Positions 1-64,000 of a stretch of DNA of 64,000 nucleotides are shown piece by piece (position 1 is the first letter of the stretch; each line of letters starts with the position of its first letter). Location of the stretch: the NCBI GenBank assembly GCA_046760785.1, contig JBHIET010000002.1, positions 17,052-81,051 on the forward strand. The letters run 5' to 3'. The position numbers were made by a program, and so were the translations under genes. This DNA is from Anaerolineae bacterium. Its GTDB lineage: Bacteria; Chloroflexota; Anaerolineae; B4-G1. A model generated the notes under the pieces. That model saw only the letters and a list, made by a program, of their open reading frames with translations, searched no databases and was not told the origin of the DNA.

Positions 1-3000
1 TCATCAGCCGCTGCCATATCTACGGCAACGGCGATGGTGTCCGCGTCGTGGATGGCGGCCTGACGCTGGAGCGCACGTGGGTCTACTCCAACACCGGCGA
101 CGGCGTGCAGGTGGAGGGCGGCGCTTATGCGCTGGATAACAACGTCATCGCTCACAACGCGGGGGCCGGCCTGCAGACGGCCAGTAGCAGCGGCGCTCTG
201 CGCCACAACACCTTCGCCCGCAACGGTGTTGCCGGCGCGGTCATCAGCAGCACGGCCCGCTTCACCAACACGATTTTCTACAGCCACACCACGGCCATCA
301 GCGTAGCAGCGGGCAGCACGGCTTACCTCTCGCACACGCTGTGGTACAGCTACACCAACCTCAGCGCCGGCCCGGGCACCCTCATCAGCAGCACCGGCGT
401 CTACAGCGCCCCGGCGTTCTATGATCCAGACGCGCTGGACTATCACATCCGGGTCGGTTCGGGCGCGATCAACGCCGGATTAGATACCGGGTTGAATGAG
501 GACATTGACGGGGACCCCCGGCCTCTCCTGGGCTTTGCCGACCTCGGCGCCGACGAGTTTGCGCTGGCGATCAGCAAGTGGGTGACCCCCAGCGCTGCCC
601 CCGGCGAGGTCATCACCTACGTCATCACACTGGAGGGGGAGGAGAGCGGCCTGGTGCTCACCGACACGCTTCACAGCCACCTGAGTTACACCGGCACGGT
701 GGCCTGTACGGTGGGGAGCTGCGGCTACCTGGCCGCGACCCGGGCCATCACCTGGACGGGCAGCATCTCGACCGCGCAACCGGCCTATATCACCTACACG
801 GCGCAGATCACCACCTGGCTGGCGGCCGGCGAGGAGGTGGTCAACGACGCCTGGGTGCAGACTGGTGGCGAGGTGCTCCACGTCCCCGAGGTGAGGACGA
901 CCATCCTGCCCATCACCGGCACCCGCTACGTGGCCCCGGCCGGCGAGGACGCGCAGAACAACTGCCGCATGGATTGGAAGCCGTGTGCCACGGTGCAGCA
1001 GGCGGTGGATCAGGCACTGGCGGGCGATACGGTGAAGGTGGCGCAGGGCACGTACACCGGCAGCGGCGCTAACGTGGTCTCCATCACCGAGTCCCTCACC
1101 TTGCAGGGCGGCTACACCACGACCAACTGGCTGGAGAGTGATCCCGTGGCTCGTCCCACCATTCTGGATGGAGAGGGCAGCCGGCGGGTCGTGCACATCA
1201 CCGGCCCGGTGACGGTGACGCTGGACGGGTTCCGTTTGATCAACGGCTTTGTCAACAACGGCGACGGCTCCGGTCTTTACGTTTACACGGCCACGGTCAC
1301 GCTGGCCAACGGCCGGGTGTACGGCAACCGCACGGACGGAGTTGGCAACGATGGCGGCGGTATCTACCAGGAGGGCGGCTCCCTCACCATCACCGCCACC
1401 CAGGTCTACAGCAATACCTCGGACGATGGCGATGGCGGTGGCCTCTACTATCGGGACGGCGAGTTCGCCTTGGTCGGTAGCCGGGTGTACAGCAACACCG
1501 CCGGCAGCGGCGGTGGTGGTCTCTACCTGCGCAGCGCCGACGTGACCCTCAGCGGCAACTACATCTACACCAACACGGCCACCGGTCTGGGTGGTGGGCT
1601 GTACGTCACCGGTCCTACCGCCCTCGACCTGACCAACAACGTCATCGCTGCCAACCAGGCGGGTTCGGGCGGTGGCGGCCTGTACTGCGATGGCGGCGGC
1701 AGCGGCTACCTGCGCCACACCACCATCGCCGAGAACGGTGTAGAAGGGTTGCGGGTCGGCGATTTCACCCTGGCGCTCACCAACACCATCTTGGTCAGTC
1801 ACACGGTGGGCATCACGACCTCGGCTGCCGGAGCAAGCGTCACCGCCAACTACACCCTGTGGGATGGCACCGGGGTCTATACCGACACCGCCGGCGGCGG
1901 CGCCATCACTACCGCCAATGACTTGACCGGCGCTCCGAAGTTCCTCGCTCCGGAGGCGCTGGATTACCACATCCGGGGCGACTCGGCGGCGTTGGACGCC
2001 GGCACCTGGGATGGCGTCGCCGAGGACATTGACGGCGACACCCGAACCGCCGCCCTGGTGGACGTCGGTGCCGACCAGTACCCGCTGCGGCTGGCCCGCT
2101 GGGTCAGCACCTCCTCCGCCGCCCCCTGTGAGGTGGTCACTCACACGCTGCGCCTTTCTAACCTGCGGGCCACTCCGTTGGCCGGCGTCGTGCTGGGCGA
2201 TCTGCTGGACGATGACGTGAGTTGGGCCGGCTTTGTCACGACCACTACAGGCAGCGCCGTCTACTCCTCCTCCCTACACACCGTCGGGTGGCTGGGCACC
2301 GTGCCCGCAGAGGGAGGGGAAGCGGTCTATATCACCTACACCGCCCGCATCACCCCCTACCTGACGAGCGGCACGCTGCTGACTCACGTGGCCGGTATCA
2401 GCGACCCCATCTCCATCTTTGGCACCCAGCCGATTACCGTGAGCGTGGCCACGTTGGAAGCCACGCTGGGCAAGAGCGCAGTGCTGACGGCTTCCCTCGG
2501 CCAGGTGGTGACCTACACAGTGGCCTTTACCGTCCCGGCAGGGCACGTGGCCCACGAGCCGACGGTGGTGGACGCGCTGCCGCGCCTGGTCACGGGAGGC
2601 GGTATCTCGACCACGCCGGCGCTGACCTACGTGGTGGGGAGTGGCAGCCCACCTCCAACTGCTCTCTCTGCCGACGGCACACTCACCTGGACGCTCTCGA
2701 CCGTCACCGCTACCTGTGACGCGGCCGAGGTGGTGACCGTCACCTTCGCCGCGCGGGTGCGCGGTCTGGCCGACAACGGCGACGGCGATTTGCTGACCAA
2801 CACAGTGACGCTCTCCTACACCGAGAGCTCGCCTACCGGCCCGGCCCACGTCCTGGTCAGGTCACACACGGCGACCCTCGTCGAGCCACAACCGGCCATC
2901 GTCAAGACGCTGCCTTTCACCACGAACCTCGGCTCCGGCGACTTGGTGACCGTTACCATCGTTGTCTCCAATACCGGCACGGGGGTTCTGTACGACCTAG

Positions 3001-4385
3001 TGGTGACTGACACACTGCCGGCTGCATTGGACTTTCGGAGCGCCACGCCCACCTACGTCCGCAACGGCGCGGCGATCACCTGGACGTTGGGCAGCCTGGG
3101 GGTGGATCAGCAACGGCTGTACACGATCACAGCCCGGGTCACGGAGACCGTAGGAGCCGGTGTACCGCTGACCAACACGGCCAGGGTGGAGGGCACTTCG
3201 CAACCCGGTGTGGTGGACGAGGAGCGGGCGTACTCAGACGGCGCTCTGGCCACGGCTACCACCGGCTATCCCGATCTACTCGTCAGCAAGAGCGGGCCGC
3301 CGGTGCGCTCCCCGCTTCAGACCATCGCTTACACTGTTGCCTACACCAACGTTGGCGTGGTACGGGCCGAGGGGGTGTGGATCACGGACACGCTGCCCAT
3401 CTCGCTGACTGGTGTGGTCTCTGCCACGTCGGCCGGGGCAGCGGTAGAGCACGTGGGGCAGGTCGTCACCTGGACGCTGACCGCCCCGGTGAGCCGGGGG
3501 GTGAGTGGCCGCATTTGGATCACAGCCACCGTCTCGCCGACGGTTCGTGAAGGGGATGTGCTGACCAACGTGGTATCCGTCGAGGTCGTCACGACGACGG
3601 AGCAGGTGTTGGGGAACAACAGCGGACTGGTTACGACTACCATCCAGATGCCGTCGCTGGTCATCACCAAGACGGCGCATCCCTCGCCGGTGAGACCAGG
3701 AAGCCTGCTGACCTACACCCTCACCATCTCCAATACCGGGTTGGGCGACGCGACCGGCCTGGTCGTCAGCGACACGGTGCCGCCGAACACCGCCTATCGG
3801 TGGTGCAGCGGCGGTGATACGTGCGCCCACAATGGCGATGTGGTCACCTGGACGTTGGCTTCTCTGGAGGCCGCTCAGCAGGCCCAGGTCTCCTTGACCG
3901 TGTTGGTGGATGATGATACCATCTCCGGCACGACCGTCCTGAACCAGGCGTATAGTGTTACCTGTGCTCAGGGGGTGATGGCTACCGGCGCGCCGTTGAG
4001 CACCACGGTGGCTCTGGTGAGGGGGGTGAGCCTGGAGCCTGCGACTCTTGGGGCTTCCGTCTCGCCTGGCGAAAGCGCCGTCTACACGCACACGCTGACC
4101 AATCTGGGCAACGCTGTGGCGACGTTCGATTTGGCAGTGAGCAGCCCGCCGCCGGGCTGGACTTTTAGTCTCGATCCGCCTGGGGCTATCGTGGACCTGG
4201 CTCCAGATAGCACGGCGTTCGTTGCGCTGACGGTGCAGGCTCCCTCCGGCGGTACCGGCCAGGCAGTGGCACTCATTACGGCCACCTGGCATGGCGCGCC
4301 GAGCGTATTTGCCACGGCGCAGGATACGACGACCATTGGCTATGCTTACATCTACCTGCCGCTGGCGCTGCGAAACTATCGCTGA
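1..4385 (+). CDS. Large secreted/cell-surface repeat protein with parallel beta-helix repeats and multiple DUF11-like repeats (5' partial). The reading frame is open to position 1, so the gene starts upstream of the window.
   Basis: Frame open upstream of the GTG at 48 and still encoding beta-helix-like repeats (CHIYGNGDGVRVVDGG). Two blocks of NosD/pectate-lyase-like PbH1 repeats (NNVIAHNAGAGLQ..., GDGSGLYVYTATVTLANG...). DIDGD motifs. Repeated TYTxxVSNTG.../LPxxL DUF11-like modules. C-terminal tail YIYLPLALRNYR. Confidence 0.75.
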   Translation, partial: ISRCHIYGNGDGVRVVDGGLTLERTWVYSNTGDGVQVEGGAYALDNNVIAHNAGAGLQTASSSGALRHNTFARNGVAGAVISSTARFTNTIFYSHTTAISVAAGSTAYLSHTLWYSYTNLSAGPGTLISSTGVYSAPAFYDPDALDYHIRVGSGAINAGLDTGLNEDIDGDPRPLLGFADLGADEFALAISKWVTPSAAPGEVITYVITLEGEESGLVLTDTLHSHLSYTGTVACTVGSCGYLAATRAITWTGSISTAQPAYITYTAQITTWLAAGEEVVNDAWVQTGGEVLHVPEVRTTILPITGTRYVAPAGEDAQNNCRMDWKPCATVQQAVDQALAGDTVKVAQGTYTGSGANVVSITESLTLQGGYTTTNWLESDPVARPTILDGEGSRRVVHITGPVTVTLDGFRLINGFVNNGDGSGLYVYTATVTLANGRVYGNRTDGVGNDGGGIYQEGGSLTITATQVYSNTSDDGDGGGLYYRDGEFALVGSRVYSNTAGSGGGGLYLRSADVTLSGNYIYTNTATGLGGGLYVTGPTALDLTNNVIAANQAGSGGGGLYCDGGGSGYLRHTTIAENGVEGLRVGDFTLALTNTILVSHTVGITTSAAGASVTANYTLWDGTGVYTDTAGGGAITTANDLTGAPKFLAPEALDYHIRGDSAALDAGTWDGVAEDIDGDTRTAALVDVGADQYPLRLARWVSTSSAAPCEVVTHTLRLSNLRATPLAGVVLGDLLDDDVSWAGFVTTTTGSAVYSSSLHTVGWLGTVPAEGGEAVYITYTARITPYLTSGTLLTHVAGISDPISIFGTQPITVSVATLEATLGKSAVLTASLGQVVTYTVAFTVPAGHVAHEPTVVDALPRLVTGGGISTTPALTYVVGSGSPPPTALSADGTLTWTLSTVTATCDAAEVVTVTFAARVRGLADNGDGDLLTNTVTLSYTESSPTGPAHVLVRSHTATLVEPQPAIVKTLPFTTNLGSGDLVTVTIVVSNTGTGVLYDLVVTDTLPAALDFRSATPTYVRNGAAITWTLGSLGVDQQRLYTITARVTETVGAGVPLTNTARVEGTSQPGVVDEERAYSDGALATATTGYPDLLVSKSGPPVRSPLQTIAYTVAYTNVGVVRAEGVWITDTLPISLTGVVSATSAGAAVEHVGQVVTWTLTAPVSRGVSGRIWITATVSPTVREGDVLTNVVSVEVVTTTEQVLGNNSGLVTTTIQMPSLVITKTAHPSPVRPGSLLTYTLTISNTGLGDATGLVVSDTVPPNTAYRWCSGGDTCAHNGDVVTWTLASLEAAQQAQVSLTVLVDDDTISGTTVLNQAYSVTCAQGVMATGAPLSTTVALVRGVSLEPATLGASVSPGESAVYTHTLTNLGNAVATFDLAVSSPPPGWTFSLDPPGAIVDLAPDSTAFVALTVQAPSGGTGQAVALITATWHGAPSVFATAQDTTTIGYAYIYLPLALRNYR

Positions 4386-4448
4386 CGGTAGGGGTTGGTT
4401 GGGTGCCCGGCACTTGTGCGCCGGCGAGCACAAGTGTCGGGCGTTTGA

Positions 4449-5957
4449 TTGTCAGGTGAGGGGACTCGTTGGCAAGACCACAATCGCTATGTGAGCACTT
4501 TGGGGCGTGAGTACATCGTGAGGCACCGTTTGCTTTCCCGGTGGGGTGTTGTGGCCATCACGCTGCTTGCGGCGGTCCTGCGACTGACTCACCTGGGCAG
4601 CAAAAGCTTTTGGTTCGACGAGTGCTTCACCTATACGGTAACTCTGGCATCTCTCAAGGACAGCCTTTCTGCCCTGCTGGTGGCCGGTATTTACTCTCCC
4701 CTCTATTTCTTGCTGTTGCGCCCGGTAACGGCGCTGGCGGGCACCAGTGAGTATGCCTTTCGATTCCTCTCTGCTGCCTTTGGCCTGCTCGCCGTGCCGG
4801 TCATCTATCGCCTGGGTCTTTGCTTGACGGGGAGGGCCACGGGTGTGGTGGCCGCTCTTTTGCTGGCCCTCTGTCCGTTTCACATCTGGTACTCGCAGGA
4901 TGCGCGGACGTACGCACCGATGCTTTTCTTTGGCTTGCTGGCGATGGAGCGTTTTATCCTGCTGCTGCGCGGCCGGCGCAAGTGGGGCTCCTTTGCTCTG
5001 TGTAGCGCCCTGGCCTACCCGATGCATTATATTGCTTTTTCTCTGTTGTACGTTCAGTTGGTATATCTGGTGCCCCGTCTGCGCCAGACCAGGTTGGTAC
5101 GCCGTTGGTTCCTGGCACAGGTAGTGGCGGGAATGCCGCTGCTCCCTTGGTTGGTGCTCTACCTGGTGCGTGGGGTCCGGCCCGCCGGTTTGAGCTGGAT
5201 TCCCCGGCCCGGCCCTCTGGCTCCGCTCTATACTTTGTGGAACATGACTACGGGGGACGCGGAGACGTTCACGCTGCCGGTGGTGGTGCTGGCGCTGGGT
5301 GTGGGGGTGGTTTTCTGGCGTGGCCTGTTGTCCTGGGATCGGGCGCGCAGGTTGCTCGCTTGGTGGTTGGCGCTGCCAGTGGGGTTTCTGTTCCTCCTTT
5401 CGCTGCGGCGTCCCTTTTATGTGGACCGGTATCTCATGGCCAGCCTGCCGGCCTATTTGTTGCTTCTGGCACTGGGGATCGTGACCTGGCGTAAGGTGAC
5501 GTACCGGCTGTTGGCGGGGGCGGTCGTGGTGCTGGCATTGGGGTGGGGGACGTGCCGGTTGTACACTGACCCGTATTTTGCAAAGGAGGATTGGCGAGGC
5601 GCGGCTCTCGCCGTCGAGTCGGAGCTGGAGCGAGGGGACATCGTGGTGCTGGAGGATCCGGAGGCGTTGCTGGGGACGTCGGTTTACCGCACGCGGGAGT
5701 GGCCATACGTGGTTCTGGAGTCGGGGCGAGAGCGCGAGATGCTGGAGCAGGCGATGGCCCGGCACAGCCGGGCCTGGCTGGTGTGGCGCAGTCCCTACGA
5801 GTCCAACCATCGTCTGTCCAAGTCCGCCCCCTTTGACCTGTTTGCCGTGGCGCCCCCGTCAGTCCGGGCCTGGCTGGAAGCCCATCGGGATCGAGTGGGG
5901 CTCGACCTGCGGTTGCCGGGCCTGAGCGTGGTGCGGGTGGATGGAGGGGAACGATGA
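4449..5957 (+). CDS. Polytopic membrane glycosyltransferase, GT-C fold, ArnT/PMT-like (GT39/GT83-type). Start uncertain: TTG at 4449 or GTG at 4518.
   Basis: N-terminal TM followed by the LTHLGSKSFWFDE motif, the W-x-DE signature of ArnT/PMT-family lipid-linked sugar transferases. Many TM segments. Soluble C-terminal domain. Confidence 0.65.
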   Translation: MSGEGTRWQDHNRYVSTLGREYIVRHRLLSRWGVVAITLLAAVLRLTHLGSKSFWFDECFTYTVTLASLKDSLSALLVAGIYSPLYFLLLRPVTALAGTSEYAFRFLSAAFGLLAVPVIYRLGLCLTGRATGVVAALLLALCPFHIWYSQDARTYAPMLFFGLLAMERFILLLRGRRKWGSFALCSALAYPMHYIAFSLLYVQLVYLVPRLRQTRLVRRWFLAQVVAGMPLLPWLVLYLVRGVRPAGLSWIPRPGPLAPLYTLWNMTTGDAETFTLPVVVLALGVGVVFWRGLLSWDRARRLLAWWLALPVGFLFLLSLRRPFYVDRYLMASLPAYLLLLALGIVTWRKVTYRLLAGAVVVLALGWGTCRLYTDPYFAKEDWRGAALAVESELERGDIVVLEDPEALLGTSVYRTREWPYVVLESGREREMLEQAMARHSRAWLVWRSPYESNHRLSKSAPFDLFAVAPPSVRAWLEAHRDRVGLDLRLPGLSVVRVDGGER

Positions 5958-7093
5958 AAGGGCTGCGACCGATTCTCCTGCTTTTTCTGGCCTTTCGTCT
6001 GAGCCTGCTGGCCTTCTGGCCGGCCGATCAACTGGCCCGCTGGTCAGATTACGACTATTACTACGAGATCGCCGGTTGGGTGGAGCAGGGCCGGCTACCC
6101 TATCTCCACTACTGGGTCGAGTACCCGCCGCTGTTTCCTTACCTTTCGGTCCTGCTGTATCTGCTCGCGCCGCACTATGCGGCCTACGTGACCGGGCTGG
6201 CATTGGTGCAACTGGGTTTTGAGGCTGGCTCTTTGGTGCTGCTCTACCGGTTGGCCCGGCGGGTGGTGGGGGAGGAGCGGGCCGGCCGGGTGGCGTGGAC
6301 GTACGCACTGCTGTTCGCGCCGCTGGCGACCTGGTGGCTGAGTTTCGATGCCATCTCTATCTTCTTCCTGCTGCTGGCGGTCGAGCGGTGGCTGGCGGGC
6401 CGCCGGGTGCAGTCGGCGCTGGCGGTGGGTGCAGGCGGGCTGGTGAAGTGGTTGCCGTTGCTCTTCCTCCCTGTGGTTACCCGTTTCCGCCGGAGCTGGC
6501 GGGAGGCGGCAGGCTACGCGGCGGTAGCGCTGACCGTCGTCGGCTTGGTGCTGGGTTTGCTGGCCCTCCTCAGCCCGACGTACACCCTCGCCTCGCTCCG
6601 CTCGCTGGGGAGTCGTGCTTCCTGGCAGACGGTGTGGGCTTTGCTGGACGGGAACCTGGGGACAGGGGCCTACCAGGCCAGCCGCCTCGACCCCGCTGCT
6701 GCGACCCTCTCGCAGGGCAACCCGGCCCGCGTGCCGACGTGGCTTACCTTGCTCCTCTTCGGGGCGCTGTACCTGTGGCTGTGGTGGCGGACGCCTGGCA
6801 GGAAGGAACCCCGGTGCGTGCTCCGCTTCACTGCGCTGACCGTGCTGGTTTTCTTCCTCTGGTCACGGGGCTGGAGCCCCCAGTGGCTGGGGACGTTGGT
6901 GCCGCTGGTGTTGCTATCGCTTCCTCTGGAGCGGGCCACATTGTACCTGGTGGTGCTGACGTTCGTCAACATCGCCGAGTGGCCGGTGTTGCTTGGGCGG
7001 GGGATGAACGGGTGGCTGTGGGTGACGATCCCATTGCGCACTGGCCTTTTCCTCCTGCTGGCTGTAGAATTGTGGCAAAAGCTGCGAGAGTGA
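5954..7093 (+). CDS. Polytopic membrane protein, DUF2029/GT87-like putative glycosyltransferase
   Basis: ATG overlaps the upstream stop (ATGA). Motif DYDYYYEIAGW...LPY...WVEYPPLFPY resembles the D/Y..YPP signature of GT87/DUF2029 mannosyltransferase-like proteins. About 10 TM helices. Confidence 0.5.
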   Translation: MKGLRPILLLFLAFRLSLLAFWPADQLARWSDYDYYYEIAGWVEQGRLPYLHYWVEYPPLFPYLSVLLYLLAPHYAAYVTGLALVQLGFEAGSLVLLYRLARRVVGEERAGRVAWTYALLFAPLATWWLSFDAISIFFLLLAVERWLAGRRVQSALAVGAGGLVKWLPLLFLPVVTRFRRSWREAAGYAAVALTVVGLVLGLLALLSPTYTLASLRSLGSRASWQTVWALLDGNLGTGAYQASRLDPAAATLSQGNPARVPTWLTLLLFGALYLWLWWRTPGRKEPRCVLRFTALTVLVFFLWSRGWSPQWLGTLVPLVLLSLPLERATLYLVVLTFVNIAEWPVLLGRGMNGWLWVTIPLRTGLFLLLAVELWQKLRE

Positions 7094-7097
7094 GCCG

Positions 7098-8225
7098 TTG
7101 GTGAGCCATCCGATGAAAAAGGCAAAGCGTGCCGCTGTTTATACCGTGAAGCTTATGGCGTTGCCTGTGTTCCTGCTGGGTGGGATCGAGCTGGCGCTGC
7201 GGCTTTTCCTGGGGATGCCGGAGGGGCAGTTCTGCGCTTTGTTTCCGGGGCCTAACGGCCTCTACCCGCCCAACCGCCGCATGGTGGTGGACTTTGGCGT
7301 GGTGCCCTACGTCGTCGAGACCAACTCACTGGGCTTTCGCGGGCCGGAGATCAGTGTGCAAAAGCCGCCGGGCGTGTTTCGTATCGCCGCGTTGGGCGAC
7401 TCGATGACGGATGGCTTCTTTGTGGACAACGACGCCACCTTCCCTTATCTGCTCCAGCAGAACCTGGAGGCAGGGGGTTGGACCGTCGAGGTGGTCAACG
7501 CGGCCCACGGTGGCGGCACGATCGACACCCAGTACGCGATGCTCGAAGCGCACGTGCTACCGCTCGACCCGGACCTGGTGATTCTCACCTGGACGCCCAA
7601 CGACATCGGCGACCTGATGACCGGAACGCCCACTCAAATGCCGGGGCAGGGTTTCACCTCGGGACCTCGGGCGGCGCTAGGGTGGCTGGCCTGCCACTCG
7701 GCCATCAGCGAGGGGCTGCTGGATGTGTACTTTCGTAGCCTTTCGGACAAGTACCGCTGGTTGACCCGCCAGAGCGGCGAGATCATCCTCGACGATCGGC
7801 GTTACCAGGTCCCCGGCAGCACCGACTTTGCCCGGAACGCGCAGTACACGCTGGCCGGTGACGCGGAGGCGGACGGGCAGATTCTCGTCGAGCCGTTCAC
7901 CCCGGCCACAGAAGCGGCGATTCAGACCTATCTGGAGTGGTTGGGCCGTATGGAGCGGGTGCTGCGCGAGCGCGGGATTCGGTTCGTGTTCGTCTACCTC
8001 CCGGCCTACTCGCAGGTGTACCTGCCGGGCAGCTCGATGCGCATACGAGATATCCTGCGCGACGAGTGCGCGCGACTGGAGGTGCCCTTTCTCGATCTGA
8101 CGCCCGTGTTCCAGGAGAGAGGCCAGGAGCGGGCATTGGATATGGCTCCCCTGGATTACCACCTCAGTCCCTATGGCAATCAGGTTGTGGCCGATGCACT
8201 GGCCGATTTCCTGTCGGCAAAGTGA
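7098..8225 (+). CDS. SGNH/GDSL-family hydrolase with N-terminal membrane anchor (possible ATG start at 7113)
   Basis: Block I motif IAALGDSMTDG (GDS-x). N-terminal hydrophobic segment. Embedded in the glycosyltransferase array, so possible O-acyl modification. Confidence 0.7.
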   Translation: MVSHPMKKAKRAAVYTVKLMALPVFLLGGIELALRLFLGMPEGQFCALFPGPNGLYPPNRRMVVDFGVVPYVVETNSLGFRGPEISVQKPPGVFRIAALGDSMTDGFFVDNDATFPYLLQQNLEAGGWTVEVVNAAHGGGTIDTQYAMLEAHVLPLDPDLVILTWTPNDIGDLMTGTPTQMPGQGFTSGPRAALGWLACHSAISEGLLDVYFRSLSDKYRWLTRQSGEIILDDRRYQVPGSTDFARNAQYTLAGDAEADGQILVEPFTPATEAAIQTYLEWLGRMERVLRERGIRFVFVYLPAYSQVYLPGSSMRIRDILRDECARLEVPFLDLTPVFQERGQERALDMAPLDYHLSPYGNQVVADALADFLSAK

Positions 8226-9439
8226 TTCGGGCGGGTGAGATTTTCTGGAAAAGAGCGGTGTCCCGACGAGTGTCCTTGCTGATTCTGCTTGCGTTGGCTC
8301 TGTTTGCGCTGAACGCCTGGCTGGTGTACGCGCTCTTTACCTCGCGTGCCTCCATCGCCGTGTGGGATTTTCACCCCCGTTGGGTGGGGTTACGCGCGAT
8401 GTTGCGCGATGGGGCGGACCCGTACAGTGAGGAGGTGACGCTGGCGATCCAACGGCAGATGCTGGGCCGGCCCGCCCGCCCGGACGAGGATCAGGAGGCT
8501 TTTGCCTATCCGCTGCACGTGATGGTGCTCATCGGCCCACTGACCCTCTTGCCGTTGCCGGTGGCGCAGGCTTTGTGGTTTTCGCTGCTTGAGACCGGCC
8601 TGCTGCTCTTTATCTTTTTCGCGCCCCGTGCCGTCGGTTGGCGCCCTACTCCCCGGCTGCTGGCGTTGACTGCGCTCTTCACTCTGGGGCTGTATTCCAC
8701 CGTGTGGGCGCTGATTCTGGGGCAGACCTCTATCGTGGTGGCCGCCCTCATCGCGCTGGCGTGGTGGGGGCTGCGGGTCGGACGATGGGGGCTGGCCGGG
8801 GCCTGCCTGGCACTGGCGACGATCAAGCCCCAGATGACCTTTTTGCTGGTGCCGGGCCTGCTGGCCTGGGCGGTCTACCGGCGGCAACTGCGGCTGCTGG
8901 TCGTCTTCTCTGTGATCTTGGGCGGATTGGTCCTGCTGCCTGTCCCCTGGTTGCCGACCTGGCCGCTGGCGTGGTTGGCGGCGGCCGGTCGCTACGCCAG
9001 CTATACCGCTTTCGATCCACCTCTGGTGCTGCTGACGTGCTCCACCTGGTTAGCGGGCCTGGTCGCTGCCCTGCTGCTGGGCTGGACCGTGTACCGCTGG
9101 TGGCGTGCGGAGCGACGGAGAGATGCTTTTAATTGGGGACTGAGCATGCTCCTCGTCGTCAGCGGGTTGATCGCTCCACGCACCAGTCACGTCAATCAAC
9201 TGGTGTTGTTGTTGCCTCTCTTTTTCCTCTTCAAGCGGCTGTCAAAGGGGGGGATTGTCGCCGTCGTGGAAGCCGGGCTGCTGGCCGGGCCGTGGCTGCT
9301 GGACTGGGGGCTGGCTCCTCTCTTGGGTAGCTTGCAACACAGAGTGTGGCAGAACCAGTTCATCAGCCCCATCTTGCCGGTTGGATTGGCCCTGGCGTTG
9401 GTGTGCTTCAGTCCGTGGTCAGCGCGGGGAATGGATTAA
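8222..9439 (+). CDS. Polytopic membrane protein, DUF2029/GT87-like putative glycosyltransferase
   Basis: GTG start overlapping the upstream stop (GTGA). DF..W..LRAML.DGADPYS...FAYPLH pattern similar to the 5954 paralog. About 10 TM segments. Confidence 0.5.
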   Translation: MIRAGEIFWKRAVSRRVSLLILLALALFALNAWLVYALFTSRASIAVWDFHPRWVGLRAMLRDGADPYSEEVTLAIQRQMLGRPARPDEDQEAFAYPLHVMVLIGPLTLLPLPVAQALWFSLLETGLLLFIFFAPRAVGWRPTPRLLALTALFTLGLYSTVWALILGQTSIVVAALIALAWWGLRVGRWGLAGACLALATIKPQMTFLLVPGLLAWAVYRRQLRLLVVFSVILGGLVLLPVPWLPTWPLAWLAAAGRYASYTAFDPPLVLLTCSTWLAGLVAALLLGWTVYRWWRAERRRDAFNWGLSMLLVVSGLIAPRTSHVNQLVLLLPLFFLFKRLSKGGIVAVVEAGLLAGPWLLDWGLAPLLGSLQHRVWQNQFISPILPVGLALALVCFSPWSARGMD

Positions 9440-11922
9440 TGGGCTACTGCTGTTATTCTCTGAAGCGCCTCAACCTTGTCGTGACCATCGCGGTCGTTCT
9501 GGTTCAAACGGTAGGGGCCTACTTTTTCGGCAGCGGTTTCGACTTCGCTCTCTTCCGTGAGGCGACGTTGGACCACAACCCTTATGTCTGGCTCCCAGCG
9601 TATGGGTACTGGTTGCTCCGGCCGATTATGCTGCTTCCTTCTCGTCTTTCCCTGATCATAATAGTTCTTATCTCCTCTAGCTTGATGGCTTACACCGGGT
9701 ACAAGCTCACTGGAAGTGGGCTTCCGGCTTTACTCTCTTCAGCAGGTTTCCTCTCGGCGGAGACGGGTCAGATAGACGGCTTCGTCGCGTTGGGGCTGGT
9801 CTTGGGAGTCTTGGCCTGCGAACGACGGAAGCCTCACTTGCTGGGGGGCGCGCTTCTGTTGATGTCCCTGAAGCCGCACATTACCCTGGTCGCGGCCGTG
9901 TGGCTGATTGTGTACCTGCGCGATTGGCGCACGCTCCTGATCCCGGCGGGCGTATTCTTGCTCTCTCTGCTCACGGATGGGTTGTGGCCACTGGGTTTGC
10001 TCCAATCCCCGCCTCACGTTACCATGGTACCGCATAACATCTCGCTGTGGAGGCTCTGCGGCCCGTCTCTTCTTCCTTTGCTGGCCTTGCCTTTTCTGTT
10101 CGGTAGGCGCGATCCCCGGCGCGCGGTGACGCTGGCCGTCGCTGCGTCTGCTCTGGCGATGCCTTACTACAATTTCTACAGCCTGGACGTACTCTTCGGT
10201 GTGGGCGTTTCTCCCTGGCTGGTCCCTCTGACCTATATCCCGTTCCTGCCCTGGCCGGCGCAGTGGGAAGCCTGGCACGTCCTCGTATTGGCGTTCGTCC
10301 CGGCCCTGGGGCTGATCCTGCTGCTGGTGCGGCAGCGCTCTGGGTGGCGACGCTCTCGGTGGCTTCGGAGTTGGTACCGGCCGCTGCTGATCCTGCTGAC
10401 AGCGTTTCTGGCGCGGACGATCCACCTGCAGGGCCGCGCACTCTGGTACGACGAGTCCTTCGCCGCCCTGTACGCCTCTTTGAGTCCCGGCCAGATGATC
10501 TACGGCACGGTGGCGCCGGTGGCAGGGGCCGGCGCGGCCGACGTCCATCCCCTGCTCTACTACTTCCTGCTCCATGGCTGGATGGGGTTGGTGGGCCACT
10601 CTCCCCTGGCGCTGCGTTTCCTCTCTGTGGCTTTGGGCATGATCGCCGTGGCCCTGCTCTGGCGGCTGGCGGCCTGGTGCTTTGGTCGTCGGACGGGTTT
10701 GGTGGTGGGGTTGCTGGCGGCGGTGAACCCCTTCCACGTGGCCTACTCTCAGGAGGCACGGATGTACGGGTTGCTGGGCCTGGCGGCAGTGACAGCGGCT
10801 TGGGGGTTGCTGCGAGCACTGGAGGGCGCAGAGGAGCAAGGGACAACACGCAACACGCAACACGCAACACGCGACACGTTTCACGTTCTTGGTCATTGGT
10901 CATTGTTCATTGTGGGAGCTGCCCTCACCCTCTACGCCCACAACCTGGGTGCCTTTGTCCTGCTGGCTTTCCATCTGTTGGTCGTCGTCCGCCGCCGCTG
11001 GTGGCGTCGCCTGCCGGCCCTGGCCCTGGCCGACCTGGCCGCGCTGGCCCTCTTCGGTCCTTGGCTGGTGCTGGTGTTGCCGGGGCAGGTGGGTTTTGTG
11101 GGAAGAGGGTATTGGCTGACGCCGCCGGGCGTTGAGGAGGCGGTTCGTGCCATCATGCTCCCGCTCCTCACCTTCTACGAGCCTGCGCCGCTATGGCTCC
11201 TGGGGTTGAGCCTCTTCACAGGCGTGTTGCTCCTGACCCTGCTGATCCTGCGGCTCTGGCGGACCCGCTCGCGGGCCGGTTGGTTCCTCTTGCTGTGCTG
11301 GGTGCCGATCTTGCTCATCCTGCTCGCCTCCCTCTGGCGACCGGTCTACCTGGAGCGGGCACTGTTGCCCTCGGAGCTCTTTTATCTGGTGTCGGTGGGA
11401 TGGCTCCTGGCGCGGGGAGGGCTGCCGCGTCTCTTGCGCCTGGCGCTCGCGCTGCTGCTGGCGCTGGCGACACTGGGAGCGCTGGGGGTTCACTATACCT
11501 ACGCTCGTTTCCCCCGCCCCCCATTCGCCCGGCTGACCGCCTTTCTGCGGGAGAGAGTGACTCACGGGGAGGTGGTGGTCCACGACAACAAACTCACCTT
11601 CTTCCCGGCTCACTATTATGACCCCGCGCTGCCCCAAACTTTCTGCCCCGATCTGCCCGGCAGCGGCTCGAACACGCTGGCGCTGCCCACCCAAGAGGCA
11701 TTGGGGCTCTTTGCCACCCCCATCAGCCAGACGGTGGCCAGCGGGGTGACGGGGGTGTGGTACGTGGCCTTTGACCGCACCTGGGAGGAGTATCGCGTCC
11801 TGGGCTACGCCGACGCGCCCAACCGGACCTGGCTGCGTGCCCGCTGCCACCGGGAGGGGGAGGTGCACACGATCGCCGATCTGGAGATCTACCACTTTGC
11901 GAATTGTGAGGCAGAGCCGTGA
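9439..11922 (+). CDS. Two-domain polytopic membrane glycosyltransferase: N-terminal DUF2029-like domain fused to a C-terminal ArnT/PMT-like GT-C domain
   Basis: ATG at 9439 overlaps the upstream TAA by 1 nt (TAATG). First ~300 aa carry DFALFREATLDHNPYVW (DUF2029-like). Second half carries RTIHLQGRALWYDESFAALY (W-x-DE ArnT/PMT motif). Contains an in-frame heptamer repeat tract at 10844-10913. Confidence 0.6.
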   Translation: MGYCCYSLKRLNLVVTIAVVLVQTVGAYFFGSGFDFALFREATLDHNPYVWLPAYGYWLLRPIMLLPSRLSLIIIVLISSSLMAYTGYKLTGSGLPALLSSAGFLSAETGQIDGFVALGLVLGVLACERRKPHLLGGALLLMSLKPHITLVAAVWLIVYLRDWRTLLIPAGVFLLSLLTDGLWPLGLLQSPPHVTMVPHNISLWRLCGPSLLPLLALPFLFGRRDPRRAVTLAVAASALAMPYYNFYSLDVLFGVGVSPWLVPLTYIPFLPWPAQWEAWHVLVLAFVPALGLILLLVRQRSGWRRSRWLRSWYRPLLILLTAFLARTIHLQGRALWYDESFAALYASLSPGQMIYGTVAPVAGAGAADVHPLLYYFLLHGWMGLVGHSPLALRFLSVALGMIAVALLWRLAAWCFGRRTGLVVGLLAAVNPFHVAYSQEARMYGLLGLAAVTAAWGLLRALEGAEEQGTTRNTQHATRDTFHVLGHWSLFIVGAALTLYAHNLGAFVLLAFHLLVVVRRRWWRRLPALALADLAALALFGPWLVLVLPGQVGFVGRGYWLTPPGVEEAVRAIMLPLLTFYEPAPLWLLGLSLFTGVLLLTLLILRLWRTRSRAGWFLLLCWVPILLILLASLWRPVYLERALLPSELFYLVSVGWLLARGGLPRLLRLALALLLALATLGALGVHYTYARFPRPPFARLTAFLRERVTHGEVVVHDNKLTFFPAHYYDPALPQTFCPDLPGSGSNTLALPTQEALGLFATPISQTVASGVTGVWYVAFDRTWEEYRVLGYADAPNRTWLRARCHREGEVHTIADLEIYHFANCEAEP
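10844..10913. repeat. Ten-unit heptanucleotide tandem repeat tract (CAACACG x4, CGACACG, TTTCACG, then TCATTGG/TCATTGT units) lying in-frame inside the GT-C gene
   Basis: Read directly: caacacg caacacg caacacg caacacg cgacacg tttcacg ttcttgg tcattgg tcattgt tcattgt. Encodes the low-complexity peptide TTRNTQHATRDTFHVLGHWSLFIV between TM segments. Confidence 0.8.
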
Positions 11923-13574
11923 GTTGGGAAGTCTCGTGGAAGGAATACCGCTGGGCGGCGGCGGTCGCCTTGGTGGTGGTGGCTCTCTCTACCATCCCGT
12001 ATGCCGCCGGTTACCTGGCCCAGACTCCTGACCTGCGCTTTGCCGGAGCCGTTTTCGATCTGGAGGATTATCACAGCCACCTGGCCAAGATGTGGCAGGG
12101 ATACTGGGGGGAGTGGCGCTACCGGCTGCTCTTTACCTCCGAGGAGCACGAGGGTGCGTATCTGCAGACGTTCTACGTGGCGTTGGGCCATTGTGCACGA
12201 CTGCTGGGATTGGGCCTGCCGCTCACCTACCACCTGGCACGGGTTGTGGCGGGCGTGGTGCTCCTGCTGACCGTCTACCGCTTCGTCGCGCTCTTCACCG
12301 CCGGGGAGGTGCGGAGCGTTGCCTTCCTGCTGGCGGCCACCTCTTCCGGCCTGGGATGGCTGGTCGAGGGGCTGTGCCCCACGCCGCCGGGTGGGATCTC
12401 CCCCATTGATTTCTGGCTCATTGACGCCTACACCTTCTTTTCCCTGTTCACCTTTCCCCATTTCTCCGCTGCCGTCGCGCTCTTACTTTCGCTGTACGGG
12501 ATGCTGCTGCGGTTGGCGGAAGGTGTGTCGCCTGGAAGCGTGCCACGTTTGCGAGATGTGGTGGCAGTGATTCTCCTATCCTGGGGATTGGGCCTCGTCC
12601 ACCCCTATGCCCTGCTCCTGGCCGACCTGGTTCCGGCGCTCTATCTGATCTGGCGCACCGTCGTGGAACGACGATTGCCCCTGCGCCTGCTGCTCGCCCT
12701 GGTTGCGATGGGACTGGCCCAGGCACCGCTCCTGCTGTACGACTACCGCGTCTTTGCCACCTCACCTGTCTTTGGTGCCTGGTCTGCTCAGAACCTCACC
12801 CTCTCTCCGCCTCCTCTGCACTACCTCCTGGGTTACGGCGTCGTGGCGCTGCTGGCAGCGTGGGGAGTTCGTTCGGCCCTCCGGGCTTCCCGACGCGTTC
12901 CGTTCCTGCTTCTGTGGGTTGTTGTCGCCTTCTCTCTGGCGTACTTTCCCTGGGGGTTGCAGCGCCGCTTCGTCGAGGGCCTCCACGCGGGGTTGTGCGT
13001 GCTGGCGGGGTACGGACTGGTGGAGGGGCTGCTGCCCGTGTTGGCCCGACCACTGGGGCGGCTGGCCCGTCTCCTGCACTACAGTCCCCGGCGGCTGCGC
13101 TGGTTGGCGCGGGGGCTGGTCCTGGCGCTGGCCGCTCTCTCCAATCTCTACCTGATCGCCACCTACACGCTGGCGGCAGCGGCCTGGCACCCGGACCTGT
13201 TTCACTCTGCCGATCAAGTCGCAGCCGGGGAGTGGCTAGCGGCCAACACCGAATGGCAGGAGACGGTGCTGGCTGCTTATGAAACCGGCAATTGGCTCGC
13301 CGGGACCATCGGTCGCCGGGTAGTGCTGGGCCACTGGGCGGAGACGATGGATTGTGAGGCGAAGCGGGAGCAGGTGGCAGCCTTCTACTCGGAGGGCGCG
13401 TCTGAGGCGGAGCGGCGCGGGTTGTTGGAGCGATGGAACGTGCACTACGTCTACCTTGGCCCGGAGGAGCGGGCGCTGGGTGGGTTCGATCCAGCAATGA
13501 CCTCATACCTGAAGCTGGTGTTCCAGCAGGGGGATGCATCGGTCTACCGGGTGACGCTGGAGGGGGCACCGTGA
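11919..13574 (+). CDS. Polytopic membrane protein of the same array (GT-C-like, family not recognised)
   Basis: GTG start overlapping the upstream stop (GTGA). At least 12 predicted TM helices. Soluble C-terminal ~120 aa domain. Positioned between ArnT-like paralogs. Confidence 0.45.
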   Translation: MSWEVSWKEYRWAAAVALVVVALSTIPYAAGYLAQTPDLRFAGAVFDLEDYHSHLAKMWQGYWGEWRYRLLFTSEEHEGAYLQTFYVALGHCARLLGLGLPLTYHLARVVAGVVLLLTVYRFVALFTAGEVRSVAFLLAATSSGLGWLVEGLCPTPPGGISPIDFWLIDAYTFFSLFTFPHFSAAVALLLSLYGMLLRLAEGVSPGSVPRLRDVVAVILLSWGLGLVHPYALLLADLVPALYLIWRTVVERRLPLRLLLALVAMGLAQAPLLLYDYRVFATSPVFGAWSAQNLTLSPPPLHYLLGYGVVALLAAWGVRSALRASRRVPFLLLWVVVAFSLAYFPWGLQRRFVEGLHAGLCVLAGYGLVEGLLPVLARPLGRLARLLHYSPRRLRWLARGLVLALAALSNLYLIATYTLAAAAWHPDLFHSADQVAAGEWLAANTEWQETVLAAYETGNWLAGTIGRRVVLGHWAETMDCEAKREQVAAFYSEGASEAERRGLLERWNVHYVYLGPEERALGGFDPAMTSYLKLVFQQGDASVYRVTLEGAP

Positions 13575-15250
13575 ACCGAGTTCGGCGAGACCTGGCGGCG
13601 CTGTTCGTTCTCTCCCTGACGGTGCGGCTGGCCGTAGCCGCCCTCATCCCCCGGCCCGGTTACATGGACGCGGCCTACTACGCCGCCGGAGCGGTGCATC
13701 TTGCCGGGGGGGGAGGGGTGAATGATCCTTTCCTCTGGAACTATTTGGATGACCCCACGGGCATTCCTCACCCCGGGTTCCTCTACTGGATGCCGCTCCC
13801 CTCTCTCCTGGCGGCTCCCTTTGCCTCTCTCTTCCCGGGCTCCTTCTTTGCCCTCCAGCTTCCCTTTGCGCTTCTCTCCGCCCTGCTCCCCCTCGTCGCC
13901 TACGGGCTGGCCTGGGAAGTCGCCGGTCGGCACCGTGCGGCCTGGCTGGCGTCGCTCCTTACGCTCTTCAGCGGCTTCTTCTTCCCCTACTGGACCCTCC
14001 CGGAGACGTTTGCTCCGTTTGCCCTTTTCGGCAGCTTGGCGCTGTGGCTCGCCGGAAGATGGCGGCTGACTACTGACCACTGGCTACTGACTACTGACTA
14101 CTGGCTACTGACTACTGGCTACTGGCTACTGACTGGGTTGCTGGTCGGCCTGGCTCACCTCACCCGCGCCGATGGCATCCTGTTGTTGCCCGTGGTCGCC
14201 CTTGTCCCTCTGGCCTTCGCTCAACCACACAACGCCCAGCACGCAACACGCGCTGTCCTGAGCTTGTCGAAGGGCAATACGCAATACGTAACACGTTCGT
14301 TCATTGTTCATTGTTCATTGATCCTCCTCGGCTATCTCCTTGCGATGGCTCCCTGGTTCCTCCGCAACCTCTCCCTCATCGGCACCCCTCTCTCTCCGGC
14401 CGGCACCAAGACCCTCTGGCTGCGCACCTACGACGACATTTTCTGCTATGGCTGTGCTCTCTCCCCCCGCTCTTACCTGGCCTGGGGGTGGGGGAACATC
14501 TGGCACTCCAAATTGTGGGCGCTGGGGGTGAACCTGGAGCGGTTCCTGGCGGAGGACTGCCTGGTCTTCCTGCTGCCTTTCGTTCTCGTTGGCCTGTACC
14601 GCTTGCGCCATCGCCTCTCTTTCACCCTTGCCCTCATCTACTTTTTCCTCATTTACTTCCTCCATTCCCTGGCCTTTACTTTTCCCGGCCCTCGCGGCGG
14701 CTTCTTCCACGCCAGCGCTCCTGCCTTGCCCTTCCTCTTTGCCGCCGCTGCGGAGGGATTGGAGGCAACGCTGGGCTGGGCGGCCCGGCACCGGAGCTGG
14801 AAGCGGGGGCAGGCCCAGCTGATCTTTGGCACAGCGACGGTGGTGGCGGCGGTGATCCTGAGCGGCTACGCGACGGCGGGTAAACTGCTCGCCTGGCGGA
14901 GCGCTGACCAGGCTTATCTGGAGATTGATGTGTGGCTGGATGGGCACGACGTGCCGGATAGTACAATGGTCATGGTTGGCAACCCCCCTGCTTTTTGGTA
15001 TCATACTCGTAGACCGGCCGTGGTTGTGCCCAACGGTGATTCCGACGCGTTATTGGAGGTCTGCGCCCGTTACCGGGCGGATTACGTCGTGTTGGACGAG
15101 AACAGGCCGGGGGCGTTGGCCGGGGTGTATGAGGGTGCGAGAGTGACAGGGTTGCGGTTGATGGCGACATTCGACGGCGCGCGGGTCAGACTCTACCGCC
15201 GGGTAGAGGGGCCGGAGGGAGGATGTTTCGGCGTTTTCGACGCTTTCTGA
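13571..15250 (+). CDS. Polytopic membrane glycosyltransferase, ArnT/PMT-like GT-C fold
   Basis: GTG start overlapping the upstream stop (GTGA). N-terminal TM then YMDAAYYAAGAVHL loop typical of ArnT/PMT-like enzymes. Many TM segments. C-terminal soluble domain. Carries two in-frame repeat insertions. Confidence 0.6.
   Translation: MNRVRRDLAALFVLSLTVRLAVAALIPRPGYMDAAYYAAGAVHLAGGGGVNDPFLWNYLDDPTGIPHPGFLYWMPLPSLLAAPFASLFPGSFFALQLPFALLSALLPLVAYGLAWEVAGRHRAAWLASLLTLFSGFFFPYWTLPETFAPFALFGSLALWLAGRWRLTTDHWLLTTDYWLLTTGYWLLTGLLVGLAHLTRADGILLLPVVALVPLAFAQPHNAQHATRAVLSLSKGNTQYVTRSFIVHCSLILLGYLLAMAPWFLRNLSLIGTPLSPAGTKTLWLRTYDDIFCYGCALSPRSYLAWGWGNIWHSKLWALGVNLERFLAEDCLVFLLPFVLVGLYRLRHRLSFTLALIYFFLIYFLHSLAFTFPGPRGGFFHASAPALPFLFAAAAEGLEATLGWAARHRSWKRGQAQLIFGTATVVAAVILSGYATAGKLLAWRSADQAYLEIDVWLDGHDVPDSTMVMVGNPPAFWYHTRRPAVVVPNGDSDALLEVCARYRADYVVLDENRPGALAGVYEGARVTGLRLMATFDGARVRLYRRVEGPEGGCFGVFDAF
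14064..14133. repeat. Ten-unit heptanucleotide tandem repeat (TACTGAC/TACTGGC) in-frame inside the GT-C gene
   Basis: ggctgac tactgac cactggc tactgac tactgac tactggc tactgac tactggc tactggc tactgac. Encodes RLTTDHWLLTTDYWLLTTGYWLLTG. Confidence 0.85.
14226..14320. repeat. Composite repeat element: CACGCAA-type heptamers + 24-nt core CTGTCCTGAGCTTGTCGAAGGGCA + CAATACG/TAACACG heptamers + GTTCATT x3, in-frame in the coding sequence
   Basis: Same unit types as 10844-10913, with an added core at 14253-14275. On the + strand it encodes AVLSLSKG. Its complement encodes ALRQAQDSA (LRQAQD-type repeat peptide). Confidence 0.8.
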
Positions 15251-16638
15251 CGCTGTTGGCTATCGGCGATGTGTTACTCACCCTGGCGGCCCTGGCGTTG
15301 GCCGCCTTCTTGCGCCACGCCCTGCCGTGGGGCAAACCACTGGGGGCGTCAGAGTACCCTCTCGTGGCACCGGTCGTCTACGGCGTGGTGGCCCTGGTCT
15401 GGCCGGTGGCTTTCCAGATGCTCAAGGTCTATGACTCGCACCTGGCCACCAGTGCCCGCGGCCAGATTCGACGGATCACTCCGGCTGTCCCGATCTCGGT
15501 CTTTGTGTTGGGAGGCTTCCTGTATTTTACCTACCGCGAGGTGCCACGCCTGCTGGTGGTCTACTTCGCCGGGCTGGATTGGCTCCTGCTCGCTTCGATG
15601 CGCGTCGTGGCGGTGGCGTTGCTGCGCACCCTCCGGGACGTGCGGCGCACGGCCGGGCGCGTCCTGATCGTCGGAGCAGGCGAGACGGCTGTGGAAGTGG
15701 CCGAGATCATCAACCGTGAACTGTCCCCGGCCTATCACGTCGTCGGGCTCGTCGCCGACGATGAAGACGATGAGTCGGAACAGGCTGGCCGCTGGCCCAT
15801 TCTCGGACGGATCGCCGAGACGGGCGTCGTTGCCTGGCAAAAGGGATGCGACGAGATCATCATCGCCCTGCCCTCCGAGCGTCACGAGGACATTGATGCC
15901 ATCGTCTACGAATTGCAGGAACAGCCGGTGCACATTTACATCGTCCCGGACCTCTTTCGCCTGGCGCTGGTGCGCGCCCGTGCCGAGACCCTCTTTGGTG
16001 TGCCGCTGGTGGGGCTGCGCGAGCCGGTGATTGATGGGGTGGATTGGGCGATCAAGCGCACCTTCGATCTGCTGCTGACGCTGGTGGCGCTTCCCCTCGC
16101 CCTGCCGGTGATGGCGCTCGTCGCGCTGGCGATCAAACTGGATGATGGAGGGCCGGTTCTCTTCCAGCAAGAACGTATCGGAGAAAATGGACGTCGTTTT
16201 CGTATGCTCAAATTCCGCACCATGGTGCCGGGGGCCGAAAGGTTGCAGGCCCAGGTGACCCGGCTGGATGAGAAGGGCAGTCCGGTATACAAAGTATCTC
16301 ACGACCCGCGCGTCACCAGAGTGGGGCGTTTCTTGCGCCGCTGGAGCCTCGACGAGCTTCCCCAACTCTTCAACGTCTTGCGCGGGGAGATGAGCCTGGT
16401 GGGGCCGCGCCCGGAGCAGGTCTTCGTCGTCGAGCAGTATGAGCCGTGGCAGCGGCAACGGTTAGCCGTGCCACCGGGGATGACCGGCTGGTGGCAGGTC
16501 AGCGGCCGCAGTGACCTGCCCATGCACCTGAACACGCAATATGACCTGTTCTACATCCGCAACTACTCGCTGTGGCTCGACCTCAAGATTCTGTGGTTGA
16601 CGGTTTGGGCTGTGTTGCGGGGGGAAGGGGCGTATTGA
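15223..16638 (+). CDS. Polyprenyl-phosphate sugar-1-phosphate transferase (WbaP/WcaJ-like initiating bacterial sugar transferase)
   Basis: N-terminal TM segments. Central Rossmann-like region. C-terminal Bac_transf-type block [13 protein letters not shown]...[16 protein letters not shown]...LWLDLKILW. Good RBS GGAGGGAGG before the ATG at 15223. Confidence 0.85.
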
Positions 16639-16640
16639 GG

Positions 16641-17756
16641 ATGCAAAAGGTCTTGCTGGTCTTTGGTACCCGACCAGAGGCGATCAAAATGGCCCCGGTG
16701 GTTAGGGAGCTAAGCAGATACCCCACCGAGTTCAAGGTCAAAATTTGCCTTACCGCTCAACATCGCGAGATGCTGGATCAGGTTTTGACCCTTTTTGATA
16801 TTGAGGCTGATTACGACCTGAACATTATGCGGGATAGGCAGACTCTCTCGCGGGTCACGGCCGAGGTCCTGACAGGGGTAGAGGAGGTGATAAAGACAGA
16901 GAACCCAGGCTGGGTCCTGGTGCAGGGCGATACGACCACAGCGATGGCCGCCGCTCTGGCGGCGTTTTATCAAAAAGTCCGGGTGGCCCACATAGAGGCT
17001 GGGCTGAGGACCTGGAACAAAGCTCAGCCCTATCCAGAAGAGATCAACCGCGTGATCGCCGACGTGGTCTGCGACCTACACTTTGCCCCGACGGAAGCGG
17101 CCAGGTGGAACCTGCTGTGCGAAGGGATCGGCGCGGGAAGCATCTTTGTCACGGGCAACACAGTCATTGACGCGCTGTTGGAGACTGTGGAGAGGGAGTA
17201 CGACCTGGAGAGTGGGCCTTTGCGGAACATCCCGCCGGACAGGAGAATCATCCTCGTTACTGCCCACCGGCGGGAGAACTTTGGGCCGCCCCTGGTCAAT
17301 ATCTGCCGCGCCCTCCAGAAAATCGCTCGACGATATGAGTCCGACGTACACCTGGTCTATCCCGTGCACCTTAACCCCAATGTACAGGGGGTGGTCTATC
17401 CCATTTTGGAGGGGGTAGCCAACATCTCTCTGCTGAAGCCGCTGGACTACCTGTCCTTTGTCCACTTGATGAACAGAGCCTATCTCGTCCTGACCGATTC
17501 GGGCGGCTTGCAGGAGGAGGCACCCAGCTTGGGCAAGCCGGTGCTGGTTCTGCGTGAGGTCACAGAGCGGCCGGAGGCGGTGGAGGCGGGAACGGTCAGG
17601 GTCGTGGGGACGGATGAGGAGCGGATCATGGCGGAGGTAGTGCGGTTGCTGGAAGATGCTGGAGCCTACCGCCGGATGGCCCAGGCAGCAAATCCGTATG
17701 GCGATGGCCACGCCGCCGCCCGTATCGTGAACACGTTGTTGTCGCTGCGGGAGTGA
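16641..17756 (+). CDS. wecB: UDP-N-acetylglucosamine 2-epimerase (non-hydrolysing)
   Basis: MQKVLLVFGTRPEAIKMAPV N-terminus, HIEAGLRT, and DSGGLQEEAPSLGKPVLVLR are diagnostic of WecB/MnaA. The six-frame ORF extends to 16572, but the ATG at 16641 fits the family N-terminus. Confidence 0.9.
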   Translation: MQKVLLVFGTRPEAIKMAPVVRELSRYPTEFKVKICLTAQHREMLDQVLTLFDIEADYDLNIMRDRQTLSRVTAEVLTGVEEVIKTENPGWVLVQGDTTTAMAAALAAFYQKVRVAHIEAGLRTWNKAQPYPEEINRVIADVVCDLHFAPTEAARWNLLCEGIGAGSIFVTGNTVIDALLETVEREYDLESGPLRNIPPDRRIILVTAHRRENFGPPLVNICRALQKIARRYESDVHLVYPVHLNPNVQGVVYPILEGVANISLLKPLDYLSFVHLMNRAYLVLTDSGGLQEEAPSLGKPVLVLREVTERPEAVEAGTVRVVGTDEERIMAEVVRLLEDAGAYRRMAQAANPYGDGHAAARIVNTLLSLRE

Positions 17757-17763
17757 AGATAGG

Positions 17764-19221
17764 GTGGGGTCGGCGGTCGCAGAAGAAGCCTTTCTCAAGA
17801 GCAAGTCGGCCGAGGGGTTTGCCATCATTGCACTGTTGGGCATTGTGCGGTTCGTGGTGGCGTCTGGCAACTATTTTGTCCTGGGGCACCTGCTGTCGCC
17901 GGACGTTTTTGGGACGTATGCATTTTGCGTCGTCGTGGTGGGCTTTGCCGCGTTGCTCACGACGGTTGAGGGGCGGCGCAGCGTTATCACCGCCACCGAG
18001 AAAGTTGATGAGGTTTTTACGCACGCGCTGGGCATCGAGCTGGCACTGGCTGTTCTGGTCATGGCCGTCATCGTGGTGGGCTCGCCGTCCATTCTGTGGC
18101 TTCTGAACCGCCCGGAGATTCCCCCGGCTTACCTGCAACTGTTGTCACTTCAACTGCTCATCACTCCCTTCGAGCTGCCGCTGGCGCTGTTGGAGCGCAG
18201 ATTGGCCTTTCGCATCATAGGTGTGATCGAGTTTGTGTCCATCCTGGCAAACTGTGTCATCAGCATTGGGTTGGCCTGGCGGGGCTGGGGTGTGTGGAGT
18301 CTTGTGGTTTCGACGGTGGTCAGCGGGTGGGTGCGTGTCCTCCTGGGCTGGCTCATCGTCCGTCCCCGGTTGGTGCGGAGGTTGGATGGGCATGTCGCTC
18401 GGCAGGTGGTCGGCTATGGCTTGCCGCTCACCTTGTCCAACATGATCGGCCACTGGTACTGGAATGTGGATGACTTGATCGTGGGGTATCTGCTGGGCAC
18501 GGTGGAGCTGGGATACTACTGGTTGGCGTTCAAGATCCCGCACTATATGCTGCAACTCGCGGATACCGTCTCAAAGGTGACTTTTCCGGTCTATGCGCGT
18601 ATGCCGGGTGATGAGGGATTGGAGCGCGCGTTCAATTGGGTGACCAAGCTGTCGGCGGCGCTGCTGCTCTTGCCCGCCGTGTTGGCGCTGCCTTACGGCG
18701 AGTTTATCATCGTGACGGCTTTCGGCGAGCAGTGGATGCCCGCCGTGTTGACGTTCCAGATATACATGTCGCTGGTGGCATTTCGCGGCACGCTCCGGCA
18801 CTGGGCCGACGTGGCAATGGTGAAAGGGTACAACCGTGTGGTGTTGCATGTTACGGCCTCGGTCGGCGTTTTGTTACCCGTACTCGGATACCTGGTCACC
18901 CTGCGCTACGGTATTGCGGGGATGGCGGCCGCAGTAGCTCTGTCCCTGATCGTCACCTCCCCTTTGTACCTCTTGCGCATGCACCGCTGGTTGGGTGTGC
19001 GTTATCTCCGTATCCTCTGGCCGGAGGTGGTCACCGGAGTGATCGTGGCGCTCTTGGGCATCTTGGTGCACAGGCTGCTCCCTGATCGTTTCATCGTCAA
19101 TGTGCTGGCGCTGGCGATGCTGTGCGGTGCGTACGTGGGGGTGCTTTTGGTGTTGGATCGGCCTATTGTGAGCCTGATCGGCTCTGAGGTTCGATCCCGG
19201 CTGGTGCGGAGACCGGTGTGA
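17764..19221 (+). CDS. Oligosaccharide flippase (Wzx/MOP superfamily polysaccharide biosynthesis protein)
   Basis: About 12-14 TM helices with the typical Wzx layout. GTG start. Confidence 0.75.
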   Translation: MGSAVAEEAFLKSKSAEGFAIIALLGIVRFVVASGNYFVLGHLLSPDVFGTYAFCVVVVGFAALLTTVEGRRSVITATEKVDEVFTHALGIELALAVLVMAVIVVGSPSILWLLNRPEIPPAYLQLLSLQLLITPFELPLALLERRLAFRIIGVIEFVSILANCVISIGLAWRGWGVWSLVVSTVVSGWVRVLLGWLIVRPRLVRRLDGHVARQVVGYGLPLTLSNMIGHWYWNVDDLIVGYLLGTVELGYYWLAFKIPHYMLQLADTVSKVTFPVYARMPGDEGLERAFNWVTKLSAALLLLPAVLALPYGEFIIVTAFGEQWMPAVLTFQIYMSLVAFRGTLRHWADVAMVKGYNRVVLHVTASVGVLLPVLGYLVTLRYGIAGMAAAVALSLIVTSPLYLLRMHRWLGVRYLRILWPEVVTGVIVALLGILVHRLLPDRFIVNVLALAMLCGAYVGVLLVLDRPIVSLIGSEVRSRLVRRPV

Positions 19222-19222
19222 T

Positions 19223-20308
19223 ATGACCCACACCTATACGCTGTACGATACTCCTGAGATTGTGGCAACGATTGAGGCGGACCTGGCCTTTATCCTGAGC
19301 GAGATTCGGGCCGTCGTGCCGGATATGGTGGCTCTGATTCTGGCGGGGGGGTTTGGCAGGGGAGAGGGGAGTGTGATTGCGCAAGATGGCCGCGTTGTCC
19401 CGGTTAATGATTACGATGTGCATGTGATCACGCACAGTCGCAACCCAGGAGTGGACTGGGCAGGGTTGGAGCAACGCCTGGCGGCGCACATCGGCGTGCG
19501 CTGGGTGGATATCGAGTACACGCCACGGCGCAAGCTGCGCCGGCTCAGGGGGCAACAGTATGGGTTCGATCTCAAGTACGGTGGGCGGGTGCTCTGGGGG
19601 GAGCCAAACATCTTGGAGGAGATCCCGCCTTTTACCGCGCGTGAGATTCGACCCCGGGAAGTGGAGAAGCTATTCTTCACACGCTTGTGGTGCTTTTTGG
19701 GGCCGGTCGTGCTGGACGCGCGGACGGACGCTTTCTCCTTCCCGGACTGTTTCTTTGCCACGGCACAGCTTTCCAAAGCGGTTGTGGCCTGTGTGGAGGC
19801 GTTGCTGATCGCGCGCGGGGTCTACTGTGTGCGCTGTGCCGAAAAGATGGCCCGGCTACAGGCACACGCGCCCGAAAAAAGCGCCCTGCTATCCCTGGCC
19901 GAGTGGGCGATTGCGTTCAAGCTGGACCCAGGCACACCTGCCCCTGAGGCTGACGATCTGGCGGCACTGTACGATCGAGCACGGGATGTATACCTGGATG
20001 TGTTTGGTGAGCTGTTGGGGGGGTTATATGGACGCAGATGGCAGGGCTGGGCGAGCCTGACACGGTTGTATCACCCTCCCCTGGGGCGGCGTGCTCAGTT
20101 GCGCCGGATGGTACACTTTGTGCGGCATGGCCGGTTTCCGGTTGACGTTGAGCGTGAAAAGCAGATGGCGCGGCTGTTTCTCGTTTATTCGTGGAACCAA
20201 AGTGTGGAGTACAATCGCCGGGCGAAGGAGCACCTGGTGCGTGCGGCCCTTTTTGACGCCGCTTCTCCGCCGGACTGGGAAGCGCTGCGAAAGGTGGCCG
20301 TGAGTTGA
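19223..20308 (+). CDS. Hypothetical protein with N-terminal polymerase-beta-like nucleotidyltransferase fold
   Basis: GGFGRGEGS-x12-DYDVHV matches the hG[GS]-x(9-13)-Dh[DE]h NTase signature. ~250 aa helical C-terminal region. Translationally coupled to its neighbours. Confidence 0.45.
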   Translation: MTHTYTLYDTPEIVATIEADLAFILSEIRAVVPDMVALILAGGFGRGEGSVIAQDGRVVPVNDYDVHVITHSRNPGVDWAGLEQRLAAHIGVRWVDIEYTPRRKLRRLRGQQYGFDLKYGGRVLWGEPNILEEIPPFTAREIRPREVEKLFFTRLWCFLGPVVLDARTDAFSFPDCFFATAQLSKAVVACVEALLIARGVYCVRCAEKMARLQAHAPEKSALLSLAEWAIAFKLDPGTPAPEADDLAALYDRARDVYLDVFGELLGGLYGRRWQGWASLTRLYHPPLGRRAQLRRMVHFVRHGRFPVDVEREKQMARLFLVYSWNQSVEYNRRAKEHLVRAALFDAASPPDWEALRKVAVS

Positions 20309-21540
20309 TGGCTCCCCCAACCTTTCTCGTCTTGCTGGACGCCCTGCGGTGGGACTATGTGTGCGTCCAGGATTCACCCACATTGGTGCAACTGGCCAAC
20401 GCTGGAATCTGGGCACGCAAGGTGCGTCCCTCGTTTGGGTTCTGCGAGATTTCAGAGTGCGTGACGGGCACGCGCCCCAACGTGAACGGTAACTTTGCGG
20501 CCTTCGCCTACGGTCCACAAGCCTCCCCCTATCGTAGGTGGCGTGGGATGTTGCGGCTGCTGGGCTTTGTGGACCGTCTGCCGCGCGGGCAAATGCGGGC
20601 GCGCCAGGTGTTGGAGTGGTGGTTCGCGGTGTGCGGCGTGCCACACCCGACCTACCGTATCCCGCTCCCGTGGCTCTCGTATTTTGTACCAACGGAGGGA
20701 GCACGTCTGCACACCCAGGCGGGTGCGTTTGCTGTCGAGTCTGTGTACGACGTGATGGCGCGGGCCGGACGCGCGGTGTACGACGAGACGTTCGTCCGGC
20801 ACAACCGCGCCGCTGGCTCTGACGTGGATCGGGTGGAGCGGCTGCTGCGCCATTGTGCGGAGTCGTACGATTTGTTTATGATTTACCTGGGAGAGGCCGA
20901 TGGCGCTGGGCACGACTTTGGGCCTGATTCGCCACAGCGGCGCGAGACGGTGAAGCGGCTGGATGCGCTGATTGCGCGGCTCGTGGAGCGCGTCGCTCAG
21001 GTGTACGGCGAGGCGGCGAACCTTGTGGTGCTGGGCGACCACGGGATGGTGCCCGTCGCGCACACGGTGGACGTCTGGAGTTCTGTCGGCGCCCTGGGGC
21101 TGGAGTTTGGCCGCGACTATGTGATGTTCCTGGATTCTACCCTGGCGCGCTTCTGGCCCTTGTCGGAACGTGGGCGCGCTGGACTGAGGCAGTTGTTGGC
21201 CCAGCGGGAATTTGCAACCCTGGGCGAGTTGTTGACGCCGGAGCGGGCAGAGGAGCTGCACGTTCCTCCACCCGACTCAAAGTACGGGGAGATCATCTGG
21301 CTGGCGCACGCAAACACGATGATCTTTCCCGACTTTTTCAACCGCGTTGTGTCGTTGGGGATGCACGGGTACGAGACCTCACTGGATGAGCAGAAGGGGT
21401 TCGCCGTGGTCGTGGGGCCGGATGTGGGCGCGGCGGTGTTGGAAGAGGTGGAACTCGTGGACATCTGCCCGACGCTCTGTGACTTGTTGAGCATCGAATA
21501 CCCTCGGCAGAATCAGGGCATCAGCCTGCTTGGTCGGTAA
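20305..21540 (+). CDS. Alkaline-phosphatase-superfamily enzyme (type I phosphodiesterase/nucleotide pyrophosphatase-like)
   Basis: LLDALRWDY metal-site motif near the N-terminus. ...DGAGHDFG.... C-terminal VVLGDHGM metal-binding motif. Confidence 0.7.
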   Translation: MMAPPTFLVLLDALRWDYVCVQDSPTLVQLANAGIWARKVRPSFGFCEISECVTGTRPNVNGNFAAFAYGPQASPYRRWRGMLRLLGFVDRLPRGQMRARQVLEWWFAVCGVPHPTYRIPLPWLSYFVPTEGARLHTQAGAFAVESVYDVMARAGRAVYDETFVRHNRAAGSDVDRVERLLRHCAESYDLFMIYLGEADGAGHDFGPDSPQRRETVKRLDALIARLVERVAQVYGEAANLVVLGDHGMVPVAHTVDVWSSVGALGLEFGRDYVMFLDSTLARFWPLSERGRAGLRQLLAQREFATLGELLTPERAEELHVPPPDSKYGEIIWLAHANTMIFPDFFNRVVSLGMHGYETSLDEQKGFAVVVGPDVGAAVLEEVELVDICPTLCDLLSIEYPRQNQGISLLGR

Positions 21541-22525
21541 GCGAGGCGCGACGTTGGATGTTTCGGTCATCATTCGGGCCAAGAATGAGGCACTGTGGCT
21601 AGGCACGGTGTTGCGGTCTGTCCGTGCGCAATCCGGTGGGCATCAGGTCGAGATCATTCTGGTGGACTCTGGCTCGACCGACCAAACGGTGAACATTGGG
21701 ATGTGCTATGGGTGCCGTGTGATCCACATTCGGCCAGATGAGTTCACCTGGGGGCGTGCGCTCAACCTGGGGGCGGCCGCCGCAACAGGGGAGGTGCTGG
21801 TGCTGCTATCGGCCCACGCCGTGCCCGTGGGGACGGCGTGGTTGGAGCAGTTACTTGCCCCTTTGCAGGCTCCACCTGTGGCGGCTGTGATGGGGCGGCA
21901 GATACCGATTCCCGGCCTGGACCCTTTCGAAGAGATCGAGTTAGAGTTGTGGTTTCCACCGTTGGAAGCGCCGAAACAGGTGTCAAGCATTTCGTCTGCC
22001 TCTGCTGCTATCCGTCGCAACGTCTGGCAAGAGATCAGGTTTGACGAAACGTTGTCGTTGGACGAGGATGGGGAGTGGGCGCGTGCTGCGATGGCCTGTG
22101 GGCATCAGATCATGTATGCGCCGCACAGCGTGGTTTGGCATAGCCATCCGGCGTGTGTGGACACGGTCTACCGGCGCTGGTTCTGGCGTAGCTATGTGAT
22201 ACACTCGAGAGCGGGTGAGAAGCCGTCGTCGGCGCGCCACCTTGCCAGGTTCGTGAAGCGGGACGTGCGTTACTTTCTCACGCATCGCTGCTTCTCCTAC
22301 CTGGGATGGATTCCGGTGTACGAGTTCGTGCGTCAGGGCGGCTTCTGGGCCGGGCGGCGAGCCGCGCTGAGCAGGGCGCGTGCCGGATCTGACGAGCCGT
22401 GGGGATACTGTGCCCTGACCATTCCCCAGGCGATGCTGAGGTTGGAGCCGGCGTTCGCCCGCATCCGGCGCATCACACCGAAGGATGCCGTGCGGATGCT
22501 GGAGCGACAGATTGAGGAAGGTTAA
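21530..22525 (+). CDS. Family 2 glycosyltransferase (start uncertain: TTG at 21530 or 21554)
   Basis: VSVIIRAKNEALWLGTVLRSV...VEIILVDSGSTD GT-A N-terminal signature. DxD-like LDEDGEW. Confidence 0.8.
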   Translation: MVGKRGATLDVSVIIRAKNEALWLGTVLRSVRAQSGGHQVEIILVDSGSTDQTVNIGMCYGCRVIHIRPDEFTWGRALNLGAAAATGEVLVLLSAHAVPVGTAWLEQLLAPLQAPPVAAVMGRQIPIPGLDPFEEIELELWFPPLEAPKQVSSISSASAAIRRNVWQEIRFDETLSLDEDGEWARAAMACGHQIMYAPHSVVWHSHPACVDTVYRRWFWRSYVIHSRAGEKPSSARHLARFVKRDVRYFLTHRCFSYLGWIPVYEFVRQGGFWAGRRAALSRARAGSDEPWGYCALTIPQAMLRLEPAFARIRRITPKDAVRMLERQIEEG

Positions 22526-22538
22526 GGAGCGAGCAACC

Positions 22539-23462
22539 GTGTCTATGCCAAGCGTAGTGCTGCTGATTTTGACCTGGAACGGCAAGCAAGATACGTTGGA
22601 GTGTCTTGACTCTCTGGATAAGCTTGAGTATCCCGGCTTCTGGGTGCTGGTGGTGGATAATGCCTCCACCGATGGAACGGTGGCAGCGGTGCGGGAGCGC
22701 TTTCCGGAGGTGAAGCTGCTTGTCAACGAGCGTAACCTGGGATACGCCGGGGGCAACAATGTCGGCATTCGCGCCGCGTTGGAGACGGACGTGGACTATG
22801 TTTTCATCTTGAACAACGATATTGTTTTTGAGGACGCCGATTGTCTGCTCCGTCTGGTCGAGGCGGCGGAGGTGCATCCCACCGGCGGGCTGTTTGGCCC
22901 CAAGACGTACAGGTATGGCGAGGATAACCTGCTCGATTTCATCGGTGGTACCTACAGTATGTACACGGGCTTGGCCCCCAGCGTCGGTGTTGACGAATAT
23001 GACCGGGGCCAGTACGAGACGATGCGGGTCTATCCGTTCGTGAACGGGCACGCTGTGTTGGTCAAGCGGGCGGTGTTCGAGACGGTAGGGCTGTTCGACG
23101 AGACATACTTTGGGTATTACGAAGAGACGGATTTTTGCCACCGCGCCCGGATGGCGGGTTTTGATTCCATCTATGTGCCCCAGGCACGTATATGGCACAA
23201 GGTCAGTCGTGCTCCTATGGGCGAATTGCGTGAGTACCTGATGTATCGCAATCAAATCCTGTTTGTGCGCAAGCACGCGACTCGGTTAGAGAAGGTCGTT
23301 TTTTCCCTGCACTATGCGCTGTTGCAAATGCCGCGATTTGTGGCGGGAAATGTGTTGCGGGGACGGTGGAGGCGCTTGCGGAACTATGTTCGAGCGGTAG
23401 GGTGGAACCTGGGGGTGTGCGGTGATGGGGACTTGCTTGTGGGGGTGGGTGGCGGAGAGTAA
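22539..23462 (+). CDS. Family 2 glycosyltransferase
   Basis: PSVVLLILTWNGKQDTLECLDSL...VLVVDNASTDGT. FILNNDIVFEDADCLLRL. RBS AAGGAG upstream of the GTG at 22539. Confidence 0.8.
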   Translation: MSMPSVVLLILTWNGKQDTLECLDSLDKLEYPGFWVLVVDNASTDGTVAAVRERFPEVKLLVNERNLGYAGGNNVGIRAALETDVDYVFILNNDIVFEDADCLLRLVEAAEVHPTGGLFGPKTYRYGEDNLLDFIGGTYSMYTGLAPSVGVDEYDRGQYETMRVYPFVNGHAVLVKRAVFETVGLFDETYFGYYEETDFCHRARMAGFDSIYVPQARIWHKVSRAPMGELREYLMYRNQILFVRKHATRLEKVVFSLHYALLQMPRFVAGNVLRGRWRRLRNYVRAVGWNLGVCGDGDLLVGVGGGE

Positions 23463-23489
23463 GTCGAGTTTGGGGGTGGAGGAGGACAT

Positions 23490-24185
23490 TTGGCAAACGT
23501 AGAATCTCGGATCCGCGAGCGCTTTGACGATGTCTCGCAGGATCGGGAGACCTTTCCGGCCCACGTTGAGCCGGATGATTTTGAGTGGCTGGCGGTAAAG
23601 CGGGCGCTTGGCCTTTCGACAGGGGCAAAGGTGCTGGACGCCGGGTGTGGGCGGGGGCGCTTTAGTCGAGCGTTGGCTGGTGAGGGGGCGCGGGTGGTGG
23701 GGGTGGACCTTTCGCACCGCTTGACGCGCGCGGCGGCGCAATTGGGCGGGGATTTTTGCCAGGCGAGCGTCACCAGGTTGCCGTTTGCGGCGGAAAGCTT
23801 CGACGCGGTCGTGTGCGTGGAGGTGCTCGAGCACGTGCCCGATGTCCCGACCGCGCTGGCAGAGATGGCGCGCGTCTTGTGCCGAGGGGGCAAAGCCGTC
23901 GTCGTGGATAAGAGCCTCTGCTCTCTGCATCCCCGCTTCTTGTTGCCCTCGGCCCTGGTCAAGTTTGTGATGGAGCGTGCCAACCGTTGGATGTATCCCA
24001 GTGGCTTTGAGTTTGCCGAGATTTGGTTTGTGCCCCGCGTTCTGTCTCGCCAACTGAGGATGCACTTCTCAGGCGTCGAGGTGTGCTATTTGCATTACAC
24101 CTATCGCAAGTGGCGCGCCAGAGGCTGGATCACGCGCCTTCTGCCGTTCTTGAGTATGTACGTGGCGTGGGTGGCGGAGAAGTGA
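23490..24185 (+). CDS. Class I SAM-dependent methyltransferase
   Basis: VLDAGCGRGRFSRALAGEGARVVGVDLS motif I/II. TTG start with GGAGGAGG RBS. Confidence 0.8.
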   Translation: MANVESRIRERFDDVSQDRETFPAHVEPDDFEWLAVKRALGLSTGAKVLDAGCGRGRFSRALAGEGARVVGVDLSHRLTRAAAQLGGDFCQASVTRLPFAAESFDAVVCVEVLEHVPDVPTALAEMARVLCRGGKAVVVDKSLCSLHPRFLLPSALVKFVMERANRWMYPSGFEFAEIWFVPRVLSRQLRMHFSGVEVCYLHYTYRKWRARGWITRLLPFLSMYVAWVAEK

Positions 24186-25360
24186 GCGAGGCCCGGTCCC
24201 TTTTCGAGGTGTGCTCGCACTGGCTGGCGCGATCGGGGATCGTCGCGCCCAACGGCGGTGTCTACGACGGGTACGACACGGCGCGGCGCGTATATCCTCG
24301 CCTGTATAGCGAGATCACCGGCTATGCGGTGAGCGTGTTCCTGCGTCTGGCGGCCTGGACAGGGGAGGCCGCTCATCTCGAAAGGGCGCGGCGTAGTGGA
24401 GATTATCTGTGCAAACTGCAACGGCGGTCCGGAGAACTGGGCGAGGGGGCGGTGGCTCACTGTGTTCCGCACGGTAGTACCCGTCCCTGTGATGAGAGTT
24501 TTACGTTTGACGCGGGGATGATCCTTCAGGGGTTGTGTGAATTGGCGGCCTGTGAAGGGGATGCGCGCTACGTGCAAGCAGCGCACGACGCGGCAAGGTG
24601 GTTGTTAGGGTTCCAGGAGAAGGATGGTGGGTTTCGCGCCCGTCGCAGGTTAGGTGGGGGGGATCGTTACCAGGTGCCTACGTTTGAAAGTGACTATGGG
24701 TGCCTGCACGTCAAGCTGGCAGTCGGACTGTTGCGCGCGGCGGACCTCACGGGGGATGGGAGCTTTGCAGCGGCAGCCCGACTGGTGTGTGAGTGGGGAC
24801 TGGGACTGCAGGCGCCCGATGGCGCGTTTTGGGCCAATGTGCGGCGCACCCACGTCTTTGCGCACGCGCACTGTTACGCCACAGAGGGGTTGCTTTTCGC
24901 GGCCCATCGTCTGCGAGAGCCCCGCTACGCCAGGGCTGCTGAGAAGGCCGGCCGCTGGTTGTTGCAGGCCCAGGATGATCAAGGAGCTTTGCGCCAGTAC
25001 TACAAAGGGCATCCGCGTGGCCCACTCCGCTGGCGGGTCGAGTGCTTGGCTCCGGCACTGGTCAGCGACGCCACTGCCCAGGCTGTTCGCATCTGGCGTA
25101 CCCTCGATGCACAAACCGGCGATCCGGCCTTTCGTGAGGGGGCTGAACGAGCACTACGTTACTTGCAGTCGGTACAGATCAAACGCCCGGATGAGCCTCG
25201 GATAAATGGTGCGCTCTGGTATCGTATACGCCCTGTGGCAAGGACACGCTGGCACGGGCCGATGGTATACTCCTGGCCGGTGATGTTTGCGCTGGCAGCC
25301 AGCCGCTACGCCTCCGATGTGGCTCTGGATGAGACGGCGATGTGTGAGGCGTTGTTCTGA
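24182..25360 (+). CDS. alpha/alpha-toroid (six-hairpin) repeat protein, possibly glycoside-hydrolase- or epimerase-like
   Basis: GTG start overlapping the upstream stop (GTGA). Repeated helical hairpin pattern (DAGMILQGLCELAA..., DAARWLLGFQEKDGGF, ATEGLLFAAHRL..., AGRWLLQAQDDQGAL). Family not resolved. Confidence 0.4.
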   Translation: MSEARSLFEVCSHWLARSGIVAPNGGVYDGYDTARRVYPRLYSEITGYAVSVFLRLAAWTGEAAHLERARRSGDYLCKLQRRSGELGEGAVAHCVPHGSTRPCDESFTFDAGMILQGLCELAACEGDARYVQAAHDAARWLLGFQEKDGGFRARRRLGGGDRYQVPTFESDYGCLHVKLAVGLLRAADLTGDGSFAAAARLVCEWGLGLQAPDGAFWANVRRTHVFAHAHCYATEGLLFAAHRLREPRYARAAEKAGRWLLQAQDDQGALRQYYKGHPRGPLRWRVECLAPALVSDATAQAVRIWRTLDAQTGDPAFREGAERALRYLQSVQIKRPDEPRINGALWYRIRPVARTRWHGPMVYSWPVMFALAASRYASDVALDETAMCEALF

Positions 25361-26511
25361 TGGCTCATCGCATTCTTTTCCTGCCGCACTTTCCGGGACT
25401 GAACGTGCGCGTGCGCTCGTACGAACTGGCCAGGTGTCTGGCGGACGCACACACGATCCACTATCTGTGTTGGCCCGTCTTACGGGCGCGGGCGGAGCTG
25501 CTACGGGCGTGGCACGGCGTGCGCTGTTGGGCCCGTCCGCTGCGCGTGCGGGCCCTGGGGAGTGGTGTACACGAACTGCGCGCCTCGCGCTTGCTACTCA
25601 AAGGCTCACTGGCCCAGGCGTACAATCGGTACCAGTTGGCGCGTTGGATCGCGGAACTGGACATAGACGTGGTCGTGAGTGCGGATTTTCGGTACACGCC
25701 GTTTCCTCATTGGTTCAAGGGGAGGGTGGTGTACGTCTATGATATGGTTGACGCCTTCTGGGATGAGCGGCGGCACGAGGCGGCGCACATCCGGAAGTTT
25801 GTGGGCGGGGAGTTGGCAAAGGCCGACGTGGTGACCGTTTGCTCGCGCCGGTTGGCCGAGAATGTGCGCCGGCTGTGGGGACGGGAGGTCGAGGTGTTGC
25901 CCAACGGGGCAGACTTGGCGGAATTACGCGCGGTTGCACCGGAAGATGTGACTCGTCTGCGTGCGTCGCTAGGTTTGGAAGGGCGTTGGGTCATCGGATC
26001 TATCGGCAACCACGGCCCCTGGTCGGGGTTGGAGTTGCTGCTTGGAGCGTTCCAGCGGATTAGAGCGCGTATGCCTGAGGTAGCCTTGCTGATTGTGGGA
26101 CCGGGTTCGGAAGTGGATCGGCTATCGCCCCGCTACGAGCGCGACCCTGACGTGTGCTTCACCGGGCCGCGTCCTCCGGAGGAGATGCCGCTTTTTTTCA
26201 ACGCATTGGACGTCGGTACGTTGCCCTTTGAGGTGAGTGAGTTTACCCACAGCGCCCTGCCCCTCAAGGTGATCGAGTACTCGGCCTGCAACAAGCCCGT
26301 TGTCTCGACCCCTTTGCGCGGCGTCATGGATTTGGCGTTCCCGAACATCCGGCTGGCGGAGTCCGACGTGGAAGCCTGGGCCGCTGCGTTGCTGGCCGCG
26401 CGGACGCACAGTTGGGATCGGCACGACCTGGCGTGTAGCGTCGAGGCTTATGACTGGCATGCCATCGCCGGACGGTTGCTGGATGCCATCGAGAGCCGAG
26501 GTATCCTGTGA
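25360..26511 (+). CDS. Family 4 (GT-B) glycosyltransferase
   Basis: ATG overlaps the upstream TGA (TGATG). C-terminal E-x7-E-like block LPFEVSEFTHSALPLKVIEYSACNKPVV. Confidence 0.8.
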   Translation: MAHRILFLPHFPGLNVRVRSYELARCLADAHTIHYLCWPVLRARAELLRAWHGVRCWARPLRVRALGSGVHELRASRLLLKGSLAQAYNRYQLARWIAELDIDVVVSADFRYTPFPHWFKGRVVYVYDMVDAFWDERRHEAAHIRKFVGGELAKADVVTVCSRRLAENVRRLWGREVEVLPNGADLAELRAVAPEDVTRLRASLGLEGRWVIGSIGNHGPWSGLELLLGAFQRIRARMPEVALLIVGPGSEVDRLSPRYERDPDVCFTGPRPPEEMPLFFNALDVGTLPFEVSEFTHSALPLKVIEYSACNKPVVSTPLRGVMDLAFPNIRLAESDVEAWAAALLAARTHSWDRHDLACSVEAYDWHAIAGRLLDAIESRGIL

Positions 26512-26618
26512 GAGTCGCTCGAAATGGCCGCTATGTCTTCAAAGCGGTGCGGTTTGCCTGGGGGCGATAATGGGTCGGGTGGGGCGAGTTTTCCTAGAAT
26601 AAGTTGATGGAGTAGCTT

Positions 26619-27743
26619 GTGCCGCAACGTCGTCTGAGCATTCTACAGGTCACGCGCCAGTTTTATCCTTCCGTTGCCGGCGTCGAGGTCGTGGTGGAAA
26701 ACCTGGGCCGCGAACTCATACGTTTGGGACACCGCTGTGAAGTCGTGACCTTGAACCACCTGTTCTATGCTTCCGACCGTCGCTTGCCGGCGGAAGAGAA
26801 TCGGCTAGGTATCCTGGTGCGTCGCATTCCATATTGGGGTGGGCGGCGCTTTTTCGTAGCGCCGTCGGTTCTGCATTGGTTGCGCGACTTTGATGTAGTA
26901 CATGTGCACAATACTGACTTCTTCTGCGATTTTCTGGCCCGTACGCGATTTCTACACCACAAACCGTTGCTACTGACGACGCACGGCGGTTTTTTTCATA
27001 CCTCGAGTGCAGCGTGGTTAAAACGGCTTTACTTTGGGACCATCACACGCGGGTCGCTGCGTCGTTTTGACGTAGTAACTGCCGTCAGTGAGTCCGATCG
27101 GCAGCTCTTTGTTTCCGTTTGTGATCGGGTCCGTGTCATACACGATGGTGTGGATTTTCCAACCTATAGTGCTGTCGAGAAACGTATTGAACCAGGGCTG
27201 TTGGTGTATGTAGGAAGGTTGGCCAGCAACAAGCGAGTAGACGCGCTGCTGAAAGCTTGTGCGCTGGTGTACGAACGAATGCCGCACGTACGTCTGGTTC
27301 TCATTGGGATGGATTTCGAGGATGTGCGGCCAAAACTAGAAGCCCTGGCCGGCCAGTTGGGTGTCCAAAGCATGGTTCAGTTTCTGGGGTCGGTGCCGGG
27401 AAGCGTGCTACGGGAGAATCTGGCGCGGGCGAATCTTTTTGTGTCTGCTTCTGAGTACGAGTCTTTCGGCTTGTCGGTGGTCGAGGCAATGGCGACCGGC
27501 ACGGTTCCCGTTGTGAATCGCTTGCCCCCGTTTGAGCAATTTATCGAGCCTGGGCAGAATGGATGGTTCTGCGACTTTTCTCGCCCAGGCGAGGCCGCGC
27601 GAGTACTCGTCAAGGCGTTGTGCTGTCCGATGGGAAGGTTGGAGCTGATGGGGCGTCGTGCCCGTGCGGTCGCCGAACAGTATGACTGGGCGCACATTGT
27701 GGAGGAATGGGAGAGCCTATACTACCGCGTATTGGGCGTGTGA
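26619..27743 (+). CDS. Family 4 (GT-B) glycosyltransferase
   Basis: LSILQVTRQFYPSVAGVEVVV. C-terminal ASEYESFGLSVVEAMATGTVPVV...GQNGWFC. GTG start with GGAG RBS. Confidence 0.85.
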   Translation: MPQRRLSILQVTRQFYPSVAGVEVVVENLGRELIRLGHRCEVVTLNHLFYASDRRLPAEENRLGILVRRIPYWGGRRFFVAPSVLHWLRDFDVVHVHNTDFFCDFLARTRFLHHKPLLLTTHGGFFHTSSAAWLKRLYFGTITRGSLRRFDVVTAVSESDRQLFVSVCDRVRVIHDGVDFPTYSAVEKRIEPGLLVYVGRLASNKRVDALLKACALVYERMPHVRLVLIGMDFEDVRPKLEALAGQLGVQSMVQFLGSVPGSVLRENLARANLFVSASEYESFGLSVVEAMATGTVPVVNRLPPFEQFIEPGQNGWFCDFSRPGEAARVLVKALCCPMGRLELMGRRARAVAEQYDWAHIVEEWESLYYRVLGV

Positions 27744-27852
27744 ACCGGTTCGGTCCGCTCCTCGAATCCAATGACAGCTCCGCCAGCCATGGGGATCGGC
27801 ACACAGGGAGTAGGCTTGTGAGACAGCATACCTCCCGTGAGAATGGAGTAGC

Positions 27853-28647
27853 GTGATGTCCGATGTTTGGGGTAGGGTGAGCTTGCTGGGTATCCCCATT
27901 GACGCGCTCACGGTCTCACAGCTCCATGACGAAATCACCGGGATCATAGAGGCGGGGCAGAAGGCGCTCATACTGAACGTGAACGTCCACTGTATGAACT
28001 TGGCCTATGAGCGTCCCTGGCTGCGTGGCATGCTGAACCGCGCCCGTATTGTCTTCTGCGACGGGGCCGGGGTGATGCTGGGAGCGCGGCTACTGGGGGA
28101 GCACATCCCGGAGCGGATCACTTACGCCGACTGGCTTTGGCAATTGGCAGAACTCGCCAGCGTCAGGGGATACACGATGTTCTTCTTGGGCGCGAAAGAA
28201 GGGGTCGCACGGCTGGCTGCCCAGAATCTGACAGCCCGTTTCCCCAATCTGAAAGTGGTCGGTACGCATCACGGCTACTTTACCAGGACCGGGTCGGAGA
28301 ATAGGCGAGTGGTTGAGTTGATAAACTCCCTGCGCCCCAACATCCTGATTGTTGCTTTCGGTATGCCTCTCCAGGAGAAATGGCTCAATGAGAACTGGGA
28401 GAAGATAGAGGCCAACGTTTTCCTGACAGGTGGAGCCTGCTTTGATTATGCGGCTGGGATGGTGCCTCGCGGCCCGCGCTGGATACTTGACCATGGCCTG
28501 GAATGGTTGTATCGTCTATGGAGCGATCCGCGCCGACTGTGGCGCCGTTACGTTATCGGCAACCCGCTCTTTGTTTTGCGTGTGCTGAAACAAAGAATTG
28601 CCCGACATTCTGCTCGACAGATTGACAAAATGCACGAAATGTTATAA
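27853..28647 (+). CDS. WecG/TagA/CpsF-family (GT26) glycosyltransferase, likely ManNAc(A) transferase partnering wecB
   Basis: LLGIPIDALT...ALILNVNVHCMNLA...IVFCDGAGVMLGARLLG....FGMPLQEKW are canonical GT26 blocks. Confidence 0.8.
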   Translation: MMSDVWGRVSLLGIPIDALTVSQLHDEITGIIEAGQKALILNVNVHCMNLAYERPWLRGMLNRARIVFCDGAGVMLGARLLGEHIPERITYADWLWQLAELASVRGYTMFFLGAKEGVARLAAQNLTARFPNLKVVGTHHGYFTRTGSENRRVVELINSLRPNILIVAFGMPLQEKWLNENWEKIEANVFLTGGACFDYAAGMVPRGPRWILDHGLEWLYRLWSDPRRLWRRYVIGNPLFVLRVLKQRIARHSARQIDKMHEML

Positions 28648-28650
28648 AAT
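28622..28650 (+). promoter_or_regulatory. sigma70-like promoter (TTGACA-N15/17-TATAAA/TAAAAT) for the toxin-antitoxin pair; it overlaps the last codons of the GT26 gene
   Basis: attgacaaaatgcacgaaatgttataaaatg, read directly. RBS GGAGGTGAG follows. Confidence 0.5.
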
Positions 28651-28682
28651 GCTCTAAAGTCTCAGTGGCCAGGAGGTGAGAG

Positions 28683-29054
28683 ATGGTAACAAAATCGTCT
28701 ACGGTGACAATGAAAAAGGCGGCTCAGGTGCTCGGTATCCATCAGGAGACCATCCGCAACTGGGAGAAGCGGGGGTTAATCCGACTGGTGCGTTTGCCAG
28801 GCAGTGGCTATCGTCGCGTGCCACGCGCGGAGATTGAGCGACTCTTGTCTCAGATGGCTGCTCCCTCTGATCCGTTCTGGGATGGCCAAACCGCTCGGGC
28901 TGTTGCTCGGGCGCAGGGTGTCCGACCGGTGCAATCTATTGATGACCTGTGGGCCGATTTCTGGCCGGAGGACGAATCGGTGGAGGAGTTTCGGGAAACA
29001 ATCCACGCATGGCGTCAGCGTGACTTGGAGATGGAGCGGGAACCGTCGTCATGA
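28683..29054 (+). CDS. Antitoxin-like DNA-binding protein (MerR/excisionase-type HTH) cognate to the downstream PIN toxin
   Basis: AAQVLGIHQETIRNWEKRGLIRLVRLPGSGYRRVPRAEIERLL is an HTH_17/excisionase-family helix-turn-helix. Stop overlaps the PIN gene start (ATGA). Confidence 0.6.
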   Translation: MVTKSSTVTMKKAAQVLGIHQETIRNWEKRGLIRLVRLPGSGYRRVPRAEIERLLSQMAAPSDPFWDGQTARAVARAQGVRPVQSIDDLWADFWPEDESVEEFRETIHAWRQRDLEMEREPSS

Positions 29055-29446
29055 TGCTGTTAGACACTGATGTGGTTTCGTTCCTGTTCAAGCGCGACAC
29101 TCATATTGCCCAGTATCTTCACTTCTTGGAAGGTGAGATGCTCTCCATCTCCTTTATGACCCTGGCGGAACTGTACCAGTGGGCTTATATCAGAAATTGG
29201 GGACAGCCACGCATAGAACGACTGGGGACTTGGCTGCGTCGCTTTGCCGTGTTGCCGTATGACGCACAGGTCTGTCAACAGTGGGCAGCCGTGCGCGTCG
29301 AGCGGCGCAGACAAGGACGCCCGATTTCCGTCCAGAATGCGTGGGTGGCTGCGTGCGCACTGCGGTACGGCTGTTCACTGCTGACCCACAACGCGGCTGA
29401 TTTTGCTGACATCACCGGCCTGGTCGTCACAGCCGTGGATGCTTAA
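29051..29446 (+). CDS. vapC: PIN-domain ribonuclease toxin (VapC family)
   Basis: MMLLDTDVVSF (Asp in beta1). ...LAELYQ. C-terminal NAWVAACALRYGCSLLTHNAADF (PIN acidic residues). 131 aa. Confidence 0.8.
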   Translation: MMLLDTDVVSFLFKRDTHIAQYLHFLEGEMLSISFMTLAELYQWAYIRNWGQPRIERLGTWLRRFAVLPYDAQVCQQWAAVRVERRRQGRPISVQNAWVAACALRYGCSLLTHNAADFADITGLVVTAVDA

Positions 29447-29485
29447 CTTTGGACATTCTCCATCCTGCGTGTGCTGAGACAACGA

Positions 29486-29513
29486 ATTGACGAGGCACTT
29501 GAAGTGTTATAAA
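29486..29513 (+). promoter_or_regulatory. Second copy of the promoter module (TTGACG-N16-TATAAA), embedded in a degenerate duplicate of the GT26 3' end
   Basis: gcgtgtgctgagacaacgaattgacgaggcacttgaagtgttataaaatgg parallels 28578-28651. Confidence 0.45.
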
Positions 29514-29530
29514 ATGGCACAAATTAGCGG

Positions 29531-29926
29531 GTGAGCAGATTTCCGCTGACAGTAGCTCATCCTGACGGCACAACTTGCGAGGAGTACCTCGTCAAGTGCG
29601 ACAATGAGACCTCCCTACCTTTGCCACCTCGGCTTTTGCGGAACTTGCTAGAACTGGCTCGCAAGTACCAGGACGATGGATTGACTCTGTTGGTCTTCGG
29701 GTCCTTTGCCAGAGGTGACCAGCGCCCGACGTCAGACCTGGATCTGGGGGTGGAGTGGCATGGGAAGCGCAGGCCAGAGATCTTCCTTCGCCTATACTGG
29801 GACGTGCAAGAGCTACCAACGATCCGGAAAATCGAGTTGGTTGACTTTGAGCAAACCGATTCGGACTTTAGGCGCGTGGCTGGATTAGACAAGATCTATC
29901 TGGTCGAGAGGAGGGGAGCGCAATGA
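29531..29926 (+). CDS. Minimal nucleotidyltransferase (MNT/MntA-like, pol-beta superfamily), apparently orphan (no HEPN partner found)
   Basis: LLVFGSFARGDQRPTSDLDLGV = GS-x10-DLD NTase signature. 131 aa. Confidence 0.65.
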   Translation: MSRFPLTVAHPDGTTCEEYLVKCDNETSLPLPPRLLRNLLELARKYQDDGLTLLVFGSFARGDQRPTSDLDLGVEWHGKRRPEIFLRLYWDVQELPTIRKIELVDFEQTDSDFRRVAGLDKIYLVERRGAQ

Positions 29927-29940
29927 TGGAGATATGAAAA

Positions 29941-30288
29941 TTGCCATCTCCTACCCCCCCCCTGCAGGGTCCGGGCAGCCCTATGCTGACCCAGAATCGC
30001 CAGTTCCAGTGGTACCACGTTAACATGCACTACGGCTACCTTGGCCAATCCGACCTGCTGGAGCTGATGAAGCGGGCGGGCTTCCGCAAACTAAAGATGG
30101 AGCTGGAGTCGGCCAGCCAGTCCACCCTCGACCGGTTGAACAAAGGCATCACCGTCGAGCAGAGCGTCGAGGACTCGCGGCTCATCGACTACCTGCGGCG
30201 CGGGGCCAGGGCGGTGGTCGGCCACCTGCGCGATTTCCTGAGCGGTCATGGATGGCAGGGCGGGACAGGCGGGGAAGCTGGGCGATGA
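29941..30288 (+). pseudogene. Fragment of a radical SAM (B12-binding-type) enzyme gene lacking the CxxxCxxC region
   Basis: GYLGQSDLLELMKRAGFRKLKMELESASQSTLDRLNKGITVEQ resembles the ...G.ESGSQ..LD.LNKG.TVEQ block of radical SAM cores. No upstream Cys triad. 115 aa only. Confidence 0.4.
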
Positions 30289-32747
30289 GCGATCTCCGTG
30301 GTACGACGAGGGCACGCTGGCGCTACCTGGCCCAGGAATCGGCGCTGATTCTGTTGATGGGCTATGTCCTGCTGCTGGGAGGGACGTTTAACGGCCTGGT
30401 GCTCTATCGCCTCAATCTCATCAATGCGTTACTCATCGCCATTGTGGGCGCGTTGTGGCTGGGTTGGCGTCTCTGGCGACGATGCCCCCTCCCGCGCACC
30501 CACCTCGACTACCCGCTGCTGGCACTGTTGGCGGCCTACTTCCTTGCCACTGCTTTTTCGATAGACCCACGTCGCAGCATTGGCTTCACCTTGCAGATGG
30601 TGCTCTACGCGCTGATCTTCTATTTACTGGTCGACCTACGCCGGTCGGGGTGGCCAACAGCACTGTTTGTCAAGATACTACTCATCCTCAGTGGATTCAT
30701 CCTGTTCTTCGGCGTTTGGGAATTGGTGCGCTGGTATGGCGAGTGGCTCTCCATCGCCGGCTGGGCTAACCCCATCCCTCCGGCCACCATTCGTATCCGT
30801 GCCTTTCTGGGACACCCCAATTTCGTGGCCGCGTTCCTCAACCTGCTGCTCCCGCTGGCTATCGTGCGTACGCTCCGACAAGGGTGGAGCACGCGCATCC
30901 TGCCAGGGTTCTGGACTTTGGTTGCGCTGGTGTTGATCTTCTTTACTTCCTCACGGGGGGGCTGGCTGGGGACGGTGGCGGCGCTGGGCAGCCTGGGGTT
31001 CCTTTTGTTCCTGGGTCATCGCTCACTTGCCTACCGCGCCTGGAGTCGGCTGTGTCGCCATCCCTGGTGGCTTGCGGCACTGGTGATTACGTTGCTGCTG
31101 CTGAGCCTGTTGCTGGGGGCGCTGGTCGTGCGGCAGGCTCAACACCCCTCCCACGGCGGCGGGTTCGGATCTCGACAGTGGATCTGGTCGGCCGCCTGGC
31201 AAGCGTTCCGGGGCGACCCACTGACCGGCAGCGGCCCTTTCACCTTTGGTTCGGTCATGACGCGACTCTACTCCATCCCGCCCCAGATGCTTCTGGCTCA
31301 CGCTCACAATTACATCTTCAATACCGCCGCTGAGATTGGGTTGCCTGGGCTGGTGGCGCTGATCTGGCTAGCAGTTTCGCTGGCCCGCGTCGTACTGTAT
31401 CGTTGGCACGCACTCCCCTCCGGACACCGCCTCGCTGTGAGTGGATCCATCGCCGCGCTCGTCGGCTGCGCAGTGCACAGCATGTTTGACACCCCACAGA
31501 CCATGCCCACCATCTGCGTGGTGATCGCGGTGGTGCTGGCGCTACTGGTGGCTGGAGAGCGTCCCATTGCGCGTTTACCTCGGAGTGTTGGCAATGCGGC
31601 GCTGCTCGTCGCTTGGCTGGTCGTCACACTGGGTGGCTGTTGGGCGTTGCGTGCCTACGCTCCTTTCTCTCGCGGGGTGCTGGCGGCCAACCTGGGTGAT
31701 TGGGAGACAGCGACAGTGGAACTAGACCGCGCTGCCAACCTTGATCCGCTCAATGCCTTCTTTCATCTCCAGGCTGGCTACGCCTGCGGGCGCGTGGGTT
31801 TGGAGACCGGTGATCGAGAAGCCCTGGGGCAAGCTCTTACTCACTATGAAGCTGGTGTGGCGTTGGAACCCGACTTCTGTACCAACTGGGCCAACCTGGG
31901 TGTATTGCGTTGGGCTGCTGGTGATGAGTCCGGGGCTATCGAGGCACTGGAGAGAGCAGTAGCGCTAGCTCCCAACGAGCCCGCCTTTCGGCTCACGCTG
32001 GGCCGTTTCTACGAGGCCACGGGGTGCGAAGCAGATGCCCGCGCGATGTATGAAGCGGCGCTGAAATCCCGTCCCTTCTGGGCATACTCTCACTTCTTCC
32101 GCGCCACTCCCCTCCGCGCTGAGCTGCGCGATGAGTGGCTGGACCGGCATCCCCGCGCACTCCTCCCACAGGAGCCGGAGCTGGCTGCCGGTTGGGAGGC
32201 ACTGGCTGCTGGGGCGCCTGCAGAGGCACAGAACCATTTCGAGCGCGCCCTGGGCCTTAACTCCCCCGACGCCTACCGTGGGCTGGGGCTGGCTTATTTG
32301 GCCCAAGGTGAGTTCGCGCTGGCCGAACAGATGCTGCGCACGGCTCGCTTTATCCCTTCTTCCTTTCCCTGGGATAGTAGTCGCATTGGGATTGCTCTGG
32401 GTCAATTGGCTGTCGCCAGAGGTGACTGTGCTCAGGCGGTCGTCGAATACGAACAGGCGCTTGACGAACTGCGCCAAGTGACCTCCTTCGGGCCTGGTCG
32501 TATGGACACTGCCGACTATGGCTGGTACATCTTTAACCGCGAGAGTATCATGCCCGACTTGCTGCCGGGGGTGGAGTACATTCGTTTCACGGATGATACC
32601 GTTGATGCCCTGCTGGAACTGGGTGCTTGCTACGAGACCTTGGGCGACACGGAGGCGGCTGCGCGGGTCTATGCTGAGGCCCTGAAGGCTGCCCCCGACT
32701 GCGATGCTGCCCACGAGAGGCTGATCGGATTAGGAAGAGCGCCATAG
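30285..32747 (+). CDS. O-antigen ligase/polymerase-like (Wzy_C) polytopic membrane protein fused to a C-terminal TPR-repeat domain
   Basis: About 12 TM segments. FFTSSRGGWLG (Wzy_C/O-antigen ligase loop motif). The C-terminal ~330 aa are TPR-like (AYACGRVGLE..., ALGLNSPDAYRGLGLAYLAQGEF...). Confidence 0.7.
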   Translation: MSDLRGTTRARWRYLAQESALILLMGYVLLLGGTFNGLVLYRLNLINALLIAIVGALWLGWRLWRRCPLPRTHLDYPLLALLAAYFLATAFSIDPRRSIGFTLQMVLYALIFYLLVDLRRSGWPTALFVKILLILSGFILFFGVWELVRWYGEWLSIAGWANPIPPATIRIRAFLGHPNFVAAFLNLLLPLAIVRTLRQGWSTRILPGFWTLVALVLIFFTSSRGGWLGTVAALGSLGFLLFLGHRSLAYRAWSRLCRHPWWLAALVITLLLLSLLLGALVVRQAQHPSHGGGFGSRQWIWSAAWQAFRGDPLTGSGPFTFGSVMTRLYSIPPQMLLAHAHNYIFNTAAEIGLPGLVALIWLAVSLARVVLYRWHALPSGHRLAVSGSIAALVGCAVHSMFDTPQTMPTICVVIAVVLALLVAGERPIARLPRSVGNAALLVAWLVVTLGGCWALRAYAPFSRGVLAANLGDWETATVELDRAANLDPLNAFFHLQAGYACGRVGLETGDREALGQALTHYEAGVALEPDFCTNWANLGVLRWAAGDESGAIEALERAVALAPNEPAFRLTLGRFYEATGCEADARAMYEAALKSRPFWAYSHFFRATPLRAELRDEWLDRHPRALLPQEPELAAGWEALAAGAPAEAQNHFERALGLNSPDAYRGLGLAYLAQGEFALAEQMLRTARFIPSSFPWDSSRIGIALGQLAVARGDCAQAVVEYEQALDELRQVTSFGPGRMDTADYGWYIFNRESIMPDLLPGVEYIRFTDDTVDALLELGACYETLGDTEAAARVYAEALKAAPDCDAAHERLIGLGRAP

Positions 32748-32940
32748 GAGAAAAACGAATGCTGGGAGTTTGTTTCAGGAGAGGGTGGCTGAGTGATAGG
32801 GACGCTGGGCGGCGGATGGCATAGCTCTTCAATATGCATCCAGTTGTGCTCCTTGCCTGTTGTGTGGTATACTTTATAAGGATAGTGAGGCAGGTATCCA
32901 AATAGAAAATAACTGGGGGGGCGTCGTGGGCAGGATTGAA

Positions 32941-33612
32941 GTGATGATCGTGGATGATCATCCGGTCTTTCGTCAGGGGCTACGGAACGTCTTGACCTCC
33001 CATGAGGATCTGCGCATCGTGGGTGAGGCAGCCGATGGCGGCGAGGCGATTGAGTTGGCACAGGAACTGCTTCCGGACGTGGTGCTGATGGACATCAATT
33101 TGCCGACCCTCAATGGCTTGCAGGCAACGCGCAAACTCAAGGCACTCTGTCCCCAGATCAACGTGATTATGCTTACCGCCTATGATGATGAGGAGCAGGT
33201 TTACCACGCTATCCGGGCTGGAGCGTCGGCCTACCATGCCAAAGACGTCAGCCCTGAGCGACTGGTTGATGTCATCCGATACGTGAGTCAGGGGCAATAC
33301 GTCATCGGTGGCGCGGTACTGGATGAGGATGGCATTGGCGATTGGCTCCTGGAGGAATTTCGACGCTTCGGCGGTGGGAGGGACGAGGAAGTGGTTCAGT
33401 TTCTTTCACCGCTCTCCCCCCGCGAGATGGAGATTCTGGAGTGGGTCGTCCGTGGTATGAGTAACAAGGAAATTGCCTATCATTTGGGGATCAGCCACCA
33501 GACGGTCAAGAATCACATGACCGCTATCTTGAGTAAGCTAAGGGTGGCGGACCGGACACAGGCCGCGGTCTACGCTCTCCGACATGGTTGGGTGCCCTTA
33601 CGTGAAAGCTAG
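32941..33612 (+). CDS. Response regulator, NarL/FixJ (LuxR-type HTH) family, DegU-like
   Basis: MIVDDHPVFRQGL...VVLMDINLP...NVIMLTAYDDE receiver domain. C-terminal SPREMEILEWVVRGMSNKEIAYHLGISHQTVKNHM LuxR HTH. Possible extended -10 promoter TGTGGTATACT at ~32868-32880. Confidence 0.85.
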   Translation: MMIVDDHPVFRQGLRNVLTSHEDLRIVGEAADGGEAIELAQELLPDVVLMDINLPTLNGLQATRKLKALCPQINVIMLTAYDDEEQVYHAIRAGASAYHAKDVSPERLVDVIRYVSQGQYVIGGAVLDEDGIGDWLLEEFRRFGGGRDEEVVQFLSPLSPREMEILEWVVRGMSNKEIAYHLGISHQTVKNHMTAILSKLRVADRTQAAVYALRHGWVPLRES

Positions 33613-33678
33613 AGATGACCCCGGCACTCCTCAGTCGGTGCCACGGGCGATGCATCGGGCACAGTTAGGAGTAGATAG

Positions 33679-34728
33679 ATGGCTGTTACAACAGAAACCG
33701 GAGATAGATCGTTTGAACAGCTCCTGGAGGAGTACAGTAGAGATTACGATCAAGTCCAACGTGAACTCAAGGAGATTGATCTGCTGATCCAACAGACGAC
33801 CGCCGAAGTAGAACGTCTGGCACAGCGCAACACGCAAGCTACCAACCGGCTGCGGCAGGTCGAAACGACACTGGATACCGTGCCTCGAGAGGATATCCGG
33901 GAGGCGTATATGACTGTCCTGGATACACGGCAAAGACTCTTTACCATGCGAGGCCAATTGGAGAAGCTGCAGAGCGACCAACGTAACTTGGCGCGTTGCC
34001 TCGATCTACTTCGCAGTATACTCGAGATCACTCGCTCGGCTGAATATGAGTCTCCCGCCTCGGAGGAGGGGGAACCTACACAGCCACTCGTTGTCCGCAT
34101 CATTGAGGCCCAGGAACGGGAGCGGTATCGGCTTAGCCAGCAGATGCACGACGGGCCGGCCCAATCTTTGACCAATCTGATCCTCCAGGCCGAGATCTGC
34201 GAGCGGCTTTCTGATAGCGACCCTGAGCGAGCGCGGGCCGAACTGGTCAACCTGAAGAATGACGTGGCAGCGACTTTCCAAAAGGTCAAAGGATTCATCC
34301 TGAACCTGCGGCCGATGATGTTAGATGATTTAGGGTTGGTTCCTACCCTTCGACGTTATGTAGACAGTTTCTCCGACAATAGTGCGGTTCCCACCCACCT
34401 GACGATTACAGGCAAGGAGCGACGACTGGCAGCGCATAAGGAAGTGACTGTCTTCCGGCTCATTCAGGATCTGCTCAACAATGCAGTCGAGTACAGTCGT
34501 GCCAGCAGTGTTCAAATTAACCTGGATGTGGGAGATGACTTTGTCCGTGTATCCGTCGAGGATAACGGCAGCGGTTTTGAACTCACCGACATGCTCAGTT
34601 CGCCGGATGAGGACCGGCTGGGTCTGGCAACGATGCGTGAGCGAGTGGAGATGTTGGGCGGACAGATCCAATTCGATAGCAGCCTAGGACGGGGGACAAA
34701 GGTGAGTTTTGAATTGCCCGTCTCCTGA
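33679..34728 (+). CDS. Cytoplasmic sensor histidine kinase, DegS/NarX-like (HisKA_3 + HATPase_c), no TM segments
   Basis: N-terminal coiled coil. ERERYRLSQQMHDGPAQSLTNLILQAE (HisKA_3 H-box). C-terminal N/G boxes (DNGSGF, GLATMRERVEMLGG). Confidence 0.85.
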   Translation: MAVTTETGDRSFEQLLEEYSRDYDQVQRELKEIDLLIQQTTAEVERLAQRNTQATNRLRQVETTLDTVPREDIREAYMTVLDTRQRLFTMRGQLEKLQSDQRNLARCLDLLRSILEITRSAEYESPASEEGEPTQPLVVRIIEAQERERYRLSQQMHDGPAQSLTNLILQAEICERLSDSDPERARAELVNLKNDVAATFQKVKGFILNLRPMMLDDLGLVPTLRRYVDSFSDNSAVPTHLTITGKERRLAAHKEVTVFRLIQDLLNNAVEYSRASSVQINLDVGDDFVRVSVEDNGSGFELTDMLSSPDEDRLGLATMRERVEMLGGQIQFDSSLGRGTKVSFELPVS

Positions 34729-34760
34729 GGAGGGTACATAGAATTAGTACAAAGTTCCTA

Positions 34761-34789
34761 TTGCCATGTCAGCGTGAATTCAGTATAAT
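34761..34789 (+). promoter_or_regulatory. sigma70-type promoter TTGCCA-N17-TATAAT upstream of the flp pilin gene
   Basis: ttgccatgtcagcgtgaattcagtataat, read directly. ~55 nt leader. RBS GGGAGGTGAG. Confidence 0.6.
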
Positions 34790-34844
34790 GAGGCTAGTTT
34801 GGGATTCGATTCCGCTAAATCTTTAATGAAGGGAGGTGAGTGAG

Positions 34845-34991
34845 GTGCTTTTTCTACCGCGTGAAGAAGGCCAGGGGTTGGTTGAGTATGCGTTGATTCT
34901 CGTTTTGGTAGCCATTGTAGTGATCGTGATCCTGGCAATCCTGGGCCCGAGCATCGGCAATATCTTCAGCAACATCGTGAACGCCATCTAG
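34845..34991 (+). CDS. flp: Flp-family type IVb pilin (48 aa; absent from the six-frame ORF list because it is under 60 aa)
   Basis: GTG start after the GGGAGGTGAG RBS. MLFLPREEGQG|LVEYALILVLVAIVVIVILAILGPSIGNIFSNIVNAI. The G|xVEYAL Flp motif is followed by a hydrophobic helix. Confidence 0.85.
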   Translation: MLFLPREEGQGLVEYALILVLVAIVVIVILAILGPSIGNIFSNIVNAI

Positions 34992-35014
34992 TTGAACGAT
35001 CACTGGAGCAACGC

Positions 35015-35047
35015 AAATGGACCATACTGCCGAGCAGAGCCTCGCCC
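35015..35047 (+). terminator. Intrinsic terminator after flp (11-bp GC stem, 4-nt loop, weak U tail)
   Basis: cagagcctcgc ccac gcgaggctctg ttcgtat. Confidence 0.5.
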
Positions 35048-35637
35048 ACGCGAGGCTCTGTTCGTATGGCCAGAGTGAACTGCACTCTTGGCAGTAGTAT
35101 CATATAGCGAGCGTATCACGCTGGGGACAAGAACGAACGGGAAACAGGGCTGCCGAGCTCGTTATCCGCCTTTCTTTGATAGGCAAGCACACATATAATA
35201 GAACGCCGTTTTGTCGCTGGAACCAAGCCCCCATAGATGAGATTTTCGGCTAGCAGAGCCTGGATGGGGGTATATGGCAGCCCTGGCGGAACCACGCTGT
35301 TTTCCTCTTGCCCCTGACATATTACGCTCCCCGGGATTTCGTAGCAGAATGGAGCCCCAAAACGCTTAGAGAAGAGGACACGCTTAACGGCATGTCATCA
35401 GTAGGGTTGATGGATCAGTCCAACGCCGTAGAGAGCCTCTGAAGAGCTTTAGAGGGCCTCAGGACTGTTACGTTTTCCTTCCCCACATAACTTGCGGAGA
35501 ATCGCTCATTTGAGGTATAATCATAATAGTGCGCGGTGCTTGGTTGTTGCTGTCCGGCACCGGCGAAGATGGGCGGGGCTGGCTAGGATTTACAGAAATG
35601 GCCTCGTGGGAGGCGCTTTGGCTGTAGGTTAAGGAGG

Positions 35638-38600
35638 GTGGTGATGAAAAAGCTAAGAGGACAGGGAATTGTCGAGTTTGCGCTGATCCTTCCGGTTCTA
35701 TTGCTCACCATACTTGGTATTGTCGAGGCTGCATTGGTTATCCAAGGCTACCTGGCTGTGCAGCACGCTGCGCGAGAGGCCGCGCGCTTTGCTGTCTCTT
35801 ATCAGCCGGTTCAGGGAGCCTGTTTGGATCAGGATGGAGACGGCGTGATTGAGGATGGCTACGAACCCTGGGACCCGGATGACCGGGCTCCGTATCCCTA
35901 CTGCCCGCTTGACCATGCGGCGTACCCGCAAGAATCTGACCAGCACTACTATGACCGGCGTGTGGAGCTTATCAAACTGGTGGCCCGCAACGCCGCGGCT
36001 GGGCTGCGCGTCAACGATGACCGCTTAGGTGACACGGAGCAGAAGTTCAGTATGTACGAGGACGAGCCGCGCTTCTTCGGAGTCCACGTGTGGGGCTACC
36101 CTTCGTTTGAGACCGACTGCAACGATCCAGTCGTGGCGGAGACCGAATGCCTTGATCACCCTGGATTAGAGGGATTGCCGGTGCGGGTCGTAGTTGTCCA
36201 CAACGTCGAAATCGTGGATCCGTTCTACCGGGTCGTGGCTGAGTACGTCCCGGTGCGGGGCGATGCACAGATGATCAACGAGGGCATCCAGGTCGGGTTC
36301 GGCGACGTACCACCGCCTTACTTTGAGACGAACCCCGATCTCGGAGAGCCGGATCCGTATGGCGATTATGACGATGATGGCGTTCCCAATGGAGTGGACA
36401 ACTGCCCCGACGTGTATAATCCAGGCCAGGAGGATTCCGACGGCGACGGAATAGGGGATGCGTGCGACTATGGTGGTCCCGGCGAGACGACACCGACGCC
36501 TGGGTACCCCAGCTTCTACGTCGAACTGAGTCCGGAACAAGCAACCAACGCCATGCCCGGCGATCGTGCTCACGAGTTTTTAGCGACAGTGACCGATGAT
36601 TGGGACCAGAGGGTGCAGGGAGCGCGGGTCAGTTTTGCCATAGGCGATACAGACGAGGGGGGGTTCAGTTACTCCGGTGGTGGCGCCAGATACGCCGAAT
36701 CGTGGACCAACGGTCTGGGGCAGGCCTTTATTACGCTTTACGGGAACGAGCCCGGGACGGCGAACCTCCGTGCCTGGTTGGATTATGATGGCGATGATAC
36801 GTGGGACCCCAACGAGCCTAGCGACACGGCGACCAAGGAGTGGACTGTCTCCGGGCCGTACATCACCGTCTCGAGCCACGACGTTATTGGCCTGGATTCC
36901 ATCCTGATTAACGTTATGGATCACGACCCGATCAGCAATCCCCACCGCTTGATGTGGTGCGTCATCTCTGGCACCAATACCTCGACCGCCGTGCGGCAAA
37001 CGCTCGACGTGGACGCTAACGGAGATGCGACTGACCTGGCCTTTACCGTACCGGATGGCAGCGAGGGGTTTTACAGGATAGAATCTCACTCCAACGGCGG
37101 TGGTTGTGGTGCGGACGATCTGGTCGCCTACTCGGCGGACATTCGCGCCAGGGTAGCTCTTCCCGATCTGCGCGTCGTTTCCATAGACATGCCGGATATG
37201 CTCTGTCCGAAGACCCAGTTCCCGATCACGGTTACCATCGAGAACGATTCCCCCGGCGGAACTGGTCAGACCTTCGATGTGGACTTCTACGTGGATCCTG
37301 CGAGTACGCCACCACGAAGCCCCCTGGGGCAGGTCAAGCGGTGGGTGGAAGGCCTCGGCCCCAACGAGACCACTGTGATGAACGTGGTGATGTGGGTGGA
37401 ATCCGCCGGCACGCACGAAATCTGGGTCCGGGTGGACACCTCCGACTACGTCGAGGAGGAGAACGAGGATACCGACAACGACGAGTACGTCTCCTTCGTC
37501 ACCGGGGGCTCCGGCCCCTCTGCTCCTCCTGGTATCACGCTGTGCGAGATTGACGGAGAGGCGGTGATCCCTGCTATCTGGCCTGACGCAAGCAACGAGG
37601 ATGGCTACTGGCTGACCGGTGCGTCCTCTGATGATACCGGCTGGCGCAACCCGAGTTCCAACGTGGCCGACGGTGGCAACGGCTTTGAGAGCAACCCGGG
37701 TGGTGCCTATGCCGACGGCGGCGGTTATGCCGCCAACTACAATGGTCGCAATCAGGGTCATCGTTACTACGACTATAGTTTCGGTATCCCATCCGGTGCA
37801 ACCATTCAGGGTATCAGGGTGCGCCTGGATGGGGCGGTTGACTCGACCGGCGGTTGGTGGGGTACTTGTAATAGCCGCTATGAGGTGCAACTATCCTGGG
37901 ATGGCGGAAGCAGTTGGACCAGTGCCCAATCAACTTCAAGCCTGAGAACCTGGTGGAATACATTCTACGTGGGTGGTCAGAGTGATCTCTGGGGGCATAC
38001 TTGGACTACGGATGAGCTTTCAAGTGCGAATTTCCGTGCTCGAATCACCTCCAGAGCTTCGTGTTGGGGGTGGGCGGACCCCGACAACAGAGACTTTTAT
38101 CTCGACTGGGTGCCGGTACGGGTGTGGTACGCTGCGTCCGCCGAGACTTATACAAAGACGTGGCAGGTATCTTCGTACAGCGGTGTGCCCACAATGCTGG
38201 GCCTCGACGACGAAGGGCACAACTTCGACCACTGGTACGACTTCGATGACCCGCCTACTGACGATAAAGACCCGCCGGTCCTCAAGTACAGCGTGTACTT
38301 CGAGAATCCCGGCAATTACCAGGTGTGGGTGCGCGGACGGCCCTGTGCCGAATCTGGCCGCGGCTGCACGCAGGGTTACTCCAGCAACAACTCCACCTGG
38401 GTCTCGTTCGATGGCAAGCCCAATAACGACAACTACCGCATCACCACCTGGGGCCAGGGCGGTTTGGCCTGGCAGAGTGGGGCCACGCTGAACGTCGGCA
38501 GCGCCGGCGTCCACGAGATCCAGGTGCGCATGCGGGAGGATGGCTTCGAGTGGGCCAAACTGGTGCTGACCAGCGGCACTCCGCCTGGAGGAAGCGATGA

Positions 38601-39546
38601 CCCGGCTGCCACCGAGTGTGGTGGATGTCCGGAGGGAACCGATCCCCCGCCCTGGGATGAGACGGGCAAACCGCCTGGTATGGTCGAGTGCCAGCAGTTG
38701 TTCCACGAGGGAGACTTTGAGGGCAGCTTCAGCGAGATATACACCTACTGGCACGCCGGTGAAGAGGATGATGCCTACCACATTGGGCCGGACGAGTACT
38801 ACAATGGCACCCTCTCTATGCGGCTGCACGCCGCACTGGGTTCTCTTCCTTACTGTCCACCTTTTTCCCCGTGGCTATATCAGACGGTGCAGATTCCGAG
38901 CGAGGTCTACACACTGACGACCATGGTTGTGCGGGGACAGCGGTTCGTGGGAGAAGGGAAGTCGGGTTGTTGTACTGGTTCTACCGACGCCGCCGACGTA
39001 TTGTCCCTGCACATGAGGGATGCCAGTGGCACCCAGTATCTGGGCGACCCTGTGGAGATCGTCAACGGAGGTGCGGCGGGGGCGTGGGCGCCTTTCGAGA
39101 TAGACGTGTCGGACGCGATCAGTATTGCCGAGAACCCTGGCGTGGATGTGCAGGTCTTTTTCACCGCCACGCACGATAGTGACGCCGACTGTACGTATTT
39201 CTACCTGGACGCGCTGCAATGTGAGGTGTGCACCGAATGGCCTATTCCTGATGATGTGCCCGGTACGGCCTCCATCGGCGGAGACGCGCGGGTGCTGTCG
39301 GGTGGCACTCCCCAGAGCCTTCCGGGCGTGGACGTGTGGGCCTATGGTGAGGGTGAGGATGGATCCCATTATCAATATCATACCTACACCATTCACGATG
39401 GCAGCTACCATTTCTACAACATCGAGCCGGGCACCTATACCATCTACGCGGAAACCTGGGTTGGGGACGTGCTCCGTACTTCGACGACGATGGTGACGGT
39501 GGGAGTTAATGAGCGCAACTACAACGTGGGTCTGTTCCTGATGTAG
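35638..39546 (+). CDS. Giant TadE-like pseudopilin fused to a ~1250-aa adhesin-like extension (thrombospondin type-3 Ca-binding repeats, Ig-like and carboxypeptidase-regulatory-like beta-sandwich domains)
   Basis: N-terminus MKKLRGQG|IVEFALILPVLLLTILGIVEAALVIQGYLAVQHAAREAARFAV is a TadE/TadG-type class III signal + pseudopilin domain. DDDGVPNGVDNCPDVYNPGQEDSDGDGIGDACD is a TSP3-like repeat. C-terminal YHTYTIHDGSYHFYNIEPGTYTIYAETWVGDV is CarbopepD_reg-like. RBS AAGGAGGGTGGTG. Confidence 0.75.
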   Translation: MVMKKLRGQGIVEFALILPVLLLTILGIVEAALVIQGYLAVQHAAREAARFAVSYQPVQGACLDQDGDGVIEDGYEPWDPDDRAPYPYCPLDHAAYPQESDQHYYDRRVELIKLVARNAAAGLRVNDDRLGDTEQKFSMYEDEPRFFGVHVWGYPSFETDCNDPVVAETECLDHPGLEGLPVRVVVVHNVEIVDPFYRVVAEYVPVRGDAQMINEGIQVGFGDVPPPYFETNPDLGEPDPYGDYDDDGVPNGVDNCPDVYNPGQEDSDGDGIGDACDYGGPGETTPTPGYPSFYVELSPEQATNAMPGDRAHEFLATVTDDWDQRVQGARVSFAIGDTDEGGFSYSGGGARYAESWTNGLGQAFITLYGNEPGTANLRAWLDYDGDDTWDPNEPSDTATKEWTVSGPYITVSSHDVIGLDSILINVMDHDPISNPHRLMWCVISGTNTSTAVRQTLDVDANGDATDLAFTVPDGSEGFYRIESHSNGGGCGADDLVAYSADIRARVALPDLRVVSIDMPDMLCPKTQFPITVTIENDSPGGTGQTFDVDFYVDPASTPPRSPLGQVKRWVEGLGPNETTVMNVVMWVESAGTHEIWVRVDTSDYVEEENEDTDNDEYVSFVTGGSGPSAPPGITLCEIDGEAVIPAIWPDASNEDGYWLTGASSDDTGWRNPSSNVADGGNGFESNPGGAYADGGGYAANYNGRNQGHRYYDYSFGIPSGATIQGIRVRLDGAVDSTGGWWGTCNSRYEVQLSWDGGSSWTSAQSTSSLRTWWNTFYVGGQSDLWGHTWTTDELSSANFRARITSRASCWGWADPDNRDFYLDWVPVRVWYAASAETYTKTWQVSSYSGVPTMLGLDDEGHNFDHWYDFDDPPTDDKDPPVLKYSVYFENPGNYQVWVRGRPCAESGRGCTQGYSSNNSTWVSFDGKPNNDNYRITTWGQGGLAWQSGATLNVGSAGVHEIQVRMREDGFEWAKLVLTSGTPPGGSDDPAATECGGCPEGTDPPPWDETGKPPGMVECQQLFHEGDFEGSFSEIYTYWHAGEEDDAYHIGPDEYYNGTLSMRLHAALGSLPYCPPFSPWLYQTVQIPSEVYTLTTMVVRGQRFVGEGKSGCCTGSTDAADVLSLHMRDASGTQYLGDPVEIVNGGAAGAWAPFEIDVSDAISIAENPGVDVQVFFTATHDSDADCTYFYLDALQCEVCTEWPIPDDVPGTASIGGDARVLSGGTPQSLPGVDVWAYGEGEDGSHYQYHTYTIHDGSYHFYNIEPGTYTIYAETWVGDVLRTSTTMVTVGVNERNYNVGLFLM

Positions 39547-39587
39547 TAAGACCCTAGGAGTCTCGGTAGCACTGGGGAGGTGGGGTA

Positions 39588-41051
39588 TTGGCGAAATGGA
39601 GGATGAATTATTTGACGAAGTTGAGGGGGCGCAGGCAGGGCGCAATGGCCGTGCTGGCGGGCGGGCTGGCGGCGGCCCTGACGGCAATGTTGATGGCCGT
39701 GGCGCTGGCCGCACCCCGGATGGACTTCAACCATAGTTATCTCAACCTGTCGGATACGGAGACGAGCTCGGTCCGCCCGGACCTGGCAGTGAGCCCCGAC
39801 GGCAACCGGGCGGCTGTGGTCTGGACAGAGGCGCCCACTGTCACCGACATGGCCGACGTTTATCTGCGCGTTTTCTCGTTCGGCAATTGGGGGGGCAAGG
39901 TCGTTGTCTTCTCCTACTCTGGAGAACCTGATGCCCCCTGTGCCTATAATGCGGCTGTGGCGGCCACAAATAGCCAGGCCCGCGTGGTTTACGTCTTGTT
40001 TGGCAAGTGTGGCGATATGGCCGCCGGGGCGGAGGTGCGCTATGCTACGTGCTCCCTACCCAGCGGGCCGTGCACCGATAGAGGAACAGTGGTTTCTGTT
40101 TCCGCGCCCCAAAGAATCCTCTGGGTGGACCTGGCATTGGACACAGGCGGGAATCCCCACGTGGTGTGGGCCCAGTACGCCAATGAGACCGCTCCTGGCA
40201 AGATCAAGTATCGAGCTTACGATGGCACCAGTTGGGGTGGCATAGAAGACGTTGGGGGAGGGGGAGAGGACGGCTACATGCCTGCCATTGCCTGGGCTAA
40301 CGGCTATGCCCACGTGGTCTGGCGGGAAGGGCAAATGGGAGGGCCTTACGATCCTGCCTACGTCAAGTATAGGGGGAATTCGGGTTCAGGGTGGAGTGGG
40401 TCTGATTTCAGCCAGCCAGGGTTCGATTTAGGTAATCCTGACGTGGCGGCCTGGGGAAGCAGGGTATTCGTCGTGTGGGACCAGTGTTGCGAATACACAA
40501 ACCCCTCTCCCACTTATTTGCCTTGTGAAAAGTACTACCTGGTGTACCGGCGCTCAAACGAAAATGGCACGAACTGGCCTTACAATCCACGCGAGGTGGG
40601 TACAGACTACACGGCTCTTAATGTGAAGTACTATTCTGTTGACGATACGATTGATTGGTGGGGGAAGCAGTATTTGTCATTCCTCCGCCCGTCCATTGCG
40701 CTGAACGACGAAGGCTGGCCCGCCGTCGCGTGGCACGCGGATGCCAGCCCAACCCCGGGGGATCGGGAGGTATACACTGTTCGCTATACTTATTCCACCG
40801 GGGTTAAGCCTAGTGACGGGGTGACCTGGACCAGCACGATCACTGTGGGCCAGTTCCGTATGCTGGGTTCTGCCGCGATCGGCGTGGCAGGGGGGGAAGG
40901 CGGAGGGCAGCAACTGCACGTCGCTGAGATGCAACCGTTCCTGGATAAGACGTGGGGAGACGTCTACCACGACTACTACGACTACTACACAGGTGGAGGG
41001 GGGCCGCGCTTCAAATACATCTATCTGCCGTTGGTGTTCAGGAACCATTAG
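39588..41051 (+). CDS. Secreted beta-propeller repeat protein (sialidase/BNR-like blades) with signal peptide and conserved C-terminal tail
   Basis: RRQGAMAVLAGGLAAALTAMLMAVALAAP signal peptide. Repeated blade-like strands (AAVVWTE, HVVWAQY, HVVWREG, VFVVWDQ, AVAWHAD). C-terminus KYIYLPLVFRNH. Confidence 0.55.
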   Translation: MAKWRMNYLTKLRGRRQGAMAVLAGGLAAALTAMLMAVALAAPRMDFNHSYLNLSDTETSSVRPDLAVSPDGNRAAVVWTEAPTVTDMADVYLRVFSFGNWGGKVVVFSYSGEPDAPCAYNAAVAATNSQARVVYVLFGKCGDMAAGAEVRYATCSLPSGPCTDRGTVVSVSAPQRILWVDLALDTGGNPHVVWAQYANETAPGKIKYRAYDGTSWGGIEDVGGGGEDGYMPAIAWANGYAHVVWREGQMGGPYDPAYVKYRGNSGSGWSGSDFSQPGFDLGNPDVAAWGSRVFVVWDQCCEYTNPSPTYLPCEKYYLVYRRSNENGTNWPYNPREVGTDYTALNVKYYSVDDTIDWWGKQYLSFLRPSIALNDEGWPAVAWHADASPTPGDREVYTVRYTYSTGVKPSDGVTWTSTITVGQFRMLGSAAIGVAGGEGGGQQLHVAEMQPFLDKTWGDVYHDYYDYYTGGGGPRFKYIYLPLVFRNH

Positions 41052-41123
41052 CTGCGGCGAATTCACTCATGATCTGTAACTGCTTAGGCTCATGCTATAC
41101 TATGTGTCCAGGCCACTTCACAC

Positions 41124-41171
41124 GTCATTCCGAGGAGCGAGGCGACGCGCCCTTCGGGCGCTCGTAATGAC
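41124..41171. repeat. Imperfect palindromic element GTCATTCCGAGGAGCGAGGCGACGCGCCCTTCGGGCGCTCGTAATGAC with a perfect inner GC hairpin
   Basis: Outer arms gtcatt/aatgac and cgag/ctcg. Inner gcgccc-ttcg-gggcgc. Lies downstream of the 39588 gene. No U tract. Confidence 0.4.
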
Positions 41172-41215
41172 GCCGGCTGAGTAGCAACCAATCTTGACAG
41201 AGTGCACGGGGGGCG

Positions 41216-41827
41216 ATGACTAAGGGTTCTGGCAGGCGCTGGATGTTGTTGCTGGGGGTAGGCCTGATCCTGCTGGTGGTGGTGGGGTTGTTGTTCTACG
41301 GCCAGTTGGCCGGGCCAGCCGCCTTTTCATCGGTGACGGGGTTGGCCAGCTATGGAGTCACCGCTCGCCAGGCACTCGCTCCCGCGGCCGAGTTCGCGGC
41401 GCAGTGGCGGGAGGATGCGCAGTTGGCTGTTGCTTCCTGTCATCGGCGGGCGGTGGGGAGGCAGCCGGAGGCCGAAATTGAGTGGGCCTTTCAATTCTTC
41501 TCGCCCGCTACCCAGCGTCTGGCCCTTGTCACGGTGGCCGGTGGGAAGGCGCGTATGGTGCGGGAGGGTCTGAGCCCCTACGTGGTACCCACGTTTTCCA
41601 CCGAGGAATGGCTGGTGGATAGCGACCAGGCGCTGCAGGTGTGGTGGGATAGGGGAGGGAGCACCGTGTTGGAGCAGCGTCCGGATACGGACCTGGCGAT
41701 GGAGTTGCGTGTGTCGGACGAGGGGGGCGAGTATCCGGTCTGGATCGTGGCCGGGCTGGTTGAAGGCGCGGAGAACGCCTTCATCGTCAGGGTGAATGCC
41801 ACCAATGGGGCATTGGTGGAGCCGTGA
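41216..41827 (+). CDS. Membrane-anchored hypothetical protein of the Tad locus
   Basis: N-terminal TM (WMLLLGVGLILLVVVGLLFY), then a ~170-aa soluble domain. No recognisable family. Confidence 0.45.
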   Translation: MTKGSGRRWMLLLGVGLILLVVVGLLFYGQLAGPAAFSSVTGLASYGVTARQALAPAAEFAAQWREDAQLAVASCHRRAVGRQPEAEIEWAFQFFSPATQRLALVTVAGGKARMVREGLSPYVVPTFSTEEWLVDSDQALQVWWDRGGSTVLEQRPDTDLAMELRVSDEGGEYPVWIVAGLVEGAENAFIVRVNATNGALVEP

Positions 41828-41895
41828 TGAGGGATGATGGGGGAACTGTCGCAGAAGGTGATTTTCTATCGGCAGTGAGTGTGGGGAGGTGTTGG

Positions 41896-42573
41896 ATGAA
41901 CGAGTGGAGAGCCAAACGTGGTCAGGGGTTGGTGGAGTTCGCTATCATGCTCCCTATCCTCTTGCTCCTGCTGGTCGGCCTTGCGGAGTTGGGATTTGCG
42001 CTGCGGGACTATCTCGTCGTCGTCAACGCGGACCGTGAGGGCTGCCGTTTTGCAGCCCGGGGCCGCTTCAGCGATGAGCACGTCGTCGAGCGGGTGGTCA
42101 GCGCTGGCGGGGTTGTCCGCCGGGCCGGCCTCGACGTGCCGTTCCTGCGCACGCACGGTACGGAACCAAACATGGGCGTGATCATCACTCACATCGTGAT
42201 GAGCCCTACCGGTGAGATCATCTCGTACACCACGGCATATTCCGGCGTGGTGTCGAGTGGGGGGACGAGTGTGCGCCCCGTCAATCCCTACTCGGACACG
42301 CTGGTTTCGCGCGCTGAGATTCGCGATGCCCAGGGTGCTACCACGCAGGACATCGCTACACTGCGCGCGGCGGGGGGGTTTATGCAAATGGAAAGGCACC
42401 GCATCGTTGTGGTGGAGGTCTTCTTCGTTCACCACCCGCTGTGGGGGAGTATGCTCAACCACCTGAGCTTCGGAGCTGTGCCTGGTGATCCTTGGAATAT
42501 GTACGCTATGACGGAGATGCGGGTGGTCACGGATCGGGAAGGGGGGACGCGCAGCTCTTTGAATATGCGGTGA
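41896..42573 (+). CDS. tadE: TadE-like pseudopilin
   Basis: MNEWRAKRGQG|LVEFAIMLPILLLLLVGLAELGFALRDYLVVVNADREGCRFAARG. RBS GGGGAGGTG 5 nt upstream of the ATG at 41896. The six-frame ORF extends to 41824. Confidence 0.8.
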   Translation: MNEWRAKRGQGLVEFAIMLPILLLLLVGLAELGFALRDYLVVVNADREGCRFAARGRFSDEHVVERVVSAGGVVRRAGLDVPFLRTHGTEPNMGVIITHIVMSPTGEIISYTTAYSGVVSSGGTSVRPVNPYSDTLVSRAEIRDAQGATTQDIATLRAAGGFMQMERHRIVVVEVFFVHHPLWGSMLNHLSFGAVPGDPWNMYAMTEMRVVTDREGGTRSSLNMR

Positions 42574-42802
42574 CGTGTGGTGAAGCATGCAAGAGTATTA
42601 CGCAAAAGCGACACATTGGCTCCCAAAAGCTCCGAGCCCTCATCGCCGGGGGCGGGTTTGCAGGACGAATCTCGCCTGTGATGCCCCCGAGACGGGGGCT
42701 GTGAGCAGGGAAGTGTGACTTTTGCCCCAATACGTAGGGTGGACGATCCCACGGGGTCTGTGGTGTTCTGGGTATGAGGCGGGGTGAGACTGGAGGTGAG
42801 TG

Positions 42803-45049
42803 ATGAGGAAAACAATTGCGCGGTGGTGGCAGAGACTGCGGGCTGGCGGGATGGTGCTGCACGAGCGCCAGCAGGGACAGACCTTGATTCTTATCGTTTT
42901 TGCCTTCATCGGTATCCTGGCTTTCATCGGCCTGGGTGTTGACCTGGCGAACGTTTACACCGAGCGCGTGAAAGTGGCGCGGGCCGCCGACGCGGCCGCT
43001 CTGGCGGCGGCTGCGGAACTGCCCCTGGAGGATGCAGCGAAGGAGTGCGCCCTGGCCTACTTGCAGGAGAACGGGTATGATCATACCATCACGGGCACGG
43101 TGCGGTTGCTGGTTGATGGTGTGCAGGTCTCTGGTCCGCCGGAGGCGGACGCCATGACCACGATTTGGATTGATACCGCCTATGCGCGGAAGCCGCCGAG
43201 CTACCTTGAAGATACACCGGATCGCATCAAGGTGCGGGTCAAGCGGGAGGTTTTTATGATGTTTATGCAGTTCGTCGGCTTCACGCACTTCCCGGTTGAG
43301 GCCACCGCCGAGGCGGAGAACATCACCAGCATTGATACCGTCATCGTCTACGATAAGTCCGGCTCGATGGAGTTTGACACACTGTGCTACGGCTGCTGGG
43401 AACCGGTTGCGGGTCAGATGTACCCTGGCGGCGACATCTATCCGCTGCACTGGTCTGAGATCACTACTATGACCGCGGACCACTGCGCAGGCTGGAATAC
43501 TGAGACCCAAACCTACGACTGTGGCAATTACACCAGCTACGACTCCACCTACGACCACAATAACTGCAACTATCGCCATCACACGCAAACCAGCAGATAC
43601 TGGATCGTCATCGAAGCCGAGGAGTACTCGCGGCTCAGCGTGGATTACCACAGATACGCCTACACGCCCGGCAAGACCTACTGGGTCGTGCAACACAACG
43701 GGCATGGTGCCTTATATGGCCGCCCCGGAGCTGTCCACGGCGCTTATCTCACGCACCATCCCTACTACGTCTTCGACGAGGGGGACAGGGAGGTTGACCT
43801 GGGTGTGTCCTGCGTCCAGAGCGCTGTAGAGGATGGGGTCTGCAAGTACGGGGTGCCAGGTGGGCCCTTCAAAGCCCCACGGGCTGATTACGACTTCTAC
43901 GCACCCGGATCGGGTACCCATACCTACTATTTCTGGATTCGGGGCCAGGGTGGCCAGACGACCGATGACGATCACATTTTCTGGGGTGTGGATAAGCCGG
44001 ATCCACCTGGGTCGGTGGGCGTAGCGGACTGGTTTTCCAGGGATACCGGCATCAACTACGATGGCGCCGATTCGGGCGAGTGGGAGTGGCGCAAACTTGG
44101 GCAGGCTTCGCTCTCGCAGGGCACCCATACGCTGAACCTGTGGGCCGGTGGGGCCGGTTTCGACGTGGACCGCATCGTCATCTCGACGTACGACAGTGGT
44201 AGTACCCCGCCATGGGACATACAAGACATACCCCCGAATAACGGGCGCACTGACTGGGCCTGTGCTCCGTGCGACCCGCGCTTCGCCGGGCGGCCGGGTG
44301 GGCAGACCCCGCCTGCAGGCCCCTATCGCCCTGACTGCGCCATAGACCTGCGGAGCGATGACATCTACGACGACGAGCAGCCCATCCGGGCCGCGTTGGA
44401 GGCGGCCAAGAACTTCGTCGCCCGGCTGAATCCCCGCTTCGACCAGATCGGCTACGTGCGGTATTCCGGCAGCGTGGAGATCGCGAATGAACTGGAATGT
44501 TTGCGGCACCGGGGCCCGGAGGATGTTGAAGGCAACCCTGCCTGTAACCCGGATTGGAGCGATCCCGGTGGGGAGCCTCCCCGTGACCCTGACTGTGGCT
44601 GTTTCGCGGGGGTGATCACCGATACGGTGCTCTACGAACTGGACGTCACTCGCGCCGGCGGCAGCACGAACATCGCTGGCGGGATCGAGCAAGGCATTGA
44701 TGTGCTGAGCACGGGTGGAAGCCACTACGGGCGTCCGGGGGCGGCCCACGTCATGGTACTGATGACCGACGGGGAGGCTAATGTGCGACCCAACAACTAT
44801 TGTGACGACGAGGACCTGTGGCCTGAAGGGGGAGGGGCCAAGGACTGTGTGGTGTACTACGCCCAGGAAGCCCGCGATAACGCCATCGTCATCTACACCA
44901 TCAGCCTGGGCTGGTCGGCAGACCGGGAGCTGATGGGCTACGTGGCCGATCTCACCGGCGGGGAACACTTCTTTGCCCCCTCGCCCGACAAGCTGGATCC
45001 GATCTTCGACGACCTGTTTGAACGCATCTTCCTGCGGCTGGTCCACTAG
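42803..45049 (+). CDS. TadG-like pilus-associated protein with C-terminal von Willebrand factor A domain
   Basis: N-terminus ...QGQTLILIVFAFIGILAFIGLGVDLANVYTERVKVARAADAAALAAA (Tad/TadG N-domain). VIVYDKSGSM (MIDAS DxSxS) and LMTDGEAN (vWA). RBS GGAGGTGAG. Confidence 0.8.
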   Translation: MRKTIARWWQRLRAGGMVLHERQQGQTLILIVFAFIGILAFIGLGVDLANVYTERVKVARAADAAALAAAAELPLEDAAKECALAYLQENGYDHTITGTVRLLVDGVQVSGPPEADAMTTIWIDTAYARKPPSYLEDTPDRIKVRVKREVFMMFMQFVGFTHFPVEATAEAENITSIDTVIVYDKSGSMEFDTLCYGCWEPVAGQMYPGGDIYPLHWSEITTMTADHCAGWNTETQTYDCGNYTSYDSTYDHNNCNYRHHTQTSRYWIVIEAEEYSRLSVDYHRYAYTPGKTYWVVQHNGHGALYGRPGAVHGAYLTHHPYYVFDEGDREVDLGVSCVQSAVEDGVCKYGVPGGPFKAPRADYDFYAPGSGTHTYYFWIRGQGGQTTDDDHIFWGVDKPDPPGSVGVADWFSRDTGINYDGADSGEWEWRKLGQASLSQGTHTLNLWAGGAGFDVDRIVISTYDSGSTPPWDIQDIPPNNGRTDWACAPCDPRFAGRPGGQTPPAGPYRPDCAIDLRSDDIYDDEQPIRAALEAAKNFVARLNPRFDQIGYVRYSGSVEIANELECLRHRGPEDVEGNPACNPDWSDPGGEPPRDPDCGCFAGVITDTVLYELDVTRAGGSTNIAGGIEQGIDVLSTGGSHYGRPGAAHVMVLMTDGEANVRPNNYCDDEDLWPEGGGAKDCVVYYAQEARDNAIVIYTISLGWSADRELMGYVADLTGGEHFFAPSPDKLDPIFDDLFERIFLRLVH

Positions 45050-45134
45050 GCGGGCCCAGATCGCGGGCGTGGTTTCCCGTGTGAGGGGTGCGGCCTTGGC
45101 GTTGATGTGGCGCAAAAGCTAGTTTGAGGGAGAG

Positions 45135-45180
45135 CAGAGTCTCGGGCCGGCAGAAAGCCCGGGACTCTGTTTGGGTTGCT
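45135..45180 (+). terminator. Intrinsic terminator after the TadG-vWA gene
   Basis: cagagtctcgggc cggcagaaa gcccgggactctg tttgggttg. Confidence 0.55.
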
Positions 45181-45251
45181 CAAGAGAGCACGTGGGGCGA
45201 ACGGCGTCTTTACACGCTCGAAAAGCGGGCTATTGCTTCGCGTCGCAATGC

Positions 45252-45280
45252 TTGACATTCTGGCGATAAACCGGTATTAT
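45252..45280 (+). promoter_or_regulatory. sigma70-type promoter TTGACA-N17-TATTAT for the cpaB-tadZ-cpaF-tadBC operon
   Basis: cttgacattctggcgataaaccggtattat, read directly. Confidence 0.55.
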
Positions 45281-45345
45281 TAAGTCAGCGGCTAGCAGTC
45301 AGCCACAATGCGACCAACAGCTAATGGCTGGGAAAGGGAGACAAC

Positions 45346-46428
45346 ATGCGTGGCGGTCGAATGTTGATCATCATAGGGTTTGTCGTGCTGTTAGGGGCGG
45401 TGGTGGTGGGCGTCATTATGTGGTGGAACAGGAGGACGCCGACACCTTCTGCCCCGGAAGAAGTTGGCACGGTCGTGCCCTACGTAACACCGGAACAAAT
45501 GGCGGGAATTGTCGTGGCAGCCCAGAATCTTCCACGAGGTACCCGTATCACGAGTGATACGGTACAGATAGAGCCCTGGCCGACAGAGTCGGTTCCCGAG
45601 GGGGCGCTGAACGATGCTGGGGAAGCGCTTGGTCGCATCGCTCGCGTGGACATTGTGCGCAATATGCCGATTTTGGAGGGTATGCTCACCGAGGTGCCCG
45701 GCGACCTAGGCGCTATGGGGTCAGACGCGGCGCTGCAGATCCCCCCTGGGAAGGTGGCCTATGCGTTGCCGGTGGCGCGTTGGTCCAGCGTGGCCTGGGC
45801 CATTCAGCCTGGTGACCACGTGGATGTGCTCATCTCGCTGTTGCTCGTGGACCTCGACGAGGAGTTCCAATCTATCCTGCCCAGCAATGCTTCTTGCATG
45901 GAACCTCCAGAGGGGGAGGGTTGCCAGAGTGGAGTATTGGGACGGATGGAGGTGCTGGCCAACGGCTGGGTGGTCGGCGTAGGGCCAAGCGAGGCCCAGC
46001 GACCGCGCATGGTGACCCAATTGACGGTTCAAGACGCGGAGGTGCTCCGCGTGGGTGACTGGCCCATGGAGGGAGAGGAAGCTCCACCACCTGCCGAGGT
46101 GGAGGAGCCGGTGGAAGGGGAGGCCCCGCCGCCTGAACCTCAGCGTGCTGCGATCGAGCCGCTGACGCTGATCGTCACGCCGCAGGACGCGATGGTGCTC
46201 AAGTATGCCGAAGAAACCGGTGCCAGTATGGATCTGGTGCTACGCTCGGCTGGTGACCGCGATAAAGGCCTGGTCACCACCGAGTCAGTCACGCTGCAGT
46301 ATATCTTCGATCGCTTTAGCATCGAACTGCCGCCCAAGTTGCCCTACGGCGTCGAGCCTCGGCTTCAAGAGCTGCGACGAGGTCCGGCGGGTGAAGCGGG
46401 AAGTGGGGGTGGATCTGAGGGATACTAG
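45346..46428 (+). CDS. cpaB: Flp pilus assembly protein CpaB/RcpC (SAF domain)
   Basis: N-terminal TM MLIIIGFVVLLGAVVVGVIMWW, then the SAF-like block IVVAAQNLPRGTRITSDTVQIEPWP. RBS GGAAAGGGAG. Confidence 0.8.
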   Translation: MRGGRMLIIIGFVVLLGAVVVGVIMWWNRRTPTPSAPEEVGTVVPYVTPEQMAGIVVAAQNLPRGTRITSDTVQIEPWPTESVPEGALNDAGEALGRIARVDIVRNMPILEGMLTEVPGDLGAMGSDAALQIPPGKVAYALPVARWSSVAWAIQPGDHVDVLISLLLVDLDEEFQSILPSNASCMEPPEGEGCQSGVLGRMEVLANGWVVGVGPSEAQRPRMVTQLTVQDAEVLRVGDWPMEGEEAPPPAEVEEPVEGEAPPPEPQRAAIEPLTLIVTPQDAMVLKYAEETGASMDLVLRSAGDRDKGLVTTESVTLQYIFDRFSIELPPKLPYGVEPRLQELRRGPAGEAGSGGGSEGY

Positions 46429-46511
46429 CGTCAATATTCTGGAGGGTCGCCAGGGGGGCAGGAGATTTTCTTCTCTTTTTTCATATGGGGCAGAGGGATT
46501 GAACGGGTGGA

Positions 46512-47855
46512 ATGAACAAGGTGGAACGGCCAAAAGAGCGGATCCGGGTACTGCTTGTTGACGATATCGCGGAAACGAGGGAGAACTTGCGCAAGCTGCT
46601 CTCCTTCGATACTGGCATAGAGATCGTCGGTGCAGCGGCCTCGGGTCAAGAGGGTATCGAACTCGCCAAGCAATTCCAGCCACATATCGTCCTGATGGAT
46701 ATAAATATGCCTGGTATGGATGGCATCACTGCTACGGAGATGCTCCTGCGGGAGGTGCCGACAGCCCAGGTGGTTATGCTCTCCGTCCAGGGCGAGACCG
46801 ACTACGTGCGCCAGGCGATGTTGGCTGGTGCGAGAGATTTTCTCACCAAGCCGCCCAGTGGCGATGAATTGATGAGCACCATCCGTCGGGTCTATGAGAA
46901 GGGTAAGGCCCGGATGGAGATGATGGCGCCTGTGTCGCCGACCATTCCTACAGCAGTTTCGGCCGGGGCAGGAGAGGGGCGGCGCGAAGGGAGAGTAATC
47001 GCCGTCTTCGGTCCCAAGGGTGGTGTGGGGTGTACAACCATAGCGGTCAATCTGGCGATCGCGTTGCAGCAGATAGTTGGCAGCAGCCAGAAGGTCGCAC
47101 TGGTGGATACCAGTCTCCAGTTCGGGGATGTCGGGGTGATGCTCAACCTGCAGGCCAGCAGGAGCATCGCAGACCTAGCGCCTCAGATCGAGGATCTGGA
47201 CAGTGATATGTTGGGCAGCGTGCTGTCCTCTCATAGTTCAGGGATCAAGGCATTGCTGGCCCCGCCGCACCCAGAAGCAGCAGAAGGTCTGCTGATTGGT
47301 ACGTCATCGAATGAGGGATCAGGAGGTGGCTCGAAGCTTGGAAAGATCCTGGGGCTGATGCGAAAAGAGTTCGATATTATCGTCGTGGATACGTGGACTT
47401 GGGTGGATGAAACGACCCTGACTGTTTTTGATGTCGCTTCGCTGATTGTGCTCGTCGTGATGCCTAGCATTCCGTCCATCAAGAATGCTCGTCTCTTTCT
47501 TGAAATAGCGTCCAAGCTTGACTACTCGGCGGATGGTATCGCCTTGGTCGTCAATGGTGTCAGCCGGCGCATGCGTATACGGATAGACCAGATTGAACAT
47601 GCATTGATACCTGTCGCAACTCAGGTTCCCCTAGACGAGCAGGCCGTAGTAGCGGCGGCCAACCAAGGTGTGCCGTTGATCGTGCGCGACCGAAACCGAC
47701 CTATCTCCCAGAGCATTCTGCATCTTGCCGAATATGTTCGGGATAAGCTGTCAGAAGTTGGGGAGGAAGGAGCCCGGGAAGAAACATCACCGGTGGTGAT
47801 GGGAATAGGGGGTACGGGTCTGTTGCGCTTAAGACAAGTCTTTGAACAAGGATGA
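46512..47855 (+). CDS. tadZ: TadZ/CpaE-like ParA/MinD-family ATPase with N-terminal receiver (REC) domain
   Basis: RIRVLLVDDIAETRENLRKLL...IVLMDINMPGMDG (REC with phospho-acceptor Asp). RVIAVFGPKGGVGCTTIAVNLAIAL (deviant Walker A). Confidence 0.85.
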   Translation: MNKVERPKERIRVLLVDDIAETRENLRKLLSFDTGIEIVGAAASGQEGIELAKQFQPHIVLMDINMPGMDGITATEMLLREVPTAQVVMLSVQGETDYVRQAMLAGARDFLTKPPSGDELMSTIRRVYEKGKARMEMMAPVSPTIPTAVSAGAGEGRREGRVIAVFGPKGGVGCTTIAVNLAIALQQIVGSSQKVALVDTSLQFGDVGVMLNLQASRSIADLAPQIEDLDSDMLGSVLSSHSSGIKALLAPPHPEAAEGLLIGTSSNEGSGGGSKLGKILGLMRKEFDIIVVDTWTWVDETTLTVFDVASLIVLVVMPSIPSIKNARLFLEIASKLDYSADGIALVVNGVSRRMRIRIDQIEHALIPVATQVPLDEQAVVAAANQGVPLIVRDRNRPISQSILHLAEYVRDKLSEVGEEGAREETSPVVMGIGGTGLLRLRQVFEQG

Positions 47856-47923
47856 GACAGTCTGCCGCGCATTTGGTGATGTAGGGCGTGTATGGAGCGT
47901 GGCTCTGTTAGAGAGGTGGAGAA

Positions 47924-49297
47924 ATGTCATTGTTGAGGCGGATTGAGCAGGGACAACAAACGGTCACACAACAGCCTTCACAGAGGAGCGAGTTGCGAGT
48001 GCGGCGACGACCAGCCTCTCCTGCTCGTGATGCCTACATGGACCTTAAGACGCGCATCCAGAACAAATTGATCGCCGAGCTGGATCCAACGATGGATGTC
48101 ACCAAGACGGATGAGGTGCGTCGCACGATCGAGGAGATGTACAACAACATCCTGGCTGAGGAGAAGATTCCTCTCAGCCGGTCAGAGCGCCAGCGGCTGT
48201 TTGAGTTAATCGTCGCGGAGATACTGGGCCTGGGGCCACTGGAGCCATTCTTGGCTGACCCCACTATCACCGAGGTCATGGTGAACGGCGCTAAGAATAT
48301 CTACATCGAGCGCGATGGGAAAGTACAGCGCACAAATGCTGTCTTCGAATCCGACGAGCACCTGATGCGCATCATCGAACGCATCGTCGCGCCCTTGGGG
48401 CGGCGCATTGACGAGAGTTCGCCCTACGTGGATGCGCGCTTGCCGGACGGCTCCCGTGTGAACGCTGTGATTCCACCAATTTCCCTGATCGGGCCGGTGC
48501 TGACAATCCGCAAGTTCTTCAAGATTCCGCTCACGGTCGAACGATTGATCGAGTTGGGGACCGTGACCCCGGAGGCGATGGAGCTTTTGAAGGCTGCCGT
48601 GGTAGCGAAACTGAACATAACAATCTCAGGAGGCACCGGCTCCGGCAAGACAACCTTTTTGAATATTCTTTCCGGCTATATCCCCAATGATGAACGTATT
48701 CTCACCATTGAGAACGCCGCCGAGCTGCAACTGCGCCAGGAACACGTCGTGACGCTGGAGTCGCGCCCGCCCAATATCGAAGGCCGGGGCGAGATCACTA
48801 TTCGAGACCTGGTGATCAACAGTTTGCGCATGCGCCCGGATCGGATCATCGTGGGTGAGTGCCGGGGTGCTGAGGCTTTTGACATGCTGCAGGCGATGAA
48901 CACAGGTCACGAGGGCAGCTTGACTACAATCCATGCCAACAATCCCCGCGAGGCGCTGGCTCGCCTGGAGAATATGATTCTGATGGCGGGTATGGAACTG
49001 CCCCACAGAGCTATCCGCGAGCAGATCGCCGCCGCACTGGACGCGATTATCCAACTGGAGCGTATGCGGGATGGGAGCCGCAAGGTCGTCGCTATCACCG
49101 AGGTGCAGGGTATGGAGGGGGACGTGATCACGATGTCTGAAGTATTCAAGTTTGAGCAGGCCGGTTACGAGGACGGTCGGATTATTGGCGCGTTGCGTCC
49201 CACAGGATTGCGTCCCAGGTTTATGGAGAAGATCGAGGCGTCTGGCATCCACTTGCCACCCGGCATTTTTGGCTTGGGGCAACAGATGCGGTACTAG
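47924..49297 (+). CDS. cpaF: Tad secretion ATPase CpaF/TadA (VirB11/GspE family)
   Basis: [18 protein letters not shown] Walker [46 protein letters not shown]. Confidence 0.9.
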
Positions 49298-49372
49298 GTT
49301 CATCCGAAGCCTCCGATCCCCAGGGCATTAGAGTAAGAGTCGCACGTCAGGTGAAGTGGGGGAGGGAAAGCG

Positions 49373-50311
49373 ATGACGGGGTTGATCATAGCGCTTATAG
49401 TGGTTGGTCTGGGCATAGTGGTGGGTGGGCTCGTCATTTCTCGCCGGTCCAGCCGTCTCATCGAGGAGCGGTTGGGCATCGCTGAGGAGGTGGTGGCGGC
49501 TGAGGCACCAGGGCTCCGCAAGTCCCCTGTGGGAGATGTGCTGAATCGCGCATTGGCCCGCCGAGGGTTGGGCGCCAACCTGGCGACACAACTGGCGCGG
49601 GCAGACCTGAAAATCACTGTAGGGGAATTCATGGCGGCGACCGTCATCCTTGTCTTGGTGGGCGCAGGATTAGTCTACTTTCTGACTGGAGACTTGGTGG
49701 CCGCTGCTGGGGCCTGTCTGCTTGGCTTTTTCGCCCCCCGCCTGTACATCGGAGTGGTGCGTGGGCGACGGTTGAAGGCGTTCAACGATCAACTTGGCGA
49801 TTCCATCAACCTGCTCGTCAATTCTCTCCGTGCCGGCTATAGCATCTTACAGGCTATGGAGGCGGTGGCACAAGAGATGGGCCCGCCGGTCTCTACCGAG
49901 TTTGGCAGGGTGGTTCAAGAGGTGCAACTCGGCATGACGCTGGAGCAAGCGCTGAGCCACATGTTGCGCCGTATCACCAGCGACGATCTGGATATGATGG
50001 TCACGGCCATCAATGTACAGCGCGAAGTGGGTGGTAACCTGGCCGAGGTGCTGGATGCGATCAGTCATACAATCCGGGAACGCATTCGGATTAAGGGCGA
50101 GATCCGCGCCCTTTCAGCCCAGAGCCGCTGGTCGGGTTATATCGTCAGCCTTGTTCCGGTCGTTCTGGCAATAGCTATGTATTTCATCAACCGCGAGTTC
50201 ATGACGCTGTTGTTCACCGAGCGTTGTGGATGGATCATGATCGGCGTAGCAATATTGGGGATTATATTGGGTTACGTAGTCATCAATAGGATCGTGCAGA
50301 TTGACGTGTAG
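49373..50311 (+). CDS. tadB: TadB (GspF-like platform protein)
   Basis: N-terminal TM, T2SSF-like cytoplasmic domain (LVNSLRAGYSILQAMEAVAQE), C-terminal TMs. Confidence 0.8.
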   Translation: MTGLIIALIVVGLGIVVGGLVISRRSSRLIEERLGIAEEVVAAEAPGLRKSPVGDVLNRALARRGLGANLATQLARADLKITVGEFMAATVILVLVGAGLVYFLTGDLVAAAGACLLGFFAPRLYIGVVRGRRLKAFNDQLGDSINLLVNSLRAGYSILQAMEAVAQEMGPPVSTEFGRVVQEVQLGMTLEQALSHMLRRITSDDLDMMVTAINVQREVGGNLAEVLDAISHTIRERIRIKGEIRALSAQSRWSGYIVSLVPVVLAIAMYFINREFMTLLFTERCGWIMIGVAILGIILGYVVINRIVQIDV

Positions 50312-50325
50312 TGAGGTGTGGGCAG

Positions 50326-51276
50326 ATGATATATATCCTGGTTTTGTTTGTGCTGGCCGGCTTGGTTCTGCTCGTCGTTGGCCTGGTTGGGTCACGGAAA
50401 CCCATCACTATTGAGGACCGCCTCGCAGAGTACGGTACGCTAGAGCAACCACTTACCTTGGAGGAGATCGAACTGTCTCAGCCGTTCTTCGAGCGAGTTC
50501 TATTGCCCTTGGTGAGGGGGCTGGCGCAGTTCGTGATGCGCTTCACGCCACGGCGGAGTATGGAGGCAACTCAGCACTCACTTGACTTGGCGGGCAATCC
50601 CTACGGCTGGGGGCCCACCGAGTTTATGGGAATTCGCCTGCTAGCCACACTCCTGTTGGGAGGGCTTGGTTTTGTCTTGTTCATAACGGCGGGTTACCTG
50701 CCCTTAATGCGGCGTATTATGATGGCTGGAGGCGCGGTCGGGCTGGGTTATTACCTGCCGGTACTGTGGCTGAAGTCGAAGACCAGCAGGCGAAAACAGT
50801 CCATCCTCAAATCCTTGCCCGATGCATTGGACTTGCTGACGATTTGTGTGGAAGCAGGGCTGGGCTTTGATTCTGCTTTGAGCAGAGTAATTGACAAGTG
50901 GGACAATGATCTGAGTCAGGCGTTTGCGCGGGTGCTCCAAGAGATCCAGTTGGGTAAACTACGCCGCGAGGCGCTGCGTGACATGGCGGACCGTATGGAT
51001 GTCCCAGACGTGTCAACTTTTGTGGCGGCCATCGTTCAGGCAGAGCAGTTGGGTGTCAGTATCGCTAGGGTGTTGCGCATTCAGTCGGATCAGATGCGTA
51101 TGCGGCGGCGTCAGCGGGCTGAAGAATTGGCCCGCTCAGCAGGTATCAAGATGATGCCTGCGATTGCTTTTCTGATCTTTCCGGCTATTTTCATCGTCTT
51201 ACTGGGGCCTGCTGCCCTCCAACTGATGACACGGGCAAATCCCTTCACGGGTGGCATCGGTGGTGGTTTTCCTTAA
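50326..51276 (+). CDS. tadC: TadC (GspF-like platform protein)
   Basis: MIYILVLFVLAGLVLLVVGL TM. T2SSF domain (LPDALDLLTICVEAGLGFDSAL). ATG at 50326 with GAGGTG RBS. The six-frame ORF starts at 50311. Confidence 0.8.
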   Translation: MIYILVLFVLAGLVLLVVGLVGSRKPITIEDRLAEYGTLEQPLTLEEIELSQPFFERVLLPLVRGLAQFVMRFTPRRSMEATQHSLDLAGNPYGWGPTEFMGIRLLATLLLGGLGFVLFITAGYLPLMRRIMMAGGAVGLGYYLPVLWLKSKTSRRKQSILKSLPDALDLLTICVEAGLGFDSALSRVIDKWDNDLSQAFARVLQEIQLGKLRREALRDMADRMDVPDVSTFVAAIVQAEQLGVSIARVLRIQSDQMRMRRRQRAEELARSAGIKMMPAIAFLIFPAIFIVLLGPAALQLMTRANPFTGGIGGGFP

Positions 51277-51284
51277 AAGCGGGG

Positions 51285-52019
51285 ATGGACGTTGTCCCCG
51301 AAGTAATCGTGCGCTCGTCGGTTTTGCTGGCAGGTCGTGATTTCTGGAGATGGTTTCTTGATCTCCTTTACCCCCCGCGTTGTGTTGGTTGTCGTCGGGT
51401 GGGCACGTGGCTGTGTACTGAGTGCCTGGATCAGATTCCTCGCGTTGAACCCCCTTTTTGCGCCCGCTGTGGGGACATGGTGGTAGCCGATGGTCTCTGT
51501 GCGCGTTGCCGGACTGCCCCTTTGCAGATTGAACGCATACGCTCCGTCGTCTATTTTGAAGGTGTGCTCCGTGAAGCGATGCATCGGCTCAAATACCGTG
51601 GTCGTACTGTGCTGGCCGAGCCCCTGGGTGGGTTGATGGCGGCGTATTGGACACAACACCCAATGTCGGCTGACCTCGTTGTGCCTGTGCCGCTGCACCC
51701 TGCTCGCCTGCGCGAACGGGGGTATAATCAGGCGGCGCTGTTGGCCCGTGAGATGGCGCGTCGGACGGGGCTGGTGGTGGAAGAGCAGGCGCTGATACGG
51801 CAACGTGCGACGGCCCCGCAGGTTGAACTCAATGCCAGGCAGCGAAAGGAGAACGTGCGCGACGCCTTCCGTTGCTCAGGCAACTCATTGGCCGGCAAGC
51901 GCGTATTGCTGATTGACGACGTTTGTACCACAGGCGCCACACTGGAAGCCTGCGCCGTAGCCCTGTACGCAGGAGGGGCGCGTGATGTGCAGGCTCTGAC
52001 GTTGGCCCGTGCACGTTAG
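51285..52019 (+). CDS. ComF-family protein (phosphoribosyltransferase-type, ComFC-like)
   Basis: N-terminal double Cys pairs (CVGCRRVGTWLCTEC...CARCG...CARC). C-terminal PRTase motif VLLIDDVCTTGATL. Confidence 0.8.
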   Translation: MDVVPEVIVRSSVLLAGRDFWRWFLDLLYPPRCVGCRRVGTWLCTECLDQIPRVEPPFCARCGDMVVADGLCARCRTAPLQIERIRSVVYFEGVLREAMHRLKYRGRTVLAEPLGGLMAAYWTQHPMSADLVVPVPLHPARLRERGYNQAALLAREMARRTGLVVEEQALIRQRATAPQVELNARQRKENVRDAFRCSGNSLAGKRVLLIDDVCTTGATLEACAVALYAGGARDVQALTLARAR

Positions 52020-52093
52020 CAGAAGCCTGGTTGGTCGTTTCGCCGTCAGGAGTCTGCTGACATCAACAACTTGTTGTCAAGGGAGGAAATCCT

Positions 52094-52630
52094 ATGGGAG
52101 TGTCTATCTTTGCCCGAAACATGGAACTGACTCCACGACTGAGGGAGCGCGTGGAGCAGAAGGTTGGAAAACTGGATCGCTACCTGCCCTCAATTGACGA
52201 AACGCGGGTGGATTTGAAGGTAGAGAACACACGCAGCAATGCCCATCGCCAGGTAGCACAGTTGACAGTGCGGGTGCGAGGTACGATTCTGCGGGCAGAA
52301 GAGCGTACCAATGATATGTTCGCTTCGATTGACGCAGTTGTGGACAAAATGTACCGCCAGATCGCGCGTTACAAGGGCAAGCGTCAGGATAGATGGCACA
52401 CGGTCATTGAGGGACTACCTGTAGAGGAGTCTGTGGAGCGGCCTGTGGGTGAGATTGTCCGCGTCAAGCGCTTTGAAGTGTTGCCTATGTCGCGGGAGGA
52501 GGCGATTGAGCAAATGGAGCTGCTGGGTCATCACTTCTACGTCTTTCTGGACGCGGATGAGGATGCCATAAACGTATTGTACAAGCGGGATGATGGCAAT
52601 TATGGTCTGTTGCAGCCGGAATTCGGCTGA
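52094..52630 (+). CDS. hpf: Ribosome hibernation-promoting factor, long form (HPF/YfiA with C-terminal dimerisation domain)
   Basis: MGVSIFARNMELTPRLRERVEQKVGKLDRYLP matches the HPF N-terminus. C-terminal VKRFEVLPMSREEAIEQMELLGHHFYVF. RBS AGGGAGGAAA. Confidence 0.85.
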   Translation: MGVSIFARNMELTPRLRERVEQKVGKLDRYLPSIDETRVDLKVENTRSNAHRQVAQLTVRVRGTILRAEERTNDMFASIDAVVDKMYRQIARYKGKRQDRWHTVIEGLPVEESVERPVGEIVRVKRFEVLPMSREEAIEQMELLGHHFYVFLDADEDAINVLYKRDDGNYGLLQPEFG

Positions 52631-52728
52631 GTGGGGGGAAATATTCGGAGTACTTGCTCAAAACCAGGTTCCAAAATGTAGGAGGCGTCCCCAGACGCCG
52701 AGGTTGGGTTCTGAGGGACTCTCCTTAC

Positions 52729-52750
52729 AGAAAACCGCTGGTTTTTTCGA
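52729..52750 (+). terminator. Weak intrinsic terminator candidate after hpf
   Basis: cagaaaacc gct ggttttttcg (6-bp stem, T tract). Confidence 0.35.
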
Positions 52751-52813
52751 TATGCCTGTGCGGAGGGGTTCGGTGTCAACCGGGCCCCTTTATGATGAAT
52801 AGGAGGAGCCCGG

Positions 52814-53935
52814 TTGACGGAGAAGGTGACGCTACTCCTCTTGGTCGGGGGGTGGGGGCAGAGCGAGGTGGAACAGGCCCTGGATGGGGCTCACCGAGCG
52901 GCGGCGCGCGATTTGTTGGAGATGTTGCTGCGCACGGGTATGATTGGCCGGGCCGTGGTCGTTACTGGCGATCCTGTGTGGGGCGATACGCTCGCCGATT
53001 TGCCCGTTGAGGTGGATCTCGATCCGCCGGGGGAGCCCTTTCACTTCGGGCGGCGACTGGCCAGGTTGATCGAGCGATATGATGCACAGCATGTGCTCTA
53101 CAGCGGAGGCGCTTCGGCTCCTCTGCTGGGCGTTGAGCAGTGGGGCGAGGTGCTGGCCCACTTGGGGGGGGCAGAGCGGCTGGTGGTCACCAATAACTTG
53201 CACTCCTGCGATTGGGTGGGGTTTGCTCCTGCGGTCGAGATGGCTCCACTGATCGCGCAGCAAGCGAGTGACAACGCGGTAGCCTGGGCGCTGGCCCACG
53301 AGAGGGGGCTGCCAGTCGAATCGTTGCCCCCGTCGGCTGCAACGCGCTTCGATCTCGATACGCCGGTGGACCTACTGATCATGCAGCGCCATCCAGATGT
53401 TAGACCGTGTCTGCGCCGTTTCCTCGACGGGTTGGGCTGGGAAGCACCACAGTTGGACGGAGTGCTGGCCGCGATGTCCCATGAAGGTGGAAGCCTGGCA
53501 GTCGTGGGTCGGGCGTCGTCGTTGGCTTGGGAGGCCTTGGAGCAGGCGACCCGTTGTTGGGTGCGGGTCTTCGTCGAAGAGCGAGGGATGAGAGCCAGCG
53601 GCCGGCAGGAGCGGGGGGAGGTGCGCTCGCTGCTGGCTGACTATCTAGGTTTGGTGGGTGTCGAGGGCTTCTTTGATGAGCTGGCGGAACTGGTTGACGG
53701 GGTGCTGTTCGATGCTCGCGTGATTCTGGCGGCGCGGGGACTGTGGCCCTCAACGCCCGATCGTTTCAACTCCGATCTGCACCGGTGGGATAGGGTGAGG
53801 GAGCCTTTCTTGCGCCGTTTCACCCGGGTAGCGGCTGAGGCACGGGTGCCGGTGGTGCTGGGTGGACACTCGGTGGTGGCTGGAGGGCTGATGGCATTGG
53901 TCGAATCGTTCGAGGCTGGTCGGCAGGAGGTGTGA
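52814..53935 (+). CDS. Hypothetical protein (possible NTP-transferase-like fold, not resolved)
   Basis: LLLVGGWGQS....AVVVTGDP is faintly MobA/CofC-like. No confident motif. Confidence 0.35.
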   Translation: MTEKVTLLLLVGGWGQSEVEQALDGAHRAAARDLLEMLLRTGMIGRAVVVTGDPVWGDTLADLPVEVDLDPPGEPFHFGRRLARLIERYDAQHVLYSGGASAPLLGVEQWGEVLAHLGGAERLVVTNNLHSCDWVGFAPAVEMAPLIAQQASDNAVAWALAHERGLPVESLPPSAATRFDLDTPVDLLIMQRHPDVRPCLRRFLDGLGWEAPQLDGVLAAMSHEGGSLAVVGRASSLAWEALEQATRCWVRVFVEERGMRASGRQERGEVRSLLADYLGLVGVEGFFDELAELVDGVLFDARVILAARGLWPSTPDRFNSDLHRWDRVREPFLRRFTRVAAEARVPVVLGGHSVVAGGLMALVESFEAGRQEV

Positions 53936-54411
53936 TGCCGACAGTGCTTTTCATTTGCACGGGGAATCTCTGCCGTTCCCCGATGGCAGCGGCTTTGTTG
54001 CAGGCACGGCTGGCCCGCGACGATGCAGGGCGGGATTGGCAGGTGGGGTCGGCTGGTACTTGGACGACCGATGGACGGCCGGCGAGCGCACATGCCATCG
54101 CAGAAATGGCTCAGCGTGGGATTGACCTGCGTGCCCATCGCTCGCGCAACGTCACTCGTAACATGATGGCCGAGGCCGATCTGGTCTTGGCGATGGCACG
54201 CTACCACGTCGAGGCGCTAGGAGCAGCTTTCCCCGAGTACGTTCACAAGGTATATCTGCTCAGCCAGATGGTGGGGCAGATGTACGACGTCTACGACCCG
54301 TACGGGGGTACAAGGCAGGAGTATGCGTACATTGCCAGGGAGTTGGAGCAGTTGATTGAGGACGGCTACGAGTGCATCGTGTCGTTGATCGAAGGGGCGT
54401 CTGAGGGCTGA
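53932..54411 (+). CDS. Low-molecular-weight protein-tyrosine phosphatase
   Basis: VLFICTGNLCRSPMAAALL (C-x5-R P-loop). DVYDPYGG (DP general-acid loop). Confidence 0.85.
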   Translation: MMPTVLFICTGNLCRSPMAAALLQARLARDDAGRDWQVGSAGTWTTDGRPASAHAIAEMAQRGIDLRAHRSRNVTRNMMAEADLVLAMARYHVEALGAAFPEYVHKVYLLSQMVGQMYDVYDPYGGTRQEYAYIARELEQLIEDGYECIVSLIEGASEG

Positions 54412-54725
54412 AAGTCGCCCAGATACTTCACCCAGTGCAGTTCTTCCTTTACCGCATTGTAGAGCCGACGGTCGGCAGTCCAGAACTCGCAGTCGAACAT
54501 CTCGGCCAGGGCCAGGTAGTGGGCGTCATACGCTGTGGGGCAGTTGAAGCGGGTGGCCGGTTCCCAGGCCTGGCGATGCAATCCATCCGGGTATATCAAC
54601 TTGACATCGGTCTCCAAAGCCTCCCTCAGAACTGCGTCTCCTTCCTGCGGTTTGATGAGTTCCCGATTGACAATCTCGCCCCACCGTCTCTTGGCCTCGG
54701 TTATGCTGATGGTTGTAGTGTCCAT
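54366..54725 (-). CDS. Short PIN-domain-like protein (VapC-like), solitary, convergently overlapping the LMW-PTP 3' end
   Basis: C-terminal CPTAYDAHYLALAEMFDCEFWTADRRL is a PIN C-terminal signature. N-terminal MDTT... RBS GAGAGG upstream. No antitoxin ORF in the 46-nt gap to proS. Confidence 0.4.
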   Translation of the reverse strand: MDTTTISITEAKRRWGEIVNRELIKPQEGDAVLREALETDVKLIYPDGLHRQAWEPATRFNCPTAYDAHYLALAEMFDCEFWTADRRLYNAVKEELHWVKYLGDFQPSDAPSINDTMHS

Positions 54726-54771
54726 CCTTAATACCTCTCATTGGGCTTATTGGTCATTTTGACCATTAAAA

Positions 54772-56577
54772 CTATTTTAGCATGTCCTGTTGGGCCTGGC
54801 AAGGCCAGTCTGCGATCATCCGCCACATCTCTTCCACCAGGCTCTCCGGCGGCGCCACGCGCCGCCTGTCCTGAGCATTGTCGAAGGGCTCCTCTGCCCA
54901 GCGTGCCTTCAGTTCGACTCCGCCCGCCTTCAGGCTGCGCCTGCTTACTGTCACCCGCGCCGGGCAGCCGATCAGGTCCGCATCGGTGAACTTGACCCCG
55001 GCGCTTTCCCTCCGGTCATCGTACAACACCTCAAAGCCAGCTTTCTGTAGTTGGCCGTAAACCTCCTCAGCCTGGGTTCGCACCGCTTCGTCGGTGCCCA
55101 CCGTCAGCAGGTGGACGTCGAACGGAGCGAGAGCGGGCGGCCAGACGATGCCGTGTTCGTCGTGGTGGGTCTCGATGACCGCCGCCATTAGCCGTCCCAC
55201 GCCGATGCCGTAGGAGCCCATCACGATGGGGCGCTCGTGCCCCTCTGTATCCAAGTAGGTCGCGCCCACTGCCTCCGAGTAGCGTGTGCCCAGTTTGAAG
55301 CAATGGCCCAGTTCGATGGTCGTTTCCATCACCAGCGCTCCATCACAGTGGGGACAGAGGTGGTCAGCCTGTGCTTGCGCGATGTCGGCCAGGAGGGTGG
55401 CGGCGAAGTCGCGGGGGTAGTTGACGCCGGTGAGGTGATACCCAGGCCGGTTCGCCCCGGCGATGAAGTTGTTTCCCACCCCAATGGAAGGGTCGGCCAC
55501 GACCAGCACGCCTGGCCCATTGCGGGTCTCCCGCACCTGCAATCCCACCGGCGAGGCGTAGCCTGGCTCGGCTCCGGCAGCGCGAATCTCCTCGTCGGTC
55601 GCGGGCCGCAATTCCCCGCTGCCCAGCAGATTTCCTAGCTTCGTCTCATTCACTTCCAGGTCTCCCCGGATGACGACGAATACCAGTTCCTGAGTCTCTC
55701 GCAGGTTCCCAACCTGCGGGAGGCTGAGTGTGTAGAAGACGGCTTTGAGCGTCTGGCTGGTCGGCACACCCACGAACGCTGCCACGTCCGCAATCGTCTC
55801 GCAGTCAGGCGTGGCCAGTTTGGCGACCGGCTGCAGGGGCGCGGCCTCCGCTTCAGGCAGCGCGAACTCGGCCCGTTCGGTGTTGGCAGCGTAGCCACAG
55901 GTCGGGCAGCGGATGATAGTGTCCTCTCCGTCGGGATGGAGCAGCATAAACTCGTGCGAGTCGGCGCCACCCATCATGCCTGGGTCGGCCTCGACGGCGA
56001 TGGGATTGAGATCGCAGCGGGCGAAGATGCGCTGGTAGGCCGCGAGTATGCGGGGGTAGAAGGCGTCCAGGCCGTCATCATCGGTGTCGAGGCTGTAGGC
56101 GTCCTTCATACGGAATTCGCGTACGCGCAAGAGTCCCCCGCGCGGGCGGGGCTCGTCCCGCACTTTGGTCTGGATATGGTAGATGGCTCGTGGTAGGTCG
56201 CGATAGGATAGTACCTCTCGCCGTGCCAGTTCTGCGACTACCTCCTCGTGGGTCATCGCCAGGGCGTAGTCACGGCCGTTCCTGTCTCGAACTCGCACCA
56301 ACGCTGGCCCCACGCTATCCCATCGCCCCGTCGCTTTCCAGAGATCAGCCGGGTGCATGACGGGCATCAGCATCTCCTGCGCGCCGATCCCGTCCATCTC
56401 CTCGCGGAGGATAGCCTCGATTTTGCGCGCCACCCGCCAGCCCAGTGGCAGGTAGCTGTATAGGCCGGCGCCCAGGAAGCGTACCAGTCCAGTGCGTAGC
56501 GCCAGCTGGTGACTGGTCAATTCGGCATCGGACGGGTTCTCCCGTAGCGTGTGTCCAAAGAGCTGTGACATTCTCAT
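54772..56577 (-). CDS. proS: Prolyl-tRNA synthetase (bacterial type with INS editing domain), carrying a repeat-derived C-terminal extension
   Basis: MRMSQLFGHTLRENPSDAELTSHQLALRTGLVRFLGAGLYSYLPLGW..., class II motifs, INS domain. The final ~40 aa (AEEPFDNAQDRRRVAPPESLVEEMWRM...) overlap the core CTGTCCTGAGCATTGTCGAAGGGC at 54866-54889. Confidence 0.95.
   Translation of the reverse strand: MRMSQLFGHTLRENPSDAELTSHQLALRTGLVRFLGAGLYSYLPLGWRVARKIEAILREEMDGIGAQEMLMPVMHPADLWKATGRWDSVGPALVRVRDRNGRDYALAMTHEEVVAELARREVLSYRDLPRAIYHIQTKVRDEPRPRGGLLRVREFRMKDAYSLDTDDDGLDAFYPRILAAYQRIFARCDLNPIAVEADPGMMGGADSHEFMLLHPDGEDTIIRCPTCGYAANTERAEFALPEAEAAPLQPVAKLATPDCETIADVAAFVGVPTSQTLKAVFYTLSLPQVGNLRETQELVFVVIRGDLEVNETKLGNLLGSGELRPATDEEIRAAGAEPGYASPVGLQVRETRNGPGVLVVADPSIGVGNNFIAGANRPGYHLTGVNYPRDFAATLLADIAQAQADHLCPHCDGALVMETTIELGHCFKLGTRYSEAVGATYLDTEGHERPIVMGSYGIGVGRLMAAVIETHHDEHGIVWPPALAPFDVHLLTVGTDEAVRTQAEEVYGQLQKAGFEVLYDDRRESAGVKFTDADLIGCPARVTVSRRSLKAGGVELKARWAEEPFDNAQDRRRVAPPESLVEEMWRMIADWPCQAQQDMLK
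54866..54889. repeat. Second copy of the 24-nt core (CTGTCCTGAGCaTTGTCGAAGGGC) seen in 14253-14275, here inside the proS 3' end
   Basis: Direct comparison: 22/24 identical to 14253-14276. On the proS coding strand it yields PFDNAQDRR (FDKLRAG/LRQAQD-type repeat peptide). Confidence 0.75.
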
Positions 56578-56602
56578 CGCTTGACCTCCTCGAGGTAGGA
56601 GC

Positions 56603-56642
56603 GCAAAAAACAGAGCCAGCCTCCCGGGGTCGGAAGGCTGGC
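56603..56642 (-). terminator. Intrinsic terminator (8-bp GC stem + U6 tract) inside the ~278-nt ilvD-proS spacer, 25-70 nt upstream of the proS start; possible leader attenuator/T-box terminator
   Basis: Minus strand reads GCCAGCCUUCCGACCCCGGGAGGCUGGCUCUGUUUUUUGCG. The proS ATG is at 56577. Confidence 0.55.
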
Positions 56643-56855
56643 AAATCAGGCAAAAGGGCTGGCGATGCCTAGGCAGCGCTAACCGAACCCTCGAAACGGG
56701 TACGGCTGCGGGCTGCTAGGGGCGGGAAGTATGTAACCCATCATCGCATCGTCCTCAACCGAATAATATTTTAGCACAGGACGAGGTATCTGTCAATGGA
56801 CTTACATCTGGCGGGATTTCTGCGCCCCCGCGCTTCAAGTGATGAGATGCCAACC

Positions 56856-58511
56856 TCACTTCAAGATAGCTCCCTCACTGGCCGAGGAGACCATCGCCGC
56901 GTAGCGGCTCAGGTAACCCTTGGTCACTTTTGGTGCTGGTGGCTTCCAACCCTGCCGTCGCCGGGCCATCTCCTCCTCGGAGACGTGGAGCGTCAGCCGT
57001 TTATTAGGGATGTCCAACTCGATCTCGTCTCCCTCTTGCACCAGCCCAATTGGTCCACCGGCGGTCGCTTCCGGGGAGATGTGGCAGACGGCAGCCCCAC
57101 GCGTCGCGCCGGAGAAACGACCATCAGTCAGGAGAGCCACCTTGTCGTCCAACTCCATTCCAGCCAGGGCGGAGGTGGGCATCAGCATCTCTCGCATGCC
57201 TGGCCCGCCCCGAGGCCCCTCGTAGCGGATGACGACCACGTCACTCGCCTGGATGCGCCCGCCCAGGATGGCATCAAGTGCCGACTCCTCGTTCTCGAAG
57301 ACGCGAGCCGAGCCACAGTGCTGCATCATCTCCAACCGGACGGCCCCCGCCTTGACCACCGCCCCGTCGGGGGCCAGGTTGCCCCACAGGATGGCGATTC
57401 CGCCGTCGGGCCGGTGGGGGTCGTCTGCCGGGCGGATGACGTCGGAAAGGCGGCGTGCCTTCTTCAGGTTCTCGGCCACCGTCCTCCCGGTCACCGTCCG
57501 CGCCTCGCCCTGCAGCAGGCCGTGGCGCAGCAGTTCCGCCATCACTGCTGGCATCCCTCCCGCCTCGTCCAGGTCCTGCATGTGATGGGGGCCGGAGGGG
57601 CTAAGTTTGACTAGGTAAGGGGTCCGGCTGCTCACCGCGTTGAACTTCTCCAGGGGGAGAGAGACGCCTGCCTCGTGGGCGATGGCCGGCAGGTGTAGCA
57701 CGGTGTTGGTCGAGCCGCCGATTGCCATATCCACGGCGATACCGTTCTCAAAAGCGGCCTCGGTCATAATGTCGCGGGGTAGAATATCCTCGCGGACCAA
57801 GTGCATAATCTGCCTCCCTGCCTGCTTGGCCAGCCGGAGGCGAGCCCCTGTGACCGCCGGGATGGTCCCGTTGCCTGGCAGCCCCATGCCCAGTGCCTCG
57901 GTCAGGCAGTTCATCGAGTTGGCAGTAAAGAGACCGGCGCAGGAGCCGCAGCCGGGGCAGGCCGCCAGCTCCAGTGCCTCCAACTCTTCCTCACTCATCC
58001 GCCCCGCTTTGACCTCTCCCACTGCCTCAAACATCGTTTTGACGTCCACATTCTGGCCCTGGTAGCGACCCGCCAGCATCGGCCCGCCGCTGACAAAGAT
58101 AGCAGGGATGTTGAGTCGGGCAGCGGCCATCAGCATGCCAGGCACGATTTTATCGCAGTTTGGAATGAGCACCAGGCCGTCAAACCTGTGAGCCGTAGCC
58201 ATGATCTCGACGGAATCGGCGATGAGCTCCCGGCTGGGCAGGGAGTAGCGCATTCCCGGATGGCCCATAGCGATGCCGTCACACACGCCGATGGTGTTGA
58301 ACTCCAGCGGCGTGCCTCTGGCCATTCGCACGCCCGCCTTTACTGCCTCGGCCACCTTGTCCAGGTGGGCGTGGCCGGGCACAATCTCGTTGTAGGAGTT
58401 GACCACCCCAATCAGAGGACGGTCCAGTTCCTCGGGCGTCAACCCGGTGGCGTAAAAGAGGCTCCGGTGAGGAGCCCGCTCAAATCCTCGTTTTGCTAGA
58501 TCGCTACGCAT
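56856..58511 (-). CDS. ilvD: Dihydroxy-acid dehydratase
   Basis: [24 protein letters not shown]..., [17 protein letters not shown] Fe-S motif. RBS GAGGAAGG. Confidence 0.95.
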
Positions 58512-59059
58512 AATCCTTCCTCACGTGGTCGAAGATGGTTTGTGAATGAGCCGAACGACCCCGCCGTCGCCTACGGCCCACAGGTTGTCGTCGCGGTCGA
58601 AGGCTGGATCGCGCACATAGTTCGCCTTGGTGTACGAGGTCCAGCCAGGGCGCAGTTCGGTATCCTTTACGCCAACACGTCCCCCTGCGAGGACACGCCG
58701 CTTGTAGGGGAGGTACTTGCGGCTATGATACACTCTATTGGCCTGGTTGGCAAATAGCAGATCGGGGTCTACGCTTCAGAAATGACAGGGGCTGAACTAA
58801 CGCAGTACCGCGAAAGTTGCTATGTGACCAGGAAGCGAGCGCCGGTTGAGCAGGCTTGGAGCGCGGCGGCTTGGGTTGAGCTTGTCGAAACCAGCCGTAT
58901 CGAAACCAAGCGGGTTGGCCGCAGAGCCGCTTACATCCTTGGTTTCGATACGCCTCCGGCTACTCAGCCCAAGTCGCTACTCAACCGGCGGATGCTCGCT
59001 ATGTCGCCCAGGCTGAAATGCTGCTTGAGACAGTGATGCCCCAAGATATTGAGGAGATC

Positions 59060-60274
59060 TTATGGCCCTATGTGTACCATCTCATCCAATCTGCGGATAA
59101 ATTCTATCGTCCGGACGGGGTCTGGCCTCTGAACAGGAGGTTTTGGCCTCTGGACAGGTTCTGGCCCTCCGACCGGTTCCGACTTTCGGGCAGGTTTGGA
59201 TTGCTTTTCGACTCTTTCGGCGATCAGCTCTCCCATCTTTCTTGTCCCAACCATTGTGCTTTCCTCCTCATAGATATCTCTGGTGCGGTAGCCTTCCTCC
59301 AGCACCATCTGTACTGCGTCTTCGATAGCTTGCGCTTCTTCCTCCAACTCCAGCGAGTAGCGGAGCAGCATCGCCGCGCTGAGGATGGTGGCGATGGGGT
59401 TGACCACGTTCTGGCCGGTGTATTTGGGGGCTGAACCGTGGATGGGCTCGAACAGGCCGGGCTTGTGCGCGCCGATGGCTCCCGAAGGCAGCATACCCAT
59501 AGACCCGGCGATCGTGGATGCCTCGTCGGTCAGGATGTCGCCGAACATGTTGCCGGTGACGATGACGTCAAATAGGTTGGGGTAGCGCACCAGCCGCATG
59601 GCCGCGATGTCCACGTACATGGATTCGAACTCCACGTCGCGGTAATCTTCAGCCACACGACTGGCCGTCTCGCGCCACAGGCGGGAGCTTTCCAGTACGT
59701 TGGCCTTGTCCACCGAGGTCACCTTCTTGCGCCGCCTGCGCGCCAGGTCGAAAGCGACGCGCACGATGCGCTCGATCTCGGGCACGGTATAGAACATGGT
59801 GTCGTAGGCCGCCGGAACGCCGTTCGTACTCTCGCGGCCCCGTTCGCCAAAGTAGATTCCACCCGTCAGTTCGCGCACCACCAGCAAATCCACGTCAGCG
59901 ATGACCTCAGGCTTGAGGGTCGAGGCGTGGAGCAGTTGCTTGTACAGTTTCACCGGCCGCAGGTTGGCAAAGACGCTCAGTCCTTTGCGCAGGGCCAGGA
60001 GTCCCTGTTCCGGGTGCACCGGCAACCGCGGATCGTCGTACTTGGGGTCGCCTACCGCGCCCAGCAGGACAGCATCGCTTTCCCGGCAGAGCGCCAGCGT
60101 CTCAGCCGGCAACGGCTCCCCCGTTGCGTCAATGGCAACTCCCCCGACCAGGGCCTCCTCGAACTCAAAGGTGTGGCCGTAGACCTCGGCTACCCGACGC
60201 AGGACCTTCACCGCCTCGGCAACGACCTCCGGGCTGATGCCATCTCCAGGTAGTGTGACAATTCTCGCTTCCAT
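59060..60274 (-). CDS. leuB: 3-isopropylmalate dehydrogenase with ~45-aa Pro-rich C-terminal extension
   Basis: VVRELTGGIYFG, NLFGDILTDEAS(M) signature. The canonical end near GELIAERV is followed by EKQSKPARKSEPVGGPEPVQRPKPPVQRPDPV..., encoded by imperfect ~18-nt tandem repeats at 59120-59200. Confidence 0.9.
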   Translation of the reverse strand: MEARIVTLPGDGISPEVVAEAVKVLRRVAEVYGHTFEFEEALVGGVAIDATGEPLPAETLALCRESDAVLLGAVGDPKYDDPRLPVHPEQGLLALRKGLSVFANLRPVKLYKQLLHASTLKPEVIADVDLLVVRELTGGIYFGERGRESTNGVPAAYDTMFYTVPEIERIVRVAFDLARRRRKKVTSVDKANVLESSRLWRETASRVAEDYRDVEFESMYVDIAAMRLVRYPNLFDVIVTGNMFGDILTDEASTIAGSMGMLPSGAIGAHKPGLFEPIHGSAPKYTGQNVVNPIATILSAAMLLRYSLELEEEAQAIEDAVQMVLEEGYRTRDIYEEESTMVGTRKMGELIAERVEKQSKPARKSEPVGGPEPVQRPKPPVQRPDPVRTIEFIRRLDEMVHIGP

Positions 60275-60328
60275 GAATTCTCCTCAGTCCTTGATAGGTG
60301 CAACGCACTTCCGAGGTGCGTCGCACCT

Positions 60329-61912
60329 CTATCTGGCCACCATCAGGCCATACTCAACCGCATCCGCCAGGGCGATCCAACTCGCTTCGATGATATTGGT
60401 GGAGGCCCCCACAGTGCTCCAGCGATGCGTCTCGTTCTGCATATCAATCAGCACACGGGTGGTCGCCGCTGTCCCATGATCCCCGTCCAGAATGTGCACT
60501 TTGTAATCGGCCAGGTTGAATTCGGCCAGGTGGGGATACACCGGCACCAACGCCTTGCGCAGGGCCACGTCCAGGGCATTCACCGGTCCGTTGCCCTCGG
60601 CCGCCGTGTGGAAGACCTGGTTGCCCACGCGCACCTTGATGCTCGCCTCGGCAAAGACTCCCCGCCCCTCCCGGTGTTCGGCGACGACCATGAAGTCCAG
60701 CATCTCGAAGGGAGGACGATACTCCGGTCGGGAGCGGTGCAGCAGCAGTTCCACCGAGGCCTCGGCCCCCTCGAAGGTAAAGCCCTGGTACTCTAATCGC
60801 TTGATCGTCTGGAGCACCCCCGGCAGATCCTCGATCTCCCGGTGCGCGATGCCCATCTCCTCCGCCTTGCTGAGCAGGTTCCCCCGGCCCGAAAGTTCTG
60901 AGACGAGAGTGCGCGACCGATTGCCCACCAGGGCGGGGTCAACGTGCTGGTAACTCTGTGGGTTGCACCGCATGGCCGCCACGTGGATGCCTCCCTTATG
61001 GGCGAAGGCGCTCCGGCCCACGTAGGCCGCCTGACGGTGAAGAGGCTGATTCGCAGTGGAGGCTACCGCGCGGGCGACCCGTGTTATGTGGGTCAGCCGG
61101 CCTGCGGGCAGGGCTGCCACTCCCATCTTCAACTCCAGGTCAGGGATCACAGTACAGAGGTTAGCGTTGCCACACCGTTCGCCGTAGCCGTTTATCGTCC
61201 CCTGCACGTGGGTGGCGCCGGCCCGGATGGCCGCCAGACTGTTCGCCACGGCCATTCCCCCATCGTTATGGGCGTGGATGCCCAGGGTGACGTCGGGGAA
61301 GGCCGATTGAACCTCCCGGAAGATGCTTTCGATCTCCCACGGCAGTGAGCCGCCGTTGGTATCGCACAGCACGAGCGTGTCTGCGCCTCCCTCGGCGGCG
61401 GCCTGAAGCGTGGCCAGGGCATAGCGGGAATCAGCCTCATAGCCATCGAAGAAGTGTTCCGCGTCGTAGATGACCTCTCGGAGAAAGTGGGTTTTTTCCG
61501 AAAAACCCGCTTTCTTCAAGCAGGCTACACTCTCCCGGATGATGCGCAGGTTCTCCTCCGGCGTGGTGCGTAGGACGTCGCGCACGTGGAGTGTCCAACT
61601 CTTGCCCACGACGGTGACCACCGGTGTCTCCGCCTCCAGCAGGGCCTGGATGTTGGCATCGGCCTGGGGCTGGCTCCCCACCCGGCACGTACTGCCGAAG
61701 GCGGCGATCCGAATCTGCCCCAGGCTCAGTTCCCGTACCCGCCGGAAGTACTCGACGTCTTTGGGATTGGAGCCTGGCCAGCCGCCCTCGACGTAGTGCA
61801 CCCCCAGCCTATCGAGCAGGCGAGTGATCTTCAACTTGTCATCTACTGAGAGGGAAATGCCCTCCCCCTGCGTGCCATCGCGCAACGTCGTGTCGTAGAG
61901 CACCACATCCAT
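60329..61912 (-). CDS. leuA: 2-isopropylmalate synthase / (R)-citramalate synthase family (LeuA/CimA, long form with LeuA_dimer domain)
   Basis: VVLYDTTLRDGTQGEGISLS, HAHNDGGMAVANSLAAIRAGATHVQGT, C-terminal regulatory domain. In a leu operon. Confidence 0.85.
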   Translation of the reverse strand: MDVVLYDTTLRDGTQGEGISLSVDDKLKITRLLDRLGVHYVEGGWPGSNPKDVEYFRRVRELSLGQIRIAAFGSTCRVGSQPQADANIQALLEAETPVVTVVGKSWTLHVRDVLRTTPEENLRIIRESVACLKKAGFSEKTHFLREVIYDAEHFFDGYEADSRYALATLQAAAEGGADTLVLCDTNGGSLPWEIESIFREVQSAFPDVTLGIHAHNDGGMAVANSLAAIRAGATHVQGTINGYGERCGNANLCTVIPDLELKMGVAALPAGRLTHITRVARAVASTANQPLHRQAAYVGRSAFAHKGGIHVAAMRCNPQSYQHVDPALVGNRSRTLVSELSGRGNLLSKAEEMGIAHREIEDLPGVLQTIKRLEYQGFTFEGAEASVELLLHRSRPEYRPPFEMLDFMVVAEHREGRGVFAEASIKVRVGNQVFHTAAEGNGPVNALDVALRKALVPVYPHLAEFNLADYKVHILDGDHGTAATTRVLIDMQNETHRWSTVGASTNIIEASWIALADAVEYGLMVAR

Positions 61913-61924
61913 AGGTCTCCTTCA

Positions 61925-62847
61925 TCAACCTACCGGCGTCAGCCAGCCGAAACGATCAGGCACGCGACCCTCCACGATGTTGAAGAATGCTTCTGCGAGA
62001 CGGGTCGTAATCGGCCCCCGCTTGCCGCTGCCCACCGCGATGCCATCCACCGAGCGGATCGGAGTGATCTCGGCGGCGGTGCCGCAGAAGAAAATCTCGT
62101 CGGCCAGATAGAGCATTTCACGGGGAATCATCTCCTCGCGCACCTCGAGGTCCATCTCGCCAGCCAGCGTGATGACACATTGCCGGGTGATGCCATCGAG
62201 GATCGAATTAGCCAATGGTGGAGTGAACAGTCGCCCGTGCCGCACGAGGAAGATATTCTCACCACTTCCTTCGCTCACGTAGCCGTTGACGTCGAGAGCG
62301 ACCCCTTCGGCGTAGCCGTGCTCCAGGGCTTCCATGATGAGGAGCTGGGAGTTGATGTACTGCCCGCCGATCTTGGCCGCTGCCGGGTAGGTGTCAGGAG
62401 CCATCCGCCGCCACGAACTCACTCCCACGTCCACACCCTCTAAGGCAGCCTCTCCCAGCAACTTGCCCCATTCTACCGTGATGATGCTCACGTGCGTTGG
62501 ACACGACCGTCCGTCCAGGTGGAAGGAGCCGCTCCACCCTCTAAAGACGACCGGTCGGATATAGCAGGCCGTGTGTCCGTTGGCCCGGATGGTGTCTAGG
62601 ACCGCCTGGTGGATTTCCTGGCGGGTGTAGGGGAGCCCCAGCCGATAAATCTTGCACGAGTCCCACATCCGGTCGAGGTGTTCTTTCAGACGGAAGACGG
62701 CCGGGCCGTCGGGCAGCGCGTAAGCACGAATGCCCTCGAAAACGCTGGAGCCGTAGTGAAGGGCGTGTGCGGCCACGTGTACCGTCGCTTGATCCCAGTC
62801 CACCAGTTGGCCGTCGAGCCAGATTTTGTCCGCTTTGCGCATCATAG
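61925..62847 (-). CDS. ilvE: Branched-chain amino acid aminotransferase
   Basis: MMRKADKIWLDGQLVDWDQATVHV matches the IlvE N-terminus. Perfect RBS AGAAGGAGA 8 nt upstream of the ATG at 62847. The six-frame ORF extends to a GTG at 62872 inside the heptamer tract. Confidence 0.9.
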
Positions 62848-62866
62848 ATTTGTGTCTCCTTCTAGG

Positions 62867-62894
62867 TTTCACGTTTCACGCTTCACGTTTGCCC
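62867..62894. repeat. Heptanucleotide tandem tract (TTTCACG TTTCACG CTTCACG TTTGCCC) at the leuD-ilvE junction; it encodes the last codons and stop of leuD
   Basis: On the minus strand, gca aac gtg aag cgt gaa acg tga = ANVKRET* of LeuD, built from CGTGAAA-type units. Same unit type as 10879-10885. Confidence 0.75.
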
Positions 62895-63384
62895 CTGCCA
62901 CTCTCTGCCGCGTATAGGGTACCAACCCTCCAGCCCTGACGATCTCCATGACGAAAGCGGGCATCGGCGTCGTCCGGTAGACCCGGCCGGTACGTTCGTT
63001 AGTGATCGTGCCAGCCCTCAGATCCATTGTCAACGGATCGCCCTTCTCCGTCCCCTCCACCGCCTCCGGACACTCCAAGATGGGCAGGCCGACGTTGATA
63101 CTGTTCCGGTAGAAGATGCGGGCGAAGCTCTTGGCGACGACGCAGCAGACGCCAGCCCCCTTGATCGCCAGCGGCGCGTGCTCCCGCGACGACCCGCAGC
63201 CGAAGTTCTCCCCGGCGACGATGACGTCCCCCGGTTGCACCGCACCGGCAAACTCTGGGGCGATGTCCTCCATGCAATGCTGCGCCAATTCCTCCGGCGT
63301 GGAAACGTTCAGGTAGCGGGCTGGAATGATGGCGTCGGTATCCACGTTGTCGCCGTACTTCCAGACCGTGCCTCTAATCTTCAT
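62869..63384 (-). CDS. leuD: 3-isopropylmalate dehydratase small subunit
   Basis: MKIRGTVWKYGDNVDTDAIIPARYL... canonical LeuD. Confidence 0.9.
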   Translation of the reverse strand: MKIRGTVWKYGDNVDTDAIIPARYLNVSTPEELAQHCMEDIAPEFAGAVQPGDVIVAGENFGCGSSREHAPLAIKGAGVCCVVAKSFARIFYRNSINVGLPILECPEAVEGTEKGDPLTMDLRAGTITNERTGRVYRTTPMPAFVMEIVRAGGLVPYTRQRVAGANVKRET

Positions 63385-63409
63385 AGTCCGACTCTGCTGC
63401 GTTGTTATG

Positions 63410-63444
63410 CAATACGCGATACGAAATACGTATTGCGTATTTCG
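63410..63444. repeat. Heptamer-based palindromic element (CAATACG CGATACG AAATACG TATTGCG TATTTCG) forming a 9-bp stem/5-nt loop hairpin in the 67-nt leuC-leuD spacer
   Basis: cgaaatacg tattg cgtatttcg is a perfect inverted repeat. Shares the GCAATACGC(A/G)ATACG string with 14275-14289. Confidence 0.7.
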
Positions 63445-63451
63445 TGCTCCG

Positions 63452-64000
63452 TTATACTACCTCTCCTGGATGCACGATCCGTCCCGCCACCGCGCTCGCC
63501 GCCGTGACGGCCGGCCCGGCCAGATAGACCTCGCTCTCCGGGTGACCCATCCGCCCGCGGAAGTTGCGGTTGGTCGTGCTCACCGCTCGCTCGCCGGCGG
63601 CCAACACGCCCATGTGACCGCCCAGGCAGGGGCCACAGGTTGGCGTGCTGACCGCCGCGCCCGCTTCGATGAATGTCTCGATCAGCCCCTCACGCAGCGC
63701 GTCCAGGTAGACCTGCTGGCTGCCGGGGATGACGATGCAGCGCACGTCGGGGTGAACCCGGCGGCCGCGCAGCACTTCAGCGGCAACGCGCAGGTCTTCC
63801 AGGCGGCCGTTGGTGCAGGAGCCGATGACAGCCTGGTCAATGCACACGTCGCTGGCCTGGCGCACCGGTCGGGCGTTCTCCGGCAGGTGAGGGAACGCCA
63901 CCTGCGGCTCGATCTGGCTCACGTCAATCTCGACGACCCGGGCATAAGCCGCATCGCTGTTGGCCTGGTAGACGCAATAGGGACGCGAGGCGCGACCGTT
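63452..64000 (-). CDS. leuC: 3-isopropylmalate dehydratase large subunit (C-terminal part; gene continues beyond the window end)
   Basis: ...[57 protein letters not shown] aconitase-family C-terminus. Frame open to 64000. Confidence 0.85.

Follow-up and report, generated by a model that had tools for sequence, protein, structure and literature searches.

A giant TadE-class modular minor pilin in Anaerolineae tad loci, a candidate pilus-tip adhesin

The 64-kb window analysed here, a stretch of 64,000 nucleotides of an Anaerolineae contig, encodes a 1300-residue TadE-class pilin that continues past its pilin module into a long multidomain arm. We think it fairly probable that this giant TadE is a modular minor pilin of the initiation complex at the pilus tip, displaying a glycan-binding arm. 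Among Anaerolineae tad loci this build is standard and no one-off, and the giant TadE proteins are a large, conserved, hitherto undescribed family. The data support the tip-adhesin interpretation of an earlier note on this DNA; the tip location, the processing and the ligand are what we infer from sequence and models. If the interpretation is true, the pilus would have an adhesin encoded as part of one of its own subunits, serving attachment or aggregation.

A TadE-class pilin module at the N-terminus

The gene lies in a single uninterrupted frame of 1302 codons on the + strand (mechanical ORF 35638, GTG, to 39546), exactly where the earlier note had placed it. The probable start is the ATG at 35644, which has an AAGGAGG Shine-Dalgarno sequence 6 nt ahead and at which relatives begin alike; with this start the protein has 1300 aa and the N-terminus MKKLRGQGIVEFAL.... 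Its single hydrophobic segment is confined to the N-terminus, and the very acidic, Cys-rich remainder (D+E 200 against K+R 66, and 23 Cys in the whole protein) is typical of an exported protein. NCBI holds an identical protein, named 'MAG: TadE/TadG family type IV pilus assembly protein [Anaerolineae bacterium]', and identical copies were found on two contigs from independent sources.

As had been proposed, the N-terminus is TadE-like: Pfam TadE (PF07811) matches residues 6-48 (E=1.8e-13, 50.8 bits, cut-off 22.9), and the Pfam scan of the protein gave no match to PF07963 (N_methyl). In the AF2 model an alpha1 helix of ~50 residues (3-52) contains the TadE motif and is followed by helices at 99-117, 132-138 and 162-169 and a sheet of three strands (145-151, 179-189 and 201-211), with pLDDT >90 over most of the module. 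A Cys60-Cys87 loop contains DQDGDG, N212-E213-G214 is invariant in the alignment of relatives, and the module is kept in 110 of 119 relatives in the BLAST coverage map. The pilin module, formerly put at ~60 residues with an extension of ~1250, is instead ~225 residues long, so that the appended part comes to ~1075 aa. In hhalign, the small TadE of the same locus aligned with this module over alpha1 alone (53 columns, 99% probability), and no homology between it and the giant TadE globular head was detected past that helix. No solved pilin was among the top fold matches of the giant TadE, which were dominated by Ig domains.

The motif GQG(I/L)VE(F/Y)AL is common to Flp, the giant TadE and the small TadE, and G6, Q7 and E11 of the giant TadE are nearly invariant or invariant across 90 relatives. 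By the prepilin processing rule G/XXXXE (PMC12075869), which places E at +5, cleavage is predicted between G6 and Q7 (MKKLRG/QGIVEF), probably two residues ahead of GQG/IVEF. The match to the Flp processing site described earlier stands for the motif, though probably not for the position of the cut.

Linker and distal arm

On the evidence of domain matches and models, the arm is built as a flexible TSP3 linker, three domains of Ig type forming a rod (two invasin/intimin-like, one CARDB), an exchangeable two-domain cassette, a jelly-roll and a terminal beta-sandwich, making seven predicted domains of adhesin and carbohydrate-binding type past the linker. The linker, with repeat sequences DYDDDG... 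and DSDGDG..., is disordered in the AF2 model (pLDDT <50), variable between relatives and the least conserved part of the protein. The thrombospondin type-3 calcium-binding repeats reported from the letters alone are upheld by the match of residues 241-275 to the T3 repeats of COMP and thrombospondin-2 (TSP-2) in PDB sequences (E=7e-16) and by NCBIfam TSP3-containing models (E=1e-9 and 1e-7), though the Pfam score, 17.8 bits, is under the 25-bit cut-off. Likewise, the Ig-like regions and the carboxypeptidase-regulatory-like C-terminus are confident beta-sandwiches in AF2; Big_1 and CarboxypepD_reg (PF13620) are under the Pfam cut-off here and recorded in many relatives, and the fold matches include CARDB, invasin and intimin. 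The C-terminal sandwich (CarboxypepD_reg 19.6 bits, cut-off 32.3; fn3_3 23.5 bits, cut-off 24.4) has pLDDT 90-97, has Foldseek matches to the SdrD B region and Gram-positive pilin domains, and is BLAST-aligned in nearly all 119 relatives.

The first cassette domain, a jelly-roll with no Pfam match, is found in about a third of relatives in the coverage map. The second, GH115_C-like and modelled with moderate AF2 confidence, occurs in ~10% of close relatives and recurs in the distant giant TadE proteins P0203 and P0188. Relatives carry GH115_C, DUF1349, Calx-beta, GH43_C2, DUF11 and fn3 as exchangeable-cassette domains. The distal jelly-roll is BLAST-aligned in 106-119 of the 119, by position. 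Foldseek of the 601-1300 model returned CBM22 (4xup), CBM16 (2zex/3oeb, TM 0.6-0.65) and a mannanase CBM (1wky); these matches are modest (E ~1e-4 to 1e-5, TM 0.5-0.65), are listed without the jelly-roll to which each belongs, and identify neither ligand nor binding site. At least one jelly-roll within residues 660-1200 resembles CBM16/CBM22 in fold, and the distal one is a candidate for it.

An arm of this kind could also belong to a tip-complex subunit that is no adhesin; its job would then be to sense surfaces or tension, to bring the tip through a thick envelope or sheath as a spacer, or to regulate pilus initiation. CpaL, with a middle domain proposed for surface sensing, is implicated in both surface sensing and assembly licensing (PMC12607857, PMC13533445); the locus has a TadZ with a REC domain and a conserved two-component pair at its flanks, and the distal 300 residues are kept more widely than the middle cassette, as expected of a conserved partner and not of diverse ligands. 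We nevertheless consider this distinctly unlikely: invasin/intimin Ig, CARDB and TSP3 domains and CBM-like jelly rolls are types that belong to bacterial adhesin stalks and carbohydrate-binding modules, the prealbumin-like sandwich is of the kind found in Gram-positive pilins, and the exchangeable cassette fits ligand diversification.

It is highly improbable that the protein is secreted or released, with the Tad machine working in the manner of type II secretion and the extension shed by proteolysis in the disordered, exposed linker. Bifidobacterial TadE is reportedly a pilus-associated, host-active protein (as cited in PMC12075869), which would fit such a release; however, neither a protease site nor a catalytic domain was identified in the giant TadE, its domains and those of four distant giants are all non-catalytic, and the conserved pilin head argues for a structural role.

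Relatives and the conserved tad locus

The build of the giant TadE is shared by at least 119 cluster representatives of 806-2063 aa, drawn from JGI, ENA, NCBI and Logan with the identical protein counted separately. Distant relatives reach 3223 aa. The search with the N-module gave 146 clusters at E<=1e-10; it added 130 new representatives, 56 of them with at least 900 aa. All named relatives are Chloroflexota, with Anaerolineae predominating.

These data refute a fusion artefact, in which a frameshift or chimeric contig joined a small tadE to an unrelated downstream gene, a concern raised in the earlier note and now of negligible probability. The junction (226-290) is the least conserved region and the frames of two relatives, L023 and L029, are interrupted; against this stand the unbroken frame, the identical protein on two independent contigs, the TadE N-terminus with the same downstream domains in one protein in nearly all 119 representatives (the few exceptions being N-terminally truncated), and the same architecture in 33 genome loci.

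Table 1. Features of the giant TadE gene and its locus; positions are those of the window.
Feature	Coordinates	Strand	Evidence
LuxR-type response regulator, upstream of flp	32860-33612	+	Pfam
DegS/HisKA_3 histidine kinase, upstream of flp	33679-34728	+	Pfam
flp: Flp major pilin, 48 aa from GTG 34845	34845..34991	+	Pfam Flp_Fap E=1e-6, 28.9 bits (under 32.2 cut-off), motif
Giant TadE-class modular minor pilin, 1300 aa	35644..39546 (stop codon included)	+	ORF, Shine-Dalgarno, Pfam, relatives
Predicted leader peptide MKKLRG, predicted cleavage between G6 and Q7, E11 at +5	35644..35661	+	Conservation and G/XXXXE rule
Pilin module, residues 1-225	35644..36318	+	Pfam TadE, AF2, conservation
Acidic flexible linker, residues 226-290, thrombospondin type-3 calcium-binding repeat(s) 241-275	36319..36513	+	PDB match, NCBIfam, AF2
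Two Ig-like beta-sandwich domains, residues 291-402 (Big_1-like) and 406-503	36514..37152	+	
CARDB domain, residues 507-609	37162..37470	+	Pfam E=7e-10, over cut-off
Variable cassette part 1: jelly-roll, residues ~660-830	37621..38133	+	AF2 pLDDT ~88-97
Variable cassette part 2: GH115_C-like beta-sandwich, residues 870-978	38251..38577	+	Pfam E=1e-7, over cut-off
Conserved distal jelly-roll, residues ~1010-1200	38671..39243	+	BLAST coverage, AF2 pLDDT 90-98
Conserved C-terminal beta-sandwich (CarboxypepD_reg / prealbumin-like), residues 1208-1300	39265..39543	+	Pfam sub-cut-off, AF2, Foldseek
X: 482-aa non-pilin protein, N-terminal membrane anchor	39603..41051	+	Orthologues in same position in 16/19 loci
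Y: conserved 203-aa bitopic membrane protein	41216..41827	+	Orthologues in L001-L003, 18/19 loci
Small TadE-class minor pilin, 225 aa from ATG 41896	41896..42573	+	Pfam TadE E=1.1e-10
TadG-class large minor pilin, 748 aa, C-terminal vWA	42803..45049	+	Pfam Tad E=2e-10, Tad_C E=2e-5, VWA E=1e-8
Tad assembly machinery	45346..51276	+	Pfam scans
CpaB/RcpC	45346-46428	+	Pfam
REC-TadZ/CpaE	46512-47855	+	Pfam
TadA/CpaF ATPase	47924-49297	+	Pfam
TadB	49373-50311	+	Pfam
TadC	50311-51276	+	Pfam

The giant TadE lies directly 3' of flp in the window and in many relatives, and of the 19 loci with sufficient flanking sequence 18 preserve the gene order giant TadE - X - Y - TadE - TadG. TadG-vWA and the 482-aa neighbour, named earlier as possible tip-complex partners, are both linked to the giant TadE by conservation, and a complete tad locus surrounds the gene (Table 1). 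Flp (mechanical ORF from 34836, leader ...PREEG) has a predicted mature form of 39 aa, QGLVEYAL..., and locus L002 has a 48-aa Flp in the same position; the leader of the small TadE is MNEWRAKRG, followed by QGLVEF.... The TadG-vWA orthologues of L001-L003 are 41-48% identical. The regulator/kinase pair keeps its order in L002, L004-L007, L009, L021, L023, L025, L026, L028, L030 and L035. X, described as a beta-propeller protein in the earlier note, shows only a VVW-type motif repeating every ~40-60 residues and a weak NF053835 match; it gave no Pfam or PDB match and no detectable similarity to PilY1, and is a candidate tip-associated or assembly partner. Y matched no family. Among 50 ORFs scanned across the window, none matched Secretin or Peptidase_A24 (prepilin peptidase). 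The cassette is tandem in L001 and remote from flp and the motor/machinery genes in L003.

The sequence features behind our reading are identical to those expected of a pilin-anchored surface adhesin or envelope component, in which the TadE module would be a class III signal and anchor and the protein would remain membrane-bound or be pushed through the wall or sheath by a short pseudopilus stub, with no long pilus. The Sulfolobus bindosome, among archaeal surface proteins that have class III signal peptides, is an analogue. As L003 shows, the cassette need not lie near flp or the motor genes, X and Y could make a dedicated anchoring platform, and the extension far exceeds any pilin shown in a filament, the maximum in the modular-pilin survey being 860 aa (PMC8179133). 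We hold this alternative to be unlikely, as a signal-anchor needs less than the full, highly conserved head, 53-225, that relatives retain with its invariant positions, and the gene is strictly linked to the small TadE and TadG, partners of initiation complexes, and often directly follows flp.

A proposed tip complex and its relation to known systems

For the giant TadE as a tip-complex pilin, we propose that the preprotein would enter the membrane through the single hydrophobic alpha1 helix, with the other ~1260 residues exported, and that a TadV/CpaA-type prepilin peptidase encoded outside the window would remove the leader at a cleavage site of the kind that Flp and the small TadE also have. 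The pilin module, the small TadE and TadG-vWA would be joined by an alpha1-helix bundle in an initiation complex from which TadA/B/C polymerise Flp, so that the complex would be carried at the distal pilus end; X and Y would help assembly or ride along. The arm would bind a glycan, for example extracellular polysaccharide, a polymer of plant or detrital origin, or the envelope of filaments nearby. Since the locus has no secretin gene, tip cargo would face no size limit from an outer-membrane channel, which may be why Chloroflexota afford pilins of 1000-3200 residues.

In published Tad tip models the apical subunit is TadG/CpaL, not TadE, and the giant TadE would therefore probably sit beside the apex. 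TadG/CpaL has been placed in the tip complex with CpaJ/CpaK by experiment (PMC13533445, PMC12607857), the modular pilins of S. sanguinis have been demonstrated to function as adhesins (PMC8179133), and the Anaerolineae tad locus is highly transcribed and has been linked to aggregation (PMC4877987). The tip-adhesin reading agrees with published models, both for modular pilins (PMC8179133) and for Tad tip complexes (PMC12075869, PMC13533445).

TadE/TadF of Aggregatibacter actinomycetemcomitans and CpaJ/CpaK of Caulobacter (PF07811) share with the giant TadE the TadE motif, with G/XXXXE common with Flp, an alpha1 helix with a small beta-sheet head, and a gene among the minor pilins of the tad locus. 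They are roughly 150-200 aa in size, whereas the giant TadE has 1300 aa and carries ~1075 residues of seven extra domains via a flexible linker.

TadG/CpaL/KilN are, like the giant TadE, large Tad minor pilins with a variable or adhesin-type module and with cassettes that are multiplied and exchanged; they are proposed members of the tip initiation complex, which for CpaL was shown genetically (PMC12075869, PMC13533445, PMC12607857). The N-terminal family of TadG/CpaL is PF13400 'Tad', in contrast to PF07811, their module is inserted before the C-terminal beta-strand that completes the fold and not appended after the pilin head, and known examples have about 600-800 aa. The present locus also encodes TadG-vWA, which with the giant TadE would put two bulky subunits on a single tip. 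The tandem (L001) or machinery-remote (L003) cassettes resemble the interchangeable Tip cassettes of Myxococcus (PMC12075869).

[quoted passage not shown] They belong to a T4aP-like class with the IPR012902/N_methyl motif, which the giant TadE lacks, and are bimodular, a few hundred residues long and validated by experiment, whereas the giant TadE is known from sequence and models. The modular-pilin survey took only IPR012902 proteins and thus did not cover TadE-class pilins (PMC8179133). As summarised there, CofB/TcpB of type IVb pili are predicted tip-located, assembly-initiating minor pilins (PMC8179133); they come from diderm enteric pathogens with T4b systems, have two extra domains against seven, and form a homotrimeric tip in contrast to the heteromeric TadE/TadG complex proposed here. 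The non-pilin tip adhesins PilY1/PilC of T4aP are a possible analogue of X, a conserved non-pilin protein in a minor-pilin operon.

The giant TadE gene and its pilin module

The gene for the giant TadE is one unbroken reading frame that opens with a GTG codon, and its probable start is the ATG at 35644, which has an AAGGAGG sequence 6 nt before it and yields a product of 1300 residues. The protein begins MKKLRGQGIVEFALILPVLLL, and its relatives start alike. Residues 6-48 match the full TadE profile of Pfam (PF07811, positions 1-43 of 43) with E=1.8e-13 and 50.8 bits against a gathering threshold of 22.9, well above the curated cut-off, so the TadE-type N-terminus proposed in the earlier note stands. 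In a Pfam scan at E<=1 the protein gave no match to N_methyl (PF07963, the IPR012902 prepilin motif). TadE proteins usually have about 150-250 residues and no extra domains, whereas this one carries seven; size is a typical trait that lies outside the definition of the family, and the departure from it is the finding itself.

The N-terminus has the form of a class III signal peptide, MKKLRG/QGIVEFALILPVLLL, with a short basic leader, Gly at -1, Glu at +5 and then a hydrophobic helix. Across 90 relatives E11 does not vary, and G6 and Q7 hardly do. The motif G-Q-G-(I/L)-V-E-(F/Y)-A recurs in the giant TadE, the small TadE and Flp, and the earlier note had recognized the match between the giant TadE and Flp; the cut that the note placed at GQG/IVEF probably lies two residues too far, since the G/XXXXE processing rule, with Gly directly before the cut (PMC12075869), predicts cleavage between G6 and Q7. 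Neither an A24 prepilin peptidase (TadV/CpaA type, Peptidase_A24) nor a secretin is present among the 50 ORFs scanned across the window. The giant TadE has a single hydrophobic segment, at its N-terminus, and is strongly acidic (200 Asp and Glu against 66 Lys and Arg, with 23 Cys), a composition that reads as the profile of an exported, calcium-binding protein.

An AlphaFold2 model of residues 1-620, built with a 90-sequence alignment (mean pLDDT 89), starts with alpha1, a helix of 50 residues (3-52), followed by a loop that is closed by a Cys bridge and contains DQDGDG, then by short helices and a sheet of three strands (145-151, 179-189 and 201-211, pLDDT above 90); the pilin-like head closes at the invariant N212-E213-G214. 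The predicted fold is that of a pilin, with a long alpha1 packed on a beta-sheet head, and no solved pilin is among the top fold matches of the model. Profile-profile comparison of this head with orthologues of the small TadE (hhalign, 53 columns, 99% probability) found homology over alpha1 alone. The two proteins are therefore distinct subunit classes, as expected of partners in one complex.

Appended domains and the giant TadE family

Beyond the head, the model is disordered over residues 226-289 (pLDDT below 50) and then forms three confident beta-sandwiches (291-402, 406-503 and 509-597). Residues 241-275 bear out the thrombospondin type-3 repeats suggested for this protein, with PDB sequence matches to the T3 repeats of COMP (3fby, E=7e-16) and TSP-2 (E=2e-15), and NCBIfam models with TSP3 repeats match the same stretch, while Pfam TSP_3 scores 17.8 against 25 bits, below its cut-off. 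DxDxDG occurs three times in the protein (residues 62, 241 and 264), and the linker with the TSP3 repeat is putatively calcium-binding. CARDB (507-609) and GH115_C (870-978) lie above their Pfam cut-offs and Big_1 below its own; CarboxypepD_reg (PF13620) scores 15.6-19.6 bits against a cut-off of 32.3, with the domain modelled as a confident beta-sandwich and PF13620 on record for many relatives.

The AlphaFold2 model of residues 601-1300 (mean pLDDT 80.5) contains a confident jelly roll at about 660-830, a moderately confident GH115_C-like sandwich at about 870-980, a second confident jelly roll at about 1010-1200 and a confident terminal sandwich at 1208-1300. Foldseek matched this model to CBM22 (4xup, E=2e-5), to CBM16 (2zex and 3oeb, E about 1e-4, TM to target 0.6-0.65), and also to a mannanase CBM (1wky), the SdrD B region and Gram-positive pilin domains. 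These are whole-model matches that do not tell which jelly roll was matched, and the likeness is one of fold, so that a carbohydrate-binding assignment of the jelly rolls would be by fold resemblance only; no Pfam CBM family matches the protein. No enzymatic domain was found in the giant TadE or in four distant giants of 1444-3223 residues, which have non-catalytic beta-sandwich domains only (GH115_C, DUF11, fn3, CARDB and Golvesin_C).

Searched against about 5.8 billion proteins, the giant TadE has an identical counterpart at NCBI, entered as 'MAG: TadE/TadG family type IV pilus assembly protein [Anaerolineae bacterium]', and 119 further cluster representatives of 806-2063 residues carry the same downstream domains in one chain. 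Nearly all of these have a TadE N-terminus that is visible or on record, the few exceptions being N-terminally truncated. The proposed fusion of TadE to a long extension is thus borne out, and its conservation across relatives rules out an assembly artefact that joined the two parts spuriously. By BLAST coverage, residues 1-225 are kept in 110 of the 119 relatives and residues 300-610 in about 99-114, the linker (226-290) is variable, and residues 1000-1300 align in nearly all. Residues 620-1000 behave as a cassette, with 630-830 present in about one third of the relatives and the GH115_C-like part in about 10%; the position is filled instead by DUF1349, GH43_C2, Calx-beta, Invasin_D3, PKD or MG2. 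By this measure the scaffold of the giant TadE is conserved and its inserts are variable.

Residues 1-230 (the N-module), used as query in an exhaustive HMMER search of 1.84 billion cluster representatives, had 146 matches at E<=1e-10, of which 41 reached E<=1e-30. Among the 130 representatives that this search added, 56 have at least 900 residues and 38 at least 1400, and the longest has 3223. Every relative with an organism name belongs to the Chloroflexota (Anaerolineales, Thermoflexales, Caldilineae, Ardenticatenales and Promineifilaceae); the matches in Firmicutes cover alpha1 only and are ordinary small TadE proteins.

A separate clade of proteins of about 700-740 residues from Ardenticatenaceae and Promineifilaceae MAGs (L037-L045 and L066) has a 213-residue N-module in common with the window protein, followed by an unrelated extension that is similar to neither the middle nor the C-terminal region of the giant TadE; the pilin head is thus a carrier for unrelated extensions. 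At two further loci, L023 (10001-14600) and L029 (10001-14800), the giant gene looks broken, with an N-module ORF of only 542 or 728 residues and similarity to the middle and C-terminal parts continuing downstream of it, which could be due to a frameshift, a pseudogene or an assembly error.

The tad locus and its conserved cassette

The tad locus around the giant TadE is complete, with flp, tadA, tadB, tadC, tadZ and cpaB/rcpC, and relatives show the same order. One cassette holds the pilin-like set of giant TadE, small TadE and TadG-vWA, the last being one large TadG-class subunit. An Rfam scan of window 32-46 kb found nothing.

Features of the window in order of position, with the tad genes in locus order
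Feature	Position	Strand	Length (aa)
Surface-type protein, runs off the window start	48-4385	+	more than 1445
Glycan/exopolysaccharide biosynthesis cluster	about 4449-32747	+	
Two small toxin-antitoxin-like pairs	28683-30288	+	
First pair, HTH/MerR-like and PIN-domain proteins	28683-29446		
Second pair, Polbeta-type nucleotidyltransferase	29531-29926		
Second pair, following ORF without family			115
LuxR-type response regulator			
Histidine kinase			
flp promoter	34761-34789		
flp (major pilin)	34845-34991		48
Hairpin	35031-35064		
Giant TadE	35638-39546	+	1300
X	39603-41051		482
Y	41216-41827		203
Small TadE	41896-42573		225
TadG-vWA	42803-45049		748
CpaB/RcpC			
REC-TadZ	46512-47855		
TadA/CpaF			
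TadB			
TadC			
After tadC, ComFC-like protein, then ribosome hibernation factor	51285-52630		

When the window proteins were mapped by tblastn onto 83 related loci, 33 showed the giant TadE architecture. The order Y - small TadE - TadG follows the giant gene in 18 of the 19 loci that have at least 7 kb downstream; X is detectable in 16 of those 18, and orthologues of X and Y hold the same position in 16-18 of the 19. In many related loci the regulator pair and flp also precede the cassette and CpaB-TadZ-TadA follow it, and in one (L003) the cassette is located apart from the Tad machinery. An Anaerolineae-type genome (L001, 4079-19394) has a tandem of two minor-pilin cassettes, of which the first includes a 626-residue TadE-CARDB protein and the second a giant TadE of 1099 residues. 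The arrangement recalls Myxococcus, with its several interchangeable Tip cassettes.

X and Y are conserved non-pilin proteins with N-terminal membrane anchors, and neither has a Pfam, significant NCBIfam or PDB sequence match. In X a VVW-type motif recurs at intervals of roughly 40-60 residues, and there is a weak match to the 'PDIAV motif lipoprotein' model NF053835. With no such match, the beta-propeller that the earlier note saw in X is a tentative label. We regard both proteins as candidate novel factors of the Tad tip or of Tad assembly.

Several features of the neighbouring genes were also apparent. TadG has a Tad/Tad_C pilin part at residues of about 26-172 and a vWA domain at about 617-726, separated by roughly 440 residues that are rich in Cys, Tyr, His and Trp and have no family match. 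The TadZ/CpaE ATPase-like protein begins with a complete response-regulator receiver domain (E=1e-27), and upstream of flp, in the window as in many relatives, stand a LuxR-type regulator and a DegS-like kinase, which together points to two-component control of piliation. The flp promoter is near-consensus and sigma-70-like (TTGCCA-17-TATAAT). About 40 nt past the flp stop lies a hairpin with 15-nt arms and no clear T-run, and the gap from flp to the giant tadE gene is unusually long, at 652 bp where relatives have about 350-430 bp, which suggests that attenuation acts between flp and the minor-pilin cassette. The ComFC-like protein that directly follows tadC combines a double zinc ribbon with a phosphoribosyltransferase.

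The long glycan cluster immediately precedes the tad regulators. It encodes five membrane glycosyltransferases of PMT_2/GT87 type, a Bac_transf priming transferase, a Wzx-like flippase, GT2 and GT4 enzymes, WecG/TagA, a UDP-GlcNAc 2-epimerase, an SGNH/AlgX-like esterase and an 831-residue Wzy_C-TPR fusion, with the toxin-antitoxin-like pairs between the glycan genes and the Wzy-TPR gene. A conserved linkage of polysaccharide cluster and tad locus was considered and dropped, as the adjacency was not seen in three of the related loci (L001-L003). [quoted passage not shown]

Proposed role and comparison with known pilins

We propose that, once its leader is removed between G6 and Q7, the giant TadE would assemble with small TadE and TadG into an initiation complex that ends at the pilus tip, by analogy with CpaJ/CpaK/CpaL (PMC13533445, PMC12607857) and KilL/M/N (PMC12075869). 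Published Tad models place TadG at the apex, so the giant TadE arm is expected beside the TadG-vWA apex, and the tip would bear two different binding modules. The displayed arm could bind glycan through its jelly-roll modules and serve adhesion or aggregation, a role that would be consistent with the report that the tad locus is among the most transcribed Anaerolineae genes and with its proposed link to aggregation (PMC4877987). A monoderm-type envelope has been discussed for Chloroflexota (PMC7332563; bioRxiv 10.1101/2025.08.19.671072); the lack of a secretin gene in the locus agrees with it and would lift the size limit on pilus-tip cargo.

A bolder reading, which we think unlikely, is that giant TadE, X and Y are a Chloroflexota-specific elaboration of the Tad system in which the filament mainly delivers an arm of many domains, very large at 1000-3200 residues, whose recognition cassette is exchangeable, for specific filament-filament or filament-polymer recognition, or else that the arm sits on a short pseudopilus as a new Tad-dependent form of surface display with no long pilus. 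Were the delivery arm real, it would be a pilus-borne 'address label' structuring flocs, granules and mats. Filamentous Anaerolineae and other Chloroflexota form the backbone of activated-sludge flocs, anaerobic granules and microbial mats. On the tip-complex proposal, the giant TadE family is a concrete candidate for the binding part of Chloroflexota pili, with a conserved carrier, a conserved distal module and a swappable middle cassette.

Modular pilins, with functional modules grafted onto pilins, are established through PilB and PilC of S. sanguinis (PMC8179133, PMC9934059), as is the customization of Tad tips by minor-pilin complexes with variable domains (PMC12075869). As in the modular type IV pilins (PMC8179133), a pilin module (1-225) and a linker (226-290) are followed in the giant TadE by non-pilus modules, namely Ig, CARDB, jelly-roll and beta-sandwich domains. 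Compared by genes, giant TadE, small TadE and TadG are co-encoded like the Tad tip sets TadE-TadF-TadG, CpaJ-CpaK-CpaL and KilL-KilM-KilN. Literature searches for giant or modular TadE proteins found no description, and the database labels of these proteins are generic only. The survey of modular type IV pilins (Raynaud et al., 2021, PMC8179133) used IPR012902 / N_methyl as its criterion and reported a largest protein of 860 residues; unlike the pilins surveyed, the giant TadE has a TadE-type N-terminus and lies outside that set. What is new is the carrier, a TadE-class protein invisible to an IPR012902-based survey; the scale, with seven appended domains in 1300 residues and relatives of up to 3223 residues against the survey maximum; and the organization, a conserved scaffold with an exchangeable middle cassette, encoded within a five-gene cassette that includes the two membrane proteins X and Y. 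The giant TadE family thus extends the modular-pilin principle to the TadE class, at about 1.5 to 4 times the size of the largest modular pilin surveyed.

What the first reader, a model, noticed from the sequence alone, without database searches (positions are those of the whole stretch)
62867..63444. Same heptamer repeat family occupies leu-operon gene junctions, builds the LeuD C-terminus and stop codon, and forms a hairpin between leuC and leuD
At 62867-62894, TTTCACG/CTTCACG units (the unit seen at 10879-10885) encode the last residues and the stop of leuD (…ANVKRET*). They sit 20 nt upstream of the ilvE RBS. At 63410-63444, CAATACG/CGATACG/AAATACG/TATTGCG/TATTTCG units form a perfect 9-bp hairpin in the 67-nt leuC-leuD spacer. 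The string GCAATACGC(A/G)ATACG is shared with 14275-14289. So one dispersed element family of 7-nt periodicity is found inside membrane-protein genes, at ORF ends and in intra-operon spacers. This looks like a small non-autonomous mobile or recombinogenic element class. The leuC-leuD and leuD-ilvE copies could modulate translational coupling or mRNA processing within the operon.
Basis: seen in the sequence. Interest (0 to 1): 0.6.

Follow-up and report, generated by a model that had tools for sequence, protein, structure and literature searches.

The report
Seven-base tandem repeats at leu-operon junctions
Short runs of 7-base repeats fill the gaps around the leuD gene of an uncultured Anaerolineae bacterium; they belong to a long-known but functionally unexplained class of bacterial simple-sequence repeats, and nothing found here shows that they are a mobile element.

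Summary
On the mRNA (minus) strand, CGTGAAG-CGTGAAA-CGTGAAA (62887-62867) encodes the last LeuD residues and its TGA stop. The 67-nt leuC-leuD spacer holds forward and inverted NNATACG units that form a 10-bp hairpin. Period-7 runs are the only tandem period enriched in the window (4 strong runs against 0 in shuffles). ACG-N4-ACG-N4-ACG occurs 11 times against 0.6 expected.

These are heptanucleotide simple-sequence arrays of the kind known as STRR in cyanobacteria, GGGAATC in Xanthomonas and TAACTGA in Beggiatoaceae. Six of 15 related Chloroflexota loci, the window included, carry such arrays right after the leuC stop. The other nine have no real spacer, eight of them a 4-nt ATGA overlap. On a crude tree the array-bearing loci are scattered.

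The LeuD tail beyond ...YTRxRL is hypervariable in 120 homologues. In an ArnT-like glycosyltransferase, the same two loops carry heptamer-coded 7-residue repeats in most of 28 homologues, changing in 7- or 14-residue steps.

I found no inverted ends, target duplications or fixed boundaries, so the mobile-element reading is not supported. Scrambled heptamers form arrays as often as CAACACG in viral contigs. The hairpin is not conserved. Any regulatory role is untested.

Verdict: a new member of a known kind, of moderate-to-low interest.

The parts
62867..62887 (-). Three tandem heptamers, CGTGAAG CGTGAAA CGTGAAA on the mRNA strand. They encode part of the non-conserved LeuD tail (..NVKRET) and contain its stop codon.
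   Evidence: (TRF period 7, 3.6 copies, 88% matches). The tail beyond ..YTRQRV is hypervariable in 120 homologues.
62869..62871 (-). The leuD TGA stop codon, lying inside the third heptamer. A CGTGAAA array carries TGA in one of its three frames, so any ORF reading into it stops within three units.
   Evidence: read directly from the sequence.
62843..62861 (-). The ilvE Shine-Dalgarno sequence AAGGAG (62861-62856) and start ATG (62845-62843). The array ends about 6 nt before the SD and 21 nt before the ATG.
   Evidence: The gene call on the identical Logan contig L081 (292-1212, Aminotran_4) places the start at window 62845.
63385..63451 (-). The 67-nt leuC-leuD spacer. Eight related loci have a 4-nt ATGA stop/start overlap at this position.
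63409..63445 (-). Heptamer block. On the + strand it reads CAATACG CGATACG AAATACG, then the inverted units TATTGCG TATTTCG.
63421..63445 (-). RNA hairpin made by the forward and inverted units: ACGAAAUACG / loop CAAUA / CGUAUUUCGU. It ends 36 nt upstream of the leuD ATG.
   Evidence: The 51-nt context folds at -14.5 kcal/mol with z = -2.6. No U-run follows, and no terminator-like site was found on this strand. There is no Rfam family match.
10844..10913 (+). Same repeat class inside a GT87/PMT_2 membrane glycosyltransferase gene: CAACACG x4, CGACACG, TTTCACG, then TTGGTCA x2 and TTGTTCA. It is read in frame as ..TTRNTQHATRDTFHVLGHWSLFIV..
14066..14134 (+). About 10 CTGACTA/CTGGCTA units inside the ArnT-like gene (loop 1). 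There is a 21-nt super-period: every third unit is CTGGCTA, which avoids an in-frame TGA.
   Evidence: period 21 gives 95% matches, period 7 gives 87%.
14237..14320 (+). Loop 2 of the ArnT-like gene: CAGCACG CAACACG, a 24-nt insert, CAATACG x2, TAACACG, then TTCATTG x3. This corresponds to the peptides RNTQHAT.. and FIVHCSL seen in homologues.

Best explanation
The two features are short arrays of heptanucleotide simple-sequence repeats. They belong to the same class as cyanobacterial STRRs, Xanthomonas GGGAATC repeats and Beggiatoaceae TAACTGA repeats, here in an uncultured Anaerolineae (Chloroflexota) genome.

Inferred origin. The arrays arise and change length by slipped-strand mispairing or unequal exchange, in 7-nt steps in non-coding DNA and 21-nt steps inside genes. 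Fold-back template switching creates the inverted blocks. The arrays persist where length is free to vary: operon junctions, non-conserved C-terminal tails and loops of polytopic membrane proteins.

Shown for the leu operon. (a) The 67-nt heptamer spacer stands where eight related loci have the leuC stop and leuD start overlapping by 4 nt. leuD therefore cannot be translated by the tight stop/start coupling those loci allow (inference). (b) The abutting forward and inverted units form a modest 10-bp hairpin. It is a by-product of the array architecture and not a conserved structure. (c) leuD reads into the downstream array, which adds a non-conserved tail and supplies the TGA stop.

Inferred effect. 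Consequences for expression are probably small: spacing, loss of coupling, and a weak mRNA stem. Whether selection uses them is not shown.
For: Period 7 is the only enriched tandem period in the window. It is also the commonest in 1.15 Mb of unrelated LeuD-anchored loci: 19 arrays against 8 or fewer for every other period from 4 to 12.

Four unrelated window sites share NNN(C/T)ACG units.

The same junction carries such arrays, in register right after the leuC stop, in L001, L002, L003, L007 and L214. Eight relatives have the ATGA overlap and one has a 5-nt gap.

Copy number changes quickly and in frame. ArnT homologues that are 93-95% identical outside the loops differ by 7 or 14 residues inside them. 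The window array at 14066-14134 has a 21-nt super-period that avoids TGA.

LeuD tails beyond ..YTRxRL run from 0 to 23 residues and are hypervariable. One (P0126) is a QKWSART repeat. Several end ..NDQ*, and in L212 this ending is read from a CCAATGA array that supplies the TGA.

Other junctions in relatives behave the same way. In L088, 7 of 11 arrays are at gene junctions and 4 overlap a stop codon. L007 and L212 carry arrays at the leuD 3' junction.

Inverted heptamer blocks that form hairpins recur. L001 has a 10-bp stem in the same spacer. It also has a roughly 100-bp stem in its ilvC-leuA spacer (-146 kcal/mol, z = -14).

Literature. Heptamers are the most abundant long SSR class, and polymerase slippage has been proposed as the cause (PMC4679880, summarising an earlier survey of long SSRs in prokaryotic genomes). 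Dispersed heptamer families sit within 0-50 bp of ORF ends and overlap stop codons (PMC4692102).
Against: No copy-number polymorphism was seen. Assemblies from five sequencing runs of what looks like one sample series are base-identical to the window across the arrays they cover. Slippage is therefore inferred from comparison between species and was not observed directly.

Pure local slippage does not by itself explain two things: why unrelated sites in one genome use related units, and why the composite CAACACG-array plus TTCATTG/TTGGTCA-array appears in two unrelated genes.

CAACACG arrays in metagenome contigs lie on the sense strand of the long ORF 35 times against 5. This points to some transcription- or translation-linked constraint. 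Tolerance of the encoded peptide could account for it inside genes.

Only 64 kb of this genome was available, so 'genome-wide' is an extrapolation.
Confidence: 0.7

Rival explanations
1. Functional cis-element on the mRNA. The heptamer arrays would be selected spacers or protein-binding sites that set translation of the downstream gene or direct mRNA processing in the operon. A period-7 triplet such as ACG-N4 suits an oligomeric RNA-binding protein of the HutP type, or cold-shock/S1-type proteins. Inverted blocks would serve as nuclease targets.
For: Arrays end 21-25 nt upstream of the ilvE and leuD start codons.

The same junction is occupied in six Chloroflexota loci, the window included, although the units differ. 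All read (A/G)CG-N-AA-Y on the sense strand.

CAACACG arrays show a sense-strand bias of 35 to 5.

In L088 the junction arrays are purine-rich GGAGAAT/GGAGGAT units on the sense strand, resembling Shine-Dalgarno sequences.

L001 has a roughly 100-bp hairpin inside an operon.

Precedents exist. TAACTGA repeats lie just upstream of start codons, with S1, Csp and CsrA proposed as binders (PMC4679880). A heptamer SSR in a Haemophilus 5'-UTR acts together with an RNase III-targeted element (PMC12721329, abstract).
Against: Nine of the 15 compared loci, some of them among the closest, lack the spacer altogether.

The hairpin is absent from L002, L003 and L007 (z = -0.7, +1.2, -0.3).

The leuD-ilvE units are in the opposite orientation to the TTTCACG units seen elsewhere.

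The same units also sit inside coding loops, where an RNA-site role is unlikely.

A strict test for an SD plus start codon downstream of arrays was underpowered (6 against 1, about 2 expected).

No candidate binding protein was identified.
Confidence: 0.15
2. Small non-autonomous mobile element. A MITE-like unit made of heptamers would insert at gene junctions and into tolerant loops.
For: Related units occur at unrelated sites.

The same composite, a CAACACG-type run followed by a TTCATTG/TTGGTCA run, appears in two glycosyltransferase genes that show no significant similarity.

CAACACG arrays occur in a Nitrospirota contig as well as in Chloroflexota, and in viral contigs.
Against: There are no terminal inverted repeats, target-site duplications or constant length. 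Each site has its own mix of units.

Arrays are position-conserved across many lineages and vary by unit number in place.

Scrambled heptamers are as common as CAACACG in viral contigs (17, 14 and 34 stretches against 16). Wide occurrence therefore does not indicate spread of one element.

No transposase was linked to the arrays.
Confidence: 0.07
3. Contingency (phase-variation) loci. Because 7 is not a multiple of 3, gaining or losing one unit would shift the frame and switch a gene off or alter its C-terminus. This is plausible for the surface-glycan glycosyltransferases and could conceivably alter the LeuD tail.
For: Heptamer arrays sit inside two GT-C glycosyltransferase genes in a polysaccharide gene cluster. 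SSR-driven switching of surface structures is well established in pathogens (PMC4692102, introduction; PMC8262952, abstract).
Against: Every length difference seen between homologues is in frame, in 7- or 14-residue steps. No out-of-frame allele was seen in the independent assemblies.

For leuD, a +/-1-unit change would only alter a non-conserved tail. Switching a housekeeping biosynthetic operon makes little sense.
Confidence: 0.06

Closest known systems
STRR (short tandemly repeated repetitive sequences) of heterocystous cyanobacteria, including GGGGA(C/T)T in Nostoc PCC 7120
   Same: Heptanucleotide units in head-to-tail arrays of a few to tens of copies. A few unit families are dispersed over many loci in one genome, mostly near ORF ends. 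No function is known (PMC4692102, which also cites the original Calothrix report).
   Different: The phylum is different (Chloroflexota, class Anaerolineae). The units differ: NNN(C/T)ACG, TTCATTG/TTGGTCA and CTGACTA. From my own memory, unverified here, one STRR unit is TTGGTCA. The units here have no G-quadruplex potential. A larger share lies inside genes, as in-frame 7-residue peptide repeats.
TAACTGA direct repeats of marine Beggiatoaceae, some Cyanobacteria and Bacteroidetes (MacGregor 2015, PMC4679880)
   Same: A dispersed heptamer family, mostly in intergenic spacers directly upstream of start codons. Some arrays lie in ORFs, where they give 7-residue peptide repeats. Long arrays occur in spacers that close relatives lack. 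The family is seen in several phyla with no evident transfer mechanism.
   Different: In Beggiatoaceae a single unit dominates. Here several unit families coexist, inverted blocks form hairpins, and my scrambled-unit control suggests that occurrence across phyla may simply reflect the high background of heptamer arrays.
GGGAATC repeats of Xanthomonas (Rehm et al. 2015, PMC4692102)
   Same: About 190 dispersed heptamer arrays per genome, over-represented in non-coding DNA. Most lie within 0-50 bp of an ORF start or end, and some overlap the stop codon, which is exactly the leuD situation.
   Different: Those units are G-rich, prefer four copies and form G-quadruplexes in vitro. The leu-operon units cannot.
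Long simple-sequence repeats of prokaryotes in general (an earlier survey, as summarised in PMC4679880 and PMC4692102)
   Same: Heptanucleotide units are the most abundant class of 5-11-nt SSRs, especially in large, GC-rich, non-pathogen genomes. Polymerase slippage with a 7-nt contact length has been proposed as the cause.
   Different: That work was a statistical survey. Here the same junction and the same protein loops can be followed across dozens of lineages.
MITEs and REP/BIME-type intergenic elements
   Same: Small, dispersed, often hairpin-forming sequences at gene junctions within operons.
   Different: Those elements have defined length, ends and (for MITEs) target duplications. The arrays here have none and vary by unit number.

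Membership tests
Dispersed heptanucleotide SSR family (STRR-like) | Unit of 7 nt repeated head to tail | tested here: met
   TRF reports period 7 at 62866-62890, 10844-10878, 10889-10912, 14066-14134, 14274-14288 and 14299-20. My own run scan agrees.
Dispersed heptanucleotide SSR family (STRR-like) | Period-7 arrays over-represented relative to chance and to other periods | tested here: met
   Four strong runs against 0.0 in shuffles, with no other period from 5 to 12 enriched. The ACG-N4 triple occurs 11 times against 0.61 expected.
Dispersed heptanucleotide SSR family (STRR-like) | Same or related units at many unlinked loci of one genome | tested here: inconclusive
   Four unrelated sites within 64 kb share NNN(C/T)ACG units. 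The rest of the genome could not be reached. Only the 87.6-kb NCBI contig and short Logan contigs are on record.
Dispersed heptanucleotide SSR family (STRR-like) | Copy number varies between related genomes at the same site | tested here: met
   The leuC-leuD spacers of five relatives carry 3-8 units. ArnT loops differ by 7 or 14 residues between proteins that are 93-95% identical.
Dispersed heptanucleotide SSR family (STRR-like) | Copy-number polymorphism within a population (a direct sign of slippage) | tested here: not met
   Assembled contigs from five sequencing runs are identical to the window across the arrays they cover. Assemblies hide minor alleles, so this is a weak test.
MITE / small non-autonomous transposable element | Terminal inverted repeats, target-site duplication, and a constant element length | tested here: not met
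   The boundaries differ at every site, and the spacers align only through the heptamer phase. The only flanking direct repeat is a 5-mer, ATAAC, read at a length where chance matches are common. The repeat search found no long repeated element.
Intrinsic transcription terminator | GC-rich stem followed by a U-run | tested here: not met
   No terminator-like site was found on the minus strand in 62600-63700. The stem is AU-rich and is followed by UAUCGCG.
Any curated RNA family (Rfam 15) | Covariance-model match at or above the family's gathering score | tested here: not met
   Only chance-level miRNA matches, with E of 0.33 or higher and 22.6 bits against a gathering score of 60.
Conserved structured RNA element in the leuC-leuD spacer | The hairpin is kept in relatives that have the spacer | tested here: not met
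   A stem is present in the window (z = -2.6) and L001 (z = -2.0). It is absent in L002, L003 and L007.
Phase-variable contingency locus | Out-of-frame length alleles that switch the gene | tested here: inconclusive
   Only in-frame differences were seen, and the assemblies are identical. Read-level data were not available.

The most novel reading that the evidence does not exclude
Heptamer arrays in this Anaerolineae clade may be more than tolerated slippage products. They could be a selected, strand-oriented tuning device. At operon junctions they would replace stop/start overlaps with adjustable spacers, sometimes Shine-Dalgarno-like units and sometimes nuclease-sensitive hairpins built from inverted blocks. 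These would set the relative output of neighbouring genes such as LeuC:LeuD. Inside GT-C glycosyltransferase genes they would act as length-variable loops or frameshift switches for the cell surface. This would make them a general, evolvable expression rheostat in an abundant environmental phylum.
Probability: 0.15. Interest if true: 0.6.

Novelty: new member of a known kind. Interest (0 to 1): 0.35.

Why it matters
Heptanucleotide arrays have been recognised as the commonest long simple-sequence repeats in bacteria since the 2000s, yet neither their origin nor their function is settled. This locus adds a phylum for which I found no report (Chloroflexota, Anaerolineae).

More usefully, it offers two natural series. 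One is an operon junction that is either a 4-nt overlap or a heptamer spacer in close relatives. The other is two protein loops whose heptamer-coded length changes in 7-residue steps across dozens of homologues. Such series allow the tolerated-filler and tuning-device explanations to be tested by comparison and by simple reporter constructs.

For annotation, the practical lesson is that C-terminal tails and stop codons built from such arrays are not conserved protein features.

Tried and rejected
1. Known RNA family. An Rfam scan of 58000-64000 gave only chance-level miRNA matches.

2. Terminator or promoter in the junctions. None was found on the coding strand.

3. Conserved hairpin. Five array-bearing spacers were folded. 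Only the window and L001 have a stem, and the whole 91-nt spacer is unremarkable (z = -1.2).

4. A 'special unit' shared across phyla.
- CAACACG x3 hit at least 120 metagenome contigs with 38-71% GC.
- One of them is a Thermodesulfovibrionia contig.
- Three scrambled heptamers of the same composition were equally or more frequent in viral contigs, so I dropped this idea.

5. Strain polymorphism. Logan contigs from five sequencing runs are identical to the window, which is uninformative.

6. Proximity of arrays to an SD plus start codon. The strict test gave 6 on the sense side against 1 on the antisense side, with 2 expected, which is too few to use.

7. Paralogy as the reason both glycosyltransferase genes carry the same composite array. 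BLASTP finds no significant similarity, and the arrays sit at non-equivalent positions of the PMT_2 domain.

8. A shared 13-mer, TGAGCTTGTCGAA, at 14259 and 58877. By my own arithmetic, tens of exact 13-mer pairs are expected by chance in 64 kb, so it is not significant.

9. The source genome. The exact LeuD look-up failed at first. The genome was later identified as an NCBI 'MAG: Anaerolineae bacterium' with an 87,621-nt contig, but nothing beyond the window was retrieved.
Full report
**Setting.** The window is 61% GC. At its right end, on the minus strand, lie leuC (stop at 63452), leuD (63384..62869), ilvE (ATG 62845..61925), a citramalate/isopropylmalate synthase gene (61912..60329) and leuB (60274..59060). 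The LeuD protein and the ArnT-like protein are 100% identical to entries named 'MAG... [Anaerolineae bacterium]' from an 87,621-nt NCBI contig. Short Logan contigs from runs SRR29324583, -85, -86 and -87 match the window without a single mismatch.

On the mRNA strand the leuD end reads ..GCA AAC GTG AAG CGT GAA ACG TGA. This is three heptamers, CGTGAAG CGTGAAA CGTGAAA (62887-62867), with the TGA inside the third.
- The ilvE Shine-Dalgarno sequence AAGGAG follows after about 6 nt and the ATG after 21 nt.
- The leuC-leuD spacer is 67 nt. It contains three forward units (CAATACG, CGATACG, AAATACG on the + strand) abutting two inverted ones.
- This gives a 10-bp stem with a 5-nt loop on the mRNA. 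A competing 8-bp pairing also exists.
- The cross-references to 10879-10885 and 14274-14288 are correct.

**It is not chance.** Among periods 4-12, only period 7 yields strong tandem runs in the window (4 against 0.0 in shuffles). The pattern ACG-N4-ACG-N4-ACG occurs 11 times against 0.61 expected, and nine of these lie in four array sites.

**What it is.** The window holds period-7 arrays at 10844-10913, 14066-14134, 14237-14320, 62867-62887 and 63409-63445.
- The first three lie inside two GT-C-type membrane glycosyltransferase genes (PMT_2/GT87). These genes are not detectably similar to each other.
- In 1.15 Mb of unrelated, LeuD-anchored loci from many phyla, period 7 is also the commonest tandem period (19 arrays; 8 or fewer for every other period).
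- This matches the published picture. Heptanucleotides are the most abundant long SSR class in prokaryotes. Dispersed heptamer families are described in Nostoc/Calothrix (STRR), Xanthomonas (GGGAATC) and Beggiatoaceae (TAACTGA). They sit mostly within 50 bp of ORF ends, sometimes overlap stop codons, and sometimes lie in ORFs as 7-residue peptide repeats (PMC4679880, PMC4692102).
- I found no paper describing them in Chloroflexota.

**The leuC-leuD junction in relatives.** Six of the 15 Chloroflexota loci compared carry a 54-73-nt spacer: the window, L001, L002, L003, L007 and L214.
- In all six the spacer starts, a few bases after the leuC stop, with heptamers reading (A/G)CG-N-AA-Y on the sense strand. 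Examples are CACGCAA CACGGAA TACG.. in L001, CGCAACA x6 in L003, ACGAATT x3 in L002 and CAACACG AAACACG GAATACG in L214.
- Eight loci have leuC and leuD overlapping by 4 nt (ATGA), with the leuD Shine-Dalgarno sequence inside leuC. One (L006) has a 5-nt gap.
- The window, L001 and L003 share a homologous 3' end of the spacer (CAGGAGTCTGACA-ATG), so their spacers have a common origin while the units have turned over.
- On a crude neighbour-joining tree of LeuC+LeuD the spacer-bearing loci are scattered. L214 is sister to the overlap-type L210, and L007 lies apart. This implies repeated gain or loss.
- The overlap is the widespread state, so the spacer is probably derived. This is inference.

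**The hairpin is not the conserved feature.** It is present in the window (51 nt, -14.5 kcal/mol, z = -2.6) and in L001 (10-bp stem, z = -2.0). It is absent in L002, L003 and L007.
- No U-run follows it, and there is no terminator-like site on that strand.
- It matches no Rfam family.
- Inverted heptamer blocks do recur. The 240-nt ilvC-leuA spacer of L001 is made entirely of CCGTATT/CCGTGTT units facing ACGGAAT/ACGCAAC units. It folds into a roughly 100-bp stem (-146 kcal/mol, z = -14).
- The window's stem is a miniature of this architecture.

**The LeuD tail.** In 120 homologues the conserved core ends at ..GGLVPYTRxRL. What follows is 0-23 residues with no conservation.
- One tail (P0126) is a QKWSART repeat, which is heptamer-coded.
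- Several tails end ..NDQ*. In L212 the DNA shows this ending comes from a CCAATGA array that supplies the TGA and continues into the next junction.
- L007 has GATGGAG-type units between the leuD stop and the next start.
- So leuD reading into an array that provides its stop is a recurrent accident of this junction and not a built protein feature.

**Dynamics.** In the ArnT-like protein, two loops carry heptamer-coded repeats in most of the 28 homologues (62-74% identical to the window protein).
- Loop 1 uses different units in different lineages: WLLTTDY, WILDTRY, GEWRMEN, MQDAGCR.
- Loop 2 uses shared units: RNTQHAT (CAACACG x3), RFTFHVS (TTTCACG x3) and FIVHCSL (TTCATTG x3). DNA for two homologue loci confirms this.
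- Proteins 93-95% identical outside the loops differ by 7 or 14 residues within them. Copy number therefore changes faster than point substitution and, as expected for survivors, in 21-nt steps.
- The window array at 14066-14134 fits period 21 better than period 7 (95% against 87% matches). Every third unit is CTGGCTA, which removes an in-frame TGA.
- In L088, 7 of 11 arrays lie at gene junctions, 4 overlap a stop codon, and the units are purine-rich and Shine-Dalgarno-like on the sense strand.

**Is there a special, mobile unit?** CAACACG x3 occurs in at least 120 metagenome contigs with 38-71% GC. It is usually flanked by other xxxCACG units and often by inverted copies.
- One such contig is from Thermodesulfovibrionia (Nitrospirota).
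- However, in viral contigs three scrambled heptamers of the same composition are as frequent or more so: 17, 14 and 34 stretches, against 16 for CAACACG and 10 for TTTCACG.
- Wide occurrence therefore reflects a high background of heptamer arrays of all kinds and not the spread of one element.
- No array has inverted termini, target duplications or constant length.
- What remains unexplained by simple local slippage is that unrelated sites in one genome favour related units, and that CAACACG arrays lie on the sense strand of the long ORF 35 times against 5 (p about 1e-6). Tolerance of the encoded peptide (QHATRNT in the sense frames against Cys-rich RVACCVL in the antisense frames) could explain the bias inside genes.

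**Mechanism, with its status.**
- Shown: the arrays exist, are non-random, are position-recurrent in relatives, vary by unit number, occupy a junction that is an overlap in eight related loci, and supply the leuD stop.
- Inferred: origin and resizing by slipped-strand mispairing, inverted blocks by fold-back template switching, and persistence because these positions tolerate length change.
- Inferred consequence: leuD here must be initiated de novo from a weak Shine-Dalgarno-like GCAGAG, downstream of a modest stem, and not by stop/start coupling.
- Not shown: any regulatory use.

**Verdict.** It is an ordinary instance of a known but poorly understood repeat class in a phylum where I found no prior report. 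The mobile-element interpretation is not supported. A tuning or processing role cannot be excluded (about 15%).

Noticed in passing
window 59060-59230 (minus strand; LeuB C-terminus) and L214 4480-4552: LeuB is 404 aa. Its Iso_dh domain ends at residue 351. After it come a Pro-rich 7-residue repeat (PEPVQRP KPPVQRP; TRF period 21 at 59113-59166) and a terminal peptide TIEFIRRLDEMVHIGP*. Almost the same peptide (EPIRRIDEMVHIGP*) ends a LeuD homologue in another genome (P0172, L214). The DNA ATGGTACACATAGGGCCATA is identical in both. The nearby differences are synonymous in that frame, which hints at a protein-level C-terminal tag shared by different leu enzymes. In both genomes a 550-660-nt stretch with no called gene follows.
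   Followed up: partly
window 13433-15250 (ArnT-like gene), alignment A1: Two loops of this GT-C glycosyltransferase carry heptamer-coded 7-residue repeats in most of 28 homologues. Length changes in 7- or 14-residue steps between near-identical proteins. This could be a length-variable loop or a frameshift switch for a surface-glycan enzyme. The 24-nt insert at 14251-14274 (encoding ..AVLSLSKG..) is unique to this genome in the alignment.
   Followed up: partly
L001 6492-6734 (ilvC-leuA spacer of a related Anaerolineae MAG): The whole 240-nt spacer consists of about 15 CCGTATT/CCGTGTT units facing about 14 ACGGAAT/ACGCAAC units. It is predicted to form a stem of about 100 bp (-146 kcal/mol, z = -14) inside a branched-chain amino-acid operon. 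That is long enough to be a double-strand-specific RNase substrate.
   Followed up: partly
L088 2499-19961 (JGI contig Ga0117909_1000479): There are eleven heptamer arrays in 21.6 kb. Seven are at gene junctions and four overlap a stop codon. Nearly all are GGAGAAT/GGAGGAT/GTAGGGA units, purine-rich on the sense strand, and so amount to tandem Shine-Dalgarno-like motifs in front of genes.
   Followed up: no
L091 about 6540-6620 (Thermodesulfovibrionia contig): GAGTTAC and CAACACG heptamer runs lie inside the stop-to-stop ORF of a Mur ligase gene, just upstream of its GxxGTNGKST P-loop. The gene sits in a cell-wall gene cluster (MurC, FtsW and MraY-like neighbours, named by eye from their translations). 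I did not establish whether the runs are translated.
   Followed up: no
window 58512-59059: A roughly 550-nt stretch without a convincing gene lies between leuB and the next minus-strand gene. It contains an inverted repeat with 18-nt arms (58893-58910 and 58938-58955, 94% complementary).
   Followed up: no
window 28621-28651 and 29486-29516: A 31-nt motif, ATTGAC..N..TGTTATAAAATG, occurs twice 865 nt apart. It looks like a repeated -35/-10 promoter in front of small genes.
   Followed up: no
L020 1-119 (uncultured Anaerolineales): Directly upstream of leuD lies a tandem repeat with a period of about 27 nt (GACGGGGACGAGCCCCGATGCTACGGG, about 4 copies). This is a different repeat type at the same junction.
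   Followed up: no
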